Shown: in pieces, positions 1 to 64,000 of the stretch | Layout of the letters: each line of letters begins with the position of its first letter | Position numbering within the stretch: position 1 is the stretch's first letter | Source of the DNA: Gemmatimonadota bacterium | GTDB taxonomy: Bacteria > JBHIER01 > G020348925 | Assembly (NCBI GenBank): GCA_020348925.1 | Contig: CP070758.1 | Span: 186,001-250,000, forward strand | Direction: 5' to 3' | Length of the DNA: 64,000 nucleotides | Notes under the pieces: model-generated | Databases searched by the model: none | Seen by the model: only the letters and a program-made list of their open reading frames with translations | What the model was told of the DNA's origin: nothing | Made by a program: the position numbers and the translations under genes

Positions 1-29
1 TTAAAATTAAAATTATACTGAGAAAGTAT

Positions 30-58
30 TTGACATATTTATATGTATCGCCTATTTT
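30..58 (+). promoter_or_regulatory. Putative sigma70 promoter of the lipid A operon
   Basis: TTGACA (30-35), 17 bp spacer, TATTTT (53-58) in AT-rich DNA upstream of ORF 162. Confidence 0.5.
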
Positions 59-161
59 AAATGACCTTATCATACGGAATTTCTTCGTCCTGGGCTTTTC
101 TTCCGCGCAATGACAGGCACCAGCGAGAGACCAGGACCATGCGCACAGGATACAGTATTCG

Positions 162-1178
162 ATGACGAAAATAAAAGTTGGCGTCGTGGGTCTTGGCCAC
201 TTGGGCCGCCATCACATCAGAATCTATTCAGAGCTCAAGGAGGCCGAGCTCATCGGCGGATATGATATCGATCGAGCATTGGCCGAGGAGCGGTGCGGTG
301 CGCTGGGCACGGTACCATTTTCGAGTTACGAGGAACTCCTGAATGAGATCGATGCGCTGAATATCGTTGTGCCCACCGTCTCCCATTACGAAGTGGCACT
401 GCCTGCTCTGAAGAGGGGGATCCATGTCCTCATTGAAAAACCCATCAGCCGCACAGTCGAGGAGGCCGACTCCCTCATTAAGGAGGCAAAAAAGCAGAAT
501 TGTGTCCTGCAGGTCGGGCACATCGAACGGTTCAACAGGGCCATGCGGGCCGTGCGCAATCTGGACATCCAACCGCTGTTCATTGAATCCCAGCGGCTCG
601 CTCCCTTCAATCCCCGAGGTACCGACGTCAGTGTTGTTCACGATCTCATGATTCACGATGTTGATATCGTTCTGAGTTTCGTCCGGAGTCCCCTCGAGCG
701 GATCGATGCCGTCGGTGCCCGCGTGGTTTCCCGGCACGAAGATATCGCCAACGCCAGACTTCGCTTTAAAAACGGGTGTGTCGCCAATATCACCGCCAGC
801 CGCATCGCCAGAAAGCGCATCCGTAAGATGAGGATCTTTCAGCACGACACCTACATCCATCTGGATTTCGCCGAAGGTCGGACAGAGCTGTTCCGTCTTA
901 TCGACGGCGACACCGTTTCCCAAAACGAGGGCACCATCTGCCGTGAATTCGGACAGGTTGAGCTCGGAGCACAAGGAAAGCGGATCCTGCTCGAACACCC
1001 CGCGATCGAAGAGAATGGCGACGCCCTTACATTGGAATTGAAATCGTTTCTCCACGCCATCGGCACAGGCGGGCCTCCCCTTGTCTCCGGTGAGGACGGA
1101 CGCCAGGCCCTCGATGTTGTCCACAGAATCATTGAAGGGGCGCACGAGCATGCAGCCGATGTCCATAACCTCTTCTAA
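162..1178 (+). CDS. Gfo/Idh/MocA oxidoreductase, GnnA-like (UDP-GlcNAc 3-dehydrogenase candidate)
   Basis: GVVGLGHLG Rossmann motif, EKP, VGHIERFN and DLMIHD motifs; directly upstream of lpxB. Confidence 0.85.
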   Translation: MTKIKVGVVGLGHLGRHHIRIYSELKEAELIGGYDIDRALAEERCGALGTVPFSSYEELLNEIDALNIVVPTVSHYEVALPALKRGIHVLIEKPISRTVEEADSLIKEAKKQNCVLQVGHIERFNRAMRAVRNLDIQPLFIESQRLAPFNPRGTDVSVVHDLMIHDVDIVLSFVRSPLERIDAVGARVVSRHEDIANARLRFKNGCVANITASRIARKRIRKMRIFQHDTYIHLDFAEGRTELFRLIDGDTVSQNEGTICREFGQVELGAQGKRILLEHPAIEENGDALTLELKSFLHAIGTGGPPLVSGEDGRQALDVVHRIIEGAHEHAADVHNLF

Positions 1179-1187
1179 TACAAAGGA

Positions 1188-2357
1188 ATGATGCCCTCCA
1201 TTCTCATTTCAGCCGGAGAAGTTTCAGGAGATCTTCACGGGGCTTTTCTGGTCCAAGAGATGCAAAGACACTCTCCCAACCTCCGGTTCTTCGGCATTGG
1301 CGGAAACGAGATGAAGGCCGCCGGCGTGGAATTGCGATATCACATCGACCGCATGGGCATCCTGGGCATCACAGAAGCTCTGAGACATCTCGGTTTTATC
1401 AGACGGGTCCTCAAGGAGCTTCGCGGTCAGATGGAGGAACGGCCTCCGGATTTGGTCATCCTCATCGACTACCCCGGATTCAACCTGCGGTTGGCCAAGA
1501 TTGCCTCGCAGCTGTCGGTTCCTGTTCTGTACTATATCGCACCCCAAGTCTGGGCCTGGGGTGCGCGGCGCATCAAGACCATCGCCCGCTACGTCGATAC
1601 CGTTGCCGTTATTCTCCCCTTCGAGAAGGAACTGTACACCAAGGCAGGTCTCGAGGCCGAGTTCGTCGGTCACCCACTCCTGGAGCGTCTCGACCCTCAC
1701 ATCGAAAAAACGGCGTTCATGGACCGATACGGCTTCGAGAACTCGAGGCCCATCGTCGGGCTTCTCCCCGGAAGTCGCTCCACGGAGATCCGACGACTGT
1801 TACCCGTTATGCTCGAAACTGCGAAGCGCATGAGGGCTGATCTCGACACGCTTCAGATTGCGTTAGCGACGGTACCTTCGACGAAAATGGACCGCATGAA
1901 CGAGATTCTTCATCGACACAACATGTCTGTTCCAGTCATCCAGGGAGCGACCCAGGCTGTAATCAACGCTTCCGATCTCCTCCTCATCGCCTCGGGGACG
2001 GCGACGCTTGAGGCGGCCTGTTACGGGACGCCGAGCCTCATCCTCTACAAGGTGAGTCTTATCACGTGGATCATTGCCAAACTCTTGGTAAAACTGCCGT
2101 ACATAGGCCTCGTCAACATTGTCGCCGGCAAAGAGATTGTCCCGGAGTACATCCAGTTCAAGGCACAACCGGGGAGGGTGGCAGGGCATGCTCTCCGTCT
2201 TTTGAAGGACGAGGGACGACGGCGGAAAATGCAGGCTGAGATGAAAAACGTCCGCACCAAGCTTGGTCAACCAGGGGCCTCAGCAAGGACTGCGCGAATC
2301 GCCCTCAACATGCTGGAAAAATCTCAGCGTCGCTCCAGAGTGCAACGTGACCGATGA
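1188..2357 (+). CDS. lpxB: Lipid-A-disaccharide synthase
   Basis: AGEVSGDLHG, IDYPGFN, PQVWAW, FVGHPL, LLPGSR and SGTATLE motifs. Confidence 0.97.
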   Translation: MMPSILISAGEVSGDLHGAFLVQEMQRHSPNLRFFGIGGNEMKAAGVELRYHIDRMGILGITEALRHLGFIRRVLKELRGQMEERPPDLVILIDYPGFNLRLAKIASQLSVPVLYYIAPQVWAWGARRIKTIARYVDTVAVILPFEKELYTKAGLEAEFVGHPLLERLDPHIEKTAFMDRYGFENSRPIVGLLPGSRSTEIRRLLPVMLETAKRMRADLDTLQIALATVPSTKMDRMNEILHRHNMSVPVIQGATQAVINASDLLLIASGTATLEAACYGTPSLILYKVSLITWIIAKLLVKLPYIGLVNIVAGKEIVPEYIQFKAQPGRVAGHALRLLKDEGRRRKMQAEMKNVRTKLGQPGASARTARIALNMLEKSQRRSRVQRDR

Positions 2358-3013
2358 AGATGCGCTTCCTCGACCGTCTGAGCCTGTCCATCATTCCGTT
2401 CTTGGGCTACTACCTCATTTTGCTCTTGGGGAGAACGTGGCGAGTGACGACGCTGGGCCGAAAGGAAGCCGAATCCGCCGCGGAGGAGAAGACGTCCTTC
2501 ATCTACGCCCTGTGGCACGGCCGGATGTTGCCTCTGGCCCTGCTCTCTCGGAACCGGCCCACCTACGTCCTCGTGAGTCAGCACAGAGATGGAGAACTGG
2601 CCAGCCGCTTGGCTCACAGGCTCGGCTTCAAAACGGTCCGGGGATCTTCGACACGCGGAGGCGTGAAGGGATCACAGGATCTCCTGAGAAAGGTTTCCTC
2701 AGGCTTCGACGCAGTCATCATGCCCGACGGACCCAGAGGACCGGCCCGCAAAGTACAGCTGGGGATCCTCCGTCTGGCCCAACTCAGCGGACGCCCCATC
2801 ATTCCCGTTACTGTTGGAGCATCGAGGCATGTGACGCTCAAGAGCTGGGACAGCTTTATTATTCCGAAGCCCTTTTCCCGTTGTATCGTCAAGTTCGGCC
2901 AGCCTCTCCGAGTTCACCCGAAGGCTTCACCTCAACACCTCGAGGAGAAACGGATCGAGCTGGAGCATTGTCTCAACACCATGACGCAAGATGCGGACGC
3001 CTATTTCAATTGA
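2354..3013 (+). CDS. DUF374 lysophospholipid acyltransferase family (LpxJ-like lipid A acyltransferase)
   Basis: WHGR, S-x-H-RDGE, RGSSTRGG, PDGPRGP, SWD..PKPF motifs; within the lpx operon. Confidence 0.85.
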   Translation: MKMRFLDRLSLSIIPFLGYYLILLLGRTWRVTTLGRKEAESAAEEKTSFIYALWHGRMLPLALLSRNRPTYVLVSQHRDGELASRLAHRLGFKTVRGSSTRGGVKGSQDLLRKVSSGFDAVIMPDGPRGPARKVQLGILRLAQLSGRPIIPVTVGASRHVTLKSWDSFIIPKPFSRCIVKFGQPLRVHPKASPQHLEEKRIELEHCLNTMTQDADAYFN

Positions 3014-3016
3014 GCC

Positions 3017-4294
3017 ATGATGTACACTCTTTACAATGTCGCCCTGTACGCTGTTGCTCTCGTTTTCTCCCCCATTCTCCTTCTCATGATGCTCCTCAAT
3101 GTATGCAACCTGCGCCAGCGCTTCGGGTTCTGGAATCACTCCTGTGACACTCCCGCACAGGATGTCGTGTGGTGCCACGCGGCTTCCATGGGGGAAGTGA
3201 CGGCCTTGGCCACTGTCGTACACGAACTCAAGAAAACACTCCCGCAACTCAGCATTGCCATTTCGACAACGACCATGACGGGTCAGAACCGGGCAAGGGA
3301 ATTGATACCCTCTGCAGCTTGTATTTTTCTCGCCCCTCTTGATCTCCACTGGGCCGTTCACAGAGTCCTCCGCCGGCTTCGGCCGAAAGCACTCATTCTC
3401 ACCGAAACGGAGCTCTGGCCAAATATGACAGTTCAGGCAAGACGTTGGGGCTGCAACGTTGGCTTGATCAACGGACGCATGTCGGAGAAAAGTGTTCGGC
3501 GATACCGTCCCGTCAAAGGGCTCATGAAACATGTTCTCAAAGGCTTTCAGCTGGTCTGTGTCCAGACAGAGCTAGACAGTGACCGATTTTTGGTGTATGG
3601 TGCACGTCCTGAGAACACAGTAATCCTGGGCAATATTAAATTTGACATGTTCCGATTTCTGGCGGCGCTGAAGACCTCTCATCTCACAAAAGAATCCCTG
3701 CGGATCGCCCCGCAGTCCAAGGTGATTGTGGCAGGAAGCACACGTCCCGGTGAAGAAGAGGTCCTTCTCTCAAGTTTCAGTACCATCAAAGAGGATCAGG
3801 ATGAATGTGTTTTTATTTTGGCCCCACGACACATGGACAGAATCAGTGAGGTCGAACACATTCTGTTGGAACACCATCTCGAGTTCGTGAAGCGGAGCAG
3901 CCTCAAGACATCGACACGGGTCACTTCCGGAATCATCCTCCTGGACACCATGGGCGAATTATCGCAGATATATTCTTTGGCCGATGTCGCCTTTGTCGGG
4001 GGCAGTCTCGTGCCTTTAGGCGGCCATAATCCCCTTGAACCCGCCATGTGGGGCGTGCCGGTCCTTTTCGGGCCGCACCGCCAAAACATTCGCCATATCA
4101 CGGATCTTCTCATCCATGAGGGCGGCGGTTTGGAGATCAAGAGTCGTGACGAATTCACCACGACGGTCCTTCAACTCCTGAAAAATCCCGACGAGAGAAA
4201 GAAGAGAGGTGAGGCTGCCCACAGGGTCGTTGAGGCCCATTCAGGCGTTTCCTCCAGAACCGTACGGCTCCTGCGAGAACACGGTATCGTGTAA
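3017..4294 (+). CDS. waaA: 3-deoxy-D-manno-octulosonic acid transferase
   Basis: WCHAASMGE, ETELWPN, GNIKFD, AGSTRPGEE, DTMGEL, GGHNPLEPA. Confidence 0.96.
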   Translation: MMYTLYNVALYAVALVFSPILLLMMLLNVCNLRQRFGFWNHSCDTPAQDVVWCHAASMGEVTALATVVHELKKTLPQLSIAISTTTMTGQNRARELIPSAACIFLAPLDLHWAVHRVLRRLRPKALILTETELWPNMTVQARRWGCNVGLINGRMSEKSVRRYRPVKGLMKHVLKGFQLVCVQTELDSDRFLVYGARPENTVILGNIKFDMFRFLAALKTSHLTKESLRIAPQSKVIVAGSTRPGEEEVLLSSFSTIKEDQDECVFILAPRHMDRISEVEHILLEHHLEFVKRSSLKTSTRVTSGIILLDTMGELSQIYSLADVAFVGGSLVPLGGHNPLEPAMWGVPVLFGPHRQNIRHITDLLIHEGGGLEIKSRDEFTTTVLQLLKNPDERKKRGEAAHRVVEAHSGVSSRTVRLLREHGIV

Positions 4295-4302
4295 TTATTT
4301 CC

Positions 4303-5421
4303 ATGAGTTTGCGATCATATATTGAACAGACCCTCTTAGGCGACAGAACTGGGATTGATGCGCTTCTTGTAAGATCGATTGCCTTGAGTTGTTCTATGAT
4401 ATATATTTTTATCGTTCAGATTCGACTCCGCTTGTACGGATGGGGTATTTTCAAGCGCAGGACACTGGAGGCCAGAGTTATCAGCATTGGAAACATCACC
4501 CTCGGTGGGGCAGGAAAGACACCTGTCGTGGCCTATCTCGCCGGACATCTCCAGGGCAAAAACTGTCAAGTGGGTATCCTCAGTCGCGGATATAAAAGAC
4601 ACAGCAAGGGCTTACAGATCGTCTCCGACGGTCAAACCGTCCCGCTCAGCTGGCCTGAAGCCGGTGACGAACCCTACTTCCTGGCACGTCGGCTCCCAGG
4701 CATACCCGTCATTGTGGGTGCAGATCGTACTTCGGCCGGTCGACACGGGATTGACCGATTCGGCGTGAACACGCTCATTCTGGATGATGGCTTTCAGCAC
4801 CTGAAATTACACCGTGATCTCGACATCGTCGTGATCGATGCCTCCTATCCCTTCGGAAACGGCCGGGTAATTCCCGCCGGACATCTCAGGGAACCTCTGA
4901 AGAACCTGAAAAGAGCGGACCTGTTTTGGCTCACACGAGTCGATCAGGCCGAAGATCTTGACTCACTTCGAACGGTACTGCATTCCATCCAGCCGGACGC
5001 GAGCATCGTTCACAGTATCTATCATCCCATCGGACTCCGGTGTTGTACTTCCGGCAGTGAGGTCGATCTCTCAATACTCAAAGGATCGAAAACGGCTCTT
5101 CTGTGCGGAATTGCCAACCCCATCTCCTTTCAAAAAACGGTTGCCAGCTTAGGAGCGGATATTCTTGAGCGATTCTCCTTCCCCGATCATCATCCCTTTG
5201 CGGCGGCGGAGATCCAAAAGATCCAAAAAGCGGCTTCGGATCGCGGCGCCAAATGCCTTGTGACGACGGAAAAAGACGGGATTCGAATGCCCCAAGGAGG
5301 AGATGCTCTCATGCCTCTCTACGAATTGATCATTGAATTGCGCATCACGCACGGCGAGGACATACTGGAGGAGATATTATGGAACGAGATGCATACGAAA
5401 AGCTGCCCCCAGGTGAATTGA
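4303..5421 (+). CDS. lpxK: Tetraacyldisaccharide 4'-kinase
   Basis: GNITLGGAGKTP, SRGY, GDEP, LDDGFQH, FPDHH, TEKD. Confidence 0.96.
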   Translation: MSLRSYIEQTLLGDRTGIDALLVRSIALSCSMIYIFIVQIRLRLYGWGIFKRRTLEARVISIGNITLGGAGKTPVVAYLAGHLQGKNCQVGILSRGYKRHSKGLQIVSDGQTVPLSWPEAGDEPYFLARRLPGIPVIVGADRTSAGRHGIDRFGVNTLILDDGFQHLKLHRDLDIVVIDASYPFGNGRVIPAGHLREPLKNLKRADLFWLTRVDQAEDLDSLRTVLHSIQPDASIVHSIYHPIGLRCCTSGSEVDLSILKGSKTALLCGIANPISFQKTVASLGADILERFSFPDHHPFAAAEIQKIQKAASDRGAKCLVTTEKDGIRMPQGGDALMPLYELIIELRITHGEDILEEILWNEMHTKSCPQVN

Positions 5422-6323
5422 TCGAACGGATAGCGAGGGCCAAGGCCGAAAAGAACGCCGTCCTCCTCGTCCATAACTATCAGAAAATGGAGATCCAGGA
5501 GCTCGGCGACTTTATCGGTGATTCGCTCGGGCTTTCACAGGAGGCGGCAAAAACAGACGCGGATGTCATTGAATTTTGCGGTGTCGACTTCATGGCTGAA
5601 AGCGCCAAGATCCTGAACCCGAACAAGACCGTCTTAATCCCAGAAAGGGAGGCACATTGCCCCATGGCCGCCATGATAACACCGGAAGCCCTGCGAAGCA
5701 TGAAGACCGCGCATCCCAACGCGGTCGTTGTCTGTTACGTCAATACGACAGCGGCGGTCAAAGCGGAGAGCGACATCTGCTGCACGTCCTCCAATGCAAT
5801 CCAGGTGGTACAGTCTCTGGGTGATCGTGAGATTATTTTTGTCCCGGACAAAAACCTCGCCGCCTATGTGGCCGGAAAAACCGGCGCCAATATCATCCCC
5901 TGGGACGGGCACTGTTACGTCCATGCCGATTTTACCCTTGAAGACGTTCAGGAGGCCAAAAAGAAACATCCGGAGGCCAAACTTGTGGTCCACCCCGAAT
6001 GTCCGCCCGAGGTCATTAACGAGGCCGACTGGGTGACGTCGACGAGCGGTATGGTCACATACGTGGAACAACATCGGAGCGACATTGAGAAATCCGGAGT
6101 CGTTATCGGTACAGAGATCGGTCTCGTTCAGCAGCTCAAGAATAGGTATCCTGGATTGGAGATCTCCCCTTTGAGCGATTGGGCCATTTGTACCCAGATG
6201 AAAATGAATACTCTGGCAAAGGTGGCCTGGTCACTGGAAAACAACGAACATCGCGTGGAACTCCCAGCAGAGATAATGAACACAGCCCGTCTCTCCCTGG
6301 AACGCATGTTGGAAGTGACGTAA
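5379..6323 (+). CDS. nadA: Quinolinate synthase
   Basis: HNYQ, GDSL, CGVDFMAE, YVNT, CTSSNA, HPEC; three Fe-S Cys. Confidence 0.97.
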   Translation: MERDAYEKLPPGELIERIARAKAEKNAVLLVHNYQKMEIQELGDFIGDSLGLSQEAAKTDADVIEFCGVDFMAESAKILNPNKTVLIPEREAHCPMAAMITPEALRSMKTAHPNAVVVCYVNTTAAVKAESDICCTSSNAIQVVQSLGDREIIFVPDKNLAAYVAGKTGANIIPWDGHCYVHADFTLEDVQEAKKKHPEAKLVVHPECPPEVINEADWVTSTSGMVTYVEQHRSDIEKSGVVIGTEIGLVQQLKNRYPGLEISPLSDWAICTQMKMNTLAKVAWSLENNEHRVELPAEIMNTARLSLERMLEVT

Positions 6324-6387
6324 GCAGAGTGAGCACGCAGACGGTCAAGTGTTTCGTGTCATTCTGTGCAATTTTTTGGCTTCATAA

Positions 6388-8021
6388 ATGAGAACTATGG
6401 CAGTTGAATCCGATTTTTTGATCATCGGCAGTGGTATCGCCGGACTTTCCTTTGCCCTGAATGCCTCCCAATACGGTTCTGTCACCGTCATTACGAAGAA
6501 GGAAAACACAGAATCCAACACGAACTACGCCCAGGGCGGTATTGCGACGGTCATCCATCCCCAGGACTCCTTTGAGCTCCATGTCGAAGACACCCTCAAA
6601 GCCGGCGCAGGACTGTGCGATCGTGAAGCAGTAGAAATCCTCGTACGAGAAGGGCCGGACCGAGTTCAGGAACTGATCGATTGGGGTGTCCGGTTTTCAA
6701 AGAGTAAGACAAAAGGCAAAGAAGGAGCGTACGCCTTAGCGCGGGAAGGTGGGCATTCCATCGAACGCATCATTTATGCTCAGGATTTAACAGGTCGGGA
6801 AATCGAACGGGCCCTTGTGGCCGCCATCAAGGACAATGAGAACATCCGTGTCTTCGAGAATCATATGGCCATCGACCTCATCACCGAACACCATTTCTTT
6901 CGGATGAAAGAGACGAATCTGGAAAAACGAACGTGCTTCGGTGTCTACGCCCTGAACACGGCCAGGGGAAACGTCGATCGATTTTTAGCGAAGATGACTA
7001 TGCTCTCCACCGGTGGCACGGGGCAGGTCTATCAGCACTCCACAAATCCGGCTATTGCCACCGGAGACGGCATCGTCATGAGCTACCGGGCAGGGGCGAA
7101 AATCGCCAATCTCGAATTCATGCAGTTCCACCCAACGACCCTGTACCATCCCGATGGGCGCTCGTTTCTCATTTCTGAGGCCGTCCGAGGATACGGCGGC
7201 ATTCTTCGCACCAAAGACGGGGAGACGTTTATGGAAAACTATCATCCCAAGGGATGTCTTGCCCCCAGGGATATCGTCGCCCGGGCCATCGACCACGAGC
7301 TCAAGCGCCGGGGAGACCACTGCGTCTATCTCGATGTGACCCATTTGGACGGAGCCAAAGTGAAGGGCAGATTCCCCAATATTTACGAGCACTGTCGCTC
7401 ACTGGGTATTGACATGACACAAGAGCCGATACCTGTTGTACCGGCAGCCCACTATATGTGCGGCGGCGTCCTCACCGATCTGTGGGGTCAAACGTCCATC
7501 GAACGGCTCTTCGCCAGCGGCGAGGTCACCTGCACCGGGGTTCATGGAGCCAACCGCCTGGCCAGCAATTCCCTCCTTGAAGCGCTGGTCTTTTCTCACC
7601 GCGCCTTGGGTAAGGCGGTGCAACTTGTCCAGGAAAAATATTTCGTCTTTCCAACCATACCGGAGTGGCAGGAGGAAGGCGTATTCGACAGTGAGGAGTG
7701 GGTCCTCATTTCCCACGATCGTGAGGAAATACAACGTCTCATGTGGGATTACGTGGGCATCGTACGTTCGGATCACCGCCTCAACAGAGCGCTCCGAAGG
7801 GTCCGGCTCATTGCTGAGGAAGTCGAAGCCTTTTATAAAAAGACGAAGGTTACAAATGACCTCATTGAGCTCCGAAACATCGCCACGGTCTCCGAACTCA
7901 TTATCCGCTGTGCACTCTACAGGCGGGAAAGTCGCGGCCTTCATTTTACGACCGATTGTCCGCAGACCGATGACTCGCAGTGGAGGAGGAACACCATACT
8001 CACCACAGAAGGATTCAGTCA

Positions 8022-8025
<4 letters not shown>
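6388..8025 (+). CDS. nadB: L-aspartate oxidase
   Basis: [45 protein letters not shown]. Confidence 0.97.
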
Positions 8026-9569
<1,544 letters not shown>

Positions 9570-9870
9570 TCCATGAAGGATTAGAATTCAGTATATGAAT
9601 ACCATTGAGGAGTTTCTCTTCGGAGTTACGCTTCGAATGAAATAGAGCAAATCAGAGACAATGAACCTAACATCATCTTCATCGTAAGTGATAGTGATTC
9701 CCACAATGATTATGACATGAGGGTAGGCGTCAACCAAGTAATAAAACAATTATTAGCCTGGATAATTCATAAAACCACTGCAAACGCAACGTAACATGAA
9801 TATATTTATGGAATTATAATGAACATCGTTGTTGAACTTTGTTCGGTAGTATCTCCCGCAATTGTATATT

Positions 9871-9960
9871 CTGTCATTCCGGGTTTATCCCGGAATCTCC
9901 TGAATAGAGAATCCGTTGCATCAATCGAGGAGATTCCGGCATTTCAGCCGGAATGACAGC
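9871..9960. repeat. Palindromic GTCATTCC...GGAATGAC repeat (family B), copy 1
   Basis: Terminal inverted repeats with nested hairpins; inverted homologue at 53013-53099. Confidence 0.8.
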
Positions 9961-10338
9961 TCATGAATAAACCAGGTTTGAAGGAAACTAACTTTTTCAA
10001 GAGAAAAAACCTCGATATTGATATGTTTGAAAATAAGCTCCGTTATATTTCAGGAGTCGTATACAGAGACAACCGGATTCCAGTTTCTACAAGTGAGAGA
10101 ATCTAACATAAAAGAAATGTAGTTATGAGGAATAAATTTAACGTGTATCCTGAATCGCAATTAAGCGAAAGAATCTTTTCTGTTCTTGAGAACCTTGATT
10201 TTGATAATGAGGTTTATTGACGTTCTTCAATGAAAACAAATTGCTGTGCATTTTTTAAGCAAGAGTATGATTCCTGTCCTAATAAATCACTAATTATTTT
10301 CTAAATTGAGCGATTCTTGGCAAACAATATGATTTGGA

Positions 10339-10426
10339 TGTCATTCTGAGCTCGACATATCGGGCGAAGAATCTCTAACCTCATGAGTGAGATTCTTCAC
10401 TTCGCGAAACTCCGTTCAGAATGACA
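10339..10426. repeat. Palindromic GTCATTCTGA...TCAGAATGAC repeat (family A), copy 1
   Basis: Reverse-complement homologue of copies at 57434-57521 and 59976-60063. Confidence 0.85.
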
Positions 10427-10587
10427 AATCCGGTACCTTGGTCTAATAAACCGCCCATCTTAGGTATTTGTTATTCTCGCGAAGGCAAGAATCCATAAAT
10501 ATTATAACATAAAATAGTGAGACGGATACCGGCTTTTGCAGACATGTCATTTGGTGCCAAAGTATTCCCGTAATAAATTTGAATTCC

Positions 10588-10671
10588 TCACGCCAGATTT
10601 AGGGCCAACAGCTTCAGCTCCGTCATCTCCTCGATGGCGTATCGGAGACCTTCCCGGCCGAAGCCGGAATC
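10588..10671 (-). CDS. 3' end of an aldehyde dehydrogenase (rest lost in gap)
   Basis: DSGFGREGLRYAIEEMTELK is the typical ALDH C-terminal motif. Confidence 0.8.
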   Translation of the reverse strand, partial: DSGFGREGLRYAIEEMTELKLLALNLA

Positions 10672-10772
10672 NNNNNNNNNNNNNNNNNNNNNNNNNNNNN
10701 NNNNNNNNNNNNNNNNNNNNNNNNNNNNNNNNNNNNNNNNNNNNNNNNNNNNNNNNNNNNNNNNNNNNNNNC

Positions 10773-12182
10773 TATTCTTCTCTCGCAGACCTGGTAATAG
10801 ACTATCCGAACGGAGTATATACATTCGAGTTCTATGACAGCAGTCATGTACTGCTTAGGACCGTCGTCCTGGACTATAGCAGCCTGTCTATACCCGGTAA
10901 TCCGGTTGATTTCACCTATCCATCTGTGGACGGTCAAACAGGTATTCCCACTTATCCAACATTCACCTGGACTGTGGATAGCAGTGACGGGGATGCCTTA
11001 ATGATGGTCGCAGGAGATGGCGTTAAGTACGTGGTCGTTCCTGCCCCGATTACTACAACTTCGTGGGCTCCTGGACCCCTACTGCCAAATGACGACTGCT
11101 ACCTTGAGGTCTCTGTCTGCACAGTTAAGGACTGGGCAGGTGGGCCTGAGTTTCCAACTGATACCGTTGATGGCGACGAGTTCCAATACTCACTCATGAT
11201 CGAATACCTCAACGAGATAAATTTCTTCACCGGTGCTGTTTCGGATCATGTCCTGGAAATCATAATGTCGTCAACCTACAACTATGACCTTCCTGACGTA
11301 GAACTTCACTATGAATTTGACGTGGAGATTGAGGTTGATGCAACAGTTGATAGCGGTAAAATGTATACTCCAGATGGCACTGAATATCCAATGACCTATG
11401 AAAATGATGGTGTCGAAGCATGGCTTGGTGTGCACAGAGATATTTCTGACCCAATCACGTGGGATGGATTTGGCGCTGGTACTTACATTTTCAAAATCTA
11501 TTATCCAAATGGGTCTTATTATTCTACAAGTGTTGATTATCAACTTCCTAACGGTGATCCCATACCATATGTTACTCAGGAACCACGATTTTTATATCCT
11601 CAGCATGATGCGGCTAATGTACCTTTGCTGTGTACTTTTCAGTTTGATCCAGCAACCAATCCCGACCATGTCATTGATATTTGGATAGAGCCGGAGGATG
11701 GACCGGGATTATCTTATGATATAATGGGGCTTCCCCATGACACCACCTCATACGGCCCGGTTACTCTTTCGCCGGATACGCTTTATGAGGGCGGGTACAC
11801 TATTAACCACTTTTTCAGCTTTGAAAACGCAGATGGCATACCGACTGAAATAGACACGGACGCCGGAACTGAAATCAATTTCACCACGGCAACTTATTTT
11901 CTCTCCGGATGGGTATGGATGGAAGGCGGGACGGATTTTGGGTATTCGGTGAACGAGAGCAGCTTACTTTACTTCTACTCATCTGATACTGTATGGAATC
12001 TCAATCTCGTTACAGGTCAGTGGGTTCCAGATAAACCAGCGGGTTGGATTTATGTAAATTGGCCTTTCTATTACAAGTTAGATCCAGGTGACTTGTGGTT
12101 TACCCTGCCACCTGTAGACGGATTATGGGTATATCATTTCAATACCGGTCAATGGGAAGTATTGCCTCGAATAATACCTTGA
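10773..12182 (+). CDS. Acidic extracellular protein with two tandem beta-rich (Ig/FN3-like) modules and a Trp-rich C-terminal domain; 5' partial
   Basis: Open from the gap to TGA 12182; repeats end in EINFFTG and EINFTTA; C-terminus shared with the next gene. Confidence 0.7.
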   Translation, partial: YSSLADLVIDYPNGVYTFEFYDSSHVLLRTVVLDYSSLSIPGNPVDFTYPSVDGQTGIPTYPTFTWTVDSSDGDALMMVAGDGVKYVVVPAPITTTSWAPGPLLPNDDCYLEVSVCTVKDWAGGPEFPTDTVDGDEFQYSLMIEYLNEINFFTGAVSDHVLEIIMSSTYNYDLPDVELHYEFDVEIEVDATVDSGKMYTPDGTEYPMTYENDGVEAWLGVHRDISDPITWDGFGAGTYIFKIYYPNGSYYSTSVDYQLPNGDPIPYVTQEPRFLYPQHDAANVPLLCTFQFDPATNPDHVIDIWIEPEDGPGLSYDIMGLPHDTTSYGPVTLSPDTLYEGGYTINHFFSFENADGIPTEIDTDAGTEINFTTATYFLSGWVWMEGGTDFGYSVNESSLLYFYSSDTVWNLNLVTGQWVPDKPAGWIYVNWPFYYKLDPGDLWFTLPPVDGLWVYHFNTGQWEVLPRIIP

Positions 12183-12224
12183 TATACGGGAAGACCTGGT
12201 TAGTATTATGCAAACAACGAAATC

Positions 12225-12281
12225 AAGCCTTTGCGATTATCTCGCTTTTTCCTCTACCTCCGCACCGCAGGGGCTTTTTTT
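12225..12281 (+). terminator. Putative intrinsic terminator
   Basis: AAGCCTTTGCG...CGCAGGGGCTT stem with a long loop, followed by a T tract. Confidence 0.5.
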
Positions 12282-12523
12282 ATATCTGTTAGTCAAAGTG
12301 CACTTAGGATGAGAACAAAACCTGTTATCAACGCGTATTTACTGTTTACCTAAAAAATTCATTTTAGTCTTTTTTTATTGTCAGAATTAAAATAACAAAA
12401 CATAATCGTACAACAATTAGGATGAGGGTAAACAGAAAGATGTTTAATTTACGCACTCACTTTACAAATGTTACGATACGATGTTTCTCGTCTGAAATAA
12501 CTTTTTTCTGGAAAGGAGTAAAA

Positions 12524-13579
12524 ATGAAACAATTAGATTCGCAAAAAAGATTGAGAACCTGTGGTTTTTTTATGATCTTGGCAGTAGCTCTTATTATAAC
12601 ACCAGGAGCTAACCAGGCATATGCTGTTGAGTTTTCTGACTATTGCCCTGTTGATCCTGCAGATCATGGTGTAAAAACTTTTGAGTGGACAGAGGGACCA
12701 ACTGGACAATATACCAGCGAGATTATTGGTGCAGGTGTAGTGCCTTACACAACTGGTGCAATAACAGGTACAAGAATCTCTAATTTCTCGGATTTCGGAG
12801 TTGGAATAGTATACAACAATGGACTACATGTTAAATTTCTGGGTAGCGACAGCTATTATGTATCAATAGACAGCTCTCTTACTGCTCATCCTTTATCATG
12901 GTCGTTTGGCACTTTGACTGATGGAATGATTATTGACCAGGGGGAACATTACTGGGTGAAAAGTGATTTGTCGAGCTGGGAAATGGTAGATAATCAGCAG
13001 ATTTTAATTAGTATTCAAGAGGTATCCGTCTTAGAAGGTAATTACCACAACGCCGTTATTTTCTGGTGGCTTGATACGGACTACCCATTTACAGAGTTAA
13101 ATCTGCATGGAAAAGAATCTGATTTGGGTATTACATTACCAACAGCTTCCGATACAGGCGGTTATGCAGTTACAGCTTTTGATATCTTTGGCTCTGGGAC
13201 AGGACAAATAGCTGTGGGAGATATTGAGGCCTCGACAGGTTCTTTAAACTATCTTAGCGAATTAAAAGAAATTAGCCCCATCTCTACTATCTCCGGATGG
13301 GTATGGATGGAAAGTGGTAGCGATTTTGCTTATTCATTAGACGAAGGGGATTCAGTTTACTTCTTATCATTTGGGCCTGTATGGTACTATAATATCAATA
13401 CAGGCCAGTGGAACTCAGAAGGACCCGTGGGCTGGATTTACATAAATTGGCCTTTTTACTACGAGTTGGATTCAGGTGACTTGTGGTTTGTACTCCCACC
13501 TCCTGGTGGTGACAGATTCTGGGTATATCACTTCAGCACCGGTCAATGGGAAGCGTTGCCTACCATAATACCCTGGTGA
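12524..13579 (+). CDS. Secreted hypothetical protein with the Trp-rich C-terminal domain
   Basis: AAGGAG RBS before ATG 12524; signal peptide ending AYA; C-terminal ~95 aa homologous to the preceding gene. Confidence 0.75.
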   Translation: MKQLDSQKRLRTCGFFMILAVALIITPGANQAYAVEFSDYCPVDPADHGVKTFEWTEGPTGQYTSEIIGAGVVPYTTGAITGTRISNFSDFGVGIVYNNGLHVKFLGSDSYYVSIDSSLTAHPLSWSFGTLTDGMIIDQGEHYWVKSDLSSWEMVDNQQILISIQEVSVLEGNYHNAVIFWWLDTDYPFTELNLHGKESDLGITLPTASDTGGYAVTAFDIFGSGTGQIAVGDIEASTGSLNYLSELKEISPISTISGWVWMESGSDFAYSLDEGDSVYFLSFGPVWYYNINTGQWNSEGPVGWIYINWPFYYELDSGDLWFVLPPPGGDRFWVYHFSTGQWEALPTIIPW

Positions 13580-13955
13580 ATGGACGGTGTCGCCGCGAAT
13601 AATACCTTGATGTCCGGAAAAACAACTAAACCACTGTTGAGGATTTTTTATTTTATACCTATTCACAATATTATGTTTCATCGATATAAGAGATACTCTT
13701 CCTTAAGCCAATCGAGAATTCCCTTAGGGTGATAAAATACTCCAGTTAGTCGGAAGCAGAAAAAAGGTAACAATGCCGCATGCTTATTCAGAAGGTACTT
13801 GAAAAAGTACCTTAAACAAGAAAATTGAGGCCAACCTTAAAGAGGCTCAAGAAAAACTACAAAGACTGAAACGATTTGTAGCATCTTGTTCATTGCTCCT
13901 AATTAACTATCTAAGCCAGCCTGTTGGATCTCACAGATCTCCCCCATCTTCCACT

Positions 13956-14473
13956 TTAATCGGGATACAAATTGAAATAATAAGGCCATGGTGGTGTAGG
14001 AGTGTGTTCAACAGGCTCTACTCGGATCGTAACCGTACTACCTGATGGATTCCAGTTCTCAGGTTTAGCCAAATGGGCGTGAATACCAATTTGATATATC
14101 TTGCTTACACCCAAAACGGGTATACTCGAAACCGACGTGGCTCCTCCAGAAGCAAAGCTGAGTATTACTGGTGTATAACCGGAAAGCTTACCATCAGTGG
14201 TTGGGCCTATTAAGGCCCCAACAACTAATTCTTGCGATAAGTCAGATCCTGTCGCTCCATCTATAGAAACAAGTGTGAAATTCAAAGAAAAGAGCTTGTA
14301 ATCCCCTATTTCAAAGCCAATCAGAGTTCCTTTCCCGCCTACACCCGAAGAGACATAGTCTATTGTATTATCCCCGGGAACATTGCTGGGAAAATGGATA
14401 TCAAATTCAATTCCTGAGTCAGAAACAAGTCTCTTGCGAACGACTTTGGCTCCTTTTGGATTTCCTCCATCCC
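13956..14473 (-). CDS. Hypothetical beta-rich protein, 5' partial
   Basis: Frame of ORF 13956-14285 stays open to the gap edge at 14473. Confidence 0.5.
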
Positions 14474-14573
14474 NNNNNNNNNNNNNNNNNNNNNNNNNNN
14501 NNNNNNNNNNNNNNNNNNNNNNNNNNNNNNNNNNNNNNNNNNNNNNNNNNNNNNNNNNNNNNNNNNNNNNNNN

Positions 14574-14849
14574 GATCTGTTGCCGGCCGAGTACGGTCTG
14601 GCTCAGAACTACCCGAACCCGTTCAACCCGGTGACGTCGATCGCCTACAGTCTGCCTCAGGCGGCCAAGGTCAAGGTGGTTGTCTACAACACCCTGGGAC
14701 AGATTGTGTCAGAGCTGGTGAACACCGATCAGGAGGCCGGGCATCACGTGGTCAAGTGGGATGCCCGGGATCTGGCCAGCGGCGTCTACTTTTACCGGAT
14801 CGAGGCCAACGACTTCACGGCCACCCGGCGGATGGTGCTGATGAAGTAA
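14574..14849 (+). CDS. C-terminal fragment of a secreted protein (T9SS type A sorting / FlgD-Ig-like domain)
   Basis: [11 protein letters not shown]...VYNTLGQ...SGVYFYR...RRMVLMK. Confidence 0.85.
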   Translation, partial: DLLPAEYGLAQNYPNPFNPVTSIAYSLPQAAKVKVVVYNTLGQIVSELVNTDQEAGHHVVKWDARDLASGVYFYRIEANDFTATRRMVLMK

Positions 14850-14901
14850 AGTGCAATTCATGCTCTGGGGAGATGGTCTCCCGGAGTGTTGAATATAGGG
14901 A

Positions 14902-14940
14902 GAAAGCCGCCCTGGTTTCAAGACCGGAGCGGCTTTTTTT
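14902..14940 (+). terminator. Intrinsic terminator
   Basis: AAAGCCGC...GCGGCTTTTTTT hairpin and T tract. Confidence 0.8.
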
Positions 14941-15008
14941 ATATTGATGTTGAGGTATAGCGCCGTGCAACTATTTTTGGATTAATGTGCTTCCATATCT
15001 TTTGAGAA

Positions 15009-15041
15009 AGACTTCAGAAGTTATCAAAACTTCGGAAATCT
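15009..15041. repeat. Short REP-like palindrome
   Basis: AGACTTCAGAAGTT-ATCA-AACTTCGGAAATCT imperfect inverted repeat. Confidence 0.5.
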
Positions 15042-15126
15042 GACACGTAATGGAAAATCCTGACCTGTCACCATCCTTTCCTGTTTTTCAATGTGATTTT
15101 CAAAAGCCTGCGAAACATAAAAAAGT

Positions 15127-15155
15127 TTGACACAGGCGACTTCCCGTCATACATT
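15127..15155 (+). promoter_or_regulatory. Putative sigma70 promoter
   Basis: TTGACA-17bp-TACATT upstream of ORF 15178. Confidence 0.5.
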
Positions 15156-15177
15156 TCCTTTTGTATAAAGGTGTACT

Positions 15178-15435
15178 ATGACAGCAGAGAACATACATCC
15201 CGCTGAAGTCATAAGTTATTCCGGCTACAGGGGTGAAGAGCGTCCTGCATCCTTTGTGTGGAAAGGGACACGTCTGCAAGTTGAAGAGGTGGCAGAGCGG
15301 TGGCTGGAGAGGGGTGCAGTCGATGGTGGGAGTGAGAAGAGATACTTTCGCGTCAAAGCGGACGATGCACAAGGCTATATTCTCTTTTACGATACTGACC
15401 AGGATCAATGGTTTGTGAGCGAACGGCAATCGTGA
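15178..15435 (+). CDS. Small conserved protein (DUF6504-like)
   Basis: YSGYRGEERP..F.W....VEEV.ERW...YFRV....Y.LFYD.....W pattern. Confidence 0.6.
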   Translation: MTAENIHPAEVISYSGYRGEERPASFVWKGTRLQVEEVAERWLERGAVDGGSEKRYFRVKADDAQGYILFYDTDQDQWFVSERQS

Positions 15436-15495
15436 GTGATTTCGACTTATCAAAGAATTGATTTTCCTCAAGAGAAGTTGCACAAGAGAAAAGAG

Positions 15496-15552
15496 TTGAC
15501 ATGAACAGTGGCGGGTGTTATATTTCAAAATTATATGAACATATATTCATAT
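15496..15552 (+). promoter_or_regulatory. ars operon promoter and ArsR operator
   Basis: TTGACA (15496)-17bp-TATATT (15519) with extended TG; inverted repeat ATATGAA-CATATA-TTCATAT at 15533-15552. Confidence 0.75.
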
Positions 15553-15573
15553 GATCATTTTAAGGAGACATAC

Positions 15574-15945
15574 ATGAGAGATACGTTGCAGGTGTTTAAA
15601 GCCTTGTCCGACGAAACGAGACTCAGAATCCTGCACTTGCTTCAGAAACAGGAACTGTGCGTGTGTGAATTGGTGGAGATCCTGGAAATGGAACAGTCGA
15701 GGGTCTCTCATCAGCTCCAGATTCTGAAAAACGCACGTCTCGTGAACGACCGCAGAGAGCGGAAATGGATTGTCTATTCGTTAAACATTCGAGATGACGA
15801 TTCTTGGAATCGAGATGTTTTTCGTCTTTTAAAGACGTTTCTTGATAAGGATGAGATCGTCGAGGAGGATGAACGTCGTCTGAAACTCTGTTTGAAGAGT
15901 GATGTTCGGGAACGATGTCACACATTGGAGAGTGTCAGGAAGTGA
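15574..15945 (+). CDS. arsR: ArsR/SmtB family metalloregulator
   Basis: [39 protein letters not shown]. Confidence 0.92.
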
Positions 15946-17135
15946 ATTCGGAACCTGTTCGTAGGTTGAGCATATTTGAACACTATCTCACGCTCTGGGT
16001 TGCGTTGTGTATTGTTGCAGGTATCGGCCTTGGAAAAATCGCCCCACAGGTAGCCGCGGAGTTGGACGGCCTGGCCATTTTCGTGGGTGGTGCACCTGTT
16101 GTATCCATCCCCATCGCCGCTTGCCTTTTCTTCATGATGTATCCCATCATGGTCAAGATCGATTTTGCAGAGGTCATTCAGGCCGGAAAGAGCGGAAAGC
16201 CGGTGGGTCTCACGCTGTTTGTCAATTGGGCCCTCAAACCCTTTACGATGTATGCCATTGCTCTTTTTTTCCTGGGTGTTGTGTTCCGCGGACTCATCGG
16301 GACGGAGGCTGTGGACCTGGTCAAGATGCCCTTCGGTCTTGATCTGCCGGTGGGATCGAGCCACGGTGCCGGGACGGTGGTGCTTGTCGACGGTGTGAAA
16401 ATGCTCCAGGTACCGCTGTGGCGGAGCTATCTGGCCGGATGCATCCTGTTGGGCGTTGCACCGTGCACTGCCATGGTCCTGGTTTGGGGTTACCTAGCCA
16501 AGGGAAACGACGGACATACCCTCGTCATGGTGGCCATAAACTCATTGACCATGCTCCTTCTGTATGGAGTGTTGGGTGGATTTCTTCTCGGTGTGGGAAG
16601 GCTGCCCGTACCGTGGCAGGCGCTCCTTCTGTCCATAGGAATCTATGTGGCGCTCCCGCTGGTGGCCGGTTTTTTCACGCGGAAGTGGATTATTGCGATG
16701 AAGGGGGAAAACTGGTTCAGAGACAAGTTTCTTCATATTCTGACCCCAGTCACCATAGCGGCGCTCCTGGTTACCCTTGTCCTTCTCTTTTCGTTCAAAG
16801 GGGATGTGATCCTGTCAAATCCGCTGACCATCCTGTGGGTCGCTATTCCACTGTTCATCCAGACCAATCTCATTTTCTGGGTGGCCTACGGGTTGGCCAG
16901 ACTTCTCAACTTGACATACAGAGATGCCGCGCCTTCGGCCATAATCGGGGCATCCAACCACTTTGAGGTGGCCATTGCCACTGCTACGATGCTGTTCGGC
17001 CTTTCCTCCGGAGCCGCCCTGGCAACCGTGGTGGGGGTCCTCATTGAGGTGCCGGTGATGCTCATGCTGGTTTCAATCTGTAAGCGGACAAGCCACTGGT
17101 TTTCTGAGTTTTCACCGCAACCTCCACCGGTATAA
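15942..17135 (+). CDS. acr3: ACR3 family arsenite efflux transporter
   Basis: [47 protein letters not shown] overlaps the arsR stop. Confidence 0.96.
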
Positions 17136-17194
17136 GGAGAAACCGATCTGAAGATTCGAAAAACCAGGGTTCTGGATAAGGATTGATAGTATCC

Positions 17195-18364
17195 ATGAGG
17201 GAAAGAACAAAACTGGCATTGTTTCTCATCGTCTTCGCTGTTGCCTACTTTTTGCCGATTCAGAGTGTCAGAGTACAATCGGCCATTGTCGAGGCTTTCC
17301 ACTTACTTCGGGAGTACGCCCGAGAGCACGTTCTCTTCTGTCTGGTACCCGCCTTCTTTATTGCCGGGGCCATCTCTGTATTCGTCAGTCAAACGTCGGT
17401 GACGAAATATTTCGGCGCTGGCGCTAAGAAAGTTCTCTCGTACAGTATCGCCTCGGTTTCCGGAACGATCCTGGCCGTCTGTTCCTGTACAGTGCTGCCA
17501 TTGTTCGCAGGTATTTATAAAAGGGGGGCAGGCCTCGGACCGGCCACGGCTTTCCTGTACTCAGGGCCGGCCATAAATATACTGGCCATCATTCTCACGG
17601 CAAGGGTATTGGGTTGGGAGCTGGGTATTGCCCGGGCAGTTGGAGCCATTGTTTTCGCCGTTGTCATCGGGTTGCTCATGGCGGCCATCTACAGAAAGGA
17701 GGAACAGCTGGGAACAGCTCAGACAGTTTCTCTCGATTCAGAGGGAGAAAAACGACCGCTGTGGAAGAACGGTCTCTATTTCCTGACCCTGATTCTTATC
17801 CTCATCTTCGCGGCCTGGGGTAAGCCGAGAGAGTCCGTTGGCTTCTGGAACGCAATCTACAACGTTCACTGGATCCTAACTGGTGTTACCCTGTTATTTC
17901 TTTTTCTGGAACTTGTTTTCTGGTTCAGGAAGGATGAATTGGGTGAGTGGGTGGAGGGAACCTGGTTCTTCACCAAGCAGATCCTTCCCCTTCTTTTTGC
18001 GGGTGTTCTGGTCGCCGGGTTCCTGATGGGTCGTCCAAATACTGATAGCGGATTGATTCCTGCCAGGTATATTGCTGACTTGGTCGGCGGGAATTCCTTT
18101 AAAGCAAACGTTCTCGCTTCAGTATCCGGTGCGTTGATGTATTTTGCCACTCTAACCGAAGTACCTATACTTCAGGGACTTTTGGGTTCCGGGATGGGGA
18201 AGGGTCCTGCCTTAGCTCTTCTGCTTGCCGGACCAGCCCTGAGTCTGCCCTATATGCTTGTCATACGAAGTGTCATTGGAACAAAGAAAACAGTGACCTT
18301 TGTTATACTGGTGATTGCAATGGCTACGATTACTGGGATGGTATTCGGAGCAGCCTGGAGGTGA
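17195..18364 (+). CDS. DUF318 / ArsP-like permease
   Basis: AVCSCTVLPLF, FLYSGPAIN, MYFATLTEVP, GPALSLP. Confidence 0.9.
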   Translation: MRERTKLALFLIVFAVAYFLPIQSVRVQSAIVEAFHLLREYAREHVLFCLVPAFFIAGAISVFVSQTSVTKYFGAGAKKVLSYSIASVSGTILAVCSCTVLPLFAGIYKRGAGLGPATAFLYSGPAINILAIILTARVLGWELGIARAVGAIVFAVVIGLLMAAIYRKEEQLGTAQTVSLDSEGEKRPLWKNGLYFLTLILILIFAAWGKPRESVGFWNAIYNVHWILTGVTLLFLFLELVFWFRKDELGEWVEGTWFFTKQILPLLFAGVLVAGFLMGRPNTDSGLIPARYIADLVGGNSFKANVLASVSGALMYFATLTEVPILQGLLGSGMGKGPALALLLAGPALSLPYMLVIRSVIGTKKTVTFVILVIAMATITGMVFGAAWR

Positions 18365-18371
18365 TACTGAT

Positions 18372-18863
18372 ATGGAAGGTGTGACCATGATACGGATCGG
18401 TGGAGTTGAAATCGGGATTCTGGATCTGGACATATCCTTTGAAGAGATCAAACAACTCAATATTCATAATGAGGATGAACTGAAACGGGCTATTTTCCAG
18501 GAAATCAAGAAGAGAAATTATGTCCCGTCTTCCAAGGAGGAAGAATATACTGACGGACTCTATAAGGCATACAGAAAATTCATGGGAGAGAAGGTTGAGG
18601 AAGAGTATGAAGGATTGGAGATCAAGATTCTGGGGCCGGGGTGCGCCCGGTGCGACAAGCTTGAGCAGGATGTGCGCACCATTTTAACGGAACTCAATAT
18701 TGCCGCTGAGGTACTGCATGTCCGCGATCCGATGGCCATTGCCGACTACGGTATCATCGGCACACCCGCACTTGTGGTCAACGGGATCATCAAATCGGCC
18801 GGAAAAGTACCGAATCGAGACGATATTGTGAAATGGATTACTGAAATCCAAAACAAATCATAA
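18372..18863 (+). CDS. Thioredoxin-like protein (MTH895/ArsE family) with N-terminal extension
   Basis: IKILGPGCARC...YGIIGTPALVVNG. Confidence 0.85.
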   Translation: MEGVTMIRIGGVEIGILDLDISFEEIKQLNIHNEDELKRAIFQEIKKRNYVPSSKEEEYTDGLYKAYRKFMGEKVEEEYEGLEIKILGPGCARCDKLEQDVRTILTELNIAAEVLHVRDPMAIADYGIIGTPALVVNGIIKSAGKVPNRDDIVKWITEIQNKS

Positions 18864-18893
18864 GACTTTGATCAGCAAGGAATAGATGGGACC

Positions 18894-19586
18894 ATGGAAA
18901 ACATGTTGAACAACGCCAACGAGCTCATTCATACCAATCCCTGGCTTGCCTTCGTCGCCGTCTTTGTGGGCGGACTCCTGACCGCCTCCAATCCCTGTGT
19001 TCTGGCCATGATTCCTCTCACCATAGGTTTTGTGGGAGGGACGAAGGAGATCGCGGGATTCAGGAAGGCGTTCTCCTTTTCCTTCGTTTTTGTGCTCGGG
19101 CTGGCCATAACCTTTACAATCCTGGGAATCATAGCGGCCCTTGCCGGGAGGCTTTTAGGAGATGTCGGAAGCTACTGGAAATATATCGTCGCCGGTGTGT
19201 GTTTCGTTATGGGAATCCACCTCATGGAACTCTTCCGCTTTCAGATCCCCGGCGTGGGCGCTGTGCGTCCGAAACGCGGGGGCATTATCGGTGCGTTCTT
19301 TCTTGGTCTTCTGTTTGGTGTTGTCTCCACTCCGTGCGCGGCACCCATTCTGGTCGTTCTTTTGGCCTTTATCGCGGCCAAGGGAAATGTTATGTATGGC
19401 GCACTGCTCCTACTCGTATATGCCCTGGGACATTGCGTTCTCATCCTGGTGGCTGGCACCTCCGTCGGTCTGGCCAAGGGCTTGCTCGAAGCGAGGGGAT
19501 TGCGTCGAGCCACGAATCTGCTGAGAAAAGGGGCGGGAGGCCTCATTATTCTGGTGGGTCTCTATTTTCTGTTCATGTCTCCTTGA
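18894..19586 (+). CDS. ccdA: CcdA/DsbD-beta disulfide-transfer membrane protein
   Basis: SNPCVLAMIP and STPCAAPIL motifs; about 6 TM helices. Confidence 0.85.
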   Translation: MENMLNNANELIHTNPWLAFVAVFVGGLLTASNPCVLAMIPLTIGFVGGTKEIAGFRKAFSFSFVFVLGLAITFTILGIIAALAGRLLGDVGSYWKYIVAGVCFVMGIHLMELFRFQIPGVGAVRPKRGGIIGAFFLGLLFGVVSTPCAAPILVVLLAFIAAKGNVMYGALLLLVYALGHCVLILVAGTSVGLAKGLLEARGLRRATNLLRKGAGGLIILVGLYFLFMSP

Positions 19587-19635
19587 ACGTGTAGGTTTAT
19601 TATTAAATATCGTGGATTCGGAGTAAAATAATACT

Positions 19636-20148
19636 GTGCGAAATATACTACAGTCATCATTTCCTGTTTTCTTTTTCTTTGTTTTGACGATAGAAATCTT
19701 TTCCGCCCTGTTTTCATGTGAAAAGAACAACCCGGAGAAACGGAGTGAAAACGGTCCCGAGGATGCTGTCGTTGTGGACGTCGTCGGTGAGGATTCGCAC
19801 GGCGACAGTGTTACTGCAGAGTACCTCCACGAGATAATCCACAGCGGTCGCAAAGTTCTGCTCAACTTCTGCTACTGCTGCGACTGCAAGATTACGAAAC
19901 CCATGCTGCAAAACGCTGTCGAGAAGTATGCCCTTCCTGTGACGGTGATCACTGTGGATGTGATGGAGCATTTCGATCTGGCCGATGCGTATGGCGTGAA
20001 GCAAAGTCCCTTGTACATTCTTTTTAATGAGAGGGGCGAAAAGACGGACACGTTGTATGGCTTTACGGAGAATGATTTTATGGATTCGAAAGAGGTCCAG
20101 GAATGGTTGAAGAACGGTGTTCTGGAATCCGAAAGGGGGTTGAAGTGA
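19636..20148 (+). CDS. Exported/lipoprotein thioredoxin-like protein
   Basis: Hydrophobic N-terminus ending LFSC; LLNFCYCCDCK; YGVKQSP cis-Pro loop. Confidence 0.7.
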   Translation: MRNILQSSFPVFFFFVLTIEIFSALFSCEKNNPEKRSENGPEDAVVVDVVGEDSHGDSVTAEYLHEIIHSGRKVLLNFCYCCDCKITKPMLQNAVEKYALPVTVITVDVMEHFDLADAYGVKQSPLYILFNERGEKTDTLYGFTENDFMDSKEVQEWLKNGVLESERGLK

Positions 20149-20384
20149 AGATCGAAGTCTTCGGGCCCGGGTGTGCCAAATGCACCGCCACGGCGAAGTA
20201 TGCGCACGAGGCTGTGGCCGAATTGGGTCTTGATGCCGAAGTCGTTAAGGTGGAGAAACTCGACGAGATTATGAAACGAGGTGTCCTTATGACTCCTGCG
20301 GTCTTTATCGACGGGAAAAAATACAGTGAAGGAAAAATGGTAAAAAAAGACCAAATCAAGGAGTGGATACGGTCCGGAATGTAA
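20145..20384 (+). CDS. Small thioredoxin-like protein (MTH895/ArsE family)
   Basis: MKIEVFGPGCAKC...GVLMTPAVFIDG; GTG overlaps the upstream stop. Confidence 0.88.
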   Translation: MKIEVFGPGCAKCTATAKYAHEAVAELGLDAEVVKVEKLDEIMKRGVLMTPAVFIDGKKYSEGKMVKKDQIKEWIRSGM

Positions 20385-20398
20385 CAAGGGGAAGGAAT

Positions 20399-20815
20399 GT
20401 GACTATCAGATTACTCCAATCAATCGTCGTTTCACTCTTATTCATTGTATGCTTCATGGGTTGTGGTGGAAACGAGAGCAGGAGCTTCACTGAGGTTCCA
20501 GCCCTGGACGAGGCCCAACTGAAACAGACACTGTCATTGAAGAAATATGCGATGATCGAATTCGGTGGTCGCCACTGTATTCCCTGCAAAAAGATGCAGC
20601 CCATCCTGACCGAATTGTCAAAGAGTTACGGAGCCTCGATTTCTATTGGAAATGTATACGTTCAGGAACAGTTGAAATTGGGTCGTGAATATAAAGTGCG
20701 CTTGATTCCAACACAGATTATTTTTGACAAACAAGGGAAAGAAATTTTTCGCCATATAGGATTCTGGGACAAGCCCCAGATCCTTGTCAAATGGAAAGAA
20801 CTGAAGATTCTTTGA
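20399..20815 (+). CDS. Lipoprotein thioredoxin
   Basis: Lipobox-like FMGC; EFGGRHCIPCK; VRLIPTQIIFD. Confidence 0.85.
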   Translation: MTIRLLQSIVVSLLFIVCFMGCGGNESRSFTEVPALDEAQLKQTLSLKKYAMIEFGGRHCIPCKKMQPILTELSKSYGASISIGNVYVQEQLKLGREYKVRLIPTQIIFDKQGKEIFRHIGFWDKPQILVKWKELKIL

Positions 20816-21331
20816 TAGTATAAAATGCGCTCATCGCGAGAATGTGGGGGTAAATTCTCGCATTCACTTCTGCGTTGCTCTAAATCCTGGATCGATGGAG
20901 TGATGGAAAGGCAAGAGAGAAGAAATATGTGAGCCAGGGTTCCCTTTCCATCATGTGAAGGAAGTAAAAGGAAAAGCCCGTCCAAAGCCTTCGTTGAGAT
21001 CGTTATCGGTTTGCTCCTCTTGCCGGACGGTTTAACGGCTCAAGCTTCACAGCGGTTACACCTCCACCCCTCCGCACTCGAGCTCCTCTACTACTCGTTA
21101 CTTTCCCACTTTTTAACATTTAGATCTTTTGACTTTTGGACTCGCGAATGGAAATTGACACTTTTTTGCACGATCCAATAGAAAATCAAGAGGTTGCAAA
21201 ATTTGCCCTTGATTTTGGGTGTTGTATGATGTTATTTTGATAGTCTCCTGGATAAGACAACGTGAGACGCCATCGATGAGTGTTTTCAAACTTGAAACTA
21301 CGCGTCACAATGCTTTATAAGGAATCTGCCA

Positions 21332-21980
21332 ATGCCGGCCAATAATTCTGAAATCGAAAAACGGTTGTGGGATGCAGCTGATGAGCTGAGGGCGAATTCG
21401 AAGTTGAAATCCTCCGAATACTCCGTACCTGTGCTTGGGCTCATCTTTTTGAAATACGCAGATCATCGATTCGCCGAAGTGCAGAAGAAGCTTGAGGGAA
21501 AGTCTACAGGAAGGCATAAAATAGGCAAGACCGACTATCAGGCTAAGGGGATTATGTATCTGCCGGAGCAGTCCCGTTTCTCGTCGCTGATCAAATTGCC
21601 CGGTAGCGGGAACATCGGCAAAACCATTGATGAGGCCATGAAGGCCATTGAGTTTGAGAACGAGGAATTGCGGGACGTACTAACCAAGACCTATCACACA
21701 ATCAGTGACCGAACTCTGTCCACCTTACTGAAGACTTTCAATGCCATTCCCATGGATATGGAAGGCGATGTCTTCGGGAAGATCTATGAGTATTTCCTGG
21801 GCAAGTTTGCCATGGCCGAAGGGCAGAAGGGGGGCGAATTCTTCACGCCCACGGCCATCGTCAAGCTCATCGTGGACATCATCGAACCGTATCACGGACG
21901 CATCTTTGACCCGGCCTGCGGGTCGGGTGGCATGTTCGTCCAGTCGGCCCGGTTCGTCGAGCGGCACAGGAAGAATCCCA
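21332..21980 (+). CDS. hsdM: Type I restriction-modification methyltransferase subunit, 3' partial
   Basis: [45 protein letters not shown]. Confidence 0.93.
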
Positions 21981-22325
21981 NNNNNNNNNNNNNNNNNNNN
22001 NNNNNNNNNNNNNNNNNNNNNNNNNNNNNNNNNNNNNNNNNNNNNNNNNNNNNNNNNNNNNNNNNNNNNNNNNNNNNNNNAAGCCCCACTCGCAGCTTAG
22101 CGCCAGGACGGTGGCCAGGTTTATAAAGGCGTCCGACGTTATTTAGGATCCACGAAAAATTCACAGAAAAGAGCCAACGTTCATTTTGATCCTGATATGC
22201 ACCGGCTATTGCGGGTTGGGGTGCAGAGACGGATTGGTCTTTCTCTGCCTTGGTGAGTGAAGCCGTAAAGCTCTGACTCGCCGAGGATGTTGAGGATCTT
22301 GCTGTATTATCAAAATCAGAGAGCT

Positions 22326-22691
22326 AAAACGGTAATATCATTCTCCTCATTTCTGGTGCCATAGTGGGATTGATCGCTATTGTGAGACGATTGGAGAGAC
22401 AGATTTTTGCCTTGCTCTGATGCTTGTTCTCGGTGGGTTCTTTGGATCTCTCTGGAGCGCAACATCGCATGAGAGATATGCTTTTAGAGCACAAGAGCAG
22501 GACGCTATAGAAATAAACTCGATAAACTTTTCCCAAACGCACATCTGATAGAAATAAAGAATGAGGCAGACGAGGAAACGGAAAAGAAATATAAGTTTCT
22601 CCACAAGGTTCCTTTTTGGCACTTGTGGGCCGCGCTCAATATGCTGACAGCATGCGTTGGGATTTATCTTATGGGCGTTAGCAAGATTTAG
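22326..22691 (+). pseudogene. Frameshifted small membrane-protein gene (cassette 1)
   Basis: Hydrophobic segments GNIILLISGAIVGLIAI, LALMLVLGGFFGSLW and LWAALNMLTACVGIYLMGVSKI* in different frames; stop TAG overlaps attC-like site. Confidence 0.55.
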
Positions 22692-22794
22692 TCAACGAAT
22701 AATCAGCGCAGGCAGTCAATGGCGGCTAGGAAAGGGTTTCTTACGAGTCAAAACAAGCTCTTCCCCGCTGCGGCTGGTGCGCTGACCGTTAGGC
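22690..22794 (+). mobile_element. attC-like integron recombination site
   Basis: AGTCAAC ... TCAGCGCA/TGCGCTGA inverted pair ... GTTAGGC; long imperfect hairpin. Confidence 0.65.
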
Positions 22795-22918
22795 AAAAGC
22801 ATCAAAAACTATAAAAGAAATGAGTTTTGTTTTTTTCGCATTATCCAGGTTAGCAGCTTTACAGCGCGGACGCGAGGTGCCGTACCGCTCGCACAGAATG
22901 TAAGGAGAAAACCAACAA

Positions 22919-23292
22919 ATGACACAAGTAATAGTAAAGCCAACCGAAATACAAGCCCTTGGCAACAAGCCTAAAATCATTCAAGAGTATAGAGGTCGTG
23001 TCAATTCAAAGACAGAAAAAGTCAGTATCGCTAAAATGAACAATCCTGAGGCATGGATAGAGCCTGAACAGACATCAGAATTTGATGAATATTCATTTGT
23101 TCAAAATGGTATGTTTGTGCAAAAGCAAAGAAGGAAGCGTTTGTAATAAATGCAAGGGAAGCATTGATAGCATCGAAAGGTGAACGAATTCAATACAGCA
23201 CTCCTCATCCAGGTGTTGCAGAGCAAAGAGCTGTTTGTTCTCCTGCATTTAGCCTAAAACGAGCAAATAGGGACAATGAATCACACCTATAA
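22919..23292 (+). pseudogene. Frameshifted cupin-domain gene (cassette 2)
   Basis: GNKPKIIQEY.GRVNS...EFDEY continues in another frame as ...QYSTPHPGVAE..AVCSPAFS...*; AAGGAG RBS; stop TAA lies inside the CTATAAC site. Confidence 0.75.
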
Positions 23293-23356
23293 CAAATCAC
23301 TTCACTTTATGTCTACTCGCTGTATTCCGTAAAACCGGTGAGTTCAAAGGGTAGGC
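23287..23356 (+). mobile_element. Degenerate attC-like site
   Basis: CTATAACAAATCACTTCAC...GGTGAGTTCAAAGGGTAGGC, with the GTTRRRY core changed to GGTAGGC. Confidence 0.55.
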
Positions 23357-23409
23357 CATGCACCAATCACAATCGAAATTACAGACCACTCGTAAAGGAG
23401 GGAAGAGTT

Positions 23410-23678
23410 ATGCCATATTTATTCGTTCGGCAAAAAGTGGAGGATTTTGAGAGGTGGTACGATGGCTTTAAATCACACGACGAGGCCCACCAAGAGGCTG
23501 GGCTGAAAGACTTGCAACTTCTGCGTGATGTTTCTGATCCCAACACTGTTGTCTGTTTTTTCAGAGTTGAGGATATTGAAAAAGCCAAGGTTTTTACGGA
23601 ACCCCCCAAGCGAGCGAGGCACGGAAGGTGTCGGGGATGATCGGTGAGCCGGAGGTTTTATTGCTGAAAGAAATATAG
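23410..23678 (+). pseudogene. Frameshifted small dimeric alpha-beta barrel ('cyclase'/ABM-like) gene (cassette 3)
   Basis: MPYLFVRQKVEDFERW...DPNTV...EDIEKAK; shift at a C6 run, then QASEARKVSGMIGEPEVLLLKEI*. Confidence 0.65.
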
Positions 23679-23998
23679 AAAGTAGCTTCAAAGTCAAAGA
23701 GTCGCTGGATCCCCGTTAGTTGTGTTATTATACCACGAGGAGCGAAGCTCTTTTTATATTCCTTATTTCTCCCAACTTTATTTCTTCATTGATTCGAACC
23801 ATGATAACAGTATCTTTTCCTGATTGAAATGACGTAATGGGGAAGAAATAATCATGTTTGTCAGTTTCAACAAAGTCCGTGATGGTGATTCAGTATGTAT
23901 TATAAAATATCCTGACTGTGATGCGAAACTAACAGTGGAAAATCCTGTCACATGATTAGTCAACAGAAAAAAAGCCGCCTTAACTTCGGAGGTGTGAG

Positions 23999-26900
23999 AT
24001 GAAATCTTTTTTTTGTAGTGTTGTGTCTTTTGTGCTGATTTTGTTTCCTTTTTTCATTGGGAATACTGCATCCGAAGAAATAGTAACCTCCGTCACATTT
24101 TCCCGTTCGGAGTTGACGTTTGAAAGGTTCGAAAACTATGACATCGTGCGGATGGTACATTGTGACATAACCAGGGAGGTTGGGGAACCGCAACTTCCAG
24201 TGAAAATGTTCCACATTGCTGTTCCAGCTGGAATGAAGGTGAGTCACATCGAGATTCTATCAATTGAAAGGGAGGAATTGGAGGGGACGTATACTCTTTT
24301 TCCCGTTCAGCCTCCGCAGGTCCTGGGGAGACCGGGCAATTTAGTTCGAACCTTCGATCTCGTGGCTCCGAAGCTGGCGGTGTATCAATCGAATGAGCCC
24401 TACCCTGAAGAAGTGATAGAATTATCTTCCACAGGTTCTCTCCGGGGGCATCGGCTGGCCTGTTTACTCGTGCATCCACTGCAGTACTGTCCCGCTCAGG
24501 GAAAACTCACACTCTTCACGAAAATTACGATTGAGGTGGCGCTCGGTCCGGATAACACCTTTCAGCAGGGGCTGGGCAAAAGGATCGACGGGGAAAAAGA
24601 TGTCGGATACTCTCTGGCGCAACGTATGGTTCTCAATCCTCAGGATGTGGGTGCACCGTCTTCCTTGAAGGATTCATACGCGTCCCATCTGGTTGAAGGT
24701 CAGTATGAGTATGTGATCATTACGGATGCAAGGTTCGAATCCTATTTTCGACCTCTGGTCGAGTGGAAGACCCGGAAGGGCGTGCCGACTGCCGTGATCA
24801 CGACGTCCTGGATCTATGAGCAGTATCCCGGTAGTGACGATCAGGAGCGAATCCGGAATTTCATTCGTGATGCGTACCAGAATTGGGGAACAGTGTGGGT
24901 CCTCATCGGAGGAGATACGGACGTTGTCCCGGAAAGAGTGGCCTGGGCCATGGATTGTGAATACGGTGCTGAGCCCGACGAGAACGACATTCCGGCCGAC
25001 CTCTACTACTCGGATCTTGACGGGACGTGGGACGACAACGGCAACGGCATCTACGGCGAAGTGGACGATAACGTCGATCTGTATCCCGATGTCTTCGTCG
25101 GTCGGGCTGCGGTGAATACGACCTATGAGGTCGAGACCTTTGTCCGAAAGATTTTAGCCTACGAGAATCCTGTCGTTACCGATCAGTTCATGAGGATGCT
25201 CTTTCTGGGAGAGATCATGTGGGATTCCCCATACACCGATGGTGGTGAGGGAAAAGATATGATCGATGATGAATGCATTCCCCCCAGGTACGATCCGATA
25301 ACGAAACTCTATCAGTCCAAAGGGAACGAGAGCACCGCATCCGTTGTGGCGGCCATGAACGAGGGCTATCACATCATCAACCACGACGGTCACTGCTGGT
25401 GGACGGTTATGGGAGTAGGGGATGGCTCTCTGGTCAGTAGTGACATGGATGGGCTGCGAAATAATCCGGCCAGTAGCATCATCTATTCCATCGGCTGTTG
25501 GCCGGCGGCCATCGATTACGATTGCATTGCCGAGCATTTTGTGAACAATCCCCGCGGCGGCGGTGTGGCCTTCATCGGGAATTCACGGTACGGCTGGGGG
25601 TCCCCGGGTAATCCGGGCTACGGGTACTCCGACCGCTTCGATCTGCAATTCTACGTGGAGCTATTTGACAACGGGATCAGCAATATAGGGGCGACATTGG
25701 CGGCAACCAAGGCTTTTTATGTGGGCCGCTCTCGGCAGGAGAACGTCTACCGCATTCACCAGTACGAAGTCAATCTCTTAGGCGATCCTGAGATGGACAT
25801 CTGGACGAACACACCGGGTGTGTTAACGGTAGATCATCCTGCTGAAGTGCCTGCGGGTTATGACTTTTTCACTGTTACCGTTACTTCAGATGCGGCCCCA
25901 GTGGAGGGAAGCCTTGTATGTCTCATGAACGGAGCCGATCTTTTTGAGCGTGGTACTACGAACTCTCAGGGGCAGGTGACCTTTGAAATGAACACGAGTG
26001 AGGTGGATACGATATGGGTGACGGTGACCGCCCACGACTATATTCCATATCAAGGATCTGCGGTTGTCAATGCTCAAGGGCCCTATATGGGAGAGTTTGG
26101 TCATTATGTTATACATACCCCTAACGGTGATGGTTTGATCAATCCGGGGGAGCGTATAGAGTTGAACGTATCTGTAATTAATAGAGGTAGCGAGACAGCG
26201 ATCAATGTCGTAGCTGTACTCAAAACCGGTGATCCTGTGGTTGCTATCACAGATAGCATTAATGGTCCGAGAAACCTATCTCCAGGCGGCCAAGCAATAC
26301 CTGTGTGGCTCATGAAGTTTACGTTTGAAGTCTCGTCTCAAGCTGCGAACGGCCATTCCATCCAGTTCACCCTCGAAATGTCCGATTCTTTGGGCCATGT
26401 TTGGACCAATATCATACCCATCACAGTAGCTGCGCCGGTTCTCATTTGTCAGAGCTACTCTATCGATGACAGCACCGGCGGGAATGGCAACGGTCTTATG
26501 GAGGACGGAGAAAGGATTTCCATCGACGTGGGCATCAAGAATGCTGGTCTCGGAATCGCCTATGGTGTGGCCGTGCGTCCTCAGGTCGGATCCTGTGATA
26601 TTGCGCTCAAGGATTCTTTGATTGTTCTGAACGACATTGATCCAGGATCGACCACCACGGGATCCTTTTCGCTTGAGTTTACTGATCCCGATTGTCCGAC
26701 TCCTGCCTTTGATGTATATACCCTCAATGTCAACACCAGCGATGGGTACTCCTTCACTGACGGGTTCTCGCTGGCACGGCATCAGGCCCAATGGGGATTC
26801 TACGATGACATGGAGCATGGAGATACAGATACACTCTGGACCTATGGCGGTCAAGGGAACCTGTGGCACGTGACCCAGCACCGCAGTCACTCGGGTGACT

Positions 26901-27702
26901 ATAGCTGGTACTGCGGGCACGAGGATCGATGGCGCTACGACAAGCACATGGACTGTTCACTTATCTCCTGTCCCATCACCCTCGGCCCCCGGGCACACCT
27001 CTCCTTCTGGCACTGGTACGAGGTGGCCGTCTATGGAGTCAATGGTATTGCAGTGGAGATCGACGACGGATCGGGTTGGACGAAACTCGATTTTATCGGC
27101 AGTGGCGGTGCTCTTCAGCCTGTCTTGCCCATCGGGAACGACTGGATCGAAGACACCTATGACCTCTCAGAGTACCCGGCAGGAACCCTGGTGCAGATTC
27201 GTTTCCACTTTCTGAGCGATGGGGAGCGGGTGTCGGAGGGTGTGTACATCGACGACGTGCGGGTTTACAACGATTACTCGAATCCTCACCCACTTTTTGA
27301 TTTTGTCGGCTATGTTGTCGACGACGACAGCCTGGGAATGAGCTTGGGGAATGGCAACGGTTTTGTCGATCCGGGGGAGACGATTGAACTCACAATCGAT
27401 GTCCACAATTACGGCGATGCCATGGCACCTGGTCTGTCGGCTGTCCTCACTACGACAGATCCCTGTGCGACTGTTTTGGATGGAGAGGTGGGTTTTGGGA
27501 ATGTGGCTTCGGGTACAGCGTGTTCGGGAGAAAGAGCTTTTACCGTCGAAGTATCGCAAGATACTCGCAATCGCCACTCGATCTTTTTCTCCCTTCGGCT
27601 GCGGGATATTAAAGGAAATGTGTGGGACGAATCCGTCAGCCTCACCGTGGCCCAACCGGAGTTTGTCTTCTCCTCTTTTACAATTGATGATGTGATAGGA
27701 AA
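23999..27702 (+). CDS. Gingipain-like C25 cysteine peptidase with propeptide, Ig-like and MAM/InhA-like domains; 3' partial
   Basis: Signal peptide, GEPQLP propeptide, WKTRKG, DLYYSDLDG, VGR, NHDGH and SIGCW catalytic His/Cys, NLLGDP. Confidence 0.9.
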
Positions 27703-27802
27703 NNNNNNNNNNNNNNNNNNNNNNNNNNNNNNNNNNNNNNNNNNNNNNNNNNNNNNNNNNNNNNNNNNNNNNNNNNNNNNNNNNNNNNNNNNNNNNNNNN
27801 NN

Positions 27803-29401
27803 CCCATCACAGGAACCCGGATCAAGGTCCGACCACAGGACAATGGAGTCGTTGTCCGCATCAAATGCCACGATCTCCAAACAGTCTTCATAATACGCCT
27901 CATGGAAGTACAGCGTCTCCGGCAGAGACGTTGTGATCAAAGGTGGACGATTGACGATAACGAGACCATTTTTCGTTGTCGTTCTCCACGACCCCTCATC
28001 GATGAGTATCTCTCCAATTCGTATCGGACTCTCGTTTCCAGGCGTTGCCGAGGCATCTACCCAAAAACCAATATTGAGCAAACAACCACCGCACTCAATT
28101 CCCTCAGAGGCCTCCCCACCTCCTATGAGCCAGAACTGCACGGTGTTGAGTGCTCCCCCTTTGTGGTGCCACTTGATGTCCCATCCCAAAGAGTCCAGAC
28201 AGGTGTTCTCAAAGGTAACGGTCGAGTCGAACGAGATGACACCGGTATTGAAGGAGATTTCTCCGTACAGGGTATTCATGTACAGACCGCTCAGGTCATC
28301 GGAAGAGAGACACACCGTGAACATTGAGCCCGGTTTCTGAATGACGACCGGTGGGTCGATACTCATAGCGATTATTGGTTCGGCTCCACTGTCGTTGATG
28401 AGCAATGTGAAATCGTCGCTGTGAACGAGGGTATCCTCAGCCACGCCCGTCACTGTCACCGAATACGTACCCAAATCGGCGGCCATTGAGGAGCGGATGG
28501 TGAGAATGGATGTGATCGATCCATCAGGGGTCGGGGTGACCGGATTTGGGAAGAAGCTTCCGCTCACGCCCTGAGGGAAATCTGAAACGCTCAACGAGAC
28601 ACCGTCATTGAATTTATAGAGCGAGGTGATGGTCGTCCTGACAAGTGTCCCTCCTCGCTGAAGGACAACCGAAGGATCAGGAGCTACAGAAAGGGCGAAA
28701 TCGGGCTTGTCTATCACATGCAATCTCACTTCAGCCGTGTGATGAAGCATACCGGTATCGTCCATTCCGAGAATGATCAGCGGATACGTTCCCAGCTCAG
28801 TCGAAGCCGAAGCACTCATGATCAATGTTGAACTCACTTTTCCAGCCTGGGGAGGGGTGATGGGATTCGGATCGAAGCACGTGTTGAGAGCGCAGCACAG
28901 GTTGCAGACGCTCAGATTCACGGGATCATCGAACCCTTTCATGGAAGTGACCCAGACTTCATAGGTCGCCGTCTCGCTGTAGTCGCCCTCCAATAGCATC
29001 GAGCCTTTCATCGGCGACTCGGGGTGCACTATTGTCCGCTCTTTCGGGAGGGCTTCAATGAAGAAATCAGGATTCCCATAGAAAGGATCAATATCCTCGG
29101 GAAGAATATCAGTGAAGTCAGGCGAACCCAACGTATAGAGATATCCTCCATAATTCCTGTGCGGTCCGAACCACGAAAAGCCTATGCCCGATGGTTGCCC
29201 ACCAGAGGTGACGACCAGTCTGTAATTCTCAGAATGTGATGCGCCACTTAACTCACCGAACACCGAAGTCGTCAGCATATACTTGCCGTCAAAACTCCAC
29301 CATTGGGCATCACTGCACGGAGCAGCAATACAAACGGCTATACACATCAGCAGAACTATTTTCCCTCTCCAGACGACGCGAATCGTCTTCTTGTTCATCA
29401 T
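27803..29401 (-). CDS. Secreted protein with Ig-like repeats and a cohesin-like domain; 3' partial
   Basis: Signal peptide; two DF.LS..P...S..GF...V.LSV..P.PVTP repeats; cohesin-like PGSMFTVCL...EISFNTGVISF...GGCLLNIGFWV...NGLVIVN. Confidence 0.7.
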
Positions 29402-29483
29402 TCCCTCCTTACGCTGATCAATGTAATATTCTTTTTGGATTCTGAATTATGCATTGTGGATTGTATACTCCGGAAGCTCCGAA

Positions 29484-30476
29484 TTATTCAAAGTAATCAT
29501 ACGAATATTTCAGAACCCTGACAGGTTCATCCAATTTATTGTACTGTATCTGTTCGATGATATTTCCCCGATCGTCATAGTTAAAGACATTTCGAGTCCT
29601 GATGTCAGCCGATGGGACAGACGTATGGGTTTCAATGACCCGTCCCTCAGTGTCATAGGTGGAAGATGTTCGAGATGTTACCTTGTCTTCAGCATTGTAG
29701 CTCAACACTTCGGCCACTGTACTGTCAGGGTTGAAAATACTCCTTGTCCTCCCAACGGTCATACTGTTCGGACCATAATTAACGGTTTCCATCGCGTCCG
29801 TCTCATAGGTATACAGGATCCGTGATATGACGTCACCTTTGCTATTTCGGACGAACGTCTCTATTATCCTGCCTTCCTCATCGTAGGACAGGAATTGTTT
29901 CACGTCGACATTTTTATCCGGGGAGAACATGAGCAACTCGACCATTTGCCACGCCTCATTGAACTGATACTTCATAGTAAGCTGAATACTACCGTCCGGT
30001 TTATAGGCAACCGCTCCCGTGGGAAGAAAGACGCTGTCGAACTCTGTATATTCATATACCATTCTTTGATCCGCACCACCTTTTGATGAACTCGTAACGG
30101 ACTCCGTGATGTATCCCTTGCTATCATAAACGAAATTCGATTGCTGCATGACGGTGCCGTCTTGATTATACATAATCTGTTCGAGGAGGTGCCCTGCTTC
30201 ATCAAAGGTGCTCGAAGAAACGTTGAACCCCTGCGACTCAATAATTTCACCTGGTTTTTCCCCTGGAGCCGCTTCATATCGCCATATCAATATCGATCGT
30301 ATCTTTGATTTTCGAATCTGTTCCGGATCCATATCTGGGACCGCCTTGTTATCACTTCCTCCAGGGACACCGCCCTGGAATCCCGGAGGGAGTGTTTGTG
30401 CTATTGCACCGGTGACTAGAAACAGAACTGCAAGGAACCACAAAAGAGCAAGTCTCTGCCAAACAATCGCTTTCAT
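29484..30476 (-). CDS. Secreted protein with YD/RHS-like beta-hairpin repeats
   Basis: Signal peptide; ~24-aa repeats (YDSKGY, YDEEGR, YDTEGR, YDDRGN). Confidence 0.7.
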   Translation of the reverse strand: MKAIVWQRLALLWFLAVLFLVTGAIAQTLPPGFQGGVPGGSDNKAVPDMDPEQIRKSKIRSILIWRYEAAPGEKPGEIIESQGFNVSSSTFDEAGHLLEQIMYNQDGTVMQQSNFVYDSKGYITESVTSSSKGGADQRMVYEYTEFDSVFLPTGAVAYKPDGSIQLTMKYQFNEAWQMVELLMFSPDKNVDVKQFLSYDEEGRIIETFVRNSKGDVISRILYTYETDAMETVNYGPNSMTVGRTRSIFNPDSTVAEVLSYNAEDKVTSRTSSTYDTEGRVIETHTSVPSADIRTRNVFNYDDRGNIIEQIQYNKLDEPVRVLKYSYDYFE

Positions 30477-30503
30477 TATAGTATCCTTTCTTTATTCGCC
30501 GCA

Positions 30504-30535
30504 TTGTCGAGCTTCGTTCTTCAACCCAACCTACA
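30504..30535 (-). repeat. GTAG-type REP-like element
   Basis: Minus strand TGTAGGTTGGGTTGAAGAACGAAGCTCGACA: GTAG followed by an imperfect palindrome. Confidence 0.5.
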
Positions 30536-30785
30536 GATTCTCGCATTATCTCAAGAACCCGTATTCTCCATGTCTCTTCTCTTCAAGAATTACGGATTGG
30601 GTCACACGCTCTGCTTACGATCTTTGTTCTTCTTCTCCTCGAATTGACCGCTCGAGCGGTTTATCAATCAAAAACCCGTAAACGTGGAACTCCGTTCTCT
30701 AAACTCATTTGTTCTACTTCGCATCCCCTCCAGTATTCCTCTCCGCTCTGTGGGGATTGAACACTCCCACGAGCATCACTTCGAT

Positions 30786-32133
30786 CTATTCTGTATCACC
30801 CGCAGTAGTACTCTGTGCCGTCTCGATTCCTTCGCTCGGTTTCTCCTCCGAAGCGTTCCCGGCGATACGTTCCAGGGTTCTTTCCAGTTGAGCCATCCTC
30901 TGACTCAATCCCTCAACTTGAGACCGCAACTGTCGGTTCTGGGTCTCTTGTCTCTTCACGATTGAAGCGACATCCCCTGAGTTCACACCTATAGCCACGT
31001 TGACCAAACTCAGCGAGGGACTTTCCGAGGTGCTCCAGGCTCTCCCGACGATTTTGGAGAACTCGTCAGCCGTCATCAGTTCGGGAGAAACGGCAATGCC
31101 CGTTCCATCTTCAAGCCCGGAGGGGATGATATAATCTCCCTCCTTCACAGGGCCCATGACCTTGACAGGCACCTGGCCCATGAATGCGACCTTTTCATAA
31201 AGGTGCTCTTCCTCTTCCTGAGGCATATTTCCCACAACAATCGGCGACGTTGATACTGGCAATATTTGCTGTGCGCCTCTGGTACATTTGGAAATTTTGC
31301 CACCATAGACCCCCACGATGTCTCCCGGCTGTAACGTCTCATCCGCATCAACGCGTTGAAGCCATTCCGCATAATCCCCGGACCCTGATGAGAACGCGAC
31401 ACCCAAATTACTCCAATATGTGGCCTGATAGACAGCCAGGTTTGCGATTTCCGTTCCCAGATCAAAGACATCAGCGGCCAGCAGCACGCCGGAGGCGGCG
31501 AGCGCCACAGCTGAAGCGGCAATAACTCCCGGGGACGGCCCAGCAACACAAGCGCCCAACCCAGCGCAGGCCCTGAAATCTGCAATATCCGCGGCTAACT
31601 GGACGGCATCGGCAGCCAAACAGACACCATCCGCCGCCACAATTCCAGTTTTCACCACAATATTGGCGGTCCCCATGAGCGTCTCGTACCAATAGACCCA
31701 GTTATTGACCGCATCGCCTGCGGTCTCCCCCTCGATGCGTCCCCTTACTGTCCCGGTACTTGAGCCGGAAAAGGTGATATAATTGTTATCATTGTCCGGG
31801 TAACCCTCGTCCCTCAGCTTTATCCACATACCTTGATCCTTGGAATCAAGGAAGAGCCCGTAGGCGCCGGTGTTCCCTTGAGCTCCATCAACGTTGCTGG
31901 TAATAGACACCTGCCCGTTATTACTCACTGTAAAACGGTCCGCGGAGCCATCATTGGCTTTCACCAGAAAGTTCGCCGAAGCCTCTGCACCAATACCCAC
32001 GTTGCCTGTTACATGAACATCCCCGTCAAAATACGCCGCCCCGTCATTCGTGCCGCCTCCACTGCCGCTGGCGCAGAGACCATAGTGGTTGGTAGAAGTG
32101 AAGTGACCGCCACATCCATCATAGCTCTCACCG
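30786..32133 (-). CDS. Tail-fibre-like protein with peptidase G2/intramolecular-chaperone-like C-terminus and coiled coil; 5' partial
   Basis: AAYFDGDVHVTGNVGIG, GDYAEWL, GDIVGV, VAFMGQVPVKV.G....GDYI, VGRAW; C-terminal heptads; frame open to the gap. Confidence 0.75.
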
Positions 32134-32233
32134 NNNNNNNNNNNNNNNNNNNNNNNNNNNNNNNNNNNNNNNNNNNNNNNNNNNNNNNNNNNNNNNNNNN
32201 NNNNNNNNNNNNNNNNNNNNNNNNNNNNNNNNN

Positions 32234-32609
32234 GCAGTTCTGCGAATCGTTAAGATCCTATCTCCCTCATGAAGACTTTTCTCGTTTCATGATTCTTGTA
32301 AAGGCGGAATGCCACACTCCTTCCGAGTATTATCTCTATCAGAATTATCCCAATCCCTTCAACCCAACGACCGATATTATATATTTTATACCGGATGGGA
32401 GATCACCCACCCATACAACTTTGAAGATCTACAATGTATTAGGTCAAAGGGTACGGACATTGATTGACGAGCGAAAGGGGCCGGGATTATACTCAATCAA
32501 CTGGGACGGAAAAGACGAAAAAGGTCATGAAGCTCTCAGTGGCGTCTACTTATATTGCCTTAAGATAGGGGATTTCATCGCGACGAGGCGGATGCTCTTA
32601 CTCAAATAA
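32234..32609 (+). CDS. C-terminal fragment of a secreted array protein (helical linker + NYPNPFN/FlgD-Ig domain)
   Basis: QFCESLRSYL...QNYPNPFNP...WDGKD...SGVY...RRMLLLK. Confidence 0.85.
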
Positions 32610-32689
32610 TGGTGTAACAGATTTCCTGAAGTGAAGAATGAACCAACCTTAGACGGAATACGACTTGGACTTTAGAGGAGTGAATTCCA

Positions 32690-35479
32690 ATGAAAATATG
32701 TGCCAAGGTCACCTTCTTGCTCTTACTGCTCCCAGGTATTGTATACACACAAGGAACCGTTGAACGTACTTCATTTATGAGTACCATACTGGGAAGCTCG
32801 AGAACATTTGAAATATATTTACCGGAAGGATACGATCCTGACGAACCACTTCGATATCCGGTCGTCTATTTTCTTCACGGGAGCGGATTCGCCACATACC
32901 CGGAGATATACACTGCTCTGGATATTCTGATCGGGGACGGTGCTGTCAATCCGATGATTCTCGTTCAGCCGGACGGTTTAGTGGGTTCTTACGCCAGCTA
33001 TCACACGAACTCCGAGTTGTGGGGAGATTTTGAGGACTTCACAACAGGCGAGCTTATTGAATATGTAAATTCATTGTATAAAACCATCCCTTCGCCGGCG
33101 AGGCAGTGCATTATGGCACATTCCTGGGGAGGATACAGCTGCATGAAGGTGGCCTTGAAACACCCTGACCTGTATCTTGCCGTGGCCTCGCACGGAGGTA
33201 CCCCTGATCTCAACGTGGGCGTTTCGGTCTGGCGACCCCATGTTCTGGCCGAACACGGGAATTCTCCACCTTATGAGTACGATCCCAATGCAGGTGTTTT
33301 TTCAATATCGTTGTATGGCTGGGCCACCGCTTTTTCGCCGAACCTCGATAATCCTCCGCTTAATGTCGATTTTCCTCTGGACGCCAACGGAGCTATTGTC
33401 GATTCGGTGTTGTCGATATGGCGCCCGCACAACCCTACCCATCTCGCATCTCAACTCCCTCCAGACAACAATCTGACCATATATTTTGAATGTGGGACAA
33501 ACGACGAGTTCGAATGTTATTCCATGAATGCTGCTTTTGCAGAATCCCTTGACGCCTTGGGAATACCCCACGATTTCCGATCGTATCCAGGTGACCATTT
33601 CGGCCAGTTGGAAGAACGTTTCCAAATTTCATTGGCCTTTCTCGATTCTCTCATGAAAGTTAGGCCCGCCATCTATATTCAGCCCGATTTTATAGGTGAA
33701 CCTTTTACGGGCCATGCACCGCTAACTGTTCAATTCACAGACCTCTCCTTTGCCAACCCGCCGGTAACAGCTCGTGCTTGGGATTTTGATAACAACGGTA
33801 TTATTGATTCCGAAGAACCGTCTCCGATCTGGATTTATGAGCAGCCGGGCATATACACCGTGCGTATTGAAGTCTCCAGCGATTCACTTTCAAGTGAACG
33901 GATCGACGAGGACTACATTCAGGTCTTCGACGGTGAAAGCGCCCTCTTGTTTACAGGCAATAGTAGCTGCGCCACCTGTCCCGCAGCACCTCATCTTAAC
34001 CTCACCGAGGCAATCACCATTGAGGCATGGATTCACCCTACCGGATGGGGAACATTTGAAACATTCGGGCTCGGACGAATATTTGACAAACAGAACATCT
34101 CCTTGTATCTCGTCGACTCGTATCTTTCCTACAATTCTCACAGTCTCGTTTTCCACCTTATTCATGAAAACGGAACGGTGAGTTATACGAATACTCCTGA
34201 AGGGTCGATTGTTCTCAATGAATGGCAGCATATTGCAGTAACGTATAATGGTGAAAACATTGTTAACATCTACATCAACGGCATCGAACAACCGGTCTGG
34301 CACGCAATTCCACCCTCAGGCAATATCCAAGAGAACGATGATGAAGATGTAATATTGGGCAATTCTTCAGACCACAGCTGGACATTCGATGGTCGCATAG
34401 ATGAAGTGCGTATCTGGAATGTAACCCGCACTGCAGAGAAAATCCGTGAGAACATGGATGTCTCTCTGTGCGACAATGAGCCAGATTTGGTGGGCTACTG
34501 GCAGATGAATGAGGGAAACGGTGAGACGATTCTGGACAAATCCGGACATGATCATACCGGAGTCTTATTCGATGTATTATGGAGAGACGGTGCGCCTCTG
34601 AGTCAATCATCGGCGGATAGTGATGAAGACGGAATCTCCGATTGTATTGATAACTGTCTTAACCAATTCAATCCAATGCAAGAGGATAACGACGAAGACG
34701 GTGTGGGTGATGTCTGCGACAATTGTCCGGAGATGAGGAATCCTGAACAGGCGGATGCTGACAATGACGGAACGGGTGATGTCTGCGATTCGTGCACGGA
34801 TATAGACGATGACGGTTACGGAAATCCGGGCTACACTGCGAACACCTGCGATGAGGACAACTGTCCCGGAGTTTATAATCCGGATCAGCTCCCCTTTGAT
34901 CAGGGTGATCTGGACTGCAACAGCGGGATCGATGTCCTTGATGTGCTGGCCGTGATCAACCACATCCTGGCCTCTGCCCCACTCCACGGCAAAGTCCTCG
35001 ACCGGGCCGACTGCAACGGCGATGGAGGTGTCGATATTCTGGATGCCCTGGGTATTATAAATGTTATTCTCGGAACAGGTGAGTGCATTCCGACAGCCTT
35101 GAGACCATCACTCACACCTGAAGTATTGCAGTTCTGCGAATCGTTAAGATCCTATCTCCCTCATGAAGACTTTTCTCGTTTCATGATTCTTGTAAAGGCG
35201 GAATGCCACACTCCTTCCGAGTATTATCTCTATCAGAATTATCCCAATCCCTTCAACCCTGAGACACAGATTGCCTTTGATCTTCCCCAGGCATCAAGGG
35301 CGACGATCACGATATACAACCTGTTGGGTCAGATTGTGGACGTGTTGTTCGATGGAGAGGCGAATGCAGGCCGCCATGCGGTCATGTGGAATGCTTCTGA
35401 AATCTCAAGCGGTATCTATCTCTATCAATTAAAAACGAGAGATCTCACAATTACGAAAAAAATGGCGCTGATAAAGTAA
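32690..35479 (+). CDS. Secreted esterase (alpha/beta hydrolase) + PKD + LamG + TSP3 + dockerin + C-terminal sorting domain
   Basis: YPVVYFLHG, AHSWGG nucleophile elbow, PGDH; WDFD PKD; W.HIAVT and F.G.IDEVRIW LamG; DNCP..NP.Q.D repeats; duplicated DxNxDG dockerin; NYPNPFNP. Confidence 0.88.
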   Translation: MKICAKVTFLLLLLPGIVYTQGTVERTSFMSTILGSSRTFEIYLPEGYDPDEPLRYPVVYFLHGSGFATYPEIYTALDILIGDGAVNPMILVQPDGLVGSYASYHTNSELWGDFEDFTTGELIEYVNSLYKTIPSPARQCIMAHSWGGYSCMKVALKHPDLYLAVASHGGTPDLNVGVSVWRPHVLAEHGNSPPYEYDPNAGVFSISLYGWATAFSPNLDNPPLNVDFPLDANGAIVDSVLSIWRPHNPTHLASQLPPDNNLTIYFECGTNDEFECYSMNAAFAESLDALGIPHDFRSYPGDHFGQLEERFQISLAFLDSLMKVRPAIYIQPDFIGEPFTGHAPLTVQFTDLSFANPPVTARAWDFDNNGIIDSEEPSPIWIYEQPGIYTVRIEVSSDSLSSERIDEDYIQVFDGESALLFTGNSSCATCPAAPHLNLTEAITIEAWIHPTGWGTFETFGLGRIFDKQNISLYLVDSYLSYNSHSLVFHLIHENGTVSYTNTPEGSIVLNEWQHIAVTYNGENIVNIYINGIEQPVWHAIPPSGNIQENDDEDVILGNSSDHSWTFDGRIDEVRIWNVTRTAEKIRENMDVSLCDNEPDLVGYWQMNEGNGETILDKSGHDHTGVLFDVLWRDGAPLSQSSADSDEDGISDCIDNCLNQFNPMQEDNDEDGVGDVCDNCPEMRNPEQADADNDGTGDVCDSCTDIDDDGYGNPGYTANTCDEDNCPGVYNPDQLPFDQGDLDCNSGIDVLDVLAVINHILASAPLHGKVLDRADCNGDGGVDILDALGIINVILGTGECIPTALRPSLTPEVLQFCESLRSYLPHEDFSRFMILVKAECHTPSEYYLYQNYPNPFNPETQIAFDLPQASRATITIYNLLGQIVDVLFDGEANAGRHAVMWNASEISSGIYLYQLKTRDLTITKKMALIK

Positions 35480-35502
35480 TCATCATTATCATGGAGGATC
35501 AC

Positions 35503-38490
35503 ATGAAGAGAATGTCTCTCGCTTTGATTGTTGCGGTCCTAATTACGACCTCTGCCCATGCCGAGGCAGAAACAGTTCGAGCCGGAATAGCCTCCCAAAA
35601 CCACATCCCATCACACATGGCGCATGTGCACGTACCGTTTATCCCCAACGATGGGCACTTCGACGAACAGGTGGCGTATTCCGCCCGGACATTCGGGGGG
35701 ACTGTATTCATTACGCATGATGGTGACATCGTCTATTCCCTGCAAAATGCTAATGAAGACGCTACAATCAAAGGCGTGGCTCTCAGAGAACATTTTATCG
35801 GTTTCTCATGTATACACTCATCGGGCGAGGATCCATCTGTCGCTACCGTAAACCACTTTAAGGGAAACGACCCGTCGAAGTGGAACAGTAATATTCCCAC
35901 TTACGGGCTGGTAAGTCTCGGTGAGGTATACGAAGGTATTATCGTAAAGCTCAAGGCCCACGGGAACAACGTTGAGAAGCTCTTCTTTGTGCAGCCCTGG
36001 GCCGATCCAAGGGATATCCGGATAGAACTTTCCGGTGCGGACGGCCTGGGATTAAACGATGCTGGCGAATTGGAGGCAACGACGCCTCTCGGACCGATCT
36101 CCTTTTCCAAACCCGTCGCTTATCAGGAGGTTTTCTGTCATCGAGCATACGTCGAGGTCACCTACACAGTGAAGGGTAACGAGTACGGCTTCAGTGTCGG
36201 GGACCATAATCCTGAAATTCCTCTCATCATCGATCCACTTTTGGCCTCCACATTTCTTGGGGGCAGCAATACCGATGATGATTACGAGCCTGTCGTCGCT
36301 CTCGATGAAAGCGGAAACGTATTTATCAGCAGCTACACCTATTCCACCGATTTTCCGACGTCCCCCGGCGTTTACGACGGAAGTTTGAACAGCACCATCG
36401 ATTGTTTCGTATCAAAGTTTGACAGCGATCTGACGACCCTCCTCGCATCCACATTTCTCGGAGGGAGTTCCGGTCAGTGGGGCTCTTCAATAATTGTAAA
36501 TACGACCGGAGAGATTTATGTTTGTGGCTATACGGAATCTCCTGATTTTCCAACTACCTTCAATGCCTTCGATACAGATCACAACGGAGGTAGAGATCTC
36601 TTTGTATCAAAGTTTAATAGCAATCTTACATCGCTGCTGGCCTCAACTTTCCTGGGAGGAAGTGAGAATGAAGGTGACCAGTGGCCGAGAACGGGCTTGG
36701 ACCTTGACGGGAGCGGGAATGTCTTTGTGACCGGTCTCACCAGGTCCTCGGATTTCCCAACGACATCCGGTGTCTACGATGAAGAATACAACGGTGGAAC
36801 CGGAGGGGGAGACGTCTTTCTGGCAAAATTTAACAGGAATCTGACGACACTTCTTTCCTCCACATTCCTCGGGGGGAGCGGTGTTGAGTGGCGACCCACA
36901 ATAGCCCTGGATGGAAACGAGTCCATCTACCTGATTGGCGAGACCCAGTCATACAATTTTCCGACGACCTCAGGCGCATATGACCCGAGTTTCAACGGTT
37001 TTTCAGACATATTTGTAGCAAAGCTAGCGACTGATCTCACGACGCTGTTCGCTTCCACCTACTTCGGAGGAAACAGTAGTGAAGAGGCTCTTTCGATACA
37101 GGTGGATGAAGATGGACAGGTTTACATAGCCGGATACACCTGGTCGCCAAACTTTCCCAGCACTCCTGATGTGTACGATCCCAGTTTCAACGGTTCACGA
37201 GACGCGTTTATTGCTATATTTGACAACGATCTGACAACGCTTCGGGCCGCCACGTTCCTTGGTGGAAGCGACCAAGATAACTGTCGATCCATGGTCCTGG
37301 ATGAAAGTGGGAACGTCTATGTAACCGGCAACACGTTATCATTTAATTTTCCCACCACGCCCGGCGCCTATGATGAAACGTACAACGGCGGTACTCCGCA
37401 CGGAGATGCTCTTGTGGCAAAATTGAACAGCGACCTGACATTGCTTTTGGTCTCAACCTACTTCGGAGGAACGCTCGACGACGTTGTTGACCGCATGGCC
37501 ATAGATGACGACAATAATGTTTATCTTGCCGGCTCCACAACATCTTCGGATCTCCCCACAACGTCCGATGCTTACGACAGAACATACAACGGCGGCGGTG
37601 ATGACGTCTTTGTTACCAAGTTCTATCTGGAATCGGATTTCGACGAAGACGGGTGGCCCAATGTGGTTGACAATTGTATGTATGACTACAACCCGGGCCA
37701 GGAGGATTCCGACGGGGATCAGGTCGGGGACATGTGCGACAACTGTCCGAACAATTCTAATCCGGATCAGACCGACAGTGATAGTGACGACTCAGGGGAT
37801 GCTTGTGACAACTGTCCGAATGATCCCAATCCGGATCAAACCGACGAGGACGGTGATGACTCAGGAGATTTTTGTGACAACTGTCCCGACGATTCGAATC
37901 CCGATCAGGAAGATGCGGACCATGATGGAAGAGGTGATGTTTGCGATCCATGTCCGCATGATCCGGACAACGATGCGGATGAAGACGAATTGTGTGCAGA
38001 TGAAGACAACTGTTCACATGACTACAATCCTGACCAGCTTGATAGTGATGAAGATTCTGCTGGAGATATCTGCGACAATTGTCCGGAATCTGCCAATCCC
38101 GATCAAATGGATGCCGACAATGATGATTTCGGCGATGTCTGCGATTCGTGCACGGACACTGACGGCGACGGATTTGGAAATCCGGACTATCCTGACAATA
38201 CGTGTGAGAGTGACAACTGTCCCGGTACCTATAACCCGGATCAGGAGGACGGCGATGGTGATGGAGTCGGTGATGCCTGCGAATTTATGCAGGGTGATAT
38301 AAACGGCGACGGGAATACCGACGTCCTGGATGCACTGGCTGTGGTCAACCATATCCTGGGCACAGATCCTCTGATCGAGGATTCCTTCAATCGTGCCGAC
38401 TGCAACGGCGACGGTGGTGTCGATATCCTGGATGCCCTGGGTATCATAAATGTAATACTGGGTACAGGCGAGTGTGCTTCTGGCATTTAG
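35503..38490 (+). CDS. Secreted SBBP beta-propeller repeat protein + TSP3 + dockerin (sorting domain lost)
   Basis: FIPN.G N-domain; repeated ASTFLGGS...G.T.S.DFPTT..AYD; many DNCP repeats; dockerin; GGAGG RBS before 35503. Confidence 0.88.
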   Translation: MKRMSLALIVAVLITTSAHAEAETVRAGIASQNHIPSHMAHVHVPFIPNDGHFDEQVAYSARTFGGTVFITHDGDIVYSLQNANEDATIKGVALREHFIGFSCIHSSGEDPSVATVNHFKGNDPSKWNSNIPTYGLVSLGEVYEGIIVKLKAHGNNVEKLFFVQPWADPRDIRIELSGADGLGLNDAGELEATTPLGPISFSKPVAYQEVFCHRAYVEVTYTVKGNEYGFSVGDHNPEIPLIIDPLLASTFLGGSNTDDDYEPVVALDESGNVFISSYTYSTDFPTSPGVYDGSLNSTIDCFVSKFDSDLTTLLASTFLGGSSGQWGSSIIVNTTGEIYVCGYTESPDFPTTFNAFDTDHNGGRDLFVSKFNSNLTSLLASTFLGGSENEGDQWPRTGLDLDGSGNVFVTGLTRSSDFPTTSGVYDEEYNGGTGGGDVFLAKFNRNLTTLLSSTFLGGSGVEWRPTIALDGNESIYLIGETQSYNFPTTSGAYDPSFNGFSDIFVAKLATDLTTLFASTYFGGNSSEEALSIQVDEDGQVYIAGYTWSPNFPSTPDVYDPSFNGSRDAFIAIFDNDLTTLRAATFLGGSDQDNCRSMVLDESGNVYVTGNTLSFNFPTTPGAYDETYNGGTPHGDALVAKLNSDLTLLLVSTYFGGTLDDVVDRMAIDDDNNVYLAGSTTSSDLPTTSDAYDRTYNGGGDDVFVTKFYLESDFDEDGWPNVVDNCMYDYNPGQEDSDGDQVGDMCDNCPNNSNPDQTDSDSDDSGDACDNCPNDPNPDQTDEDGDDSGDFCDNCPDDSNPDQEDADHDGRGDVCDPCPHDPDNDADEDELCADEDNCSHDYNPDQLDSDEDSAGDICDNCPESANPDQMDADNDDFGDVCDSCTDTDGDGFGNPDYPDNTCESDNCPGTYNPDQEDGDGDGVGDACEFMQGDINGDGNTDVLDALAVVNHILGTDPLIEDSFNRADCNGDGGVDILDALGIINVILGTGECASGI

Positions 38491-38653
38491 AGATCATTGA
38501 TCACTCCTGAAGTGATTCGATTCCTGCAATCCCTTCGAGCCTTCCTGACGGATGAGGATTTTGCTCAATGTTTGATACTTCATATAAAACCATGTTCGAG
38601 AAGAGTATTCTCTTTTTGAAATTATCCCAATCCATATAATCGTGGAGGATTAC

Positions 38654-41600
38654 ATGAAAATAACGTCACTCGTTTTGATAATCGCTGTCGGAATCATGAT
38701 CTCTGCAAATGCTCAGATCTTTGAAAATCAAGTGAGCACGTCAGGCAAAGATAACACTGCTCTAACCACAGAAACCCGCCTCTCATCGCAAATGGCAAGT
38801 CTGCACATTCCTTTCATTGCCAATGACGGACAATACGACGAACAGGTGGCGTATTCCGCCCGGACATTCGGGGGGACTGTATTCATTACGCATGATGGTG
38901 ACATCGTCTATGCCCTGCAGCACGTTCAGCGGGACAACACACTCTCTGGTGTAGCTCTCAGAGAACAATTCGTCAGATTTTCACGCTTCCGGATAACTGG
39001 AGAGAACCTGTCCAATGCCACCATAAACAGTTTTACAGGAAACGACCGATCGATGCGGACACGGAACATTCCCGCCTACGACCTCGTGAATCTCGGTGAG
39101 GTATACGAAGGTATTATCGTAAAGCTCAAGGCCCACGGTAACAATGTTGAGAAGCTCTTCTGTGTGCAGCCCTGGGCCGATCCTGGGGACATCAGGGTAG
39201 AACTCTCCGGTGGGGACGGTTTACGGGTCAATCCTGCCGGTGAACTGGAGGCAATGACACCTCATGGGACGGTTTCCTTTACCAAACCAATTGCATATCA
39301 GGAAGCTTTCGGTCAGCGTTTTTTTGTCGAGGTCGCTTATCGAGTTCATGGAAATGAATATGGTTTCAGTGTCGGGAATTATAATCCTGAACTTCCTCTC
39401 ATTATTGATCCATTACTGGCTTCGACATTCCTTGGGGGAAGCGGTGACGAGGTAGCCTGGCCATCCGCCGGACTGGCCGTTGATGGTGAAGGCAACATAT
39501 ATGTTGCGGCGACCACATATTCAGCCGACTTCCCCGCAACCACCGGGACATACATGATCGACCACCAGGGCGGAAACACCGATGTGGTTCTATGCAAGTT
39601 CGACGGGGATCTCTCGACGCTGCTCGCAGCCACCTATCTCGGCGGAAATTCAGACGACGGGACGCCGTTCATCGCCATCGATGGAGATGGCAACATCTTC
39701 GTTACGGGTGAGACATCCTCATCGGACTTCCCCACCACGCCCGGTGCCTTCAGGGAGACCCGCCCCGGGCTCGTTGACGTTTTTGTCGCCAAGTTCAGCA
39801 ATGACCTCACGACGCTTCTGGCCAGCACCTATCTCGGCGGTTCGGTCCGCGACGATCACGCCAAAATCGCCGCGGACGACCTCGGCCACGTCTTTGTCAC
39901 CGGCCGAACCCAGTCATCCAACTTTCCCGTCACGGAGGGCGCTTTCGACGAGAGTCACAATCCGGGTTACGATGTTTTTCTGTCCAAGCTCAGCAATGAC
40001 CTGACGACCCTTCACGCTTCCACCTTCCTGGGACCCGGCTGCGCGGATGACCGTCCGGCCATCGATCTGGACCACGACGGCAATCCCGTCGTGACAGGGA
40101 CCACAGAATCGTTCTCCTTTCCGACCACTCCGGGAGCCTACCAGGAGTCCTTCGGGGGTCAACTCGATATCTACGTGGCGAAACTGAACGACGATCTCAG
40201 CGCCCTGGTCGCCTCGACCTTCATTGGATCGGCCAGCTTTGAAATGGGCTACGGCGTGGCCGTCAGCAGCGACAACTCCGTCTTTGTGACATCGCACCCC
40301 ACCGCCAGCTATCCCACCACCCCGGGTGCGTACCAGACGACCTTCGGCGGCGGCGTGGCGGACGCCGGCGTCGCCAAGCTGGACGCCGATCTGACCACAT
40401 TGGTCGCTTCAACGTATATCGGTGGCAACGCCAACGATGCCGCCATATCCGTTGCCCTTGATAACGACGGCAACGTCCTCGTGTCCGGCTACACCGACTC
40501 CCCGGATTTTCCCGTCACACCCTCAGCCATCGATCCTGACTACAACGGCTCAGACGACGGCTTTGTGGCCAAACTGTCACCGGATCTATCCACCCTTTTA
40601 ACGTCGACCTTTCTCGGCGGCTCTGCATCCGACGACGCAAATGCCGTTACCATCAATGACGAAGGTACAATCATCATCAGTGGCTCTACCGCTTCCACCA
40701 ATTTCCCCACTACAAGCGGTGCCTACGATGAAAGCCAAAACGGCGGCAGAGACGTTTTCGTTGCGCTGCTTGATTTCTCCCCCTTCACCCGCGTGACCGA
40801 CGGCGTCGTCGTCACTGATGGCGGACTGTCCGTGGGTGCCTGCTGGGTCGATTACGACGGGGACGATCTCCCCGACCTCTACGTGGTGAACGATGGAAAC
40901 GACGAGATATCCAGGAATAATTTTCTCTATCACAACGAGGGAGACGGGACATTCACCAGGGTTCACGATCAGCCCATGGCAAATGACGGCGCCAGCAGCT
41001 ACGGCGCCAGCTGGGCCGATTATGACAACGACGGAGATATCGACGTCGTTCTGGCCAACTTCAAGGGCTATGCCAATGTCCTCTATGTGAACGACGGGTT
41101 CGGCCATTTCACCGCGGACGTTGCCAATCCAATCAGCCAGGATGCGGCCGGCTCCACATCCCCCAGCTGGATCGACTACGACCTGGATGGCGACCTGGAC
41201 CTGTTCATCGCCAATTCATCCAACGACCTGGATGAATATCCGCCCTTCGAGAATTTTCTCTATCGCAATGATGAAGGGACATTCACCCGGATCACCACCG
41301 GTGACTTGGTCACCCTCGCCCGGCACACCTACGGAAACTGCTGGGGCGACTACGACAGTGACGGCGATCCCGATCTTGTCAATTCGAACAACATGCCGGA
41401 GCCTCTCGATCTGTTTCGCAACGACGGCTCGGGTACGTTCACGCGACTTCCCACCGATGTGTTCGGCTCTGTCAGTGCAAACGGAGGCGGCGCCGCCTGG
41501 GCCGACTACGATAACGACGGCGACCTGGATCTGTTTGTCGCCAACTTCTGGCCGGGACCGAGCTTCCTGTATCGGAACGACGGCGATGGTTCCCTCACCA

Positions 41601-43102
41601 ACCTCATCGGTCACGGCCTGGGCCTGGTTTCCGGCCGGGCCAACGGCGGCGCCTGGGCCGACTATGATAACGACGGTGACCAGGATATCTTTGTCTGGCT
41701 GAATGATTACGAGGTCCCTGCCAATGCCCTGGGGTATCTCTTTGTCAATAATGGAGACGGCTCTTTCACCAGGCTCTCCCCCGCTTCTTTCGAGTGCGAC
41801 GCCTGCAGAGGGAACACCGCCGTCTGGGGCGATTACGACCGGGACGGGGATCAGGACCTGTTCGTCGCCCGGGCCATGTGGGAGCTGGGGCACACCGACA
41901 ATTTGCTCTTTCGAAATAACACCTCCGGAAACCACTGGCTGGTCGTGAAGCCCACCGGTGTTTTATCGAACCGATCGGCCATCGGCGCCAAGGTCAGGGT
42001 AAAGGCGACCCTTGGCGGGAGCCCTGTCTGGCAGATGCGCGAATTGAGAAGTCAGACAGGCGCCCATGCCCAGAGTCCCCTGGAGACACACTTCGGCCTG
42101 GGGGATGCCACCATCATTGACTCGATAAGAATAGAATGGCCCAGCGGCATGGTCGACATTCTGACCGACGTGAATGTCGATCAATTCCTCGTCGTTACCG
42201 AAGGAGAATTCGGCGACCTGGACGGTGATGGCATTGCCGACATCATCGACAACTGTCCCAATAATCCCAATCCTGATCAAGAGGATAACGATGCCGATGG
42301 TGCAGGCGATATCTGCGACAACTGTCCGGACGACGCCAATCCGGATCAAGCGGATGCCGACAGCGACAACACCGGTGACGCCTGTGACCTTTGCACCGAC
42401 ACTGACGGCGACGAATACGGCGATCCTGGCTATCCGGCCAACACGTGCCAGGAGGACAACTGTCCGACCGTCCATAACCCGGATCAGGCTCAAGCCGAAC
42501 AGGGCAACATCAACTGCGACGGCGGAATCAACGTGCTGGATGTGCTGGCAACCATCAACCACATCTTGGGCATAACGCCCCTGGTCGGTGCCCCCCTCGA
42601 CCGAGCCGACTGCAACGGCGACGGCGGCGTCAATATTTTGGACGCTCTGGGTATCATTAACGTTATCCTCGGTACAGGCGAATGCGAACCAACAACCGCA
42701 AAACCCGTTCTCACTTCCAAAGTCATCCAGTTCTGCGAGTCGTTGGAGTCCTCTCTCACTCCTGAGCAATTTTCTCGGTTCATGGCGCTTGTGAGGGGAG
42801 AATCCCAAACTCCTGCGGAGTATGCTCTCTCCCAGAACTATCCCAATCCTTTCAACCCCTATACAGAAATCAGGTATCAGATCCCAGATGTGAGATTGCC
42901 CGCCCACACCACCCTGAAGATTTTCAACACTCTCGGACAGGAGATCCGGAGGTTAGTGGATGAACCTCAGGAGACCGGGTATTACACTGTTACATGGGAT
43001 GGCAGGGATGAACACGGTCATCCCGTGAGTTCAGGCGTGTACTTCTACCAAATAGTTGCGGAGGATTTTTACAAGACGAGGAAAATGTTGCTCTTGAAAT
43101 AA
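38654..43102 (+). CDS. Secreted SBBP + FG-GAP/VCBS + ASPIC/UnbV (CRTAC1-like) + TSP3 + dockerin + C-terminal sorting domain
   Basis: SBBP repeats; [13 protein letters not shown] repeats; N.SAIGAKV...HFGLG...[14 protein letters not shown]. Confidence 0.9.
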   Translation: MKITSLVLIIAVGIMISANAQIFENQVSTSGKDNTALTTETRLSSQMASLHIPFIANDGQYDEQVAYSARTFGGTVFITHDGDIVYALQHVQRDNTLSGVALREQFVRFSRFRITGENLSNATINSFTGNDRSMRTRNIPAYDLVNLGEVYEGIIVKLKAHGNNVEKLFCVQPWADPGDIRVELSGGDGLRVNPAGELEAMTPHGTVSFTKPIAYQEAFGQRFFVEVAYRVHGNEYGFSVGNYNPELPLIIDPLLASTFLGGSGDEVAWPSAGLAVDGEGNIYVAATTYSADFPATTGTYMIDHQGGNTDVVLCKFDGDLSTLLAATYLGGNSDDGTPFIAIDGDGNIFVTGETSSSDFPTTPGAFRETRPGLVDVFVAKFSNDLTTLLASTYLGGSVRDDHAKIAADDLGHVFVTGRTQSSNFPVTEGAFDESHNPGYDVFLSKLSNDLTTLHASTFLGPGCADDRPAIDLDHDGNPVVTGTTESFSFPTTPGAYQESFGGQLDIYVAKLNDDLSALVASTFIGSASFEMGYGVAVSSDNSVFVTSHPTASYPTTPGAYQTTFGGGVADAGVAKLDADLTTLVASTYIGGNANDAAISVALDNDGNVLVSGYTDSPDFPVTPSAIDPDYNGSDDGFVAKLSPDLSTLLTSTFLGGSASDDANAVTINDEGTIIISGSTASTNFPTTSGAYDESQNGGRDVFVALLDFSPFTRVTDGVVVTDGGLSVGACWVDYDGDDLPDLYVVNDGNDEISRNNFLYHNEGDGTFTRVHDQPMANDGASSYGASWADYDNDGDIDVVLANFKGYANVLYVNDGFGHFTADVANPISQDAAGSTSPSWIDYDLDGDLDLFIANSSNDLDEYPPFENFLYRNDEGTFTRITTGDLVTLARHTYGNCWGDYDSDGDPDLVNSNNMPEPLDLFRNDGSGTFTRLPTDVFGSVSANGGGAAWADYDNDGDLDLFVANFWPGPSFLYRNDGDGSLTNLIGHGLGLVSGRANGGAWADYDNDGDQDIFVWLNDYEVPANALGYLFVNNGDGSFTRLSPASFECDACRGNTAVWGDYDRDGDQDLFVARAMWELGHTDNLLFRNNTSGNHWLVVKPTGVLSNRSAIGAKVRVKATLGGSPVWQMRELRSQTGAHAQSPLETHFGLGDATIIDSIRIEWPSGMVDILTDVNVDQFLVVTEGEFGDLDGDGIADIIDNCPNNPNPDQEDNDADGAGDICDNCPDDANPDQADADSDNTGDACDLCTDTDGDEYGDPGYPANTCQEDNCPTVHNPDQAQAEQGNINCDGGINVLDVLATINHILGITPLVGAPLDRADCNGDGGVNILDALGIINVILGTGECEPTTAKPVLTSKVIQFCESLESSLTPEQFSRFMALVRGESQTPAEYALSQNYPNPFNPYTEIRYQIPDVRLPAHTTLKIFNTLGQEIRRLVDEPQETGYYTVTWDGRDEHGHPVSSGVYFYQIVAEDFYKTRKMLLLK

Positions 43103-43161
43103 GCCTCGGCGGATTTCGAAAAACTCTTTTCCCAAATCCTGGAGATCAAGGGGAGGATTGA

Positions 43162-45663
43162 ATGAAGCATATATTTCCAAGAATATCGGGTACACTTTTA
43201 TTATGGGCAGGAGGAATGGTTTCGATTTTCATGCTGGCTCCCGTTTTCTCCACATCCCAGGTTACCCAACTCACACATGATCCGGAATGGGCGAAACATC
43301 CTGTTCGGTCACCGGACGGCTCGGCAATAGCCCTTGCGTCAGACGAAGTGATACATCTTGAGCACGATGATCAATTCACCCGAATCTATGAGGGTGATCT
43401 CGTCACCGACGGCGGCAGCTCACAAGGCGTGAGCTGGATCGATTACGACAACGACGGCTATCTGGATCTGTTCGTCAGTAATCTGATCTGGCCCACCGGT
43501 CAGGACAACTGGTTATATCATAATAACGGCGACGAAACTTTCAGTAAAATCACTGAGGGAGATATCACCCATGACGGTGGTCTATCGCGGACCAGCACCT
43601 GGGGCGATTGCGACAACGACGGCGATCCGGACTGCTTCGTATCGAACTGGCCGGATGAACGCAACTTTCTCTATCTCAACGACGGCCATGGCACCTTCAC
43701 AAAGGTCACTACGGGGGAAATAGTCAATGAAAACAGGGGTTCCCCGGCCGCCGCTTGGGCCGATTACGACAACGACGGCGACCTGGACCTCTTTGTGGCC
43801 AATTACGGTCCAAATTCCCTGTTTCGAAATGACGGTGAAGGATTTACCAAAATCACGAGTGGGGATATCGCGACCGATGTCAGTGATTCGTACAGCGCAG
43901 CCTGGGGTGATTACGACAACGACGGCGACCTCGATCTCTTTGTGACCTCCAACTACGGAAACCTGAATAACTATTTCTATAAAAATAACGGGGACGGGAC
44001 CTTCGAAAAAGTCACCGGTCAGAATATTGTCAGCGACGGCGGAGAATCCTTTGGTGGCAGCTGGGGTGATTACGACAACGACGGTGATCTGGATCTCTTT
44101 GTGCCGAACATCTCGTACTCGACCGACGGCAACAATTTCCTGTACAACAATAATAGTGACGGAACTTTCACCAGAATCACGCAGGGCGACATCGTCAATG
44201 ACGGCGGATACTCCTTCGGCAGTGCCTGGGGCGATTACGATAATGACGGCGACCTGGATCTGTTCGTGTCGAACTATCCCGATGGGGGACAAAGCCGAGA
44301 CTTCCTTTACGAAAACAATGGGGGTGGGACCTTCTCAGGCGTAACGGGTGAAGGAGTCGTTACCGATGAAGGAGCCTCATACGGGGCCGCCTGGGGTGAT
44401 TACGATCGGGACGGCGATCTGGATCTGTTCGTCGCCAAATTCGCGGATCAAAACGAGAACAATACCCTCTACCAGAACAATGGGAGTAATAATAACTGGA
44501 TCAATATAAAATGTGTGGGAACGATTTCAAACACTTCGGCCATCGGGGCAAAGGTTCGCATCAAAGCGTTCATTTACGGCACTCCTACTTGGCAGCTCCG
44601 TGAGATCTCAGCACAAACAGGATACTGCAGCCAAAACAGCCTCAATGCTCATTTTGGTTTGGCTGACGCGACATTAATCGACTCAATCAAGATCGAATGG
44701 CCCAGCGGTACGGTTGATATCCTGACCGATATCGATGTCAACCAATTTGTAATCATAACAGAAGGTGAGTGCGGTGATTTGGATGGAGATGGCATTGCCG
44801 ATGGAAACGACAACTGTCCCAATAATCCCAATCCTGATCAAGAAGATAACGATGCCGATGGTGCAGGCGATATCTGCGACAACTGTCCGGACGACGCCAA
44901 TCCGGATCAAGCCGATGCTGACAGCGACGACACCGGTGACGCCTGTGACCTTTGCACCGACACTGACGGTGACGGTTACGGCGATCCCGGCTATCCGGCC
45001 AACACGTGCCAGGAGGACAACTGTCCGACCGTCCATAACCCGGATCAGGCTCAGGCCGAACAGGGCAACATCAACTGCGATTCCGGTATCAACGTCCTGG
45101 ATGTACTGGCCGCCATCAACCACATCTTGGGTATAACGCCCCTGATCGGTGCTCCTCTCGACAGAGCCGACTGCAACGGTGATGGAGGCGTCGATATTTT
45201 GGATGCCTTGGGTATTATCAATGTCATCCTGGGTACAGGTGAGTGTGCCCCAAATTCTCTGAAACCGCTCGTCACTCCTGAAGTCATTCGGTTCTGCGAG
45301 TCCCTTGAGCCCTATCTCCTTTCTGAAGAGTTCGCCCTGTTCATGTCTCTGGTGAAAGCTGAGTACCAGACTCCTGACGGGTACTATCTCTCCCAGAACT
45401 ATCCCAATCCCTTCAATCCGCATACAGAAATGAGATATCAGATCCCAGATGTGAGATTGCCCGACCACACCACCCTGAAGATTTACAACATTCTTGGACA
45501 GGAGGTGCAGACGTTGATCGATGAGGTCCAGGAACCGGGTTATTACACTGTCATATGGGATGGTACGGATGAGAGAGGTCAAAAGGTGAATTCAGGTGTG
45601 TACTTCTATCGGTTAACAGCGAAGAACTATTGTCAGACAAGAAAAATGTTGCTCGTAAAATAA
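43162..45663 (+). CDS. Secreted FG-GAP + ASPIC/UnbV + TSP3 + dockerin + C-terminal sorting domain
   Basis: Seven [14 protein letters not shown]-type repeats, HFGL..IEWPSG, dockerin, NYPNPFNP. Confidence 0.9.
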
Positions 45664-45714
45664 TTCAGGGAGGATGGGCGCACTTAAAACCTTTGCACCC
45701 GAAAGGAGGAGACC

Positions 45715-48072
45715 ATGAGAAAGGCATTCATTTTTATGCTGTTCTCAGTTGCTTTGACCTCAGCTATCCTGGGCGAAGCGCAAGCCGCCCAGCGAATGGT
45801 TCTGGCCGAGCTCTTCGCCAACAACTCTTGAGTACCTTGTGGCGTAGCGGCCCCCCGTGTGAGGGTCCTTGAAGAAAATTATCCCGAAATCCTGACTATG
45901 ATTCAGTATCACCCTTGGTGGCCAGATTCCTCCGAAGTTTTCTACGTGGCCAATAGGCATGAAAATCGCGCCCGAAATATGTATTACGACAACGAATTTT
46001 TACCCCACCTTTTTCTTGACGGATTCATTGACGCCAGTAATGACCCGGGGGACGACACCTGGTTCAACATGGTCACCGACAGGGCTCAGGTGGAGAGTCC
46101 CCTTGAGATGAACCTTGAAATCGATTTTGACGGATCGGGCGGCACCGTGTACGCTCACATCACCGCCGAGGAGGCCATTACTCAATCCGATCCGGTGATC
46201 CACTTTGTTCTCACCGAATCGGAAATCGAACATGAGGCGCCCAACGGTATCTCTCTCCATCACAACATCATGCGCAAAATGCTCCCGGACGAGAAGGGTG
46301 AATCTTTCACGATCCAGGCGGGCCAGTCACTCAATCTCTCACGAGAATTCATTCTCCAGCCCGAATGGGTGCCTGAGAGCTGCGCTTTTGTTGTTTTCAT
46401 TCAGGATAATGTGACCGGCGAAGTGCTCCAGGCAGCGAGGTCGAGGATTTTCACTTCGATCTCGATGATGACTTACAGTCTCACCGAGCCGGATGGAGAT
46501 GGTGATGGAAATTTCGAGCCCGGGGAAACCGTACATCTATTCCTCTCCCTGATGAACTTCGGCCCTCTCGCTACGGATGTTTCGGTTCTCTTGACTTGTG
46601 ATGATCCGGATATCTCACTTCTGACGAGTGGAATTCAGTTTGAAGATATCCCCCTCAACACCACAATGGACAACTCTGCTTTCCCCCTCATTTTCCAGAT
46701 CGACCAGTCCGTCGGGGCCCACTATACGACTCTGACTGCTGAAGTGACGGCCAATGGTGGGCAGGTTTCATTTCAGGAGAGCATCGAAATTCTTGTGGGA
46801 AAACCCGAAATCCTCATCGTGAACGACGATCACCTTCCTCCTCCCTACTCCTGGGACTATGATGCCGAGGGCTTGTACCGAAGGGCCCTTGACGACAGAG
46901 GCGAAACCTATCACGTCTGGAATACGCAGGTATCCGGTACGCCGGAGGGATACCTGCTGCAGGAGTATGAGATCGTAATCTGGTTCACGAGTGTGTCTGA
47001 CTTCACTCTGAATACGGAGGATGAAGCTGCTCTGACATCATTCCTGGACTCAGGCGGTCGTCTCATCATCAGCGGCGAGGACATTGGCGCTGATCTGGCA
47101 TCCTCAGACTTTCTGAGCGAACACCTTCATGCCCAGCTCATGAGCGACAACAGCAGCAATCCCATTCTCTCCGGAGTACAGGGAGACGTCATCAGCGGGA
47201 ACGTATCCTTCATGTCCATCAACGGCATCGAGGGGGTGAATAATCGCCCTGACGTGATTGGGCCGCTCTCAGGGGCCACGCCGTTTTTCACCTACGGTGT
47301 CTCAGGTGAGCCGGCCGCCATTCGGTACGGAGGTGACTACAAAGTTGTCTATTTTGCCTTCGGTTTCGAGGGCATTTTGGACTTCTATAACGCGGAGAAC
47401 AGTTCTACCCTGAGAGCCGATCTCATGCAAAACACACTGAACTGGCTGAGACAGGAGTTTACACCCCAGGTCGGTGATGTGAACGAGGACAGTGCAGTCG
47501 ACATACTCGACGTGTTGTGGGTGGTGAACATCGTCCTTGGGATAGACGTACCAACATCCGGACAGGAGTGGGCAGCCGACTGCAACGGCGACGGGGGAAT
47601 CGACATCTTAGACGCATTGGGCATTATTAACGTGATTCTCGGGACGGGCGCATGCTCCTCGACAACTGTGAAACCAACACTCACATTTGAAGTTATGCAG
47701 TTTTGTCAATCGTTGAAATCGTACCTCTCCCATGAGGAATTTGATCGGTTCATGACTTTGATCAAGGGAAATGCGCAGGTTCCAGTTGAGTTCCACCTTG
47801 CTCAGAACTATCCCAATCCCTTCAACACCAACACAGAGATCAAATTTCAGATACCGGTTGAAACATCCATGCCGCACGTTACACTAATTGTCTATAACCT
47901 TCTCGGTCAGGAGATAAAAACCTTGGTGAACGGGTTGAAGGAACCGGGTGTTCACACTGTGACCTGGGATGGGAAGGATAACTTTGGAAGCGGTGTTTCC
48001 AGCGGTATGTATTTCTATCGCTTCAAAGTGGGCAAATTCATGGCCATGAGGCGCATGATACTGTTGAAGTAA
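45715..48072 (+). CDS. Omp28-like thioredoxin-fold secreted protein with in-frame TGA (probable selenocysteine, UxxC) + dockerin + C-terminal sorting domain
   Basis: AAAGGAGG RBS, ATG 45715, signal peptide MRKAFIFMLFSVALTSAILGEAQA, then QRMVLAELFANNS-TGA-VPC, in frame with ORF 45859-48072 (IQYH, R..YY....P....DG, VLTES, HHNIMRKML, VVFIQD...EVLQA). Confidence 0.82.
45832..45868 (+). promoter_or_regulatory. Candidate bacterial SECIS element
   Basis: Stem GGCCC (45849-53) / GGGTC (45863-67) with apical CGTGT loop about 25 nt after the TGA. Confidence 0.5.
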
Positions 48073-48133
48073 GGATCAATTCATTGAAGCCGAAGCACGG
48101 GGATCTTACAAAGAACAGACCTGACAAAACCGA

Positions 48134-49201
48134 ATGAACAACAGATCCAACACAAAATTAGTCCACGCATTGGATCCAGGGGTAATAACCACACTCCCGG
48201 GGCGGAGACCTTTCGTGAGGAGGGAATTCTTAATAAAGCTCTTCATTTTCTCCTCCATATTCGTACTGAGTGTGGACACGCTTTATAAATATTACCACGG
48301 TATAACCTATTTGAAGAGAGAAGATTGCATCCTCTATGCGATACTTCCGAAGTGGGCTTTCATTCTCTTCGAACACTTCATCGAACTCATCCTTATCGTG
48401 GTCGTCGCCATTTTCGCGGCGGCCATCATCGAAAAATACTTCATCAGATTGAAGAAATTCATCCCAAAAAACACGCTCTCAGCCTTTATCTATGCCTCGG
48501 TCATACCGGTCTGTTCCTGCAGCGCCATTCCTCTCGTGCCGGCCATGAAAGACAAGCTCCCTTTTCGGGCCATCATCACCTTTGTCGTTGCAGCACCTCT
48601 TTTGAATCCGTACATCATTATGCTTTCAGTGACTGTTTTGGGATTACGATACGCCCTGGTGAGGATTTTTTGCTCGTTCATTCTTGCAGTGGCCTCCGGA
48701 TATATAGCAGAGATGCTGTACAGGCGAATGAAACATCAGGAGCTTGGTGTCTGGAACGGCTGTCATACCAGAGAAAACTGCATGGCGGAAGGGAAAAGTG
48801 TTTATGAAGATACGTTCATGATCTTCAAAAAAATCTTTCCCTTCCTGATCGTTGCCGGCGTTCTGAGTGCTGTTTTCGACCAGTTTGTTCCAAGGCATCT
48901 CTTTGACAATTACGATCTGAGTAATCATTTCCTCGGAACCGGTCTCGTCATCCTCATTGGAGTACCCGTCTATTTCTGCAACGGCGCAGATGTTCTGTTC
49001 TTGCAGCCACTATTGCAATACAGCCACTTGCCTCTCGGAACAGCTATGGCCTTCTCTCTCACCTCGACCTCTGTCTGCATCTCATCACTGATCCTGCTGA
49101 TTAAATTTATCGGGAAAAAACTCACCTTAACCATTTTAGCCAGTGTTGTCATCATAACCTTCTTGTTGAGCCTCGGAATCCAACTCATCTCAATGGTATA
49201 A
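48134..49201 (+). CDS. DUF318 family permease
   Basis: PVCSCSAIP, AAPLLNP, PVYFCNGAD; multiple TM segments; start uncertain. Confidence 0.8.
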   Translation: MNNRSNTKLVHALDPGVITTLPGRRPFVRREFLIKLFIFSSIFVLSVDTLYKYYHGITYLKREDCILYAILPKWAFILFEHFIELILIVVVAIFAAAIIEKYFIRLKKFIPKNTLSAFIYASVIPVCSCSAIPLVPAMKDKLPFRAIITFVVAAPLLNPYIIMLSVTVLGLRYALVRIFCSFILAVASGYIAEMLYRRMKHQELGVWNGCHTRENCMAEGKSVYEDTFMIFKKIFPFLIVAGVLSAVFDQFVPRHLFDNYDLSNHFLGTGLVILIGVPVYFCNGADVLFLQPLLQYSHLPLGTAMAFSLTSTSVCISSLILLIKFIGKKLTLTILASVVIITFLLSLGIQLISMV

Positions 49202-49571
49202 TCGACGGACGTTTTGATCGCCCGGTTTACGTATGCCGGGCAAATATAGTTACACGTATATATATCCCTACTCTGTTCTGTCCTAATACCTCCCAAAGGA
49301 AATCCCTATACGATCAAGATTAAGATACCAGTTTCGTCCTTCGGCGACGCTCTTTATCTTTTATAACGTAACCGTTTGACGTAACCGAAACGGGCCACGT
49401 TGAATGATCTGTCTGGTTAATATCATCTTAAAGAAGGCATCCCATGGTTCATCACATTCGCACCTATTGCATGGTCATTCCTTATTCTACGGGGCAGGCA
49501 TCGTAACCGTAACCTTAACCCTATCCCTAAATGTGCATCCGTGGCAAAGAATACGGATAAAAAGAAACTCC

Positions 49572-49600
49572 TTGACTTTACATCCAAAAAAGGATATTTT
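49572..49600 (+). promoter_or_regulatory. Putative sigma70 promoter of the tup/moe operon
   Basis: TTGACT-17bp-TATTTT just upstream of the riboswitch. Confidence 0.6.
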
Positions 49601-49614
49601 AAGGTTTCGAAAAT

Positions 49615-49710
49615 ATCTCAGAGCCATTGTGTCTAAAGGACTTCCATGATACGATGGCCGACAGGGCAGATGGGGGAAACTCCGCTGCCTCCCGTGTTTG
49701 GAAAGGAGAT
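49615..49710 (+). ncRNA. Moco/Tuco riboswitch (Moco RNA motif)
   Basis: ATCTC/GAGAT P1; GCCATTGTGTC-TAAAGG..-GATACGATGGC P2; GGCAG..GGAAAC..CTGCC P4; conserved GCCTCCCGT..TTTGGAAAGGAG; upstream of tup/moe/moa genes. Confidence 0.88.
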
Positions 49711-49726
49711 GCGAAGGGATAAAGTC

Positions 49727-49756
49727 AGCGCCTGTAGAACACGGGCGCTTTTTTTG
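49727..49756 (+). terminator. Riboswitch expression-platform terminator
   Basis: AGCGCCTGT-AGAAC-ACGGGCGCT followed by a T tract. Confidence 0.8.
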
Positions 49757-49778
49757 TTACCCAATATTATCAGGTTCT

Positions 49779-50471
49779 ATGCAGTATCTATTTGAGGGCA
49801 TTGCCAAAGCACTAAGTTTGATCTCATCTCTGGACCCGGAAGTCCTCTCAGCTGTCTGGGTTTCGCTCCGGACCTCTGTCACTGCTATTGCTTTCGCTTC
49901 CCTGATCGGAGTTCCTATCGGATTCTTAGTGGCGACACACAATTTTCGGGGTAAGCGACCGGTTGTCTTACTACTGAACACGCTCATGGCACTCCCGACT
50001 GTTGTCGTCGGCCTGATCGTGTACTCTTTCCTGTCACGTCAAGGTCCTCTGGGACCACTCGGATTGCTCTATACACCCTCAGCCATGGTCGTGGGGCAGT
50101 TCATTCTGGCCACTCCCATTGTGGCAGCCCTCACACTCACGGCGGTTCAGGGCATAGACCCAAGGGTTCGCCAAACAGCAGTCACTTTGGGAGCAAATCG
50201 ACTCCAACTGGCAATGACGATGACTTCCGAGGCTCGATTTGCGATTACGGCGGCTATTATTGCCGGCTTTGGACGCATCATCGCTGAAGTCGGCTCAGCC
50301 ATGATGCTCGGCGGAAATATTAGGGGCTACACCAGAACCATGACCACAACTATAGCCCTCGAGACGAGCAAGGGCGAATTCGCTCTCGGAATTGCCCTCG
50401 GAGTTATTCTATTGATCGTTGCCTTCACTGTAAACATCCTTTTTCAAGCGTTGCAGAGGCGAGGGATATGA
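49779..50471 (+). CDS. tupB: Tungstate ABC transporter permease
   Basis: NTLMALPTVVVGL..Y..LSR.GPLG, EVGSAMMLGGNIRGYTRTMTT.IALETSKG. Confidence 0.88.
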   Translation: MQYLFEGIAKALSLISSLDPEVLSAVWVSLRTSVTAIAFASLIGVPIGFLVATHNFRGKRPVVLLLNTLMALPTVVVGLIVYSFLSRQGPLGPLGLLYTPSAMVVGQFILATPIVAALTLTAVQGIDPRVRQTAVTLGANRLQLAMTMTSEARFAITAAIIAGFGRIIAEVGSAMMLGGNIRGYTRTMTTTIALETSKGEFALGIALGVILLIVAFTVNILFQALQRRGI

Positions 50472-51484
50472 ATCAAGGACCAATACTTGAACTTCTCAAC
50501 GTCAAGCACAGCTATAACCGACGCATCGTTCTCGACATACCCGACATGTCCTTTCAGTCAGGTGGGCTCTATGGAGTCGTCGGTCCCAATGGTGCAGGAA
50601 AGACGACCCTGCTGAAAATATTGAGTTTCCTCGAGGAACCGAGAGAGGGCAGCATCCGATTCGAGGGACAGTTCGTGAATTTCTCGGAGAACGGACTCAA
50701 TTCTTTACGGCGGCAGACGACGCTCGTTATGCAGGACCCGCTCCTCTTTCACAATACGGTCCTGAAGAACGTAGCCTACGGATTATGGGTGAGAGGTGTT
50801 GAGAAATCCGAGAGGATGAGACGGGCCCTGAAAGTTCTGGACACCGTCGGCTTGACTCGATACGCCGACCAGAAAGCACAGAACCTTTCCGGTGGCGAGA
50901 TCCAGCGCGTCGCCATCGCCCGTGCCCTGGCCACCAATCCTAAAGTACTTCTTCTGGACGAACCCACGGCCAATCTCGATCGACCCCACACCTCCTCCAT
51001 CATAGATACGCTTCGGGATATTAATACACAGTTCGGAACAACCATTATCCTGGCCACCCACAATTTGAGACAGGCGTACGGCTTTTCCAATGACGTCATA
51101 TCCCTGTTGGACGGGCGTTCCGTCGGAAGTCATCCGGATAATCTCTTCCAAGGTAAAATTGTCGAACAAAACGGCCGAACCTGGTTATCGATCGACGATA
51201 GTTACGGCTTTTATATTGTCTCCGATCGACGCGGCCCGGCGTACGCCTCGGTAGATCCGAAGGAGATCATAGTTTCACGGGAACCTTTTGATTCCAGTGC
51301 CCTCAATTGCCTGCACGGGAAAATCGTCGGCCTTCATCAGGAGGGGTCCCTGATCCGACTCACAGTTGATACCGGAGTGCCCTTCGTCTCGTTGATCACG
51401 ATGACGTCTTTTGAAGAAATGCAACTGAATATCAACACGACTGTCTATCTCACGTTCAAGGCAGCCTCCGTCGAGGTCTATTAA
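50468..51484 (+). CDS. tupC: Tungstate/molybdate ABC ATP-binding protein with C-terminal TOBE domain
   Basis: GPNGAGKT, LSGGE, LLLDEPT; TOBE motif SALN..G.I...FKA. Confidence 0.82.
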   Translation: MNQGPILELLNVKHSYNRRIVLDIPDMSFQSGGLYGVVGPNGAGKTTLLKILSFLEEPREGSIRFEGQFVNFSENGLNSLRRQTTLVMQDPLLFHNTVLKNVAYGLWVRGVEKSERMRRALKVLDTVGLTRYADQKAQNLSGGEIQRVAIARALATNPKVLLLDEPTANLDRPHTSSIIDTLRDINTQFGTTIILATHNLRQAYGFSNDVISLLDGRSVGSHPDNLFQGKIVEQNGRTWLSIDDSYGFYIVSDRRGPAYASVDPKEIIVSREPFDSSALNCLHGKIVGLHQEGSLIRLTVDTGVPFVSLITMTSFEEMQLNINTTVYLTFKAASVEVY

Positions 51485-51522
51485 TATGACATCTCGGAAA
51501 TTCTACGATTTACGAGATGTAT

Positions 51523-51657
51523 CAGGGGGTTTGGGGGAAAGGATGCGCTTTCCCCCAAGGGGCAACAGGATTTCGATGTGAGCTGGTGGAGCATCGAAAT
51601 CCGCCATAGGGGCGAAAGCCCCTTGGGAACGTTGCGAGCAAAGCGAGCTCAGTTCGA
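51523..51657. repeat. Multi-hairpin intergenic element
   Basis: TTGGGGGAAAG/CTTTCCCCCAA, GGATTTCGATG/CATCGAAATCC and AGGGGC-GAAA-GCCCCT hairpins. Confidence 0.55.
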
Positions 51658-51718
51658 TTATGAGCCACAGAGACGCGGAGACACGGATATAAACAAGAAA
51701 CAATTTTGAGGAAAATCC

Positions 51719-52948
51719 ATGGCACCCTTTTGGAAGGTTATTACGAGGGAAGAAGCGGAGCAACTATACGCAGACATTAAACCGCTGGAGTCGGAGCGGG
51801 TACACATTCAGTATTGTTTGGACCGAGTCTTGGGAGAGGACATCATTTCAGAGGTTGACGTCCCACATTTCCCCCGATCAAACATGGACGGCTACGCCGT
51901 TCGAGCGGAGGACACGTACGGAGCCTCGGAAAGCTCACCCATAACTTTGAAGATCGTAGGTAAGGTGGACATGGGAAAGGTAGCAGACCTTTCCATCTCG
52001 CCTGGAGAAGTGGCTCACATCGCCACAGGCGGAATGCTTCCTGAGGGAGCGGATGCCATGGTCATGGTGGAATATACGGAGGCTCCTGAGAATGATAGGG
52101 TAGCCATCAAGAGGGCCGTAGCACCTGGAGAGCATATCGTCTCAATCGGAGAGGATATAAAGCGTGGTCAACTCCTGTTGAAAAAAGGCAACCGGCTGAG
52201 GGCCCAGGATATTGGGGTTTTAGCCGCTGTTGGTGTAACGGAGGTGGCAGTACATCGCCGGCCCCGCGTTGGTATTCTTTCCACCGGGGATGAGATTGTG
52301 CCTCCTGAGGTGGAACCGAAACCCGGACAAGTGAGGGGCACGAATATCTATACATTATCGGCTTTGACAGTGAAGTTCGGTGGTGAGCCCATCGACTTCG
52401 GGATCGTTCGTGATGAATTCGAGACGTTGAAGGAAAAAATAGCCGCGGCAATCCAGTCGTGCGACATCGTCGCCATTTCGGGTGGCAGCTCCGTGGGGAC
52501 CCAGGATATTACATTATGCGTCATCAAATCCTTTGAGGCAAAAGGAATTCTGGCTCACGGCGTCGCCATCCGGCCGGGAAAACCGACGATTCAGGCTCTG
52601 GTCAGTGGGAAACCTGTGATCGGACTGCCAGGCCATCCGGTCTCGGCAGCCGTCGTTTACGGGCTCTTGGTGAAGCCCATCATTTACCGACTGACAGGCG
52701 CGTCGGAGAACCTTTCCGAGCAAGCCGCGATTCGGGCCAGGCTGTCCCAAAACGTCCCCTCCCCCTCGGGCCGGGAGGATTACGTGAGAGTAACTTTGAG
52801 GCGTGAGGGAGACCTGTGGTGGGCGGACCCGATTTTCGGGAAATCGGGCGCCATAACGACCCTCACGAAAGCGGATGGACTCGTGAAAATCGACCTCGAA
52901 CTCGAGGGACTGGAGGAGGGCCAATGGGTCGAGGTGAAACCCTTTTAG
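51719..52948 (+). CDS. moeA: Molybdopterin molybdenum/tungsten transferase, paralogue 1
   Basis: SNMDGYAV, IATGG.LP.GADA, STGDE, SGGSSVG, RPGKP, GLPGHPVS. Confidence 0.95.
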   Translation: MAPFWKVITREEAEQLYADIKPLESERVHIQYCLDRVLGEDIISEVDVPHFPRSNMDGYAVRAEDTYGASESSPITLKIVGKVDMGKVADLSISPGEVAHIATGGMLPEGADAMVMVEYTEAPENDRVAIKRAVAPGEHIVSIGEDIKRGQLLLKKGNRLRAQDIGVLAAVGVTEVAVHRRPRVGILSTGDEIVPPEVEPKPGQVRGTNIYTLSALTVKFGGEPIDFGIVRDEFETLKEKIAAAIQSCDIVAISGGSSVGTQDITLCVIKSFEAKGILAHGVAIRPGKPTIQALVSGKPVIGLPGHPVSAAVVYGLLVKPIIYRLTGASENLSEQAAIRARLSQNVPSPSGREDYVRVTLRREGDLWWADPIFGKSGAITTLTKADGLVKIDLELEGLEEGQWVEVKPF

Positions 52949-53012
52949 TCTGGAGGTTCGCCACAGAGATGCAGAGACACAGGGCCTGAATAATGCGTAA
53001 ATACAAACAGAA

Positions 53013-53099
53013 GCTGTCATTCCTGCGCATGCAGGAATCTCCTCGATTTTTACAACAGACTCTCAATGAAGGAGATTCCGGGATAAACCCGGAATGACA
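53013..53099. repeat. Palindromic repeat family B, copy 2
   Basis: GTCATTCC...GGAGATTCCGGGATAAACCCGGAATGAC; inverted homologue of 9871-9960. Confidence 0.8.
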
Positions 53100-53114
53100 T
53101 AGCACAGAATGTCT

Positions 53115-53166
53115 CTCGTTCCCAAACTCTGTTTGGGAACGTAAATGCTCAAGGAAACTCCGTTTC
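53115..53166. repeat. REP-like palindrome
   Basis: CGTTCCCAAAC-TCT-GTTTGGGAACG, then GAAAC-TCC-GTTTC. Confidence 0.6.
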
Positions 53167-53259
53167 CGTTTCAATACAACTCCCAGATCGGAATCTGGAA
53201 GAGAGCATTAAAGGAAATTCGTATACGACACACTTAGAAAGTAAAGAAAGGTACAGAAG

Positions 53260-54462
53260 TTGAAGAGAACAATCTATCTGGAAAAACGGCCGTGGAGTGA
53301 AGCCCTTGAACTCTTTCTCGATACGTTCAGGGACATGTATCCGCTGCAAGGCGAGGAGGTACTTGTTGAACAAGCTTTGGACAGAATCGTCACCTCGGAT
53401 GTCACGGCCAGAATCTCTTCACCCCATTACGATGGTTCGGCCATGGATGGTGTCGCGGTTCGATCCGAAGACACCATCGGTGCCGATCTCTCCACGCCGA
53501 AGCAACTCAAAGTCGGCACAGAGACCCATTTCGTCGATACCGGTTCACCTCTCCCCCAGGGGTTCGATGCCGTCATACAGATCGAGGACGTCCATGAGAT
53601 TGATGACGAAACCATCGAAATTTACTCGCCCGTCGCCCCGTGGCATTACGTGAGAAGAATAGGAGAAGATGTCAAGGAGGGAGATCTCCTCCTTCGCCAA
53701 AACTCCCGAATCGGGCCTTACGACATCGCTACACTCTTGGCAGGAGGAGAAACAACAGTCACCGTCCGAAGCAAGCCAAAATTTGGCGTTTTGCCGACAG
53801 GTTCCGAACTGGTCGAACCGGGCAGCGCCCTGAAGCCCGGTGACATCATCGAATTCAATTCCCGCATGGTCAAAGCCCTCATCACCCAATGGAGCGGAAC
53901 GTGCCAGCGATATGCTATCGTCCCTGATGAATTCGAAACGGTGGAAACAAGCGTGAAGAAAATCTTAGAGGATAATGATGCGGCCATCATCATTGCCGGC
54001 TCATCAGCAGGGCGAAGGGATTTTACGCCTCAAGTCGTAGAAGAGTTGGGTGACATTATCGTCCACGGAGTGAACGTCATGCCGGGAAAACCTGTGGTTC
54101 TGGGTAGAATTGAAAACAAACCGGTCATAGGATTACCGGGCTATCCGGTCTCCGCTGCAGTCATTATGGATCTCTTTATCAAACCCCTCGTCTGCACGAT
54201 GCTCGGCACTCCCATAATAGAAAGACGAAAGATCCAAGCATCTTTGACTCAGAAGATCTACTCGAAACTGGGCATGGAAGAGTTCGTGAGGGTAACCATC
54301 AAGAAAGATAAGGAGAAAGTTATTGCTACTCCGTTAACACGAGGAGCAGGCGTGATCTCGTCTCTGGCCAAAGCCGACGGTATACTGCGCATTCCAGATA
54401 ATATGGAAGGACTGGAGGCAGGATCAGAGGTCGAAGTGGAGCTGCTCAAAGAGATATGGTGA
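53260..54462 (+). CDS. moeA: Molybdopterin molybdenum/tungsten transferase, paralogue 2
   Basis: SAMDGVAV, VDTGSPLP.GFDAV, PTGSEL, AGSSAG, MPGKP, GLPGYPVS. Confidence 0.93.
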   Translation: MKRTIYLEKRPWSEALELFLDTFRDMYPLQGEEVLVEQALDRIVTSDVTARISSPHYDGSAMDGVAVRSEDTIGADLSTPKQLKVGTETHFVDTGSPLPQGFDAVIQIEDVHEIDDETIEIYSPVAPWHYVRRIGEDVKEGDLLLRQNSRIGPYDIATLLAGGETTVTVRSKPKFGVLPTGSELVEPGSALKPGDIIEFNSRMVKALITQWSGTCQRYAIVPDEFETVETSVKKILEDNDAAIIIAGSSAGRRDFTPQVVEELGDIIVHGVNVMPGKPVVLGRIENKPVIGLPGYPVSAAVIMDLFIKPLVCTMLGTPIIERRKIQASLTQKIYSKLGMEEFVRVTIKKDKEKVIATPLTRGAGVISSLAKADGILRIPDNMEGLEAGSEVEVELLKEIW

Positions 54463-54469
54463 TTTCAAA

Positions 54470-55447
54470 ATGAAACCTTATAAAAACCCTTTCGGGGGTG
54501 CGATAGACTATTTAAGAATCTCAATTACCGACCGCTGCAATCTGAGATGTGTCTATTGCATGCCGCCGGAAGGTGTAACGCCCTCACCCCACGAGAGCAT
54601 TCTCACGTACGAGGAAATCTGCACGCTGGTCGAAATCGGAGTGCAGCATGGAATACGAAAGGTGCGTATCACAGGCGGCGAGCCCCTTGTCAGACGAGAT
54701 GTCATCAGTCTTATCACATCTCTCAACCAAATCTCCGGCCTGGAGGAGATCACCCTCACCACGAACGGGGTATGTATCAGCGAGTTTGCTCCTGACCTGA
54801 AAGCCGCTGGAATTTCTCGGATCAATATCTCCCTGGACACTTTGAGCCGGGAGAAATTTACCCGAATCACCCGTCGTGACGATCTCGATTCTGTGCTGCG
54901 TGGAATCGACACGGTTTTACAAATGGGCTTTGAACCGGTCAAGATCAACGTCGTGGCTATGAAGGGTTTGAACGACGATGAAATCGCTGACTTCGGAAAA
55001 CTGACCATTGACCGTTCTCTCCATGTGAGATTCATCGAATTTATGAGTCTGGGAGGATTCGCGCGAAAACACAGCAGCTACTTTTTCCCCGCCGATATGG
55101 TACAAAAGAGACTGGAGAGGGTGGGTCCGCTGGAACCGGTGAATCCGATAAAAGGCAACGGTCCTGCCAGGTATTTCACGTATCCCAACGCTCTGGGAAC
55201 GGTTGGGCTGATCAGTCCTCTCAGCCACGGCTTCTGTGAGATGTGCAACCGGTTGCGGGTGACCGCCGACGGAAAATTGAGACCGTGCCTTCTCTCCGAT
55301 GTCGAGCTCGACGTAAAAAGGGTCCTGCGTATGAATGGGGGCAAGGAGGCCGTTTCGAATCTTTTCCAACAGGCCATGGTTCAGAAAACGTTCAAACTTG
55401 AAATGAATAATAGTAATCATCGCTTTATGAGATCGATTGGAGGGTAG
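54470..55447 (+). CDS. moaA: GTP 3',8-cyclase
   Basis: [34 protein letters not shown]...C, C-terminal IGG. Confidence 0.97.
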
Positions 55448-55451
55448 TATT

Positions 55452-55940
55452 TTGAATGATAAAATACAAGAAACACCAAAATTGACCCACCTCGATGAAG
55501 AGGGCCGGGCCAAAATGGTGGATGTCACGGACAAGGCCGTCACGAAAAGAATAGCTGTGGCGGAGGGAGAGATCAGGTTGCGGCCGGAGACATTGCGGCT
55601 CATAGCGAATAAGGCTATTCCAAAGGGAGACGCCTTCGGTGTGGCACGGATCGCCGGCATCTCCGCCGCAAAAAAAACAGGCGAACTCATCCCGCTGTGC
55701 CACCCCCTGCCCATCACCCACGTCGATATCGACTTTCATATCGATGAAGCGAAGGGCCACGTTCGCATCCGGTCGAAAGTCTCGGTGGAGGCGAAAACAG
55801 GCATAGAGATGGAGGCCCTGACGGCTGTCTCGGTTGCGGCATTGACGATATACGATATGTGCAAGGCCGTCGATAAGACCATGGTGATTTCGGATATTCG
55901 GTTGATAGAGAAAAAAGGAGGCAAAAGTGGATCGGCCTAA
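55452..55940 (+). CDS. moaC: Cyclic pyranopterin monophosphate synthase
   Basis: [43 protein letters not shown] start after GGAGGG. Confidence 0.96.
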
Positions 55941-56364
55941 AGTCATCTCGGTGAACATCAGCGATACGAAAGGGGTGAGAAAGACACCGATACCTGAGGG
56001 GCAGCTCGAGGTGGGGATCGGTCTGGTGGACGACGGCCATTCCGGCACCGACAGGCAGGTCAGTCTTTTGGCCATGGAAAGTATCGAGAAGATGCGGCAG
56101 AAAGGATTGGATGTGAATCCCGGTGACTTCGCCGAAAACATCACCACGGAGGGCATCGACCTCATGGCCTTCCCCATCGGTACGAAGCTATCGATTGGGG
56201 AACATATTCTTTTGAAGATCACTCAGAAGGGCAAGGAATGTCCCGAGCCGTGCGCCATCTACTACCAGGCTGGTGAATGCGTCATGCCCAAGGAGGGCAT
56301 CTTCGCTGATGTAATCACCGGAGGCAAAATCGCTCCTGGTGATTCGATAGAGGTTTTAGAATGA
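55927..56364 (+). CDS. MOSC domain protein
   Basis: [25 protein letters not shown]...CAIY...G.CVMP.EGIF. Confidence 0.9.
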
Positions 56365-56419
56365 GGATCATCTCTAAGTTAAGATCTAAGTTTTCTCTGC
56401 TGAGGAAGACAGATAAAGT

Positions 56420-56605
56420 GCCCTGAAGGCTGAGCCGTTAGAGCGACAGGCAAGCGAAGCGTCGTTTTTACGGTGTCTGAGTCCCTGCGTAAGCGGGGAC
56501 GAGTTTCGGAAAAACAGCGAAGCGAGCCGTAGATGGTCCCGGCGAAGGCTTTGGGCTGGATTTTCTTTTTGCTTCTTTTTCTTTGGACAGCAAAGAAAAA
56601 GAAGA
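56420..56605. repeat. MITE-like intergenic element
   Basis: Repeated GCGAAGCG motifs, GTCCC..GGGAC hairpin and terminal CTTCTTTTTCTTTG-GACAG-CAAAGAAAAAGAAG palindrome. Confidence 0.45.
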
Positions 56606-57100
56606 ATCGTCATCTCGATCTTAAGACATCAACCTTTGTTCATCTTCAAGACATTCGTGGTGTTTTAGACATTGCCTTCAACCAAAATGGAGAAGAATCT
56701 AATTTTGAAACAAGTATGATTTCTCCGTATCTTTCGAAAATTACACTGTATTCACTGCGAGCAACGCGGATCGTGACGCTATTGTAGACGGTACAGAGGT
56801 GCTACCCGGCGACCAGAGCGCAGAGTTGGGCACAGAGCAAGGCGGCGTAGGTACCGATCANNNNNNNNNNNNNNNNNNNNNNNNNNNNNNNNNNNNNNNN
56901 NNNNNNNNNNNNNNNNNNNNNNNNNNNNNNNNNNNNNNNNNNNNNNNNNNNNNNNNNNNNCCGGCACTTGCGCACGCTGAAGGTAGGACAGGCCGGCCAC
57001 TGAAACGTCCAGCAGGGGGAAGTTGGACGACATGATGAGTTGTCCGGGTATCTAAGCAGATGAAAGCATATCATAATCGGAAGCGAAAGTCAAGAAATAA

Positions 57101-57148
57101 ATGCGTAGATGTGTTGATGCGTGGATGCGAATATGCGTTGATGCGAAA
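57101..57148. repeat. Degenerate 8-bp tandem repeat (ATGCGTTG-like, 6 units)
   Basis: atgcgtag atgtgttg atgcgtgg atgcgaat atgcgttg atgcgaaa. Confidence 0.7.
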
Positions 57149-57433
57149 ATGACGGAGAAAGGAGACCGAATACATTGTGCAGAAATCTAGCAGGTTGCAG
57201 AAATGAAATCTTTCCCCCTTTGCAATAATCGCTTAGACTCACAACCGTGATGGGCTCTCTTTCTATTCAAATATTATCAGTGGATTTCAGTTTGAATCAC
57301 TGAATTCTCTTCCAGAAGGTTCTGGGAGAAATAATTTCCATCTTTTTGATCTTTTTTAATCCGAGAAGCTTCCCATCTTCGGTCACAATGAGATCCGCAT
57401 TACTTTCTTCCTCAAAGACAAACGGACCCTCTT

Positions 57434-57521
57434 TATCATTCTGAACGGAGGAACGCGGAGTGAGGAATCTTACTCGGATGGCGAGAGATTCTTCGTCCGA
57501 TAAATCGAACTCAGAATGACA
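57434..57521. repeat. Palindromic repeat family A, copy 2
   Basis: TCATTCTGAACGGAG...GAGATTCTTCGTCCGATAAATCGAACTCAGAATGAC. Confidence 0.85.
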
Positions 57522-57563
57522 GGCATGGCACACTTGTTAACAAGAATCGCTCAGTATGGATTC

Positions 57564-58865
57564 TTATCGGGCAAGGTTCGTCAACGTTTCGAAAAAATTT
57601 GGGAAAGAGACATCGACGCAATCAGCGTTTGTAATATTCGTTTCACCCTCGGCCACCAGGCCGGCCACGGCCAGGGCCATGGCGATACGATGGTCGTCGT
57701 GGCTGTGGCATTTGGCCCCGCGTAATTCAGTCGGTCCTTCAACCGAGAACCCGTCGTCGGATTCTTCGATCTTCGCTCCCAATTTCGACAGCTCTTCCAC
57801 ACTAGCCCGGATCCGGTCGGTCTCTTTGACCCTCAATTCCTGGGCATCCCGGACGACAGTCTTCCCTTTCGCCTGGGTGGCAGCCACGGCAATAACAGGC
57901 AACTCGTCGATCACCCTCGGAATCATCCCCCCGTGAATGTCAATGCCTCGCAGCTCGCTGCTCTCCACCTGAAGGTCGGCCACCGGCTCACCGCCCTCAG
58001 CACGTTCATTGGCAACGGAGATGTTCCCCCCCATTTCGCTGAGCACATCGATGATCCCAGTCCGGGTGGGATTTACGCCCACACCCCGAATGGTGACTTG
58101 AGAATCGGGGCAGACGAGGCCGGAAACCAGAAAAAAAGCCGCGGAGGAAATGTCACCCGGGACCTCAAGATCCAAGGGTGAAAGCTCCCCTCCCCCACGA
58201 ATCGCGATATTGCCATCCGAGGATTTCACCTCTTTTCCCATACAGCGAAGCATTCGCTCGGTATGATCGCGGGTCGGAGCCGGCTCTTTTACTACAGTCT
58301 CCCCCGTAGTGTACAATCCGGCCAGGAGAAGAGCCGACTTCACCTGGGCGCTGGCAACTGGAAGGGTATACGAACTGGGATTGAGATCGCTGCCCATAAT
58401 GGACAACGGGGCGAAGCGTCCATCCTCACGCCCAAAAATTTTGGCTCCCATCTCCCTCAGAGGACCCACCACCCTCAGCATGGGCCGGCGCCGGATCGAA
58501 TCGTCGCCTGTGAGAACTGCGTGGAATTCCTGACCTGCTAACAATCCGGATAGAAGACGTATCGTCGTCCCGGAATTGGAGACATTGAGCACGTCCTGTG
58601 GTTCCTTCAAACCGTGCAGACCGACGCCGCCGATCTCCAGTGTCGAGCCATTCGGCTCTATGATTTCAACCCCCAGGGCCTTCATGCAGCGCATCGTGCT
58701 CAGACAGTCCTGGGATCTGAGAAAATTCCGAACCCGGCTGATCCCGTGAGAGATCGATCCGAGAAGGACGGCCCGGTGAGAGATGGATTTGTCCCCCGGC
58801 ACGGGCAGTGTCCCAGCAAGTCCTTCAACCCGTTTGATCCTTTGACAGTCACCGCTCGACTTCAC
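57564..58865 (-). CDS. aroA: 3-phosphoshikimate 1-carboxyvinyltransferase
   Basis: PGDKSISHR, NSGTT.RL, RRPM, ASAQVKS, RDHTERML, KETDRI, DHRIAM. Confidence 0.97.
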   Translation of the reverse strand: MKSSGDCQRIKRVEGLAGTLPVPGDKSISHRAVLLGSISHGISRVRNFLRSQDCLSTMRCMKALGVEIIEPNGSTLEIGGVGLHGLKEPQDVLNVSNSGTTIRLLSGLLAGQEFHAVLTGDDSIRRRPMLRVVGPLREMGAKIFGREDGRFAPLSIMGSDLNPSSYTLPVASAQVKSALLLAGLYTTGETVVKEPAPTRDHTERMLRCMGKEVKSSDGNIAIRGGGELSPLDLEVPGDISSAAFFLVSGLVCPDSQVTIRGVGVNPTRTGIIDVLSEMGGNISVANERAEGGEPVADLQVESSELRGIDIHGGMIPRVIDELPVIAVAATQAKGKTVVRDAQELRVKETDRIRASVEELSKLGAKIEESDDGFSVEGPTELRGAKCHSHDDHRIAMALAVAGLVAEGETNITNADCVDVSFPNFFETLTNLAR

Positions 58866-59875
58866 AGCTGCCTCCCCAGTGCAGCAGAGAGTGCCCTCAT
58901 CTCCACCATCAGTTGGGCGAAGGATTCAGGCGTCAGAGACTGATATCCGTCGGAAAGGGCTTCATCCGGATTGGGATGAACTTCCACCATAATGCCATCT
59001 GCCCCGGCGGCGATGGCTGCTCTGGCCATGGGGATGACCATGTCTCGCTTACCGGTCGCATGGCTCGGGTCGACAATGATCGGCAAATGGCTGACGCGCT
59101 TTACCTCGGGAATGGTGCTCAAGTCCATCGTAAACCGCGTGTAATTATTGAAGGTCCGCACGCCCCGCTCACACAGAATGACGTTGTAATTGCCCTCAGA
59201 CATGACGTACTCGGCGGCCATGAGAAACTCATCCAGCGTGGCCGATATGCCCCGCTTCAACAGCACTGGGCGCTTCGATTTCCCGACCCGTTTCAGCAGA
59301 GAGAAGTTCTGCATGTTGCGGGCACCCACCTGGAGAATATCGGCGTAAGCCTCAACCAGGGTGACGTTTTCCGGATCGATGGTCTCGGTGACGATCATGA
59401 GGCCGGTCTCCTCTCTGGCCTGGGCCAGGATCTTCAGTCCGCTCTCGCCGAGCCCCTGAAAATTGTAGGGCGAAGTGCGCGGTTTGAACGCACCGCCCCG
59501 CAGGACTGTTGCCCCGGCCTCTTTCACAGCGTGGGCCGCCTCCATCAGTTGTTCCCTCGACTCGACAGCGCAGGGACCGGCCATAACGACGAGCCGCTCC
59601 CCGCCAATATTCATTCCGTTCAGCTCGATGACGGTCTCATCCGGTTTAAATTCGCGCCCCACCAGCTTATACGGATCGGTTACCCGGATGACTTTGACCA
59701 CCCCGGGCAATTGCTGAAGACGCTCCGGGTCAATAGCGCCCTTGTCCCCCGTAATACCCACGGCCGTTCGCTGAGAACCAGGAATAGGATGCGGCGACAA
59801 CCCGGCTTGCCGTATCTCCTCGCATACACGTTCCAGCTGCTCCTGTGTTGCATGGACATTCATGACGACTAACAT
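58862..59875 (-). CDS. aroF: DAHP synthase (type I-beta, with N-terminal regulatory domain)
   Basis: AGPCAVES, GGAFKPRTSPY, GARNMQN, LKRG, CERG, DPSH, EVHP. Confidence 0.96.
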   Translation of the reverse strand: MLVVMNVHATQEQLERVCEEIRQAGLSPHPIPGSQRTAVGITGDKGAIDPERLQQLPGVVKVIRVTDPYKLVGREFKPDETVIELNGMNIGGERLVVMAGPCAVESREQLMEAAHAVKEAGATVLRGGAFKPRTSPYNFQGLGESGLKILAQAREETGLMIVTETIDPENVTLVEAYADILQVGARNMQNFSLLKRVGKSKRPVLLKRGISATLDEFLMAAEYVMSEGNYNVILCERGVRTFNNYTRFTMDLSTIPEVKRVSHLPIIVDPSHATGKRDMVIPMARAAIAAGADGIMVEVHPNPDEALSDGYQSLTPESFAQLMVEMRALSAALGRQL

Positions 59876-59975
59876 TTCGATTCCCCCTTTATTTTTGCGG
59901 GACATCCACTGTCCCGAGAGTTTCAATCTATATCATACCCAAGCTGAGCGACTTTTTTGATCAATGTACCGGATT

Positions 59976-60063
59976 TGTCATTCTGAACGGAGCATCGCGA
60001 AGTGAAGAATCTTACTCACAAGATAAGAGATTCTTCGTCCGATAAATCGAACTCAGAATGACA
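59976..60063. repeat. Palindromic repeat family A, copy 3
   Basis: 3' half identical to the 57434 copy. Confidence 0.85.
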
Positions 60064-60098
60064 TTTAAGGTATATCTTTTACAAAAGAACTAATTCAT

Positions 60099-60899
60099 TT
60101 AAGTCATATTTATACGCCTCTTCATCCCCTTCACAAACGATCCGATTTCCCGTGCCATCTCTTCAAAATCTTTCGCTCTCTCAATAATATTCACCAGGGC
60201 ACTGCCAACGATAACCCCATCGGCCCATTGGGCCACCTGTCGGGCCTGCTCCGGTGTCGCTATGCCGAAGCCTACGGCCAGCGGTTTTACTGTGCACGCT
60301 CTGACACGCTGGATAAAACCATTCAAACCCTCATACATTTCCCTCCTGGCGCCAGTGACACCGGTCACCGAGACACAGTAGATAAATCCCGAGGAGTATT
60401 CTTCCACCATTCTGATCCTCTCCAAAGTCGATGTTGGAGCGACGAGAAAAATGAGATTGAGATCCATTGTATCCGAAATATTTCGACATTCCGCAGCCTC
60501 CTCAGGAGGCAAATCGGGAATAATGACACCGTCCACGCCTGCCTTGCTGGCATCATCGACAAAGGCCTCAATCCCATAGTGCATAATTGGGTTATAATAG
60601 GACATGAGGGCCAGGGGAAGGGACGTCCTGGTCCTGATCTCTGCGGCGGCTTGCAGGATGGCTTGAAGGCTTGCACCCTTTCCGAGGGCCCGTTGAGACG
60701 CCCTCTGTATCGTCGTCCCGTCGGCCAGTGGATCGGAGAAGGGGACGCCCAGTTCGACGATGTCGGCCCCATTGTCCTCCAACACCGGGACAAGCTTCAG
60801 TGTTGTCTCTATATCGGGATCTCCGGCCGTAATATACGTGATAAGGGCTTTCGATTCCTTTTTTAAAAGAACTTTGAATGTCTCATCGATGCGACTCAT
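60099..60899 (-). CDS. trpA: Tryptophan synthase alpha chain
   Basis: [39 protein letters not shown]. Confidence 0.97.
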
Positions 60900-62085
60900 T
60901 TTTCTTCCTCAAGGCTTCAGCTACCACATGAACATCCTTGTCTCCCCTGCCGGACAGGGAAACGACGACGATCTTATTGCGCAATTCCGGCGATATTCTT
61001 TCGAGATAGGCTATGGCGTGCGATGGCTCCAGAGCCGGCAGGATCCCCTCCAATTCACTCAACAGTTGAAAGGCCCTCAAGGCCTCTTCATCCGTAGCCG
61101 ATCCATAGTGCACTCTGCCGGTTGATTTCAGAAAGCTGTGTTCCGGACCGACCCCGGGATAATCCAGGCCGGCCGAAATAGAGTGCGCAGGCAAAACCTG
61201 ACCATCAGTATCTTGAAGAAGGTAGCTCATCGAACCGTGGAGCACTCCCGGAGATCCGCAGCTCAACGTGGCGGCGTGCTTGTCCGTATCCAGACCAAAC
61301 CCACCTCCCTCCACCCCGATGAGACGGACCTCATCATCCAAAAAGGGATAGAACATTCCGATGGCATTGCTGCCGCCGCCGACGCAGGCGATGATGGAAT
61401 CCGGTAGCCTCTCTTCTGCTTCCATAATCTGCTCTTTCGTCTCCCGGCCAATCACGGATTGAAAATCCCTGACCATCACCGGATAGGGATGCGGTCCGAC
61501 GACCGATCCGATAACATAGTACGTATCATGGACGTTGGTCACCCAATCCCGGATGGCTTCGTTGATGGCATCCTTCAGCGTTCTGCTGCCGGAGTCCACA
61601 GCAATGACATCGGCCCCCAGCAACTGCATTCTGAAGACATTCAGTTCCTGCCGCTCCACATCCTCCGAACCCATGTAGACGTGGCACTCCAGGCCGAACA
61701 GTGCCGCCACGGTGGCTGTGGCGACGCCGTGCTGGCCGGCACCCGTCTCAGCAATAATTCGCCTCTTTCCCAATCGTTTCGCCAGAAGAATCTGGCCCAG
61801 GGTATTGTTGATCTTGTGGGAGCCGGTATGGGTCAAATCCTCCCGCTTCAGATAAATCTTCCCGCCGCACCTCTCCGACAGCCTGCGGGCATAGGAGAGC
61901 GGGGTCGGTCTCCCGGCATAGGCCGAGAGGTAGGAGGAGAGTTCGGACCGAAACTCCGAAGAATCCCTCATGGCCGCGTACTCTCTCTCCAGCTCATCCA
62001 GAGCCGACATCAGGGTCTCGGGGACGAACCGCCCCCCGAAAGGACCGAAATGGCCCTTCTCATCCGGGCGTGTGGATTGTTTCAC
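60883..62085 (-). CDS. trpB: Tryptophan synthase beta chain
   Basis: [45 protein letters not shown]. Confidence 0.98.
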
Positions 62086-62534
62086 TTGTCAGTCCCCTGT
62101 TGTTTCAAATGTCCCTGCAGGGCCTGCAAACCCAACAGGTAACTGTCAGTTCCGAATCCGGATATCTGCCCCAGCGCCACCGGAGCAATGAGGGATACGT
62201 GGCGGAATTCCTCCCGGGCATGAATGTTCGAAAGGTGCACCTCAACGGCAGGTACGCCCACGGCCGCCACGGCGTCACGGATGGCCACGCTGGTGTGCGT
62301 GTAGGCCGCCGGATTGATGAGGATGCCATCGGCCCAATCGGCCGCCTCACCGATGGCATCGACAAGAGCCCCTTCGTGGTTGGACTGGACGATCTTGACT
62401 TTCACGCCCTCTTGTTCAGCCCAATCCTGAACGGCCGCATTGATCTCTTCGAGAGTTTTTTCACCGTAAACAGCCATCTCTCTCCGGCCCAAAAGATTGA
62501 GGTTCGGGCCGTGAATTAACAGAATTCGCATCAT
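62082..62534 (-). CDS. aroQ: Type II 3-dehydroquinate dehydratase
   Basis: [35 protein letters not shown]. Confidence 0.97.
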
Positions 62535-63616
62535 AGGGAACGCTCCTTCAAAGTTTTTCGTATCACGTCATCCGGCACTGTGTCGGTTATCATCACTTGC
62601 CCGATCTCCCTGGGCAGCACAAACCGAACCTTGCCGTCGCGTACTTTTTTATCGTGACGGAGAAACTCGATAACAGCATCCGCGCTCACGTTCCTGATCC
62701 GCGTGGGCAGATGTGCTCTCTCGATGAGGTTGCTGAGCCTCTCCGAGGTTTTGACCGACGTGACGTTCAGTCGCACTCCAATATCCGTCGCACAGATCAT
62801 CCCCAAGGCCACAGCCTCACCGTGCCGGTACCGGGAATAATTTGTAGCCGTCTCTATGGCATGGCCGATGGTATGACCGAAATTCAACAGCGCTCGCTGC
62901 CCCTCATCCCTTTCATCCTTGGTCACAATAGAGGCTTTGATCTCGCACGAACGTTTCACGACAGTGTGCAGTCCATTCGCCTCAAGGTTCAAGAGTGAAT
63001 CAAGATGCGTTTCGATGTATTCGAAAAGAGAGGCATCCTTGATGACACCGTACTTGATCACCTCCGCCAAGCCGGCCCTCATCTCTCTCTCAGGCAGTGT
63101 GTCTAAAACACTGAGACTGATGATGACACATCTGGGTTGATAAAAACTGCCGATCATGTTCTTCCCTCGCGGGTGATCCACAGCCACCTTCCCCCCGACG
63201 CTGGCATCCACCTGGGCCAACAACGTCGTTGGCACCTGCACAAAAGGGATACCCCGTTTGAATGTCGCCGCCACGAAACCGGCCAGATCACCGAGCACAC
63301 CTCCCCCCAGAGCGACGATTGTCGAGCTTCGATCAATTCTGTTATCCATAAGAGAATCATACAGCGTATTCGCATATTCCAGAGTCTTGTACTCCTCGCC
63401 GTCCGGAACGACTCTGGAGGATACTCCGTACCCTTCCCCATGAAATCCCTCAAGGACATCCTCCAGATACATGCTTCCCACCGTGGGATTTGTAAAGACC
63501 ATGACCCTCCCGGTAATACCATTTTTTTTCAAAAGTTCACCGACCCGGCCAAGGATGTCTCCCCCGATATAGATGGGGTAGCTCCTGTCGCCCAGTTCAA
63601 CCTGTACGTGGTCCAT
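62531..63616 (-). CDS. aroB: 3-dehydroquinate synthase
   Basis: [41 protein letters not shown] 63616 after AGGAG. Confidence 0.97.
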
Positions 63617-64000
63617 GGCATGACTCCTGGAGGTAACGGATGATTTTCCCCGCGACGTCTTCAACATCAAGATCGGACGTGTCAATTTCGCAGTGGGCTT
63701 GGGTGTAAAAGGGTCTTCTCTCATTCAGCAGATGCTCGATCCGTATTTTCCGGTCCCCGGTCTCAAGCAACGGTCGATGATGTGTATCCCTGGTCCTTTC
63801 CAGGATCACATCAGGCCTCGCGAAAAGGTGAATCATGCACCCCAACTTCTTCAGAGTCGCCACGTTTCGGCTATCCAGAACAACACCTCCACCTGTAGCA
63901 ACGACGAGGCCACGACGGTTCGAGATTTGGGACACGATGCCCCTCTCGACCTCCCTGAAAAAGCGCTCACCGAATCGTTCGAAGATCTCGTTCACGGACA
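63597..64000 (-). CDS. aroK: Shikimate kinase, 5' partial
   Basis: IFE..GE..FR..E, VATGGG.V, RPLL, R..FY. Confidence 0.92.
   Translation of the reverse strand, partial: SVNEIFERFGERFFREVERGIVSQISNRRGLVVATGGGVVLDSRNVATLKKLGCMIHLFARPDVILERTRDTHHRPLLETGDRKIRIEHLLNERRPFYTQAHCEIDTSDLDVEDVAGKIIRYLQESCHGPRTG

What the first reader, a model, noticed from the sequence alone, without database searches (positions are those of the whole stretch)
45715..48072. Probable secreted selenoprotein: Omp28-like UxxC domain fused to a dockerin and an export tail
Seen: strong RBS (AAAGGAGG) and ATG at 45715, a clean signal peptide, then QRMVLAELFANNS, TGA (45829-31), VPC, continuing in frame into the listed ORF at 45859. 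A GC stem-loop with G in its apical loop lies about 25 nt downstream. Established: Omp28-like domains start with V..E.FT..WCxxC; Sec typically replaces the first Cys of CxxC; bacterial SECIS elements sit just 3' of the UGA. Inference: this is a Sec-containing extracellular thiol-disulfide oxidoreductase that docks via a dockerin. Without read-through the protein would lack both signal peptide and active site, yet the remaining ~740 codons are intact.
Basis: partly seen in the sequence, partly recalled or inferred. Interest (0 to 1): 0.9.

Follow-up and report, generated by a model that had tools for sequence, protein, structure and literature searches.

The report
Secreted Omp28-like selenoprotein with dockerin
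The "stop" codon inside this gene very probably encodes selenocysteine in the active site of a secreted thioredoxin-like surface protein, a correct catch that belongs to a selenoprotein family already curated in public databases.

Summary
An RBS and ATG (45715) open a 785-codon frame with one in-frame TGA (45829-31, codon 39) that ends at TAA 48070-72.

The TGA sits at the first Cys of a CxxC motif: 113 of the 150 best database relatives have C-x-x-C there. Two paralogues in this genome and eight further relatives with DNA carry TGA at the same column. The genome has selA, selB, selD and tRNA-Sec, and uses TGA as its commonest stop. An independent contig from a second sample also keeps the TGA.

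The hairpin 3' of the TGA is weak on its own (-5.5 kcal/mol, matched by 35.5% of random coding sites). It is homologous to a stronger hairpin in the paralogues, where seven consecutive codons are identical down to their synonymous sites.

An AlphaFold model (pLDDT 94) places U39 at the start of helix 1 of a thioredoxin fold. Its best structural match is P. gingivalis HBP35, a T9SS-secreted protein with measured thioredoxin activity.

A dockerin and a T9SS tail follow. The genome holds 73 cohesin matches over cut-off and a SprA translocon.

NCBIfam already curates an "Omp28-related selenoprotein" family (NF045500). This scan has noted such genes before on other DNA, including a dockerin-fused one. 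Verdict: new member of a known kind.

The parts
45702..45709 (+). Ribosome-binding site AAAGGAGG, 5 nt before the ATG
   Evidence: Read directly
45715..48072 (+). Full coding sequence: 785 codons with one in-frame TGA, stop TAA 48070-48072
   Evidence: Translation with TGA=U is open throughout. Stop read. Gene callers start it at GTG 45859 or at Met89 (P0002)
45715..45786 (+). Signal peptide, residues 1-24 (MRK, hydrophobic core, AQA|A)
   Evidence: By inspection. Equivalent N-termini precede the TGA in both paralogues and in L051. No predictor was run
45829..45840 (+). U-V-P-C redox motif; TGA 45829-45831 is the predicted Sec39
   Evidence: Aligns with C-x-x-C in 113 of 150 best relatives. 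TGA sits at the same column in 10 further sequences with DNA. In the model U39 lies between strand 29-34 and helix 40-55
45849..45868 (+). SECIS-like hairpin with GUGU apical loop, stem starting 20 nt after UGA
   Evidence: -5.0 to -6.7 kcal/mol, unremarkable alone. It is homologous to the -9.9 kcal/mol hairpin of paralogues and L051. Codons P-R-V and V-L are identical in all four genes
45790..46089 (+). Thioredoxin-like subdomain, residues ~26-125
   Evidence: AF2 model pLDDT 94.4. Profile hits to thioredoxin 1fo5 (E 1.1e-4) and DUF1223 2axo. Foldseek hits to HBP35 5y1a and 2axo
46096..46449 (+). Omp28-type beta-sandwich, residues ~128-245
   Evidence: Pfam Omp28 40.2 bits, cut-off 34.9. PDB 2r2c matched by sequence and by fold
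46462..46824 (+). Second all-beta (Ig-like) module, residues ~250-370
   Evidence: AF2 model of residues 250-590: strands only up to model residue 121, block pLDDT about 77-96. No Pfam hit
46825..47454 (+). Alpha/beta module, residues ~371-580, function unknown
   Evidence: AF2 model, mean pLDDT 80.8. Foldseek matches a domain of GH42 beta-galactosidases, STM3548 (2gk3) and the IFT52 N-terminal domain, E ~1e-8, TMq 0.37-0.45
47473..47640 (+). Type I dockerin, residues 587-642, two Ca-loop repeats (DVNEDSAVDILD, DCNGDGGIDILD)
   Evidence: Pfam Dockerin_1 42.7 bits, cut-off 22.9. Repeats read
47809..48060 (+). T9SS C-terminal sorting domain, residues 699-782
   Evidence: TIGR04183 31.7 bits, cut-off 23. 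FlgD_ig 40.6 bits, cut-off 27; Pfam Por_Secre_tail 18.9, below its cut-off of 27

Best explanation
This is one gene (45715-48072) for a 785-residue secreted selenoprotein. UGA at codon 39 is decoded as selenocysteine by SelB and tRNA-Sec, helped by a small hairpin about 20 nt downstream. That gives a U-V-P-C redox motif at the start of helix 1 of a thioredoxin-like fold in an Omp28/HBP35-type domain. The signal peptide takes the protein across the inner membrane, and the C-terminal domain then takes it through the type IX secretion system. The dockerin can attach it to one of the many cohesin-bearing proteins of this bacterium. At the cell surface it most likely acts as a thiol/selenol-disulfide oxidoreductase. 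Shown here: the Sec/Cys column, the Sec machinery, the fold and the domains. Inferred: actual Sec insertion, the redox activity, the substrate and the docking.
For: - **Sec/Cys column.** Among the 150 best representative relatives, 113 have C-x-x-C at the U-x-x-C columns. Another 27 start just after them, at reference positions 45-78, as expected for gene calls cut at a TGA. One of those 27 (P0022) was checked on its DNA (L051) and is preceded by an in-frame TGA and a signal peptide.
- **Recurrence.** Two paralogues in this genome (52-56% identical) carry TGA at the same column behind their own signal peptides, and a fourth paralogue has Cys. In total 11 distinct TGA-bearing and 11 Cys-bearing sequences were seen with DNA.
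- **Sec machinery.** selA 520.8 bits, selB 396.5 bits, selD 372 bits (itself with one TGA) and tRNA-Sec with anticodon tca are all present.
- **TGA is a normal stop.** 634 of 1540 long ORFs end in TGA. Frames close after a median of 15 codons past TGA, as they do past TAG.
- **Not an assembly error.** A 5465-nt contig from another sample covers 45468-46700 with one difference, at 45924 (third position of a Pro codon, CCA to CCG), and none at the TGA.
- **SECIS as a group.** The 11 Sec-type sequences have more stable hairpins at +8..+50 than 400 random coding sites (Mann-Whitney p = 2e-5) and than the 11 Cys-type sequences (p = 0.007). Cys-type does not differ from random (p = 0.20). The sequences are related, so these p values overstate.
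- **Synonymous-site conservation.** In paralogues 2 and 3 and L051, the seven codons that form the hairpin are identical, the longest such run. The background is 94 of 255 conserved-residue codons, so p^7 is about 9e-4. With this gene added, 5 of 5 are identical against a background of 44 of 191.
- **Same hairpin style in other genes.** selD and four other candidate selenoprotein genes of this genome carry 5-9 bp hairpins with G-containing loops (GUU, GGUC, AGUU, UGGAU, GGC); the hairpin segments start at +13 to +27.
- **Fold.** AF2 pLDDT 94.4. Best match is HBP35 5y1a, TMq 0.76, E 6.5e-14. HBP35 reduced insulin faster than E. coli thioredoxin, the C48S/C51S mutant was inactive, and hbp35 complemented an E. 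coli dsbA mutant (passages of PMC2907840).
- **Export and docking context.** SprA scores 708 bits in all, there are 11 peptidase C25 matches, and 73 cohesin matches exceed the cut-off.
Against: - This gene's own hairpin is weak (-5.5 kcal/mol) and is matched by 35.5% of random coding sites. Relative to the paralogues it has lost an A-U pair and shifted an internal mismatch. The region's fold has z = +0.87, and no Rfam family matched.
- The score against the curated selenoprotein model NF045500 is 52.7 bits, against a cut-off of 200.
- There is no direct evidence of selenium incorporation or of expression.
- The conserved motif reads F-A-N here, where relatives have F-T-N.
- The hairpin statistics use related sequences, and I set the scoring rule myself.
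Confidence: 0.88

Rival explanations
1. The TGA is a real stop. Either the gene is a pseudogene, or the functional product starts downstream (GTG 45859 or Met89, as gene callers annotate it).
For: Gene callers do start downstream (ORF list; 697-aa P0002). This gene's hairpin is weak.
Against: A product that starts downstream has no signal peptide, yet it carries a T9SS tail and a dockerin that only make sense outside the cell. It would also lack strand 1 and the active site of the thioredoxin fold. The 38 codons before the TGA encode a signal peptide and the family's conserved RMVL-E-F motif. The same TGA column recurs in two paralogues and eight other sequences. 746 codons after the TGA are intact.
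Confidence: 0.05
2. UGA is read through, but not as Sec. It could be near-cognate Trp or Cys insertion, or a genome-wide reassignment of TGA.
For: The weak SECIS in this copy. Cys is the residue used by most relatives.
Against: TGA is the commonest stop of long ORFs (634 of 1540), and frames close as quickly after it as after TAG, so there is no reassignment. The complete Sec machinery is present. Hairpin codons are conserved at synonymous sites. No homologue has Trp at this column.
Confidence: 0.05
3. Sequencing or assembly error turned TGC/TGT/TGG into TGA.
For: None found.
Against: A Logan contig from another sample (X2, depth 12.3) has no difference at 45829-31. Paralogues and relatives in other genomes have TGA at the same column.
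Confidence: 0.01

Closest known systems
NCBIfam NF045500 'Omp28-related selenoprotein' (Omp28_seleno). Earlier notes of this scan equate it with 'hypothetical protein GOS_C' of Zhang & Gladyshev 2008 (PMC2398784)
   Same: Omp28-like domain with a Sec-containing active site. Our residues 18-245 align to model positions 30-268. The paper's passages describe GOS_C as having a Trx-like fold, a conserved UxxC motif, 74 Sec and 312 Cys sequences, and SECIS-like hairpins.
   Different: It scores 52.7 bits against a cut-off of 200, so it is not an equivalog. No over-cut-off member was found in G000, G036 or G017. This protein is twice as long, with two extra modules, a dockerin and a T9SS tail. The GOS_C = NF045500 equation could not be checked here: the paper never uses the word Omp28 (0 occurrences), its Figure 6G is not held, and Dataset S2 is a supplement that was closed.
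HBP35 of Porphyromonas gingivalis (PDB 5y1a)
   Same: Best structural match over the whole N-terminal 256 residues (TMq 0.76, E 6.5e-14). Both have a thioredoxin-like domain with a two-residue-spaced redox pair followed by a beta-sandwich, and both have a T9SS C-terminal domain. HBP35 has measured thioredoxin activity that depends on C48/C51 (passages).
   Different: 14% sequence identity. HBP35 has Cys, not Sec, has no dockerin or alpha/beta module, and binds hemin. Hemin binding was not examined here.
Omp28 (Pfam PF11551, PDB 2r2c) and DUF1223 (PF06764, PDB 2axo)
   Same: Pfam Omp28 hit above cut-off on residues 89-245. 2r2c and 2axo are found by both sequence profile and fold.
   Different: The solved Omp28 piece covers only the beta-sandwich. 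The DUF1223 Pfam score (15.9) is below its cut-off of 30.7. Neither entry is described as a selenoprotein.
Dockerin-bearing subunits of cohesin-dockerin assemblies (clostridial cellulosomes; recalled)
   Same: Type I dockerin with two Ca-binding repeats. The genome has 73 cohesin matches over cut-off.
   Different: The cargo is a redox selenoprotein, not a glycoside hydrolase. The host is an uncultured T9SS-bearing bacterium. In this genome a T9SS tail often follows the dockerin. No binding was tested.

Membership tests
Bacterial selenoprotein gene | In-frame UGA aligned to Cys in homologues | tested here: met
   113 of 150 best relatives have C-x-x-C at these columns, none has Trp. See also the alignment.
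Bacterial selenoprotein gene | selA, selB, selD and tRNA-Sec in the genome | tested here: met
   All are above their curated cut-offs. ARAGORN finds tRNA-SeC with anticodon tca.
Bacterial selenoprotein gene | SECIS hairpin just 3' of the UGA with G in the apical loop | tested here: inconclusive
   A hairpin is present at +20..+39 with a GUGU loop. It scores only -5.5 kcal/mol, which 35.5% of random sites match. Support comes from the paralogue hairpin (-9.9) and from synonymous-site conservation. bSECISearch was not available.
Bacterial selenoprotein gene | Selenium in the protein | not testable with these tools
   Needs 75Se labelling or mass spectrometry.
NCBIfam NF045500 Omp28-related selenoprotein (equivalog_domain) | HMM score at or above the curated 200 bits | tested here: not met
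   52.7 bits; 41 bits in the six-frame search.
Pfam Omp28 (PF11551) | Score at or above the gathering threshold of 34.9 bits | tested here: met
   40.2 bits, residues 89-245.
Thioredoxin-fold oxidoreductase | Redox pair at the N-terminus of helix 1 after strand 1 of a Trx fold | tested here: met
   In the AF2 model the strand is 29-34, U39/C42 follow, and the helix is 40-55. Profile hit to thioredoxin 1fo5 at E 1.1e-4. Foldseek hits to HBP35 and 2axo.
Thioredoxin-fold oxidoreductase | Disulfide reductase or oxidase activity | not testable with these tools
   Inferred from the HBP35 assay only.
Type I dockerin | Pfam score over cut-off and two Ca-binding repeats | tested here: met
   42.7 bits against 22.9. 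Both repeats are read.
Type I dockerin | Binds a cohesin | not tested
   Cohesins are abundant in the genome, but no partner was chosen or modelled.
T9SS cargo | Signal peptide, C-terminal sorting domain, and T9SS in the genome | tested here: met
   TIGR04183 31.7 against 23. SprA over cut-off. Peptidase C25 / PorU-like, 11 matches. The signal peptide is judged by inspection only. Pfam Por_Secre_tail is below its cut-off.

The most novel reading that the evidence does not exclude
The protein is a selenocysteine-based redox module that is physically docked, through its dockerin, onto cohesin scaffolds of a large extracellular assembly in an almost unsampled T9SS-bearing lineage. Its two dockerin-only paralogues would dock in the same way. 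That would be an extracellular, scaffold-mounted selenoenzyme. It would show that cohesin-dockerin systems outside the clostridia organise redox chemistry as well as polysaccharide breakdown.
Probability: 0.3. Interest if true: 0.55.

Novelty: new member of a known kind. Interest (0 to 1): 0.3.

Why it matters
It corrects an annotation. Public gene calls for this protein and for at least 27 of the 150 best related clusters start after the TGA, so they lose the signal peptide and the active site. It adds a long, multi-domain, dockerin- and T9SS-tagged branch to the Omp28-related selenoproteins. It also shows three such genes in one genome from a lineage with almost no sequenced relatives. If the docking is real, selenium-based redox chemistry would sit on the cell surface of sediment bacteria. 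The principle itself, a UxxC Omp28-like selenoprotein, is already known.

Tried and rejected
- **Whole-region RNA fold** of 45829-45900: z = +0.87, not informative.
- **Rfam** at permissive E-value over 45600-46100: only chance-level hits (SNORD50, RsmY), no SECIS family.
- **MFE z-scores** of the +6..+56 segment did not separate Sec from Cys forms (mean z 0.04 vs 0.11, p = 0.45). Raw MFE did so weakly (p = 0.015).
- **A stricter hairpin rule** (G in the first two loop positions) missed this gene's hairpin, so I relaxed it to G anywhere in the loop. The rule was therefore tuned after seeing the data.
- **NF045500 search** in G000, G036 and G017: no match over the cut-off. Most of the 163 G000 matches fall on the model's C-terminal part, positions ~245-376, which is not the redox domain.
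- **Close relatives with DNA:** Metagenome contigs gave 4 loci and genome contigs 2, too few for a covariation model of this gene's own hairpin.
- **De novo genome scan** for U near C in coding frames gave 165 candidates, mostly noise. Only a handful look real, and none was checked against a family library.
- **RNA evidence:** no RNA holder listed. Runs X3, X4 and X8 did not cover the TGA.
- **Literature:** 0 papers hold Omp28 + selenoprotein or selenoprotein + DUF1223. Selenoprotein + dockerin (2 papers) and selenoproteins + type IX secretion (1 paper) gave only irrelevant titles.
- **Promoter/terminator scan:** at chance level.
- **Earlier-findings look-ups** by place and by sequence gave nothing for this stretch.
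- **Complex prediction** for dockerin-cohesin was not used: any choice among 73 cohesins would have been arbitrary.
Full report
**Observation.**
AAAGGAGG (45702-45709) precedes ATG 45715 by five bases. The frame opens with a typical signal peptide (MRK, hydrophobic core, AQA|A). It continues with QRMVLAELFANNS, TGA (45829-45831, codon 39) and VPCG. It then runs in the same frame into the mechanically listed GTG ORF at 45859 and on to TAA at 48070-48072, 785 codons in all. A GC-rich stem-loop lies at 45849-45868, 20 nt after the U of UGA, with a GUGU-containing loop.

**Is the TGA a selenocysteine codon?**
Five independent lines say yes.
- *Alignment.* Distant full-length relatives place Cys exactly at this column (FTNYACPPC, FTQASCGPC and so on), while the six closest database proteins all begin just after it. 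An exhaustive search found 3579 related clusters at E <= 0.001. Of the best 150, 113 have C-x-x-C at the two columns, 27 are N-terminally cut and start at reference positions 45-78, and 10 have gaps or other residues; none has Trp. One of the 27 (P0022) is encoded on locus L051, where an in-frame TGA and a signal peptide precede the called start.
- *Recurrence.* The genome contains two further paralogues in tandem near 4.78 Mb, 52-56% identical to this one. Each has its own signal peptide and TGA at the same column (FTNTS-TGA-GGC, FTNTS-TGA-RGC). A fourth paralogue has Cys (FTSTTCEPC). Other genomes and contigs add eight more TGA forms (G036, G017, L051, L052, L056) and ten Cys forms.
- *Machinery.* selD (itself with one in-frame TGA), selB and selA lie side by side at 2.5167-2.5213 Mb. 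A tRNA-Sec with anticodon tca lies at about 405.4 kb. The single-contig genome is 96.3% complete.
- *Genetic code.* TGA is the commonest stop of long ORFs (634 of 1540). Frames close after a median of 15 codons beyond it, the same as after TAG, so TGA is not reassigned.
- *Not an error.* A 5465-nt contig assembled from another sample covers 45468-46700 at depth 12.3. It has a single difference at 45924 (CCA to CCG, synonymous by my reading) and none at the TGA.

**The SECIS.**
This is the weakest link for this particular copy. Its hairpin scores -5.0 to -6.7 kcal/mol depending on the pairing. In my scan the best single hairpin with a G-containing loop between +8 and +50 scored -5.5, and 35.5% of 400 random in-frame sites in long ORFs matched that. 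The MFE of the whole region is unremarkable (z = +0.87) and Rfam has nothing.

Comparison changes the picture.
- Paralogues 2 and 3 and L051 share a better version of the same element at the same offset: GGACC-C-CC-GUGU-GG-C-GGUCC, -9.9 kcal/mol, matched by 8% of random sites.
- As a group, the 11 Sec-type sequences beat the random sites (p = 2e-5) and the 11 Cys-type sequences (p = 0.007). Cys-type sequences look like random sites (p = 0.20). The sequences are related and I relaxed the loop rule after a first try, so these figures are indicative only.
- Among paralogues 2 and 3 and L051 (56-66% protein identity), only 94 of 255 columns with a conserved residue keep the same codon. Yet all seven codons that form the hairpin (D-P-R-V-A-V-L) are identical, the longest such run in the alignment (0.37^7 is about 9e-4). 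With this gene included, 5 of 5 are identical against a background of 44 of 191. The P-R-V-x-V-L motif is absent from Cys forms, which fits an RNA constraint rather than a protein constraint.
- In the G036/L052/L056 subgroup a different hairpin (C[G/A]UCGGC-GGA-G[U/C]CGG[C/U]G) sits at the same place, with a G-C to A-U double change between copies.
- selD and four other likely selenoprotein genes of this genome (an HdrA-like FPTNDCSIU, a TPTUPYC glutaredoxin-like, and two Trx/TlpA-like) carry 5-9 bp hairpins with G-containing loops, in segments that start 13-27 nt after their UGA.

This copy has lost an A-U pair and shifted an internal mismatch relative to its paralogues. Sec insertion may therefore be less efficient here, which remains open.

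**What the protein is.**
- *Domain hits.* Pfam finds Omp28 (residues 89-245), Dockerin_1 (587-642) and FlgD_ig with T9SS-tail signals (699-782). NCBIfam's best hit is NF045500 'Omp28-related selenoprotein' (52.7 bits, cut-off 200), then the Omp28 lipoprotein family and the TIGR04183 sorting domain.
- *N-terminal domain.* An AlphaFold model of residues 1-256, built on 51 sequences, has pLDDT 94.4. U39 and C42 lie between strand 29-34 and helix 40-55, the canonical thioredoxin active-site position, and a beta-sandwich follows. Foldseek's best match is HBP35 of P. gingivalis (5y1a, TMq 0.76, E 6.5e-14), then the DUF1223 protein 2axo and the Omp28 domain 2r2c. A sequence profile also reaches thioredoxin 1fo5 at E 1.1e-4.
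- *HBP35 as anchor for function.* HBP35 is a T9SS cargo with measured activity. The passages I read from PMC2907840 report insulin reduction faster than E. coli thioredoxin, loss of activity in the C48S/C51S mutant, and complementation of an E. coli dsbA mutant. The enzymatic reading of the present protein rests on this analogy.
- *Middle region.* Residues 250-590 model as an Ig-like beta module followed by an alpha/beta module (pLDDT 80.8). The alpha/beta module resembles a domain of GH42 beta-galactosidases, STM3548 and the IFT52 N-terminal domain (E ~1e-8, TMq 0.37-0.45). From recall, these are class-I-glutamine-amidotransferase-like or 'GIFT' folds without a defined activity here.

**Surroundings.**
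- The three genes upstream (35491-45663, same strand) encode large FG-GAP, beta-propeller and TSP3 proteins. All three carry a dockerin, and two of them also have a FlgD_ig/T9SS tail.
- Downstream lie an ArsP-type permease, modB- and modC-like genes and moeA.
- The genome has 81 cohesin matches, 73 over the cut-off. It has at least 61 strict dockerin-motif hits, of which about 37 end within 22 residues of a stop and about 13 are followed by roughly 143-152 residues.
- It also has a SprA translocon (708 bits in all) and 11 peptidase C25 matches. Export by T9SS and docking to cohesins are therefore plausible in this organism, but neither was tested.
- Only one of the 40 'relative' genomes shares the family; the rest share only the domain. 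The lineage is therefore very thinly sampled.

**Rivals.**
- *True stop, with a product starting at 45859 or Met89.* This would make an extracellular-type protein with no signal peptide and half a thioredoxin fold. It also cannot explain the conserved upstream frame or the recurrent TGA column.
- *Non-Sec read-through or reassignment.* This conflicts with the stop-codon usage, the complete Sec machinery and the synonymous-site conservation.
- *Sequencing error.* The second contig and the paralogues exclude it.

**Known or new.**
- NCBIfam already carries a curated 'Omp28-related selenoprotein' model.
- Zhang & Gladyshev 2008 (PMC2398784, passages read) describe 'hypothetical protein GOS_C' with a Trx-like fold, a UxxC motif, 74 Sec and 312 Cys sequences and SECIS-like hairpins.
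- Earlier notes of this scan equate the two. They list 44 findings in at least 40 genomes of this kind, including one dockerin-fused case. I could not verify the equation: the paper never says Omp28, its figure is not held, and its supplement was closed.
- My four searches found no paper on Omp28-type, dockerin-bearing or T9SS-sorted selenoproteins.
- The present protein fails the NF045500 cut-off. It differs by its length, its extra modules, the dockerin and the T9SS tail.

I therefore file it as a new member (a divergent, multi-domain branch) of a known kind.

Noticed in passing
G000:C1 genome-wide; window 35491-45663 for three examples: Very large cohesin-dockerin complement for a T9SS-bearing, non-clostridial bacterium: 81 cohesin matches (73 over cut-off) and at least 61 strict dockerin-motif hits. 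A recurring C-terminal cassette of TSP3 repeat, dockerin, ~55-residue linker and T9SS tail appears on FG-GAP/beta-propeller proteins.
   Followed up: partly
G000:C1:4776169-4781964 (loci L022, L023), minus strand: Two tandem paralogues (650 and 654 residues) of the studied gene. Each has a signal peptide and TGA at the same UxxC column, and each ends right after the dockerin with no T9SS tail.
   Followed up: partly
G000:C1:4133710-4133712 (+), 2422273-2422275 (+), 1450315-1450317 (+), 1520967-1520969 (-): Four further likely selenoprotein genes with in-frame TGA and downstream hairpins: HdrA-like (FPTNDCSIU), glutaredoxin-like (TPTUPYC), thioredoxin-like (TSPTUKWC) and TlpA-like (WHSGUPTC). 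They came from a noisy de novo scan and were not checked against family libraries.
   Followed up: partly
G000:C1:2516704-2521319 (-) and 405376-405470 (+): selD (with its own in-frame TGA), selB and selA are adjacent on one strand. tRNA-Sec lies 2.1 Mb away.
   Followed up: yes
window 45385-45426: A ~40-base stretch inside the T9SS tail of the upstream gene attracts very many unrelated metagenome contigs (summed depth up to 1215 in run X2, with loose ends on both sides). It is a highly conserved, multi-copy sorting-domain motif and not a feature of this gene.
   Followed up: no
search of 40 relative genomes: Only one genome shares the family with G000; the other 39 are labelled 'same domain'. 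This 5.04-Mb closed genome from sediment represents a lineage with almost no sequenced relatives in the collection.
   Followed up: no
G000, 163 matches to NF045500 model positions ~245-376: Most matches fall on the C-terminal part of the NF045500 model and repeat many times within large surface-protein ORFs (up to about 19 times in one 2278-residue frame near 2.705 Mb). This is presumably a short repeat shared with the model's tail.
   Followed up: no
window 48134-52948: Directly downstream lie an ArsP-type permease, modB- and modC-like ABC transporter genes and moeA (molybdenum cofactor). No link to the selenoprotein was found.
   Followed up: no
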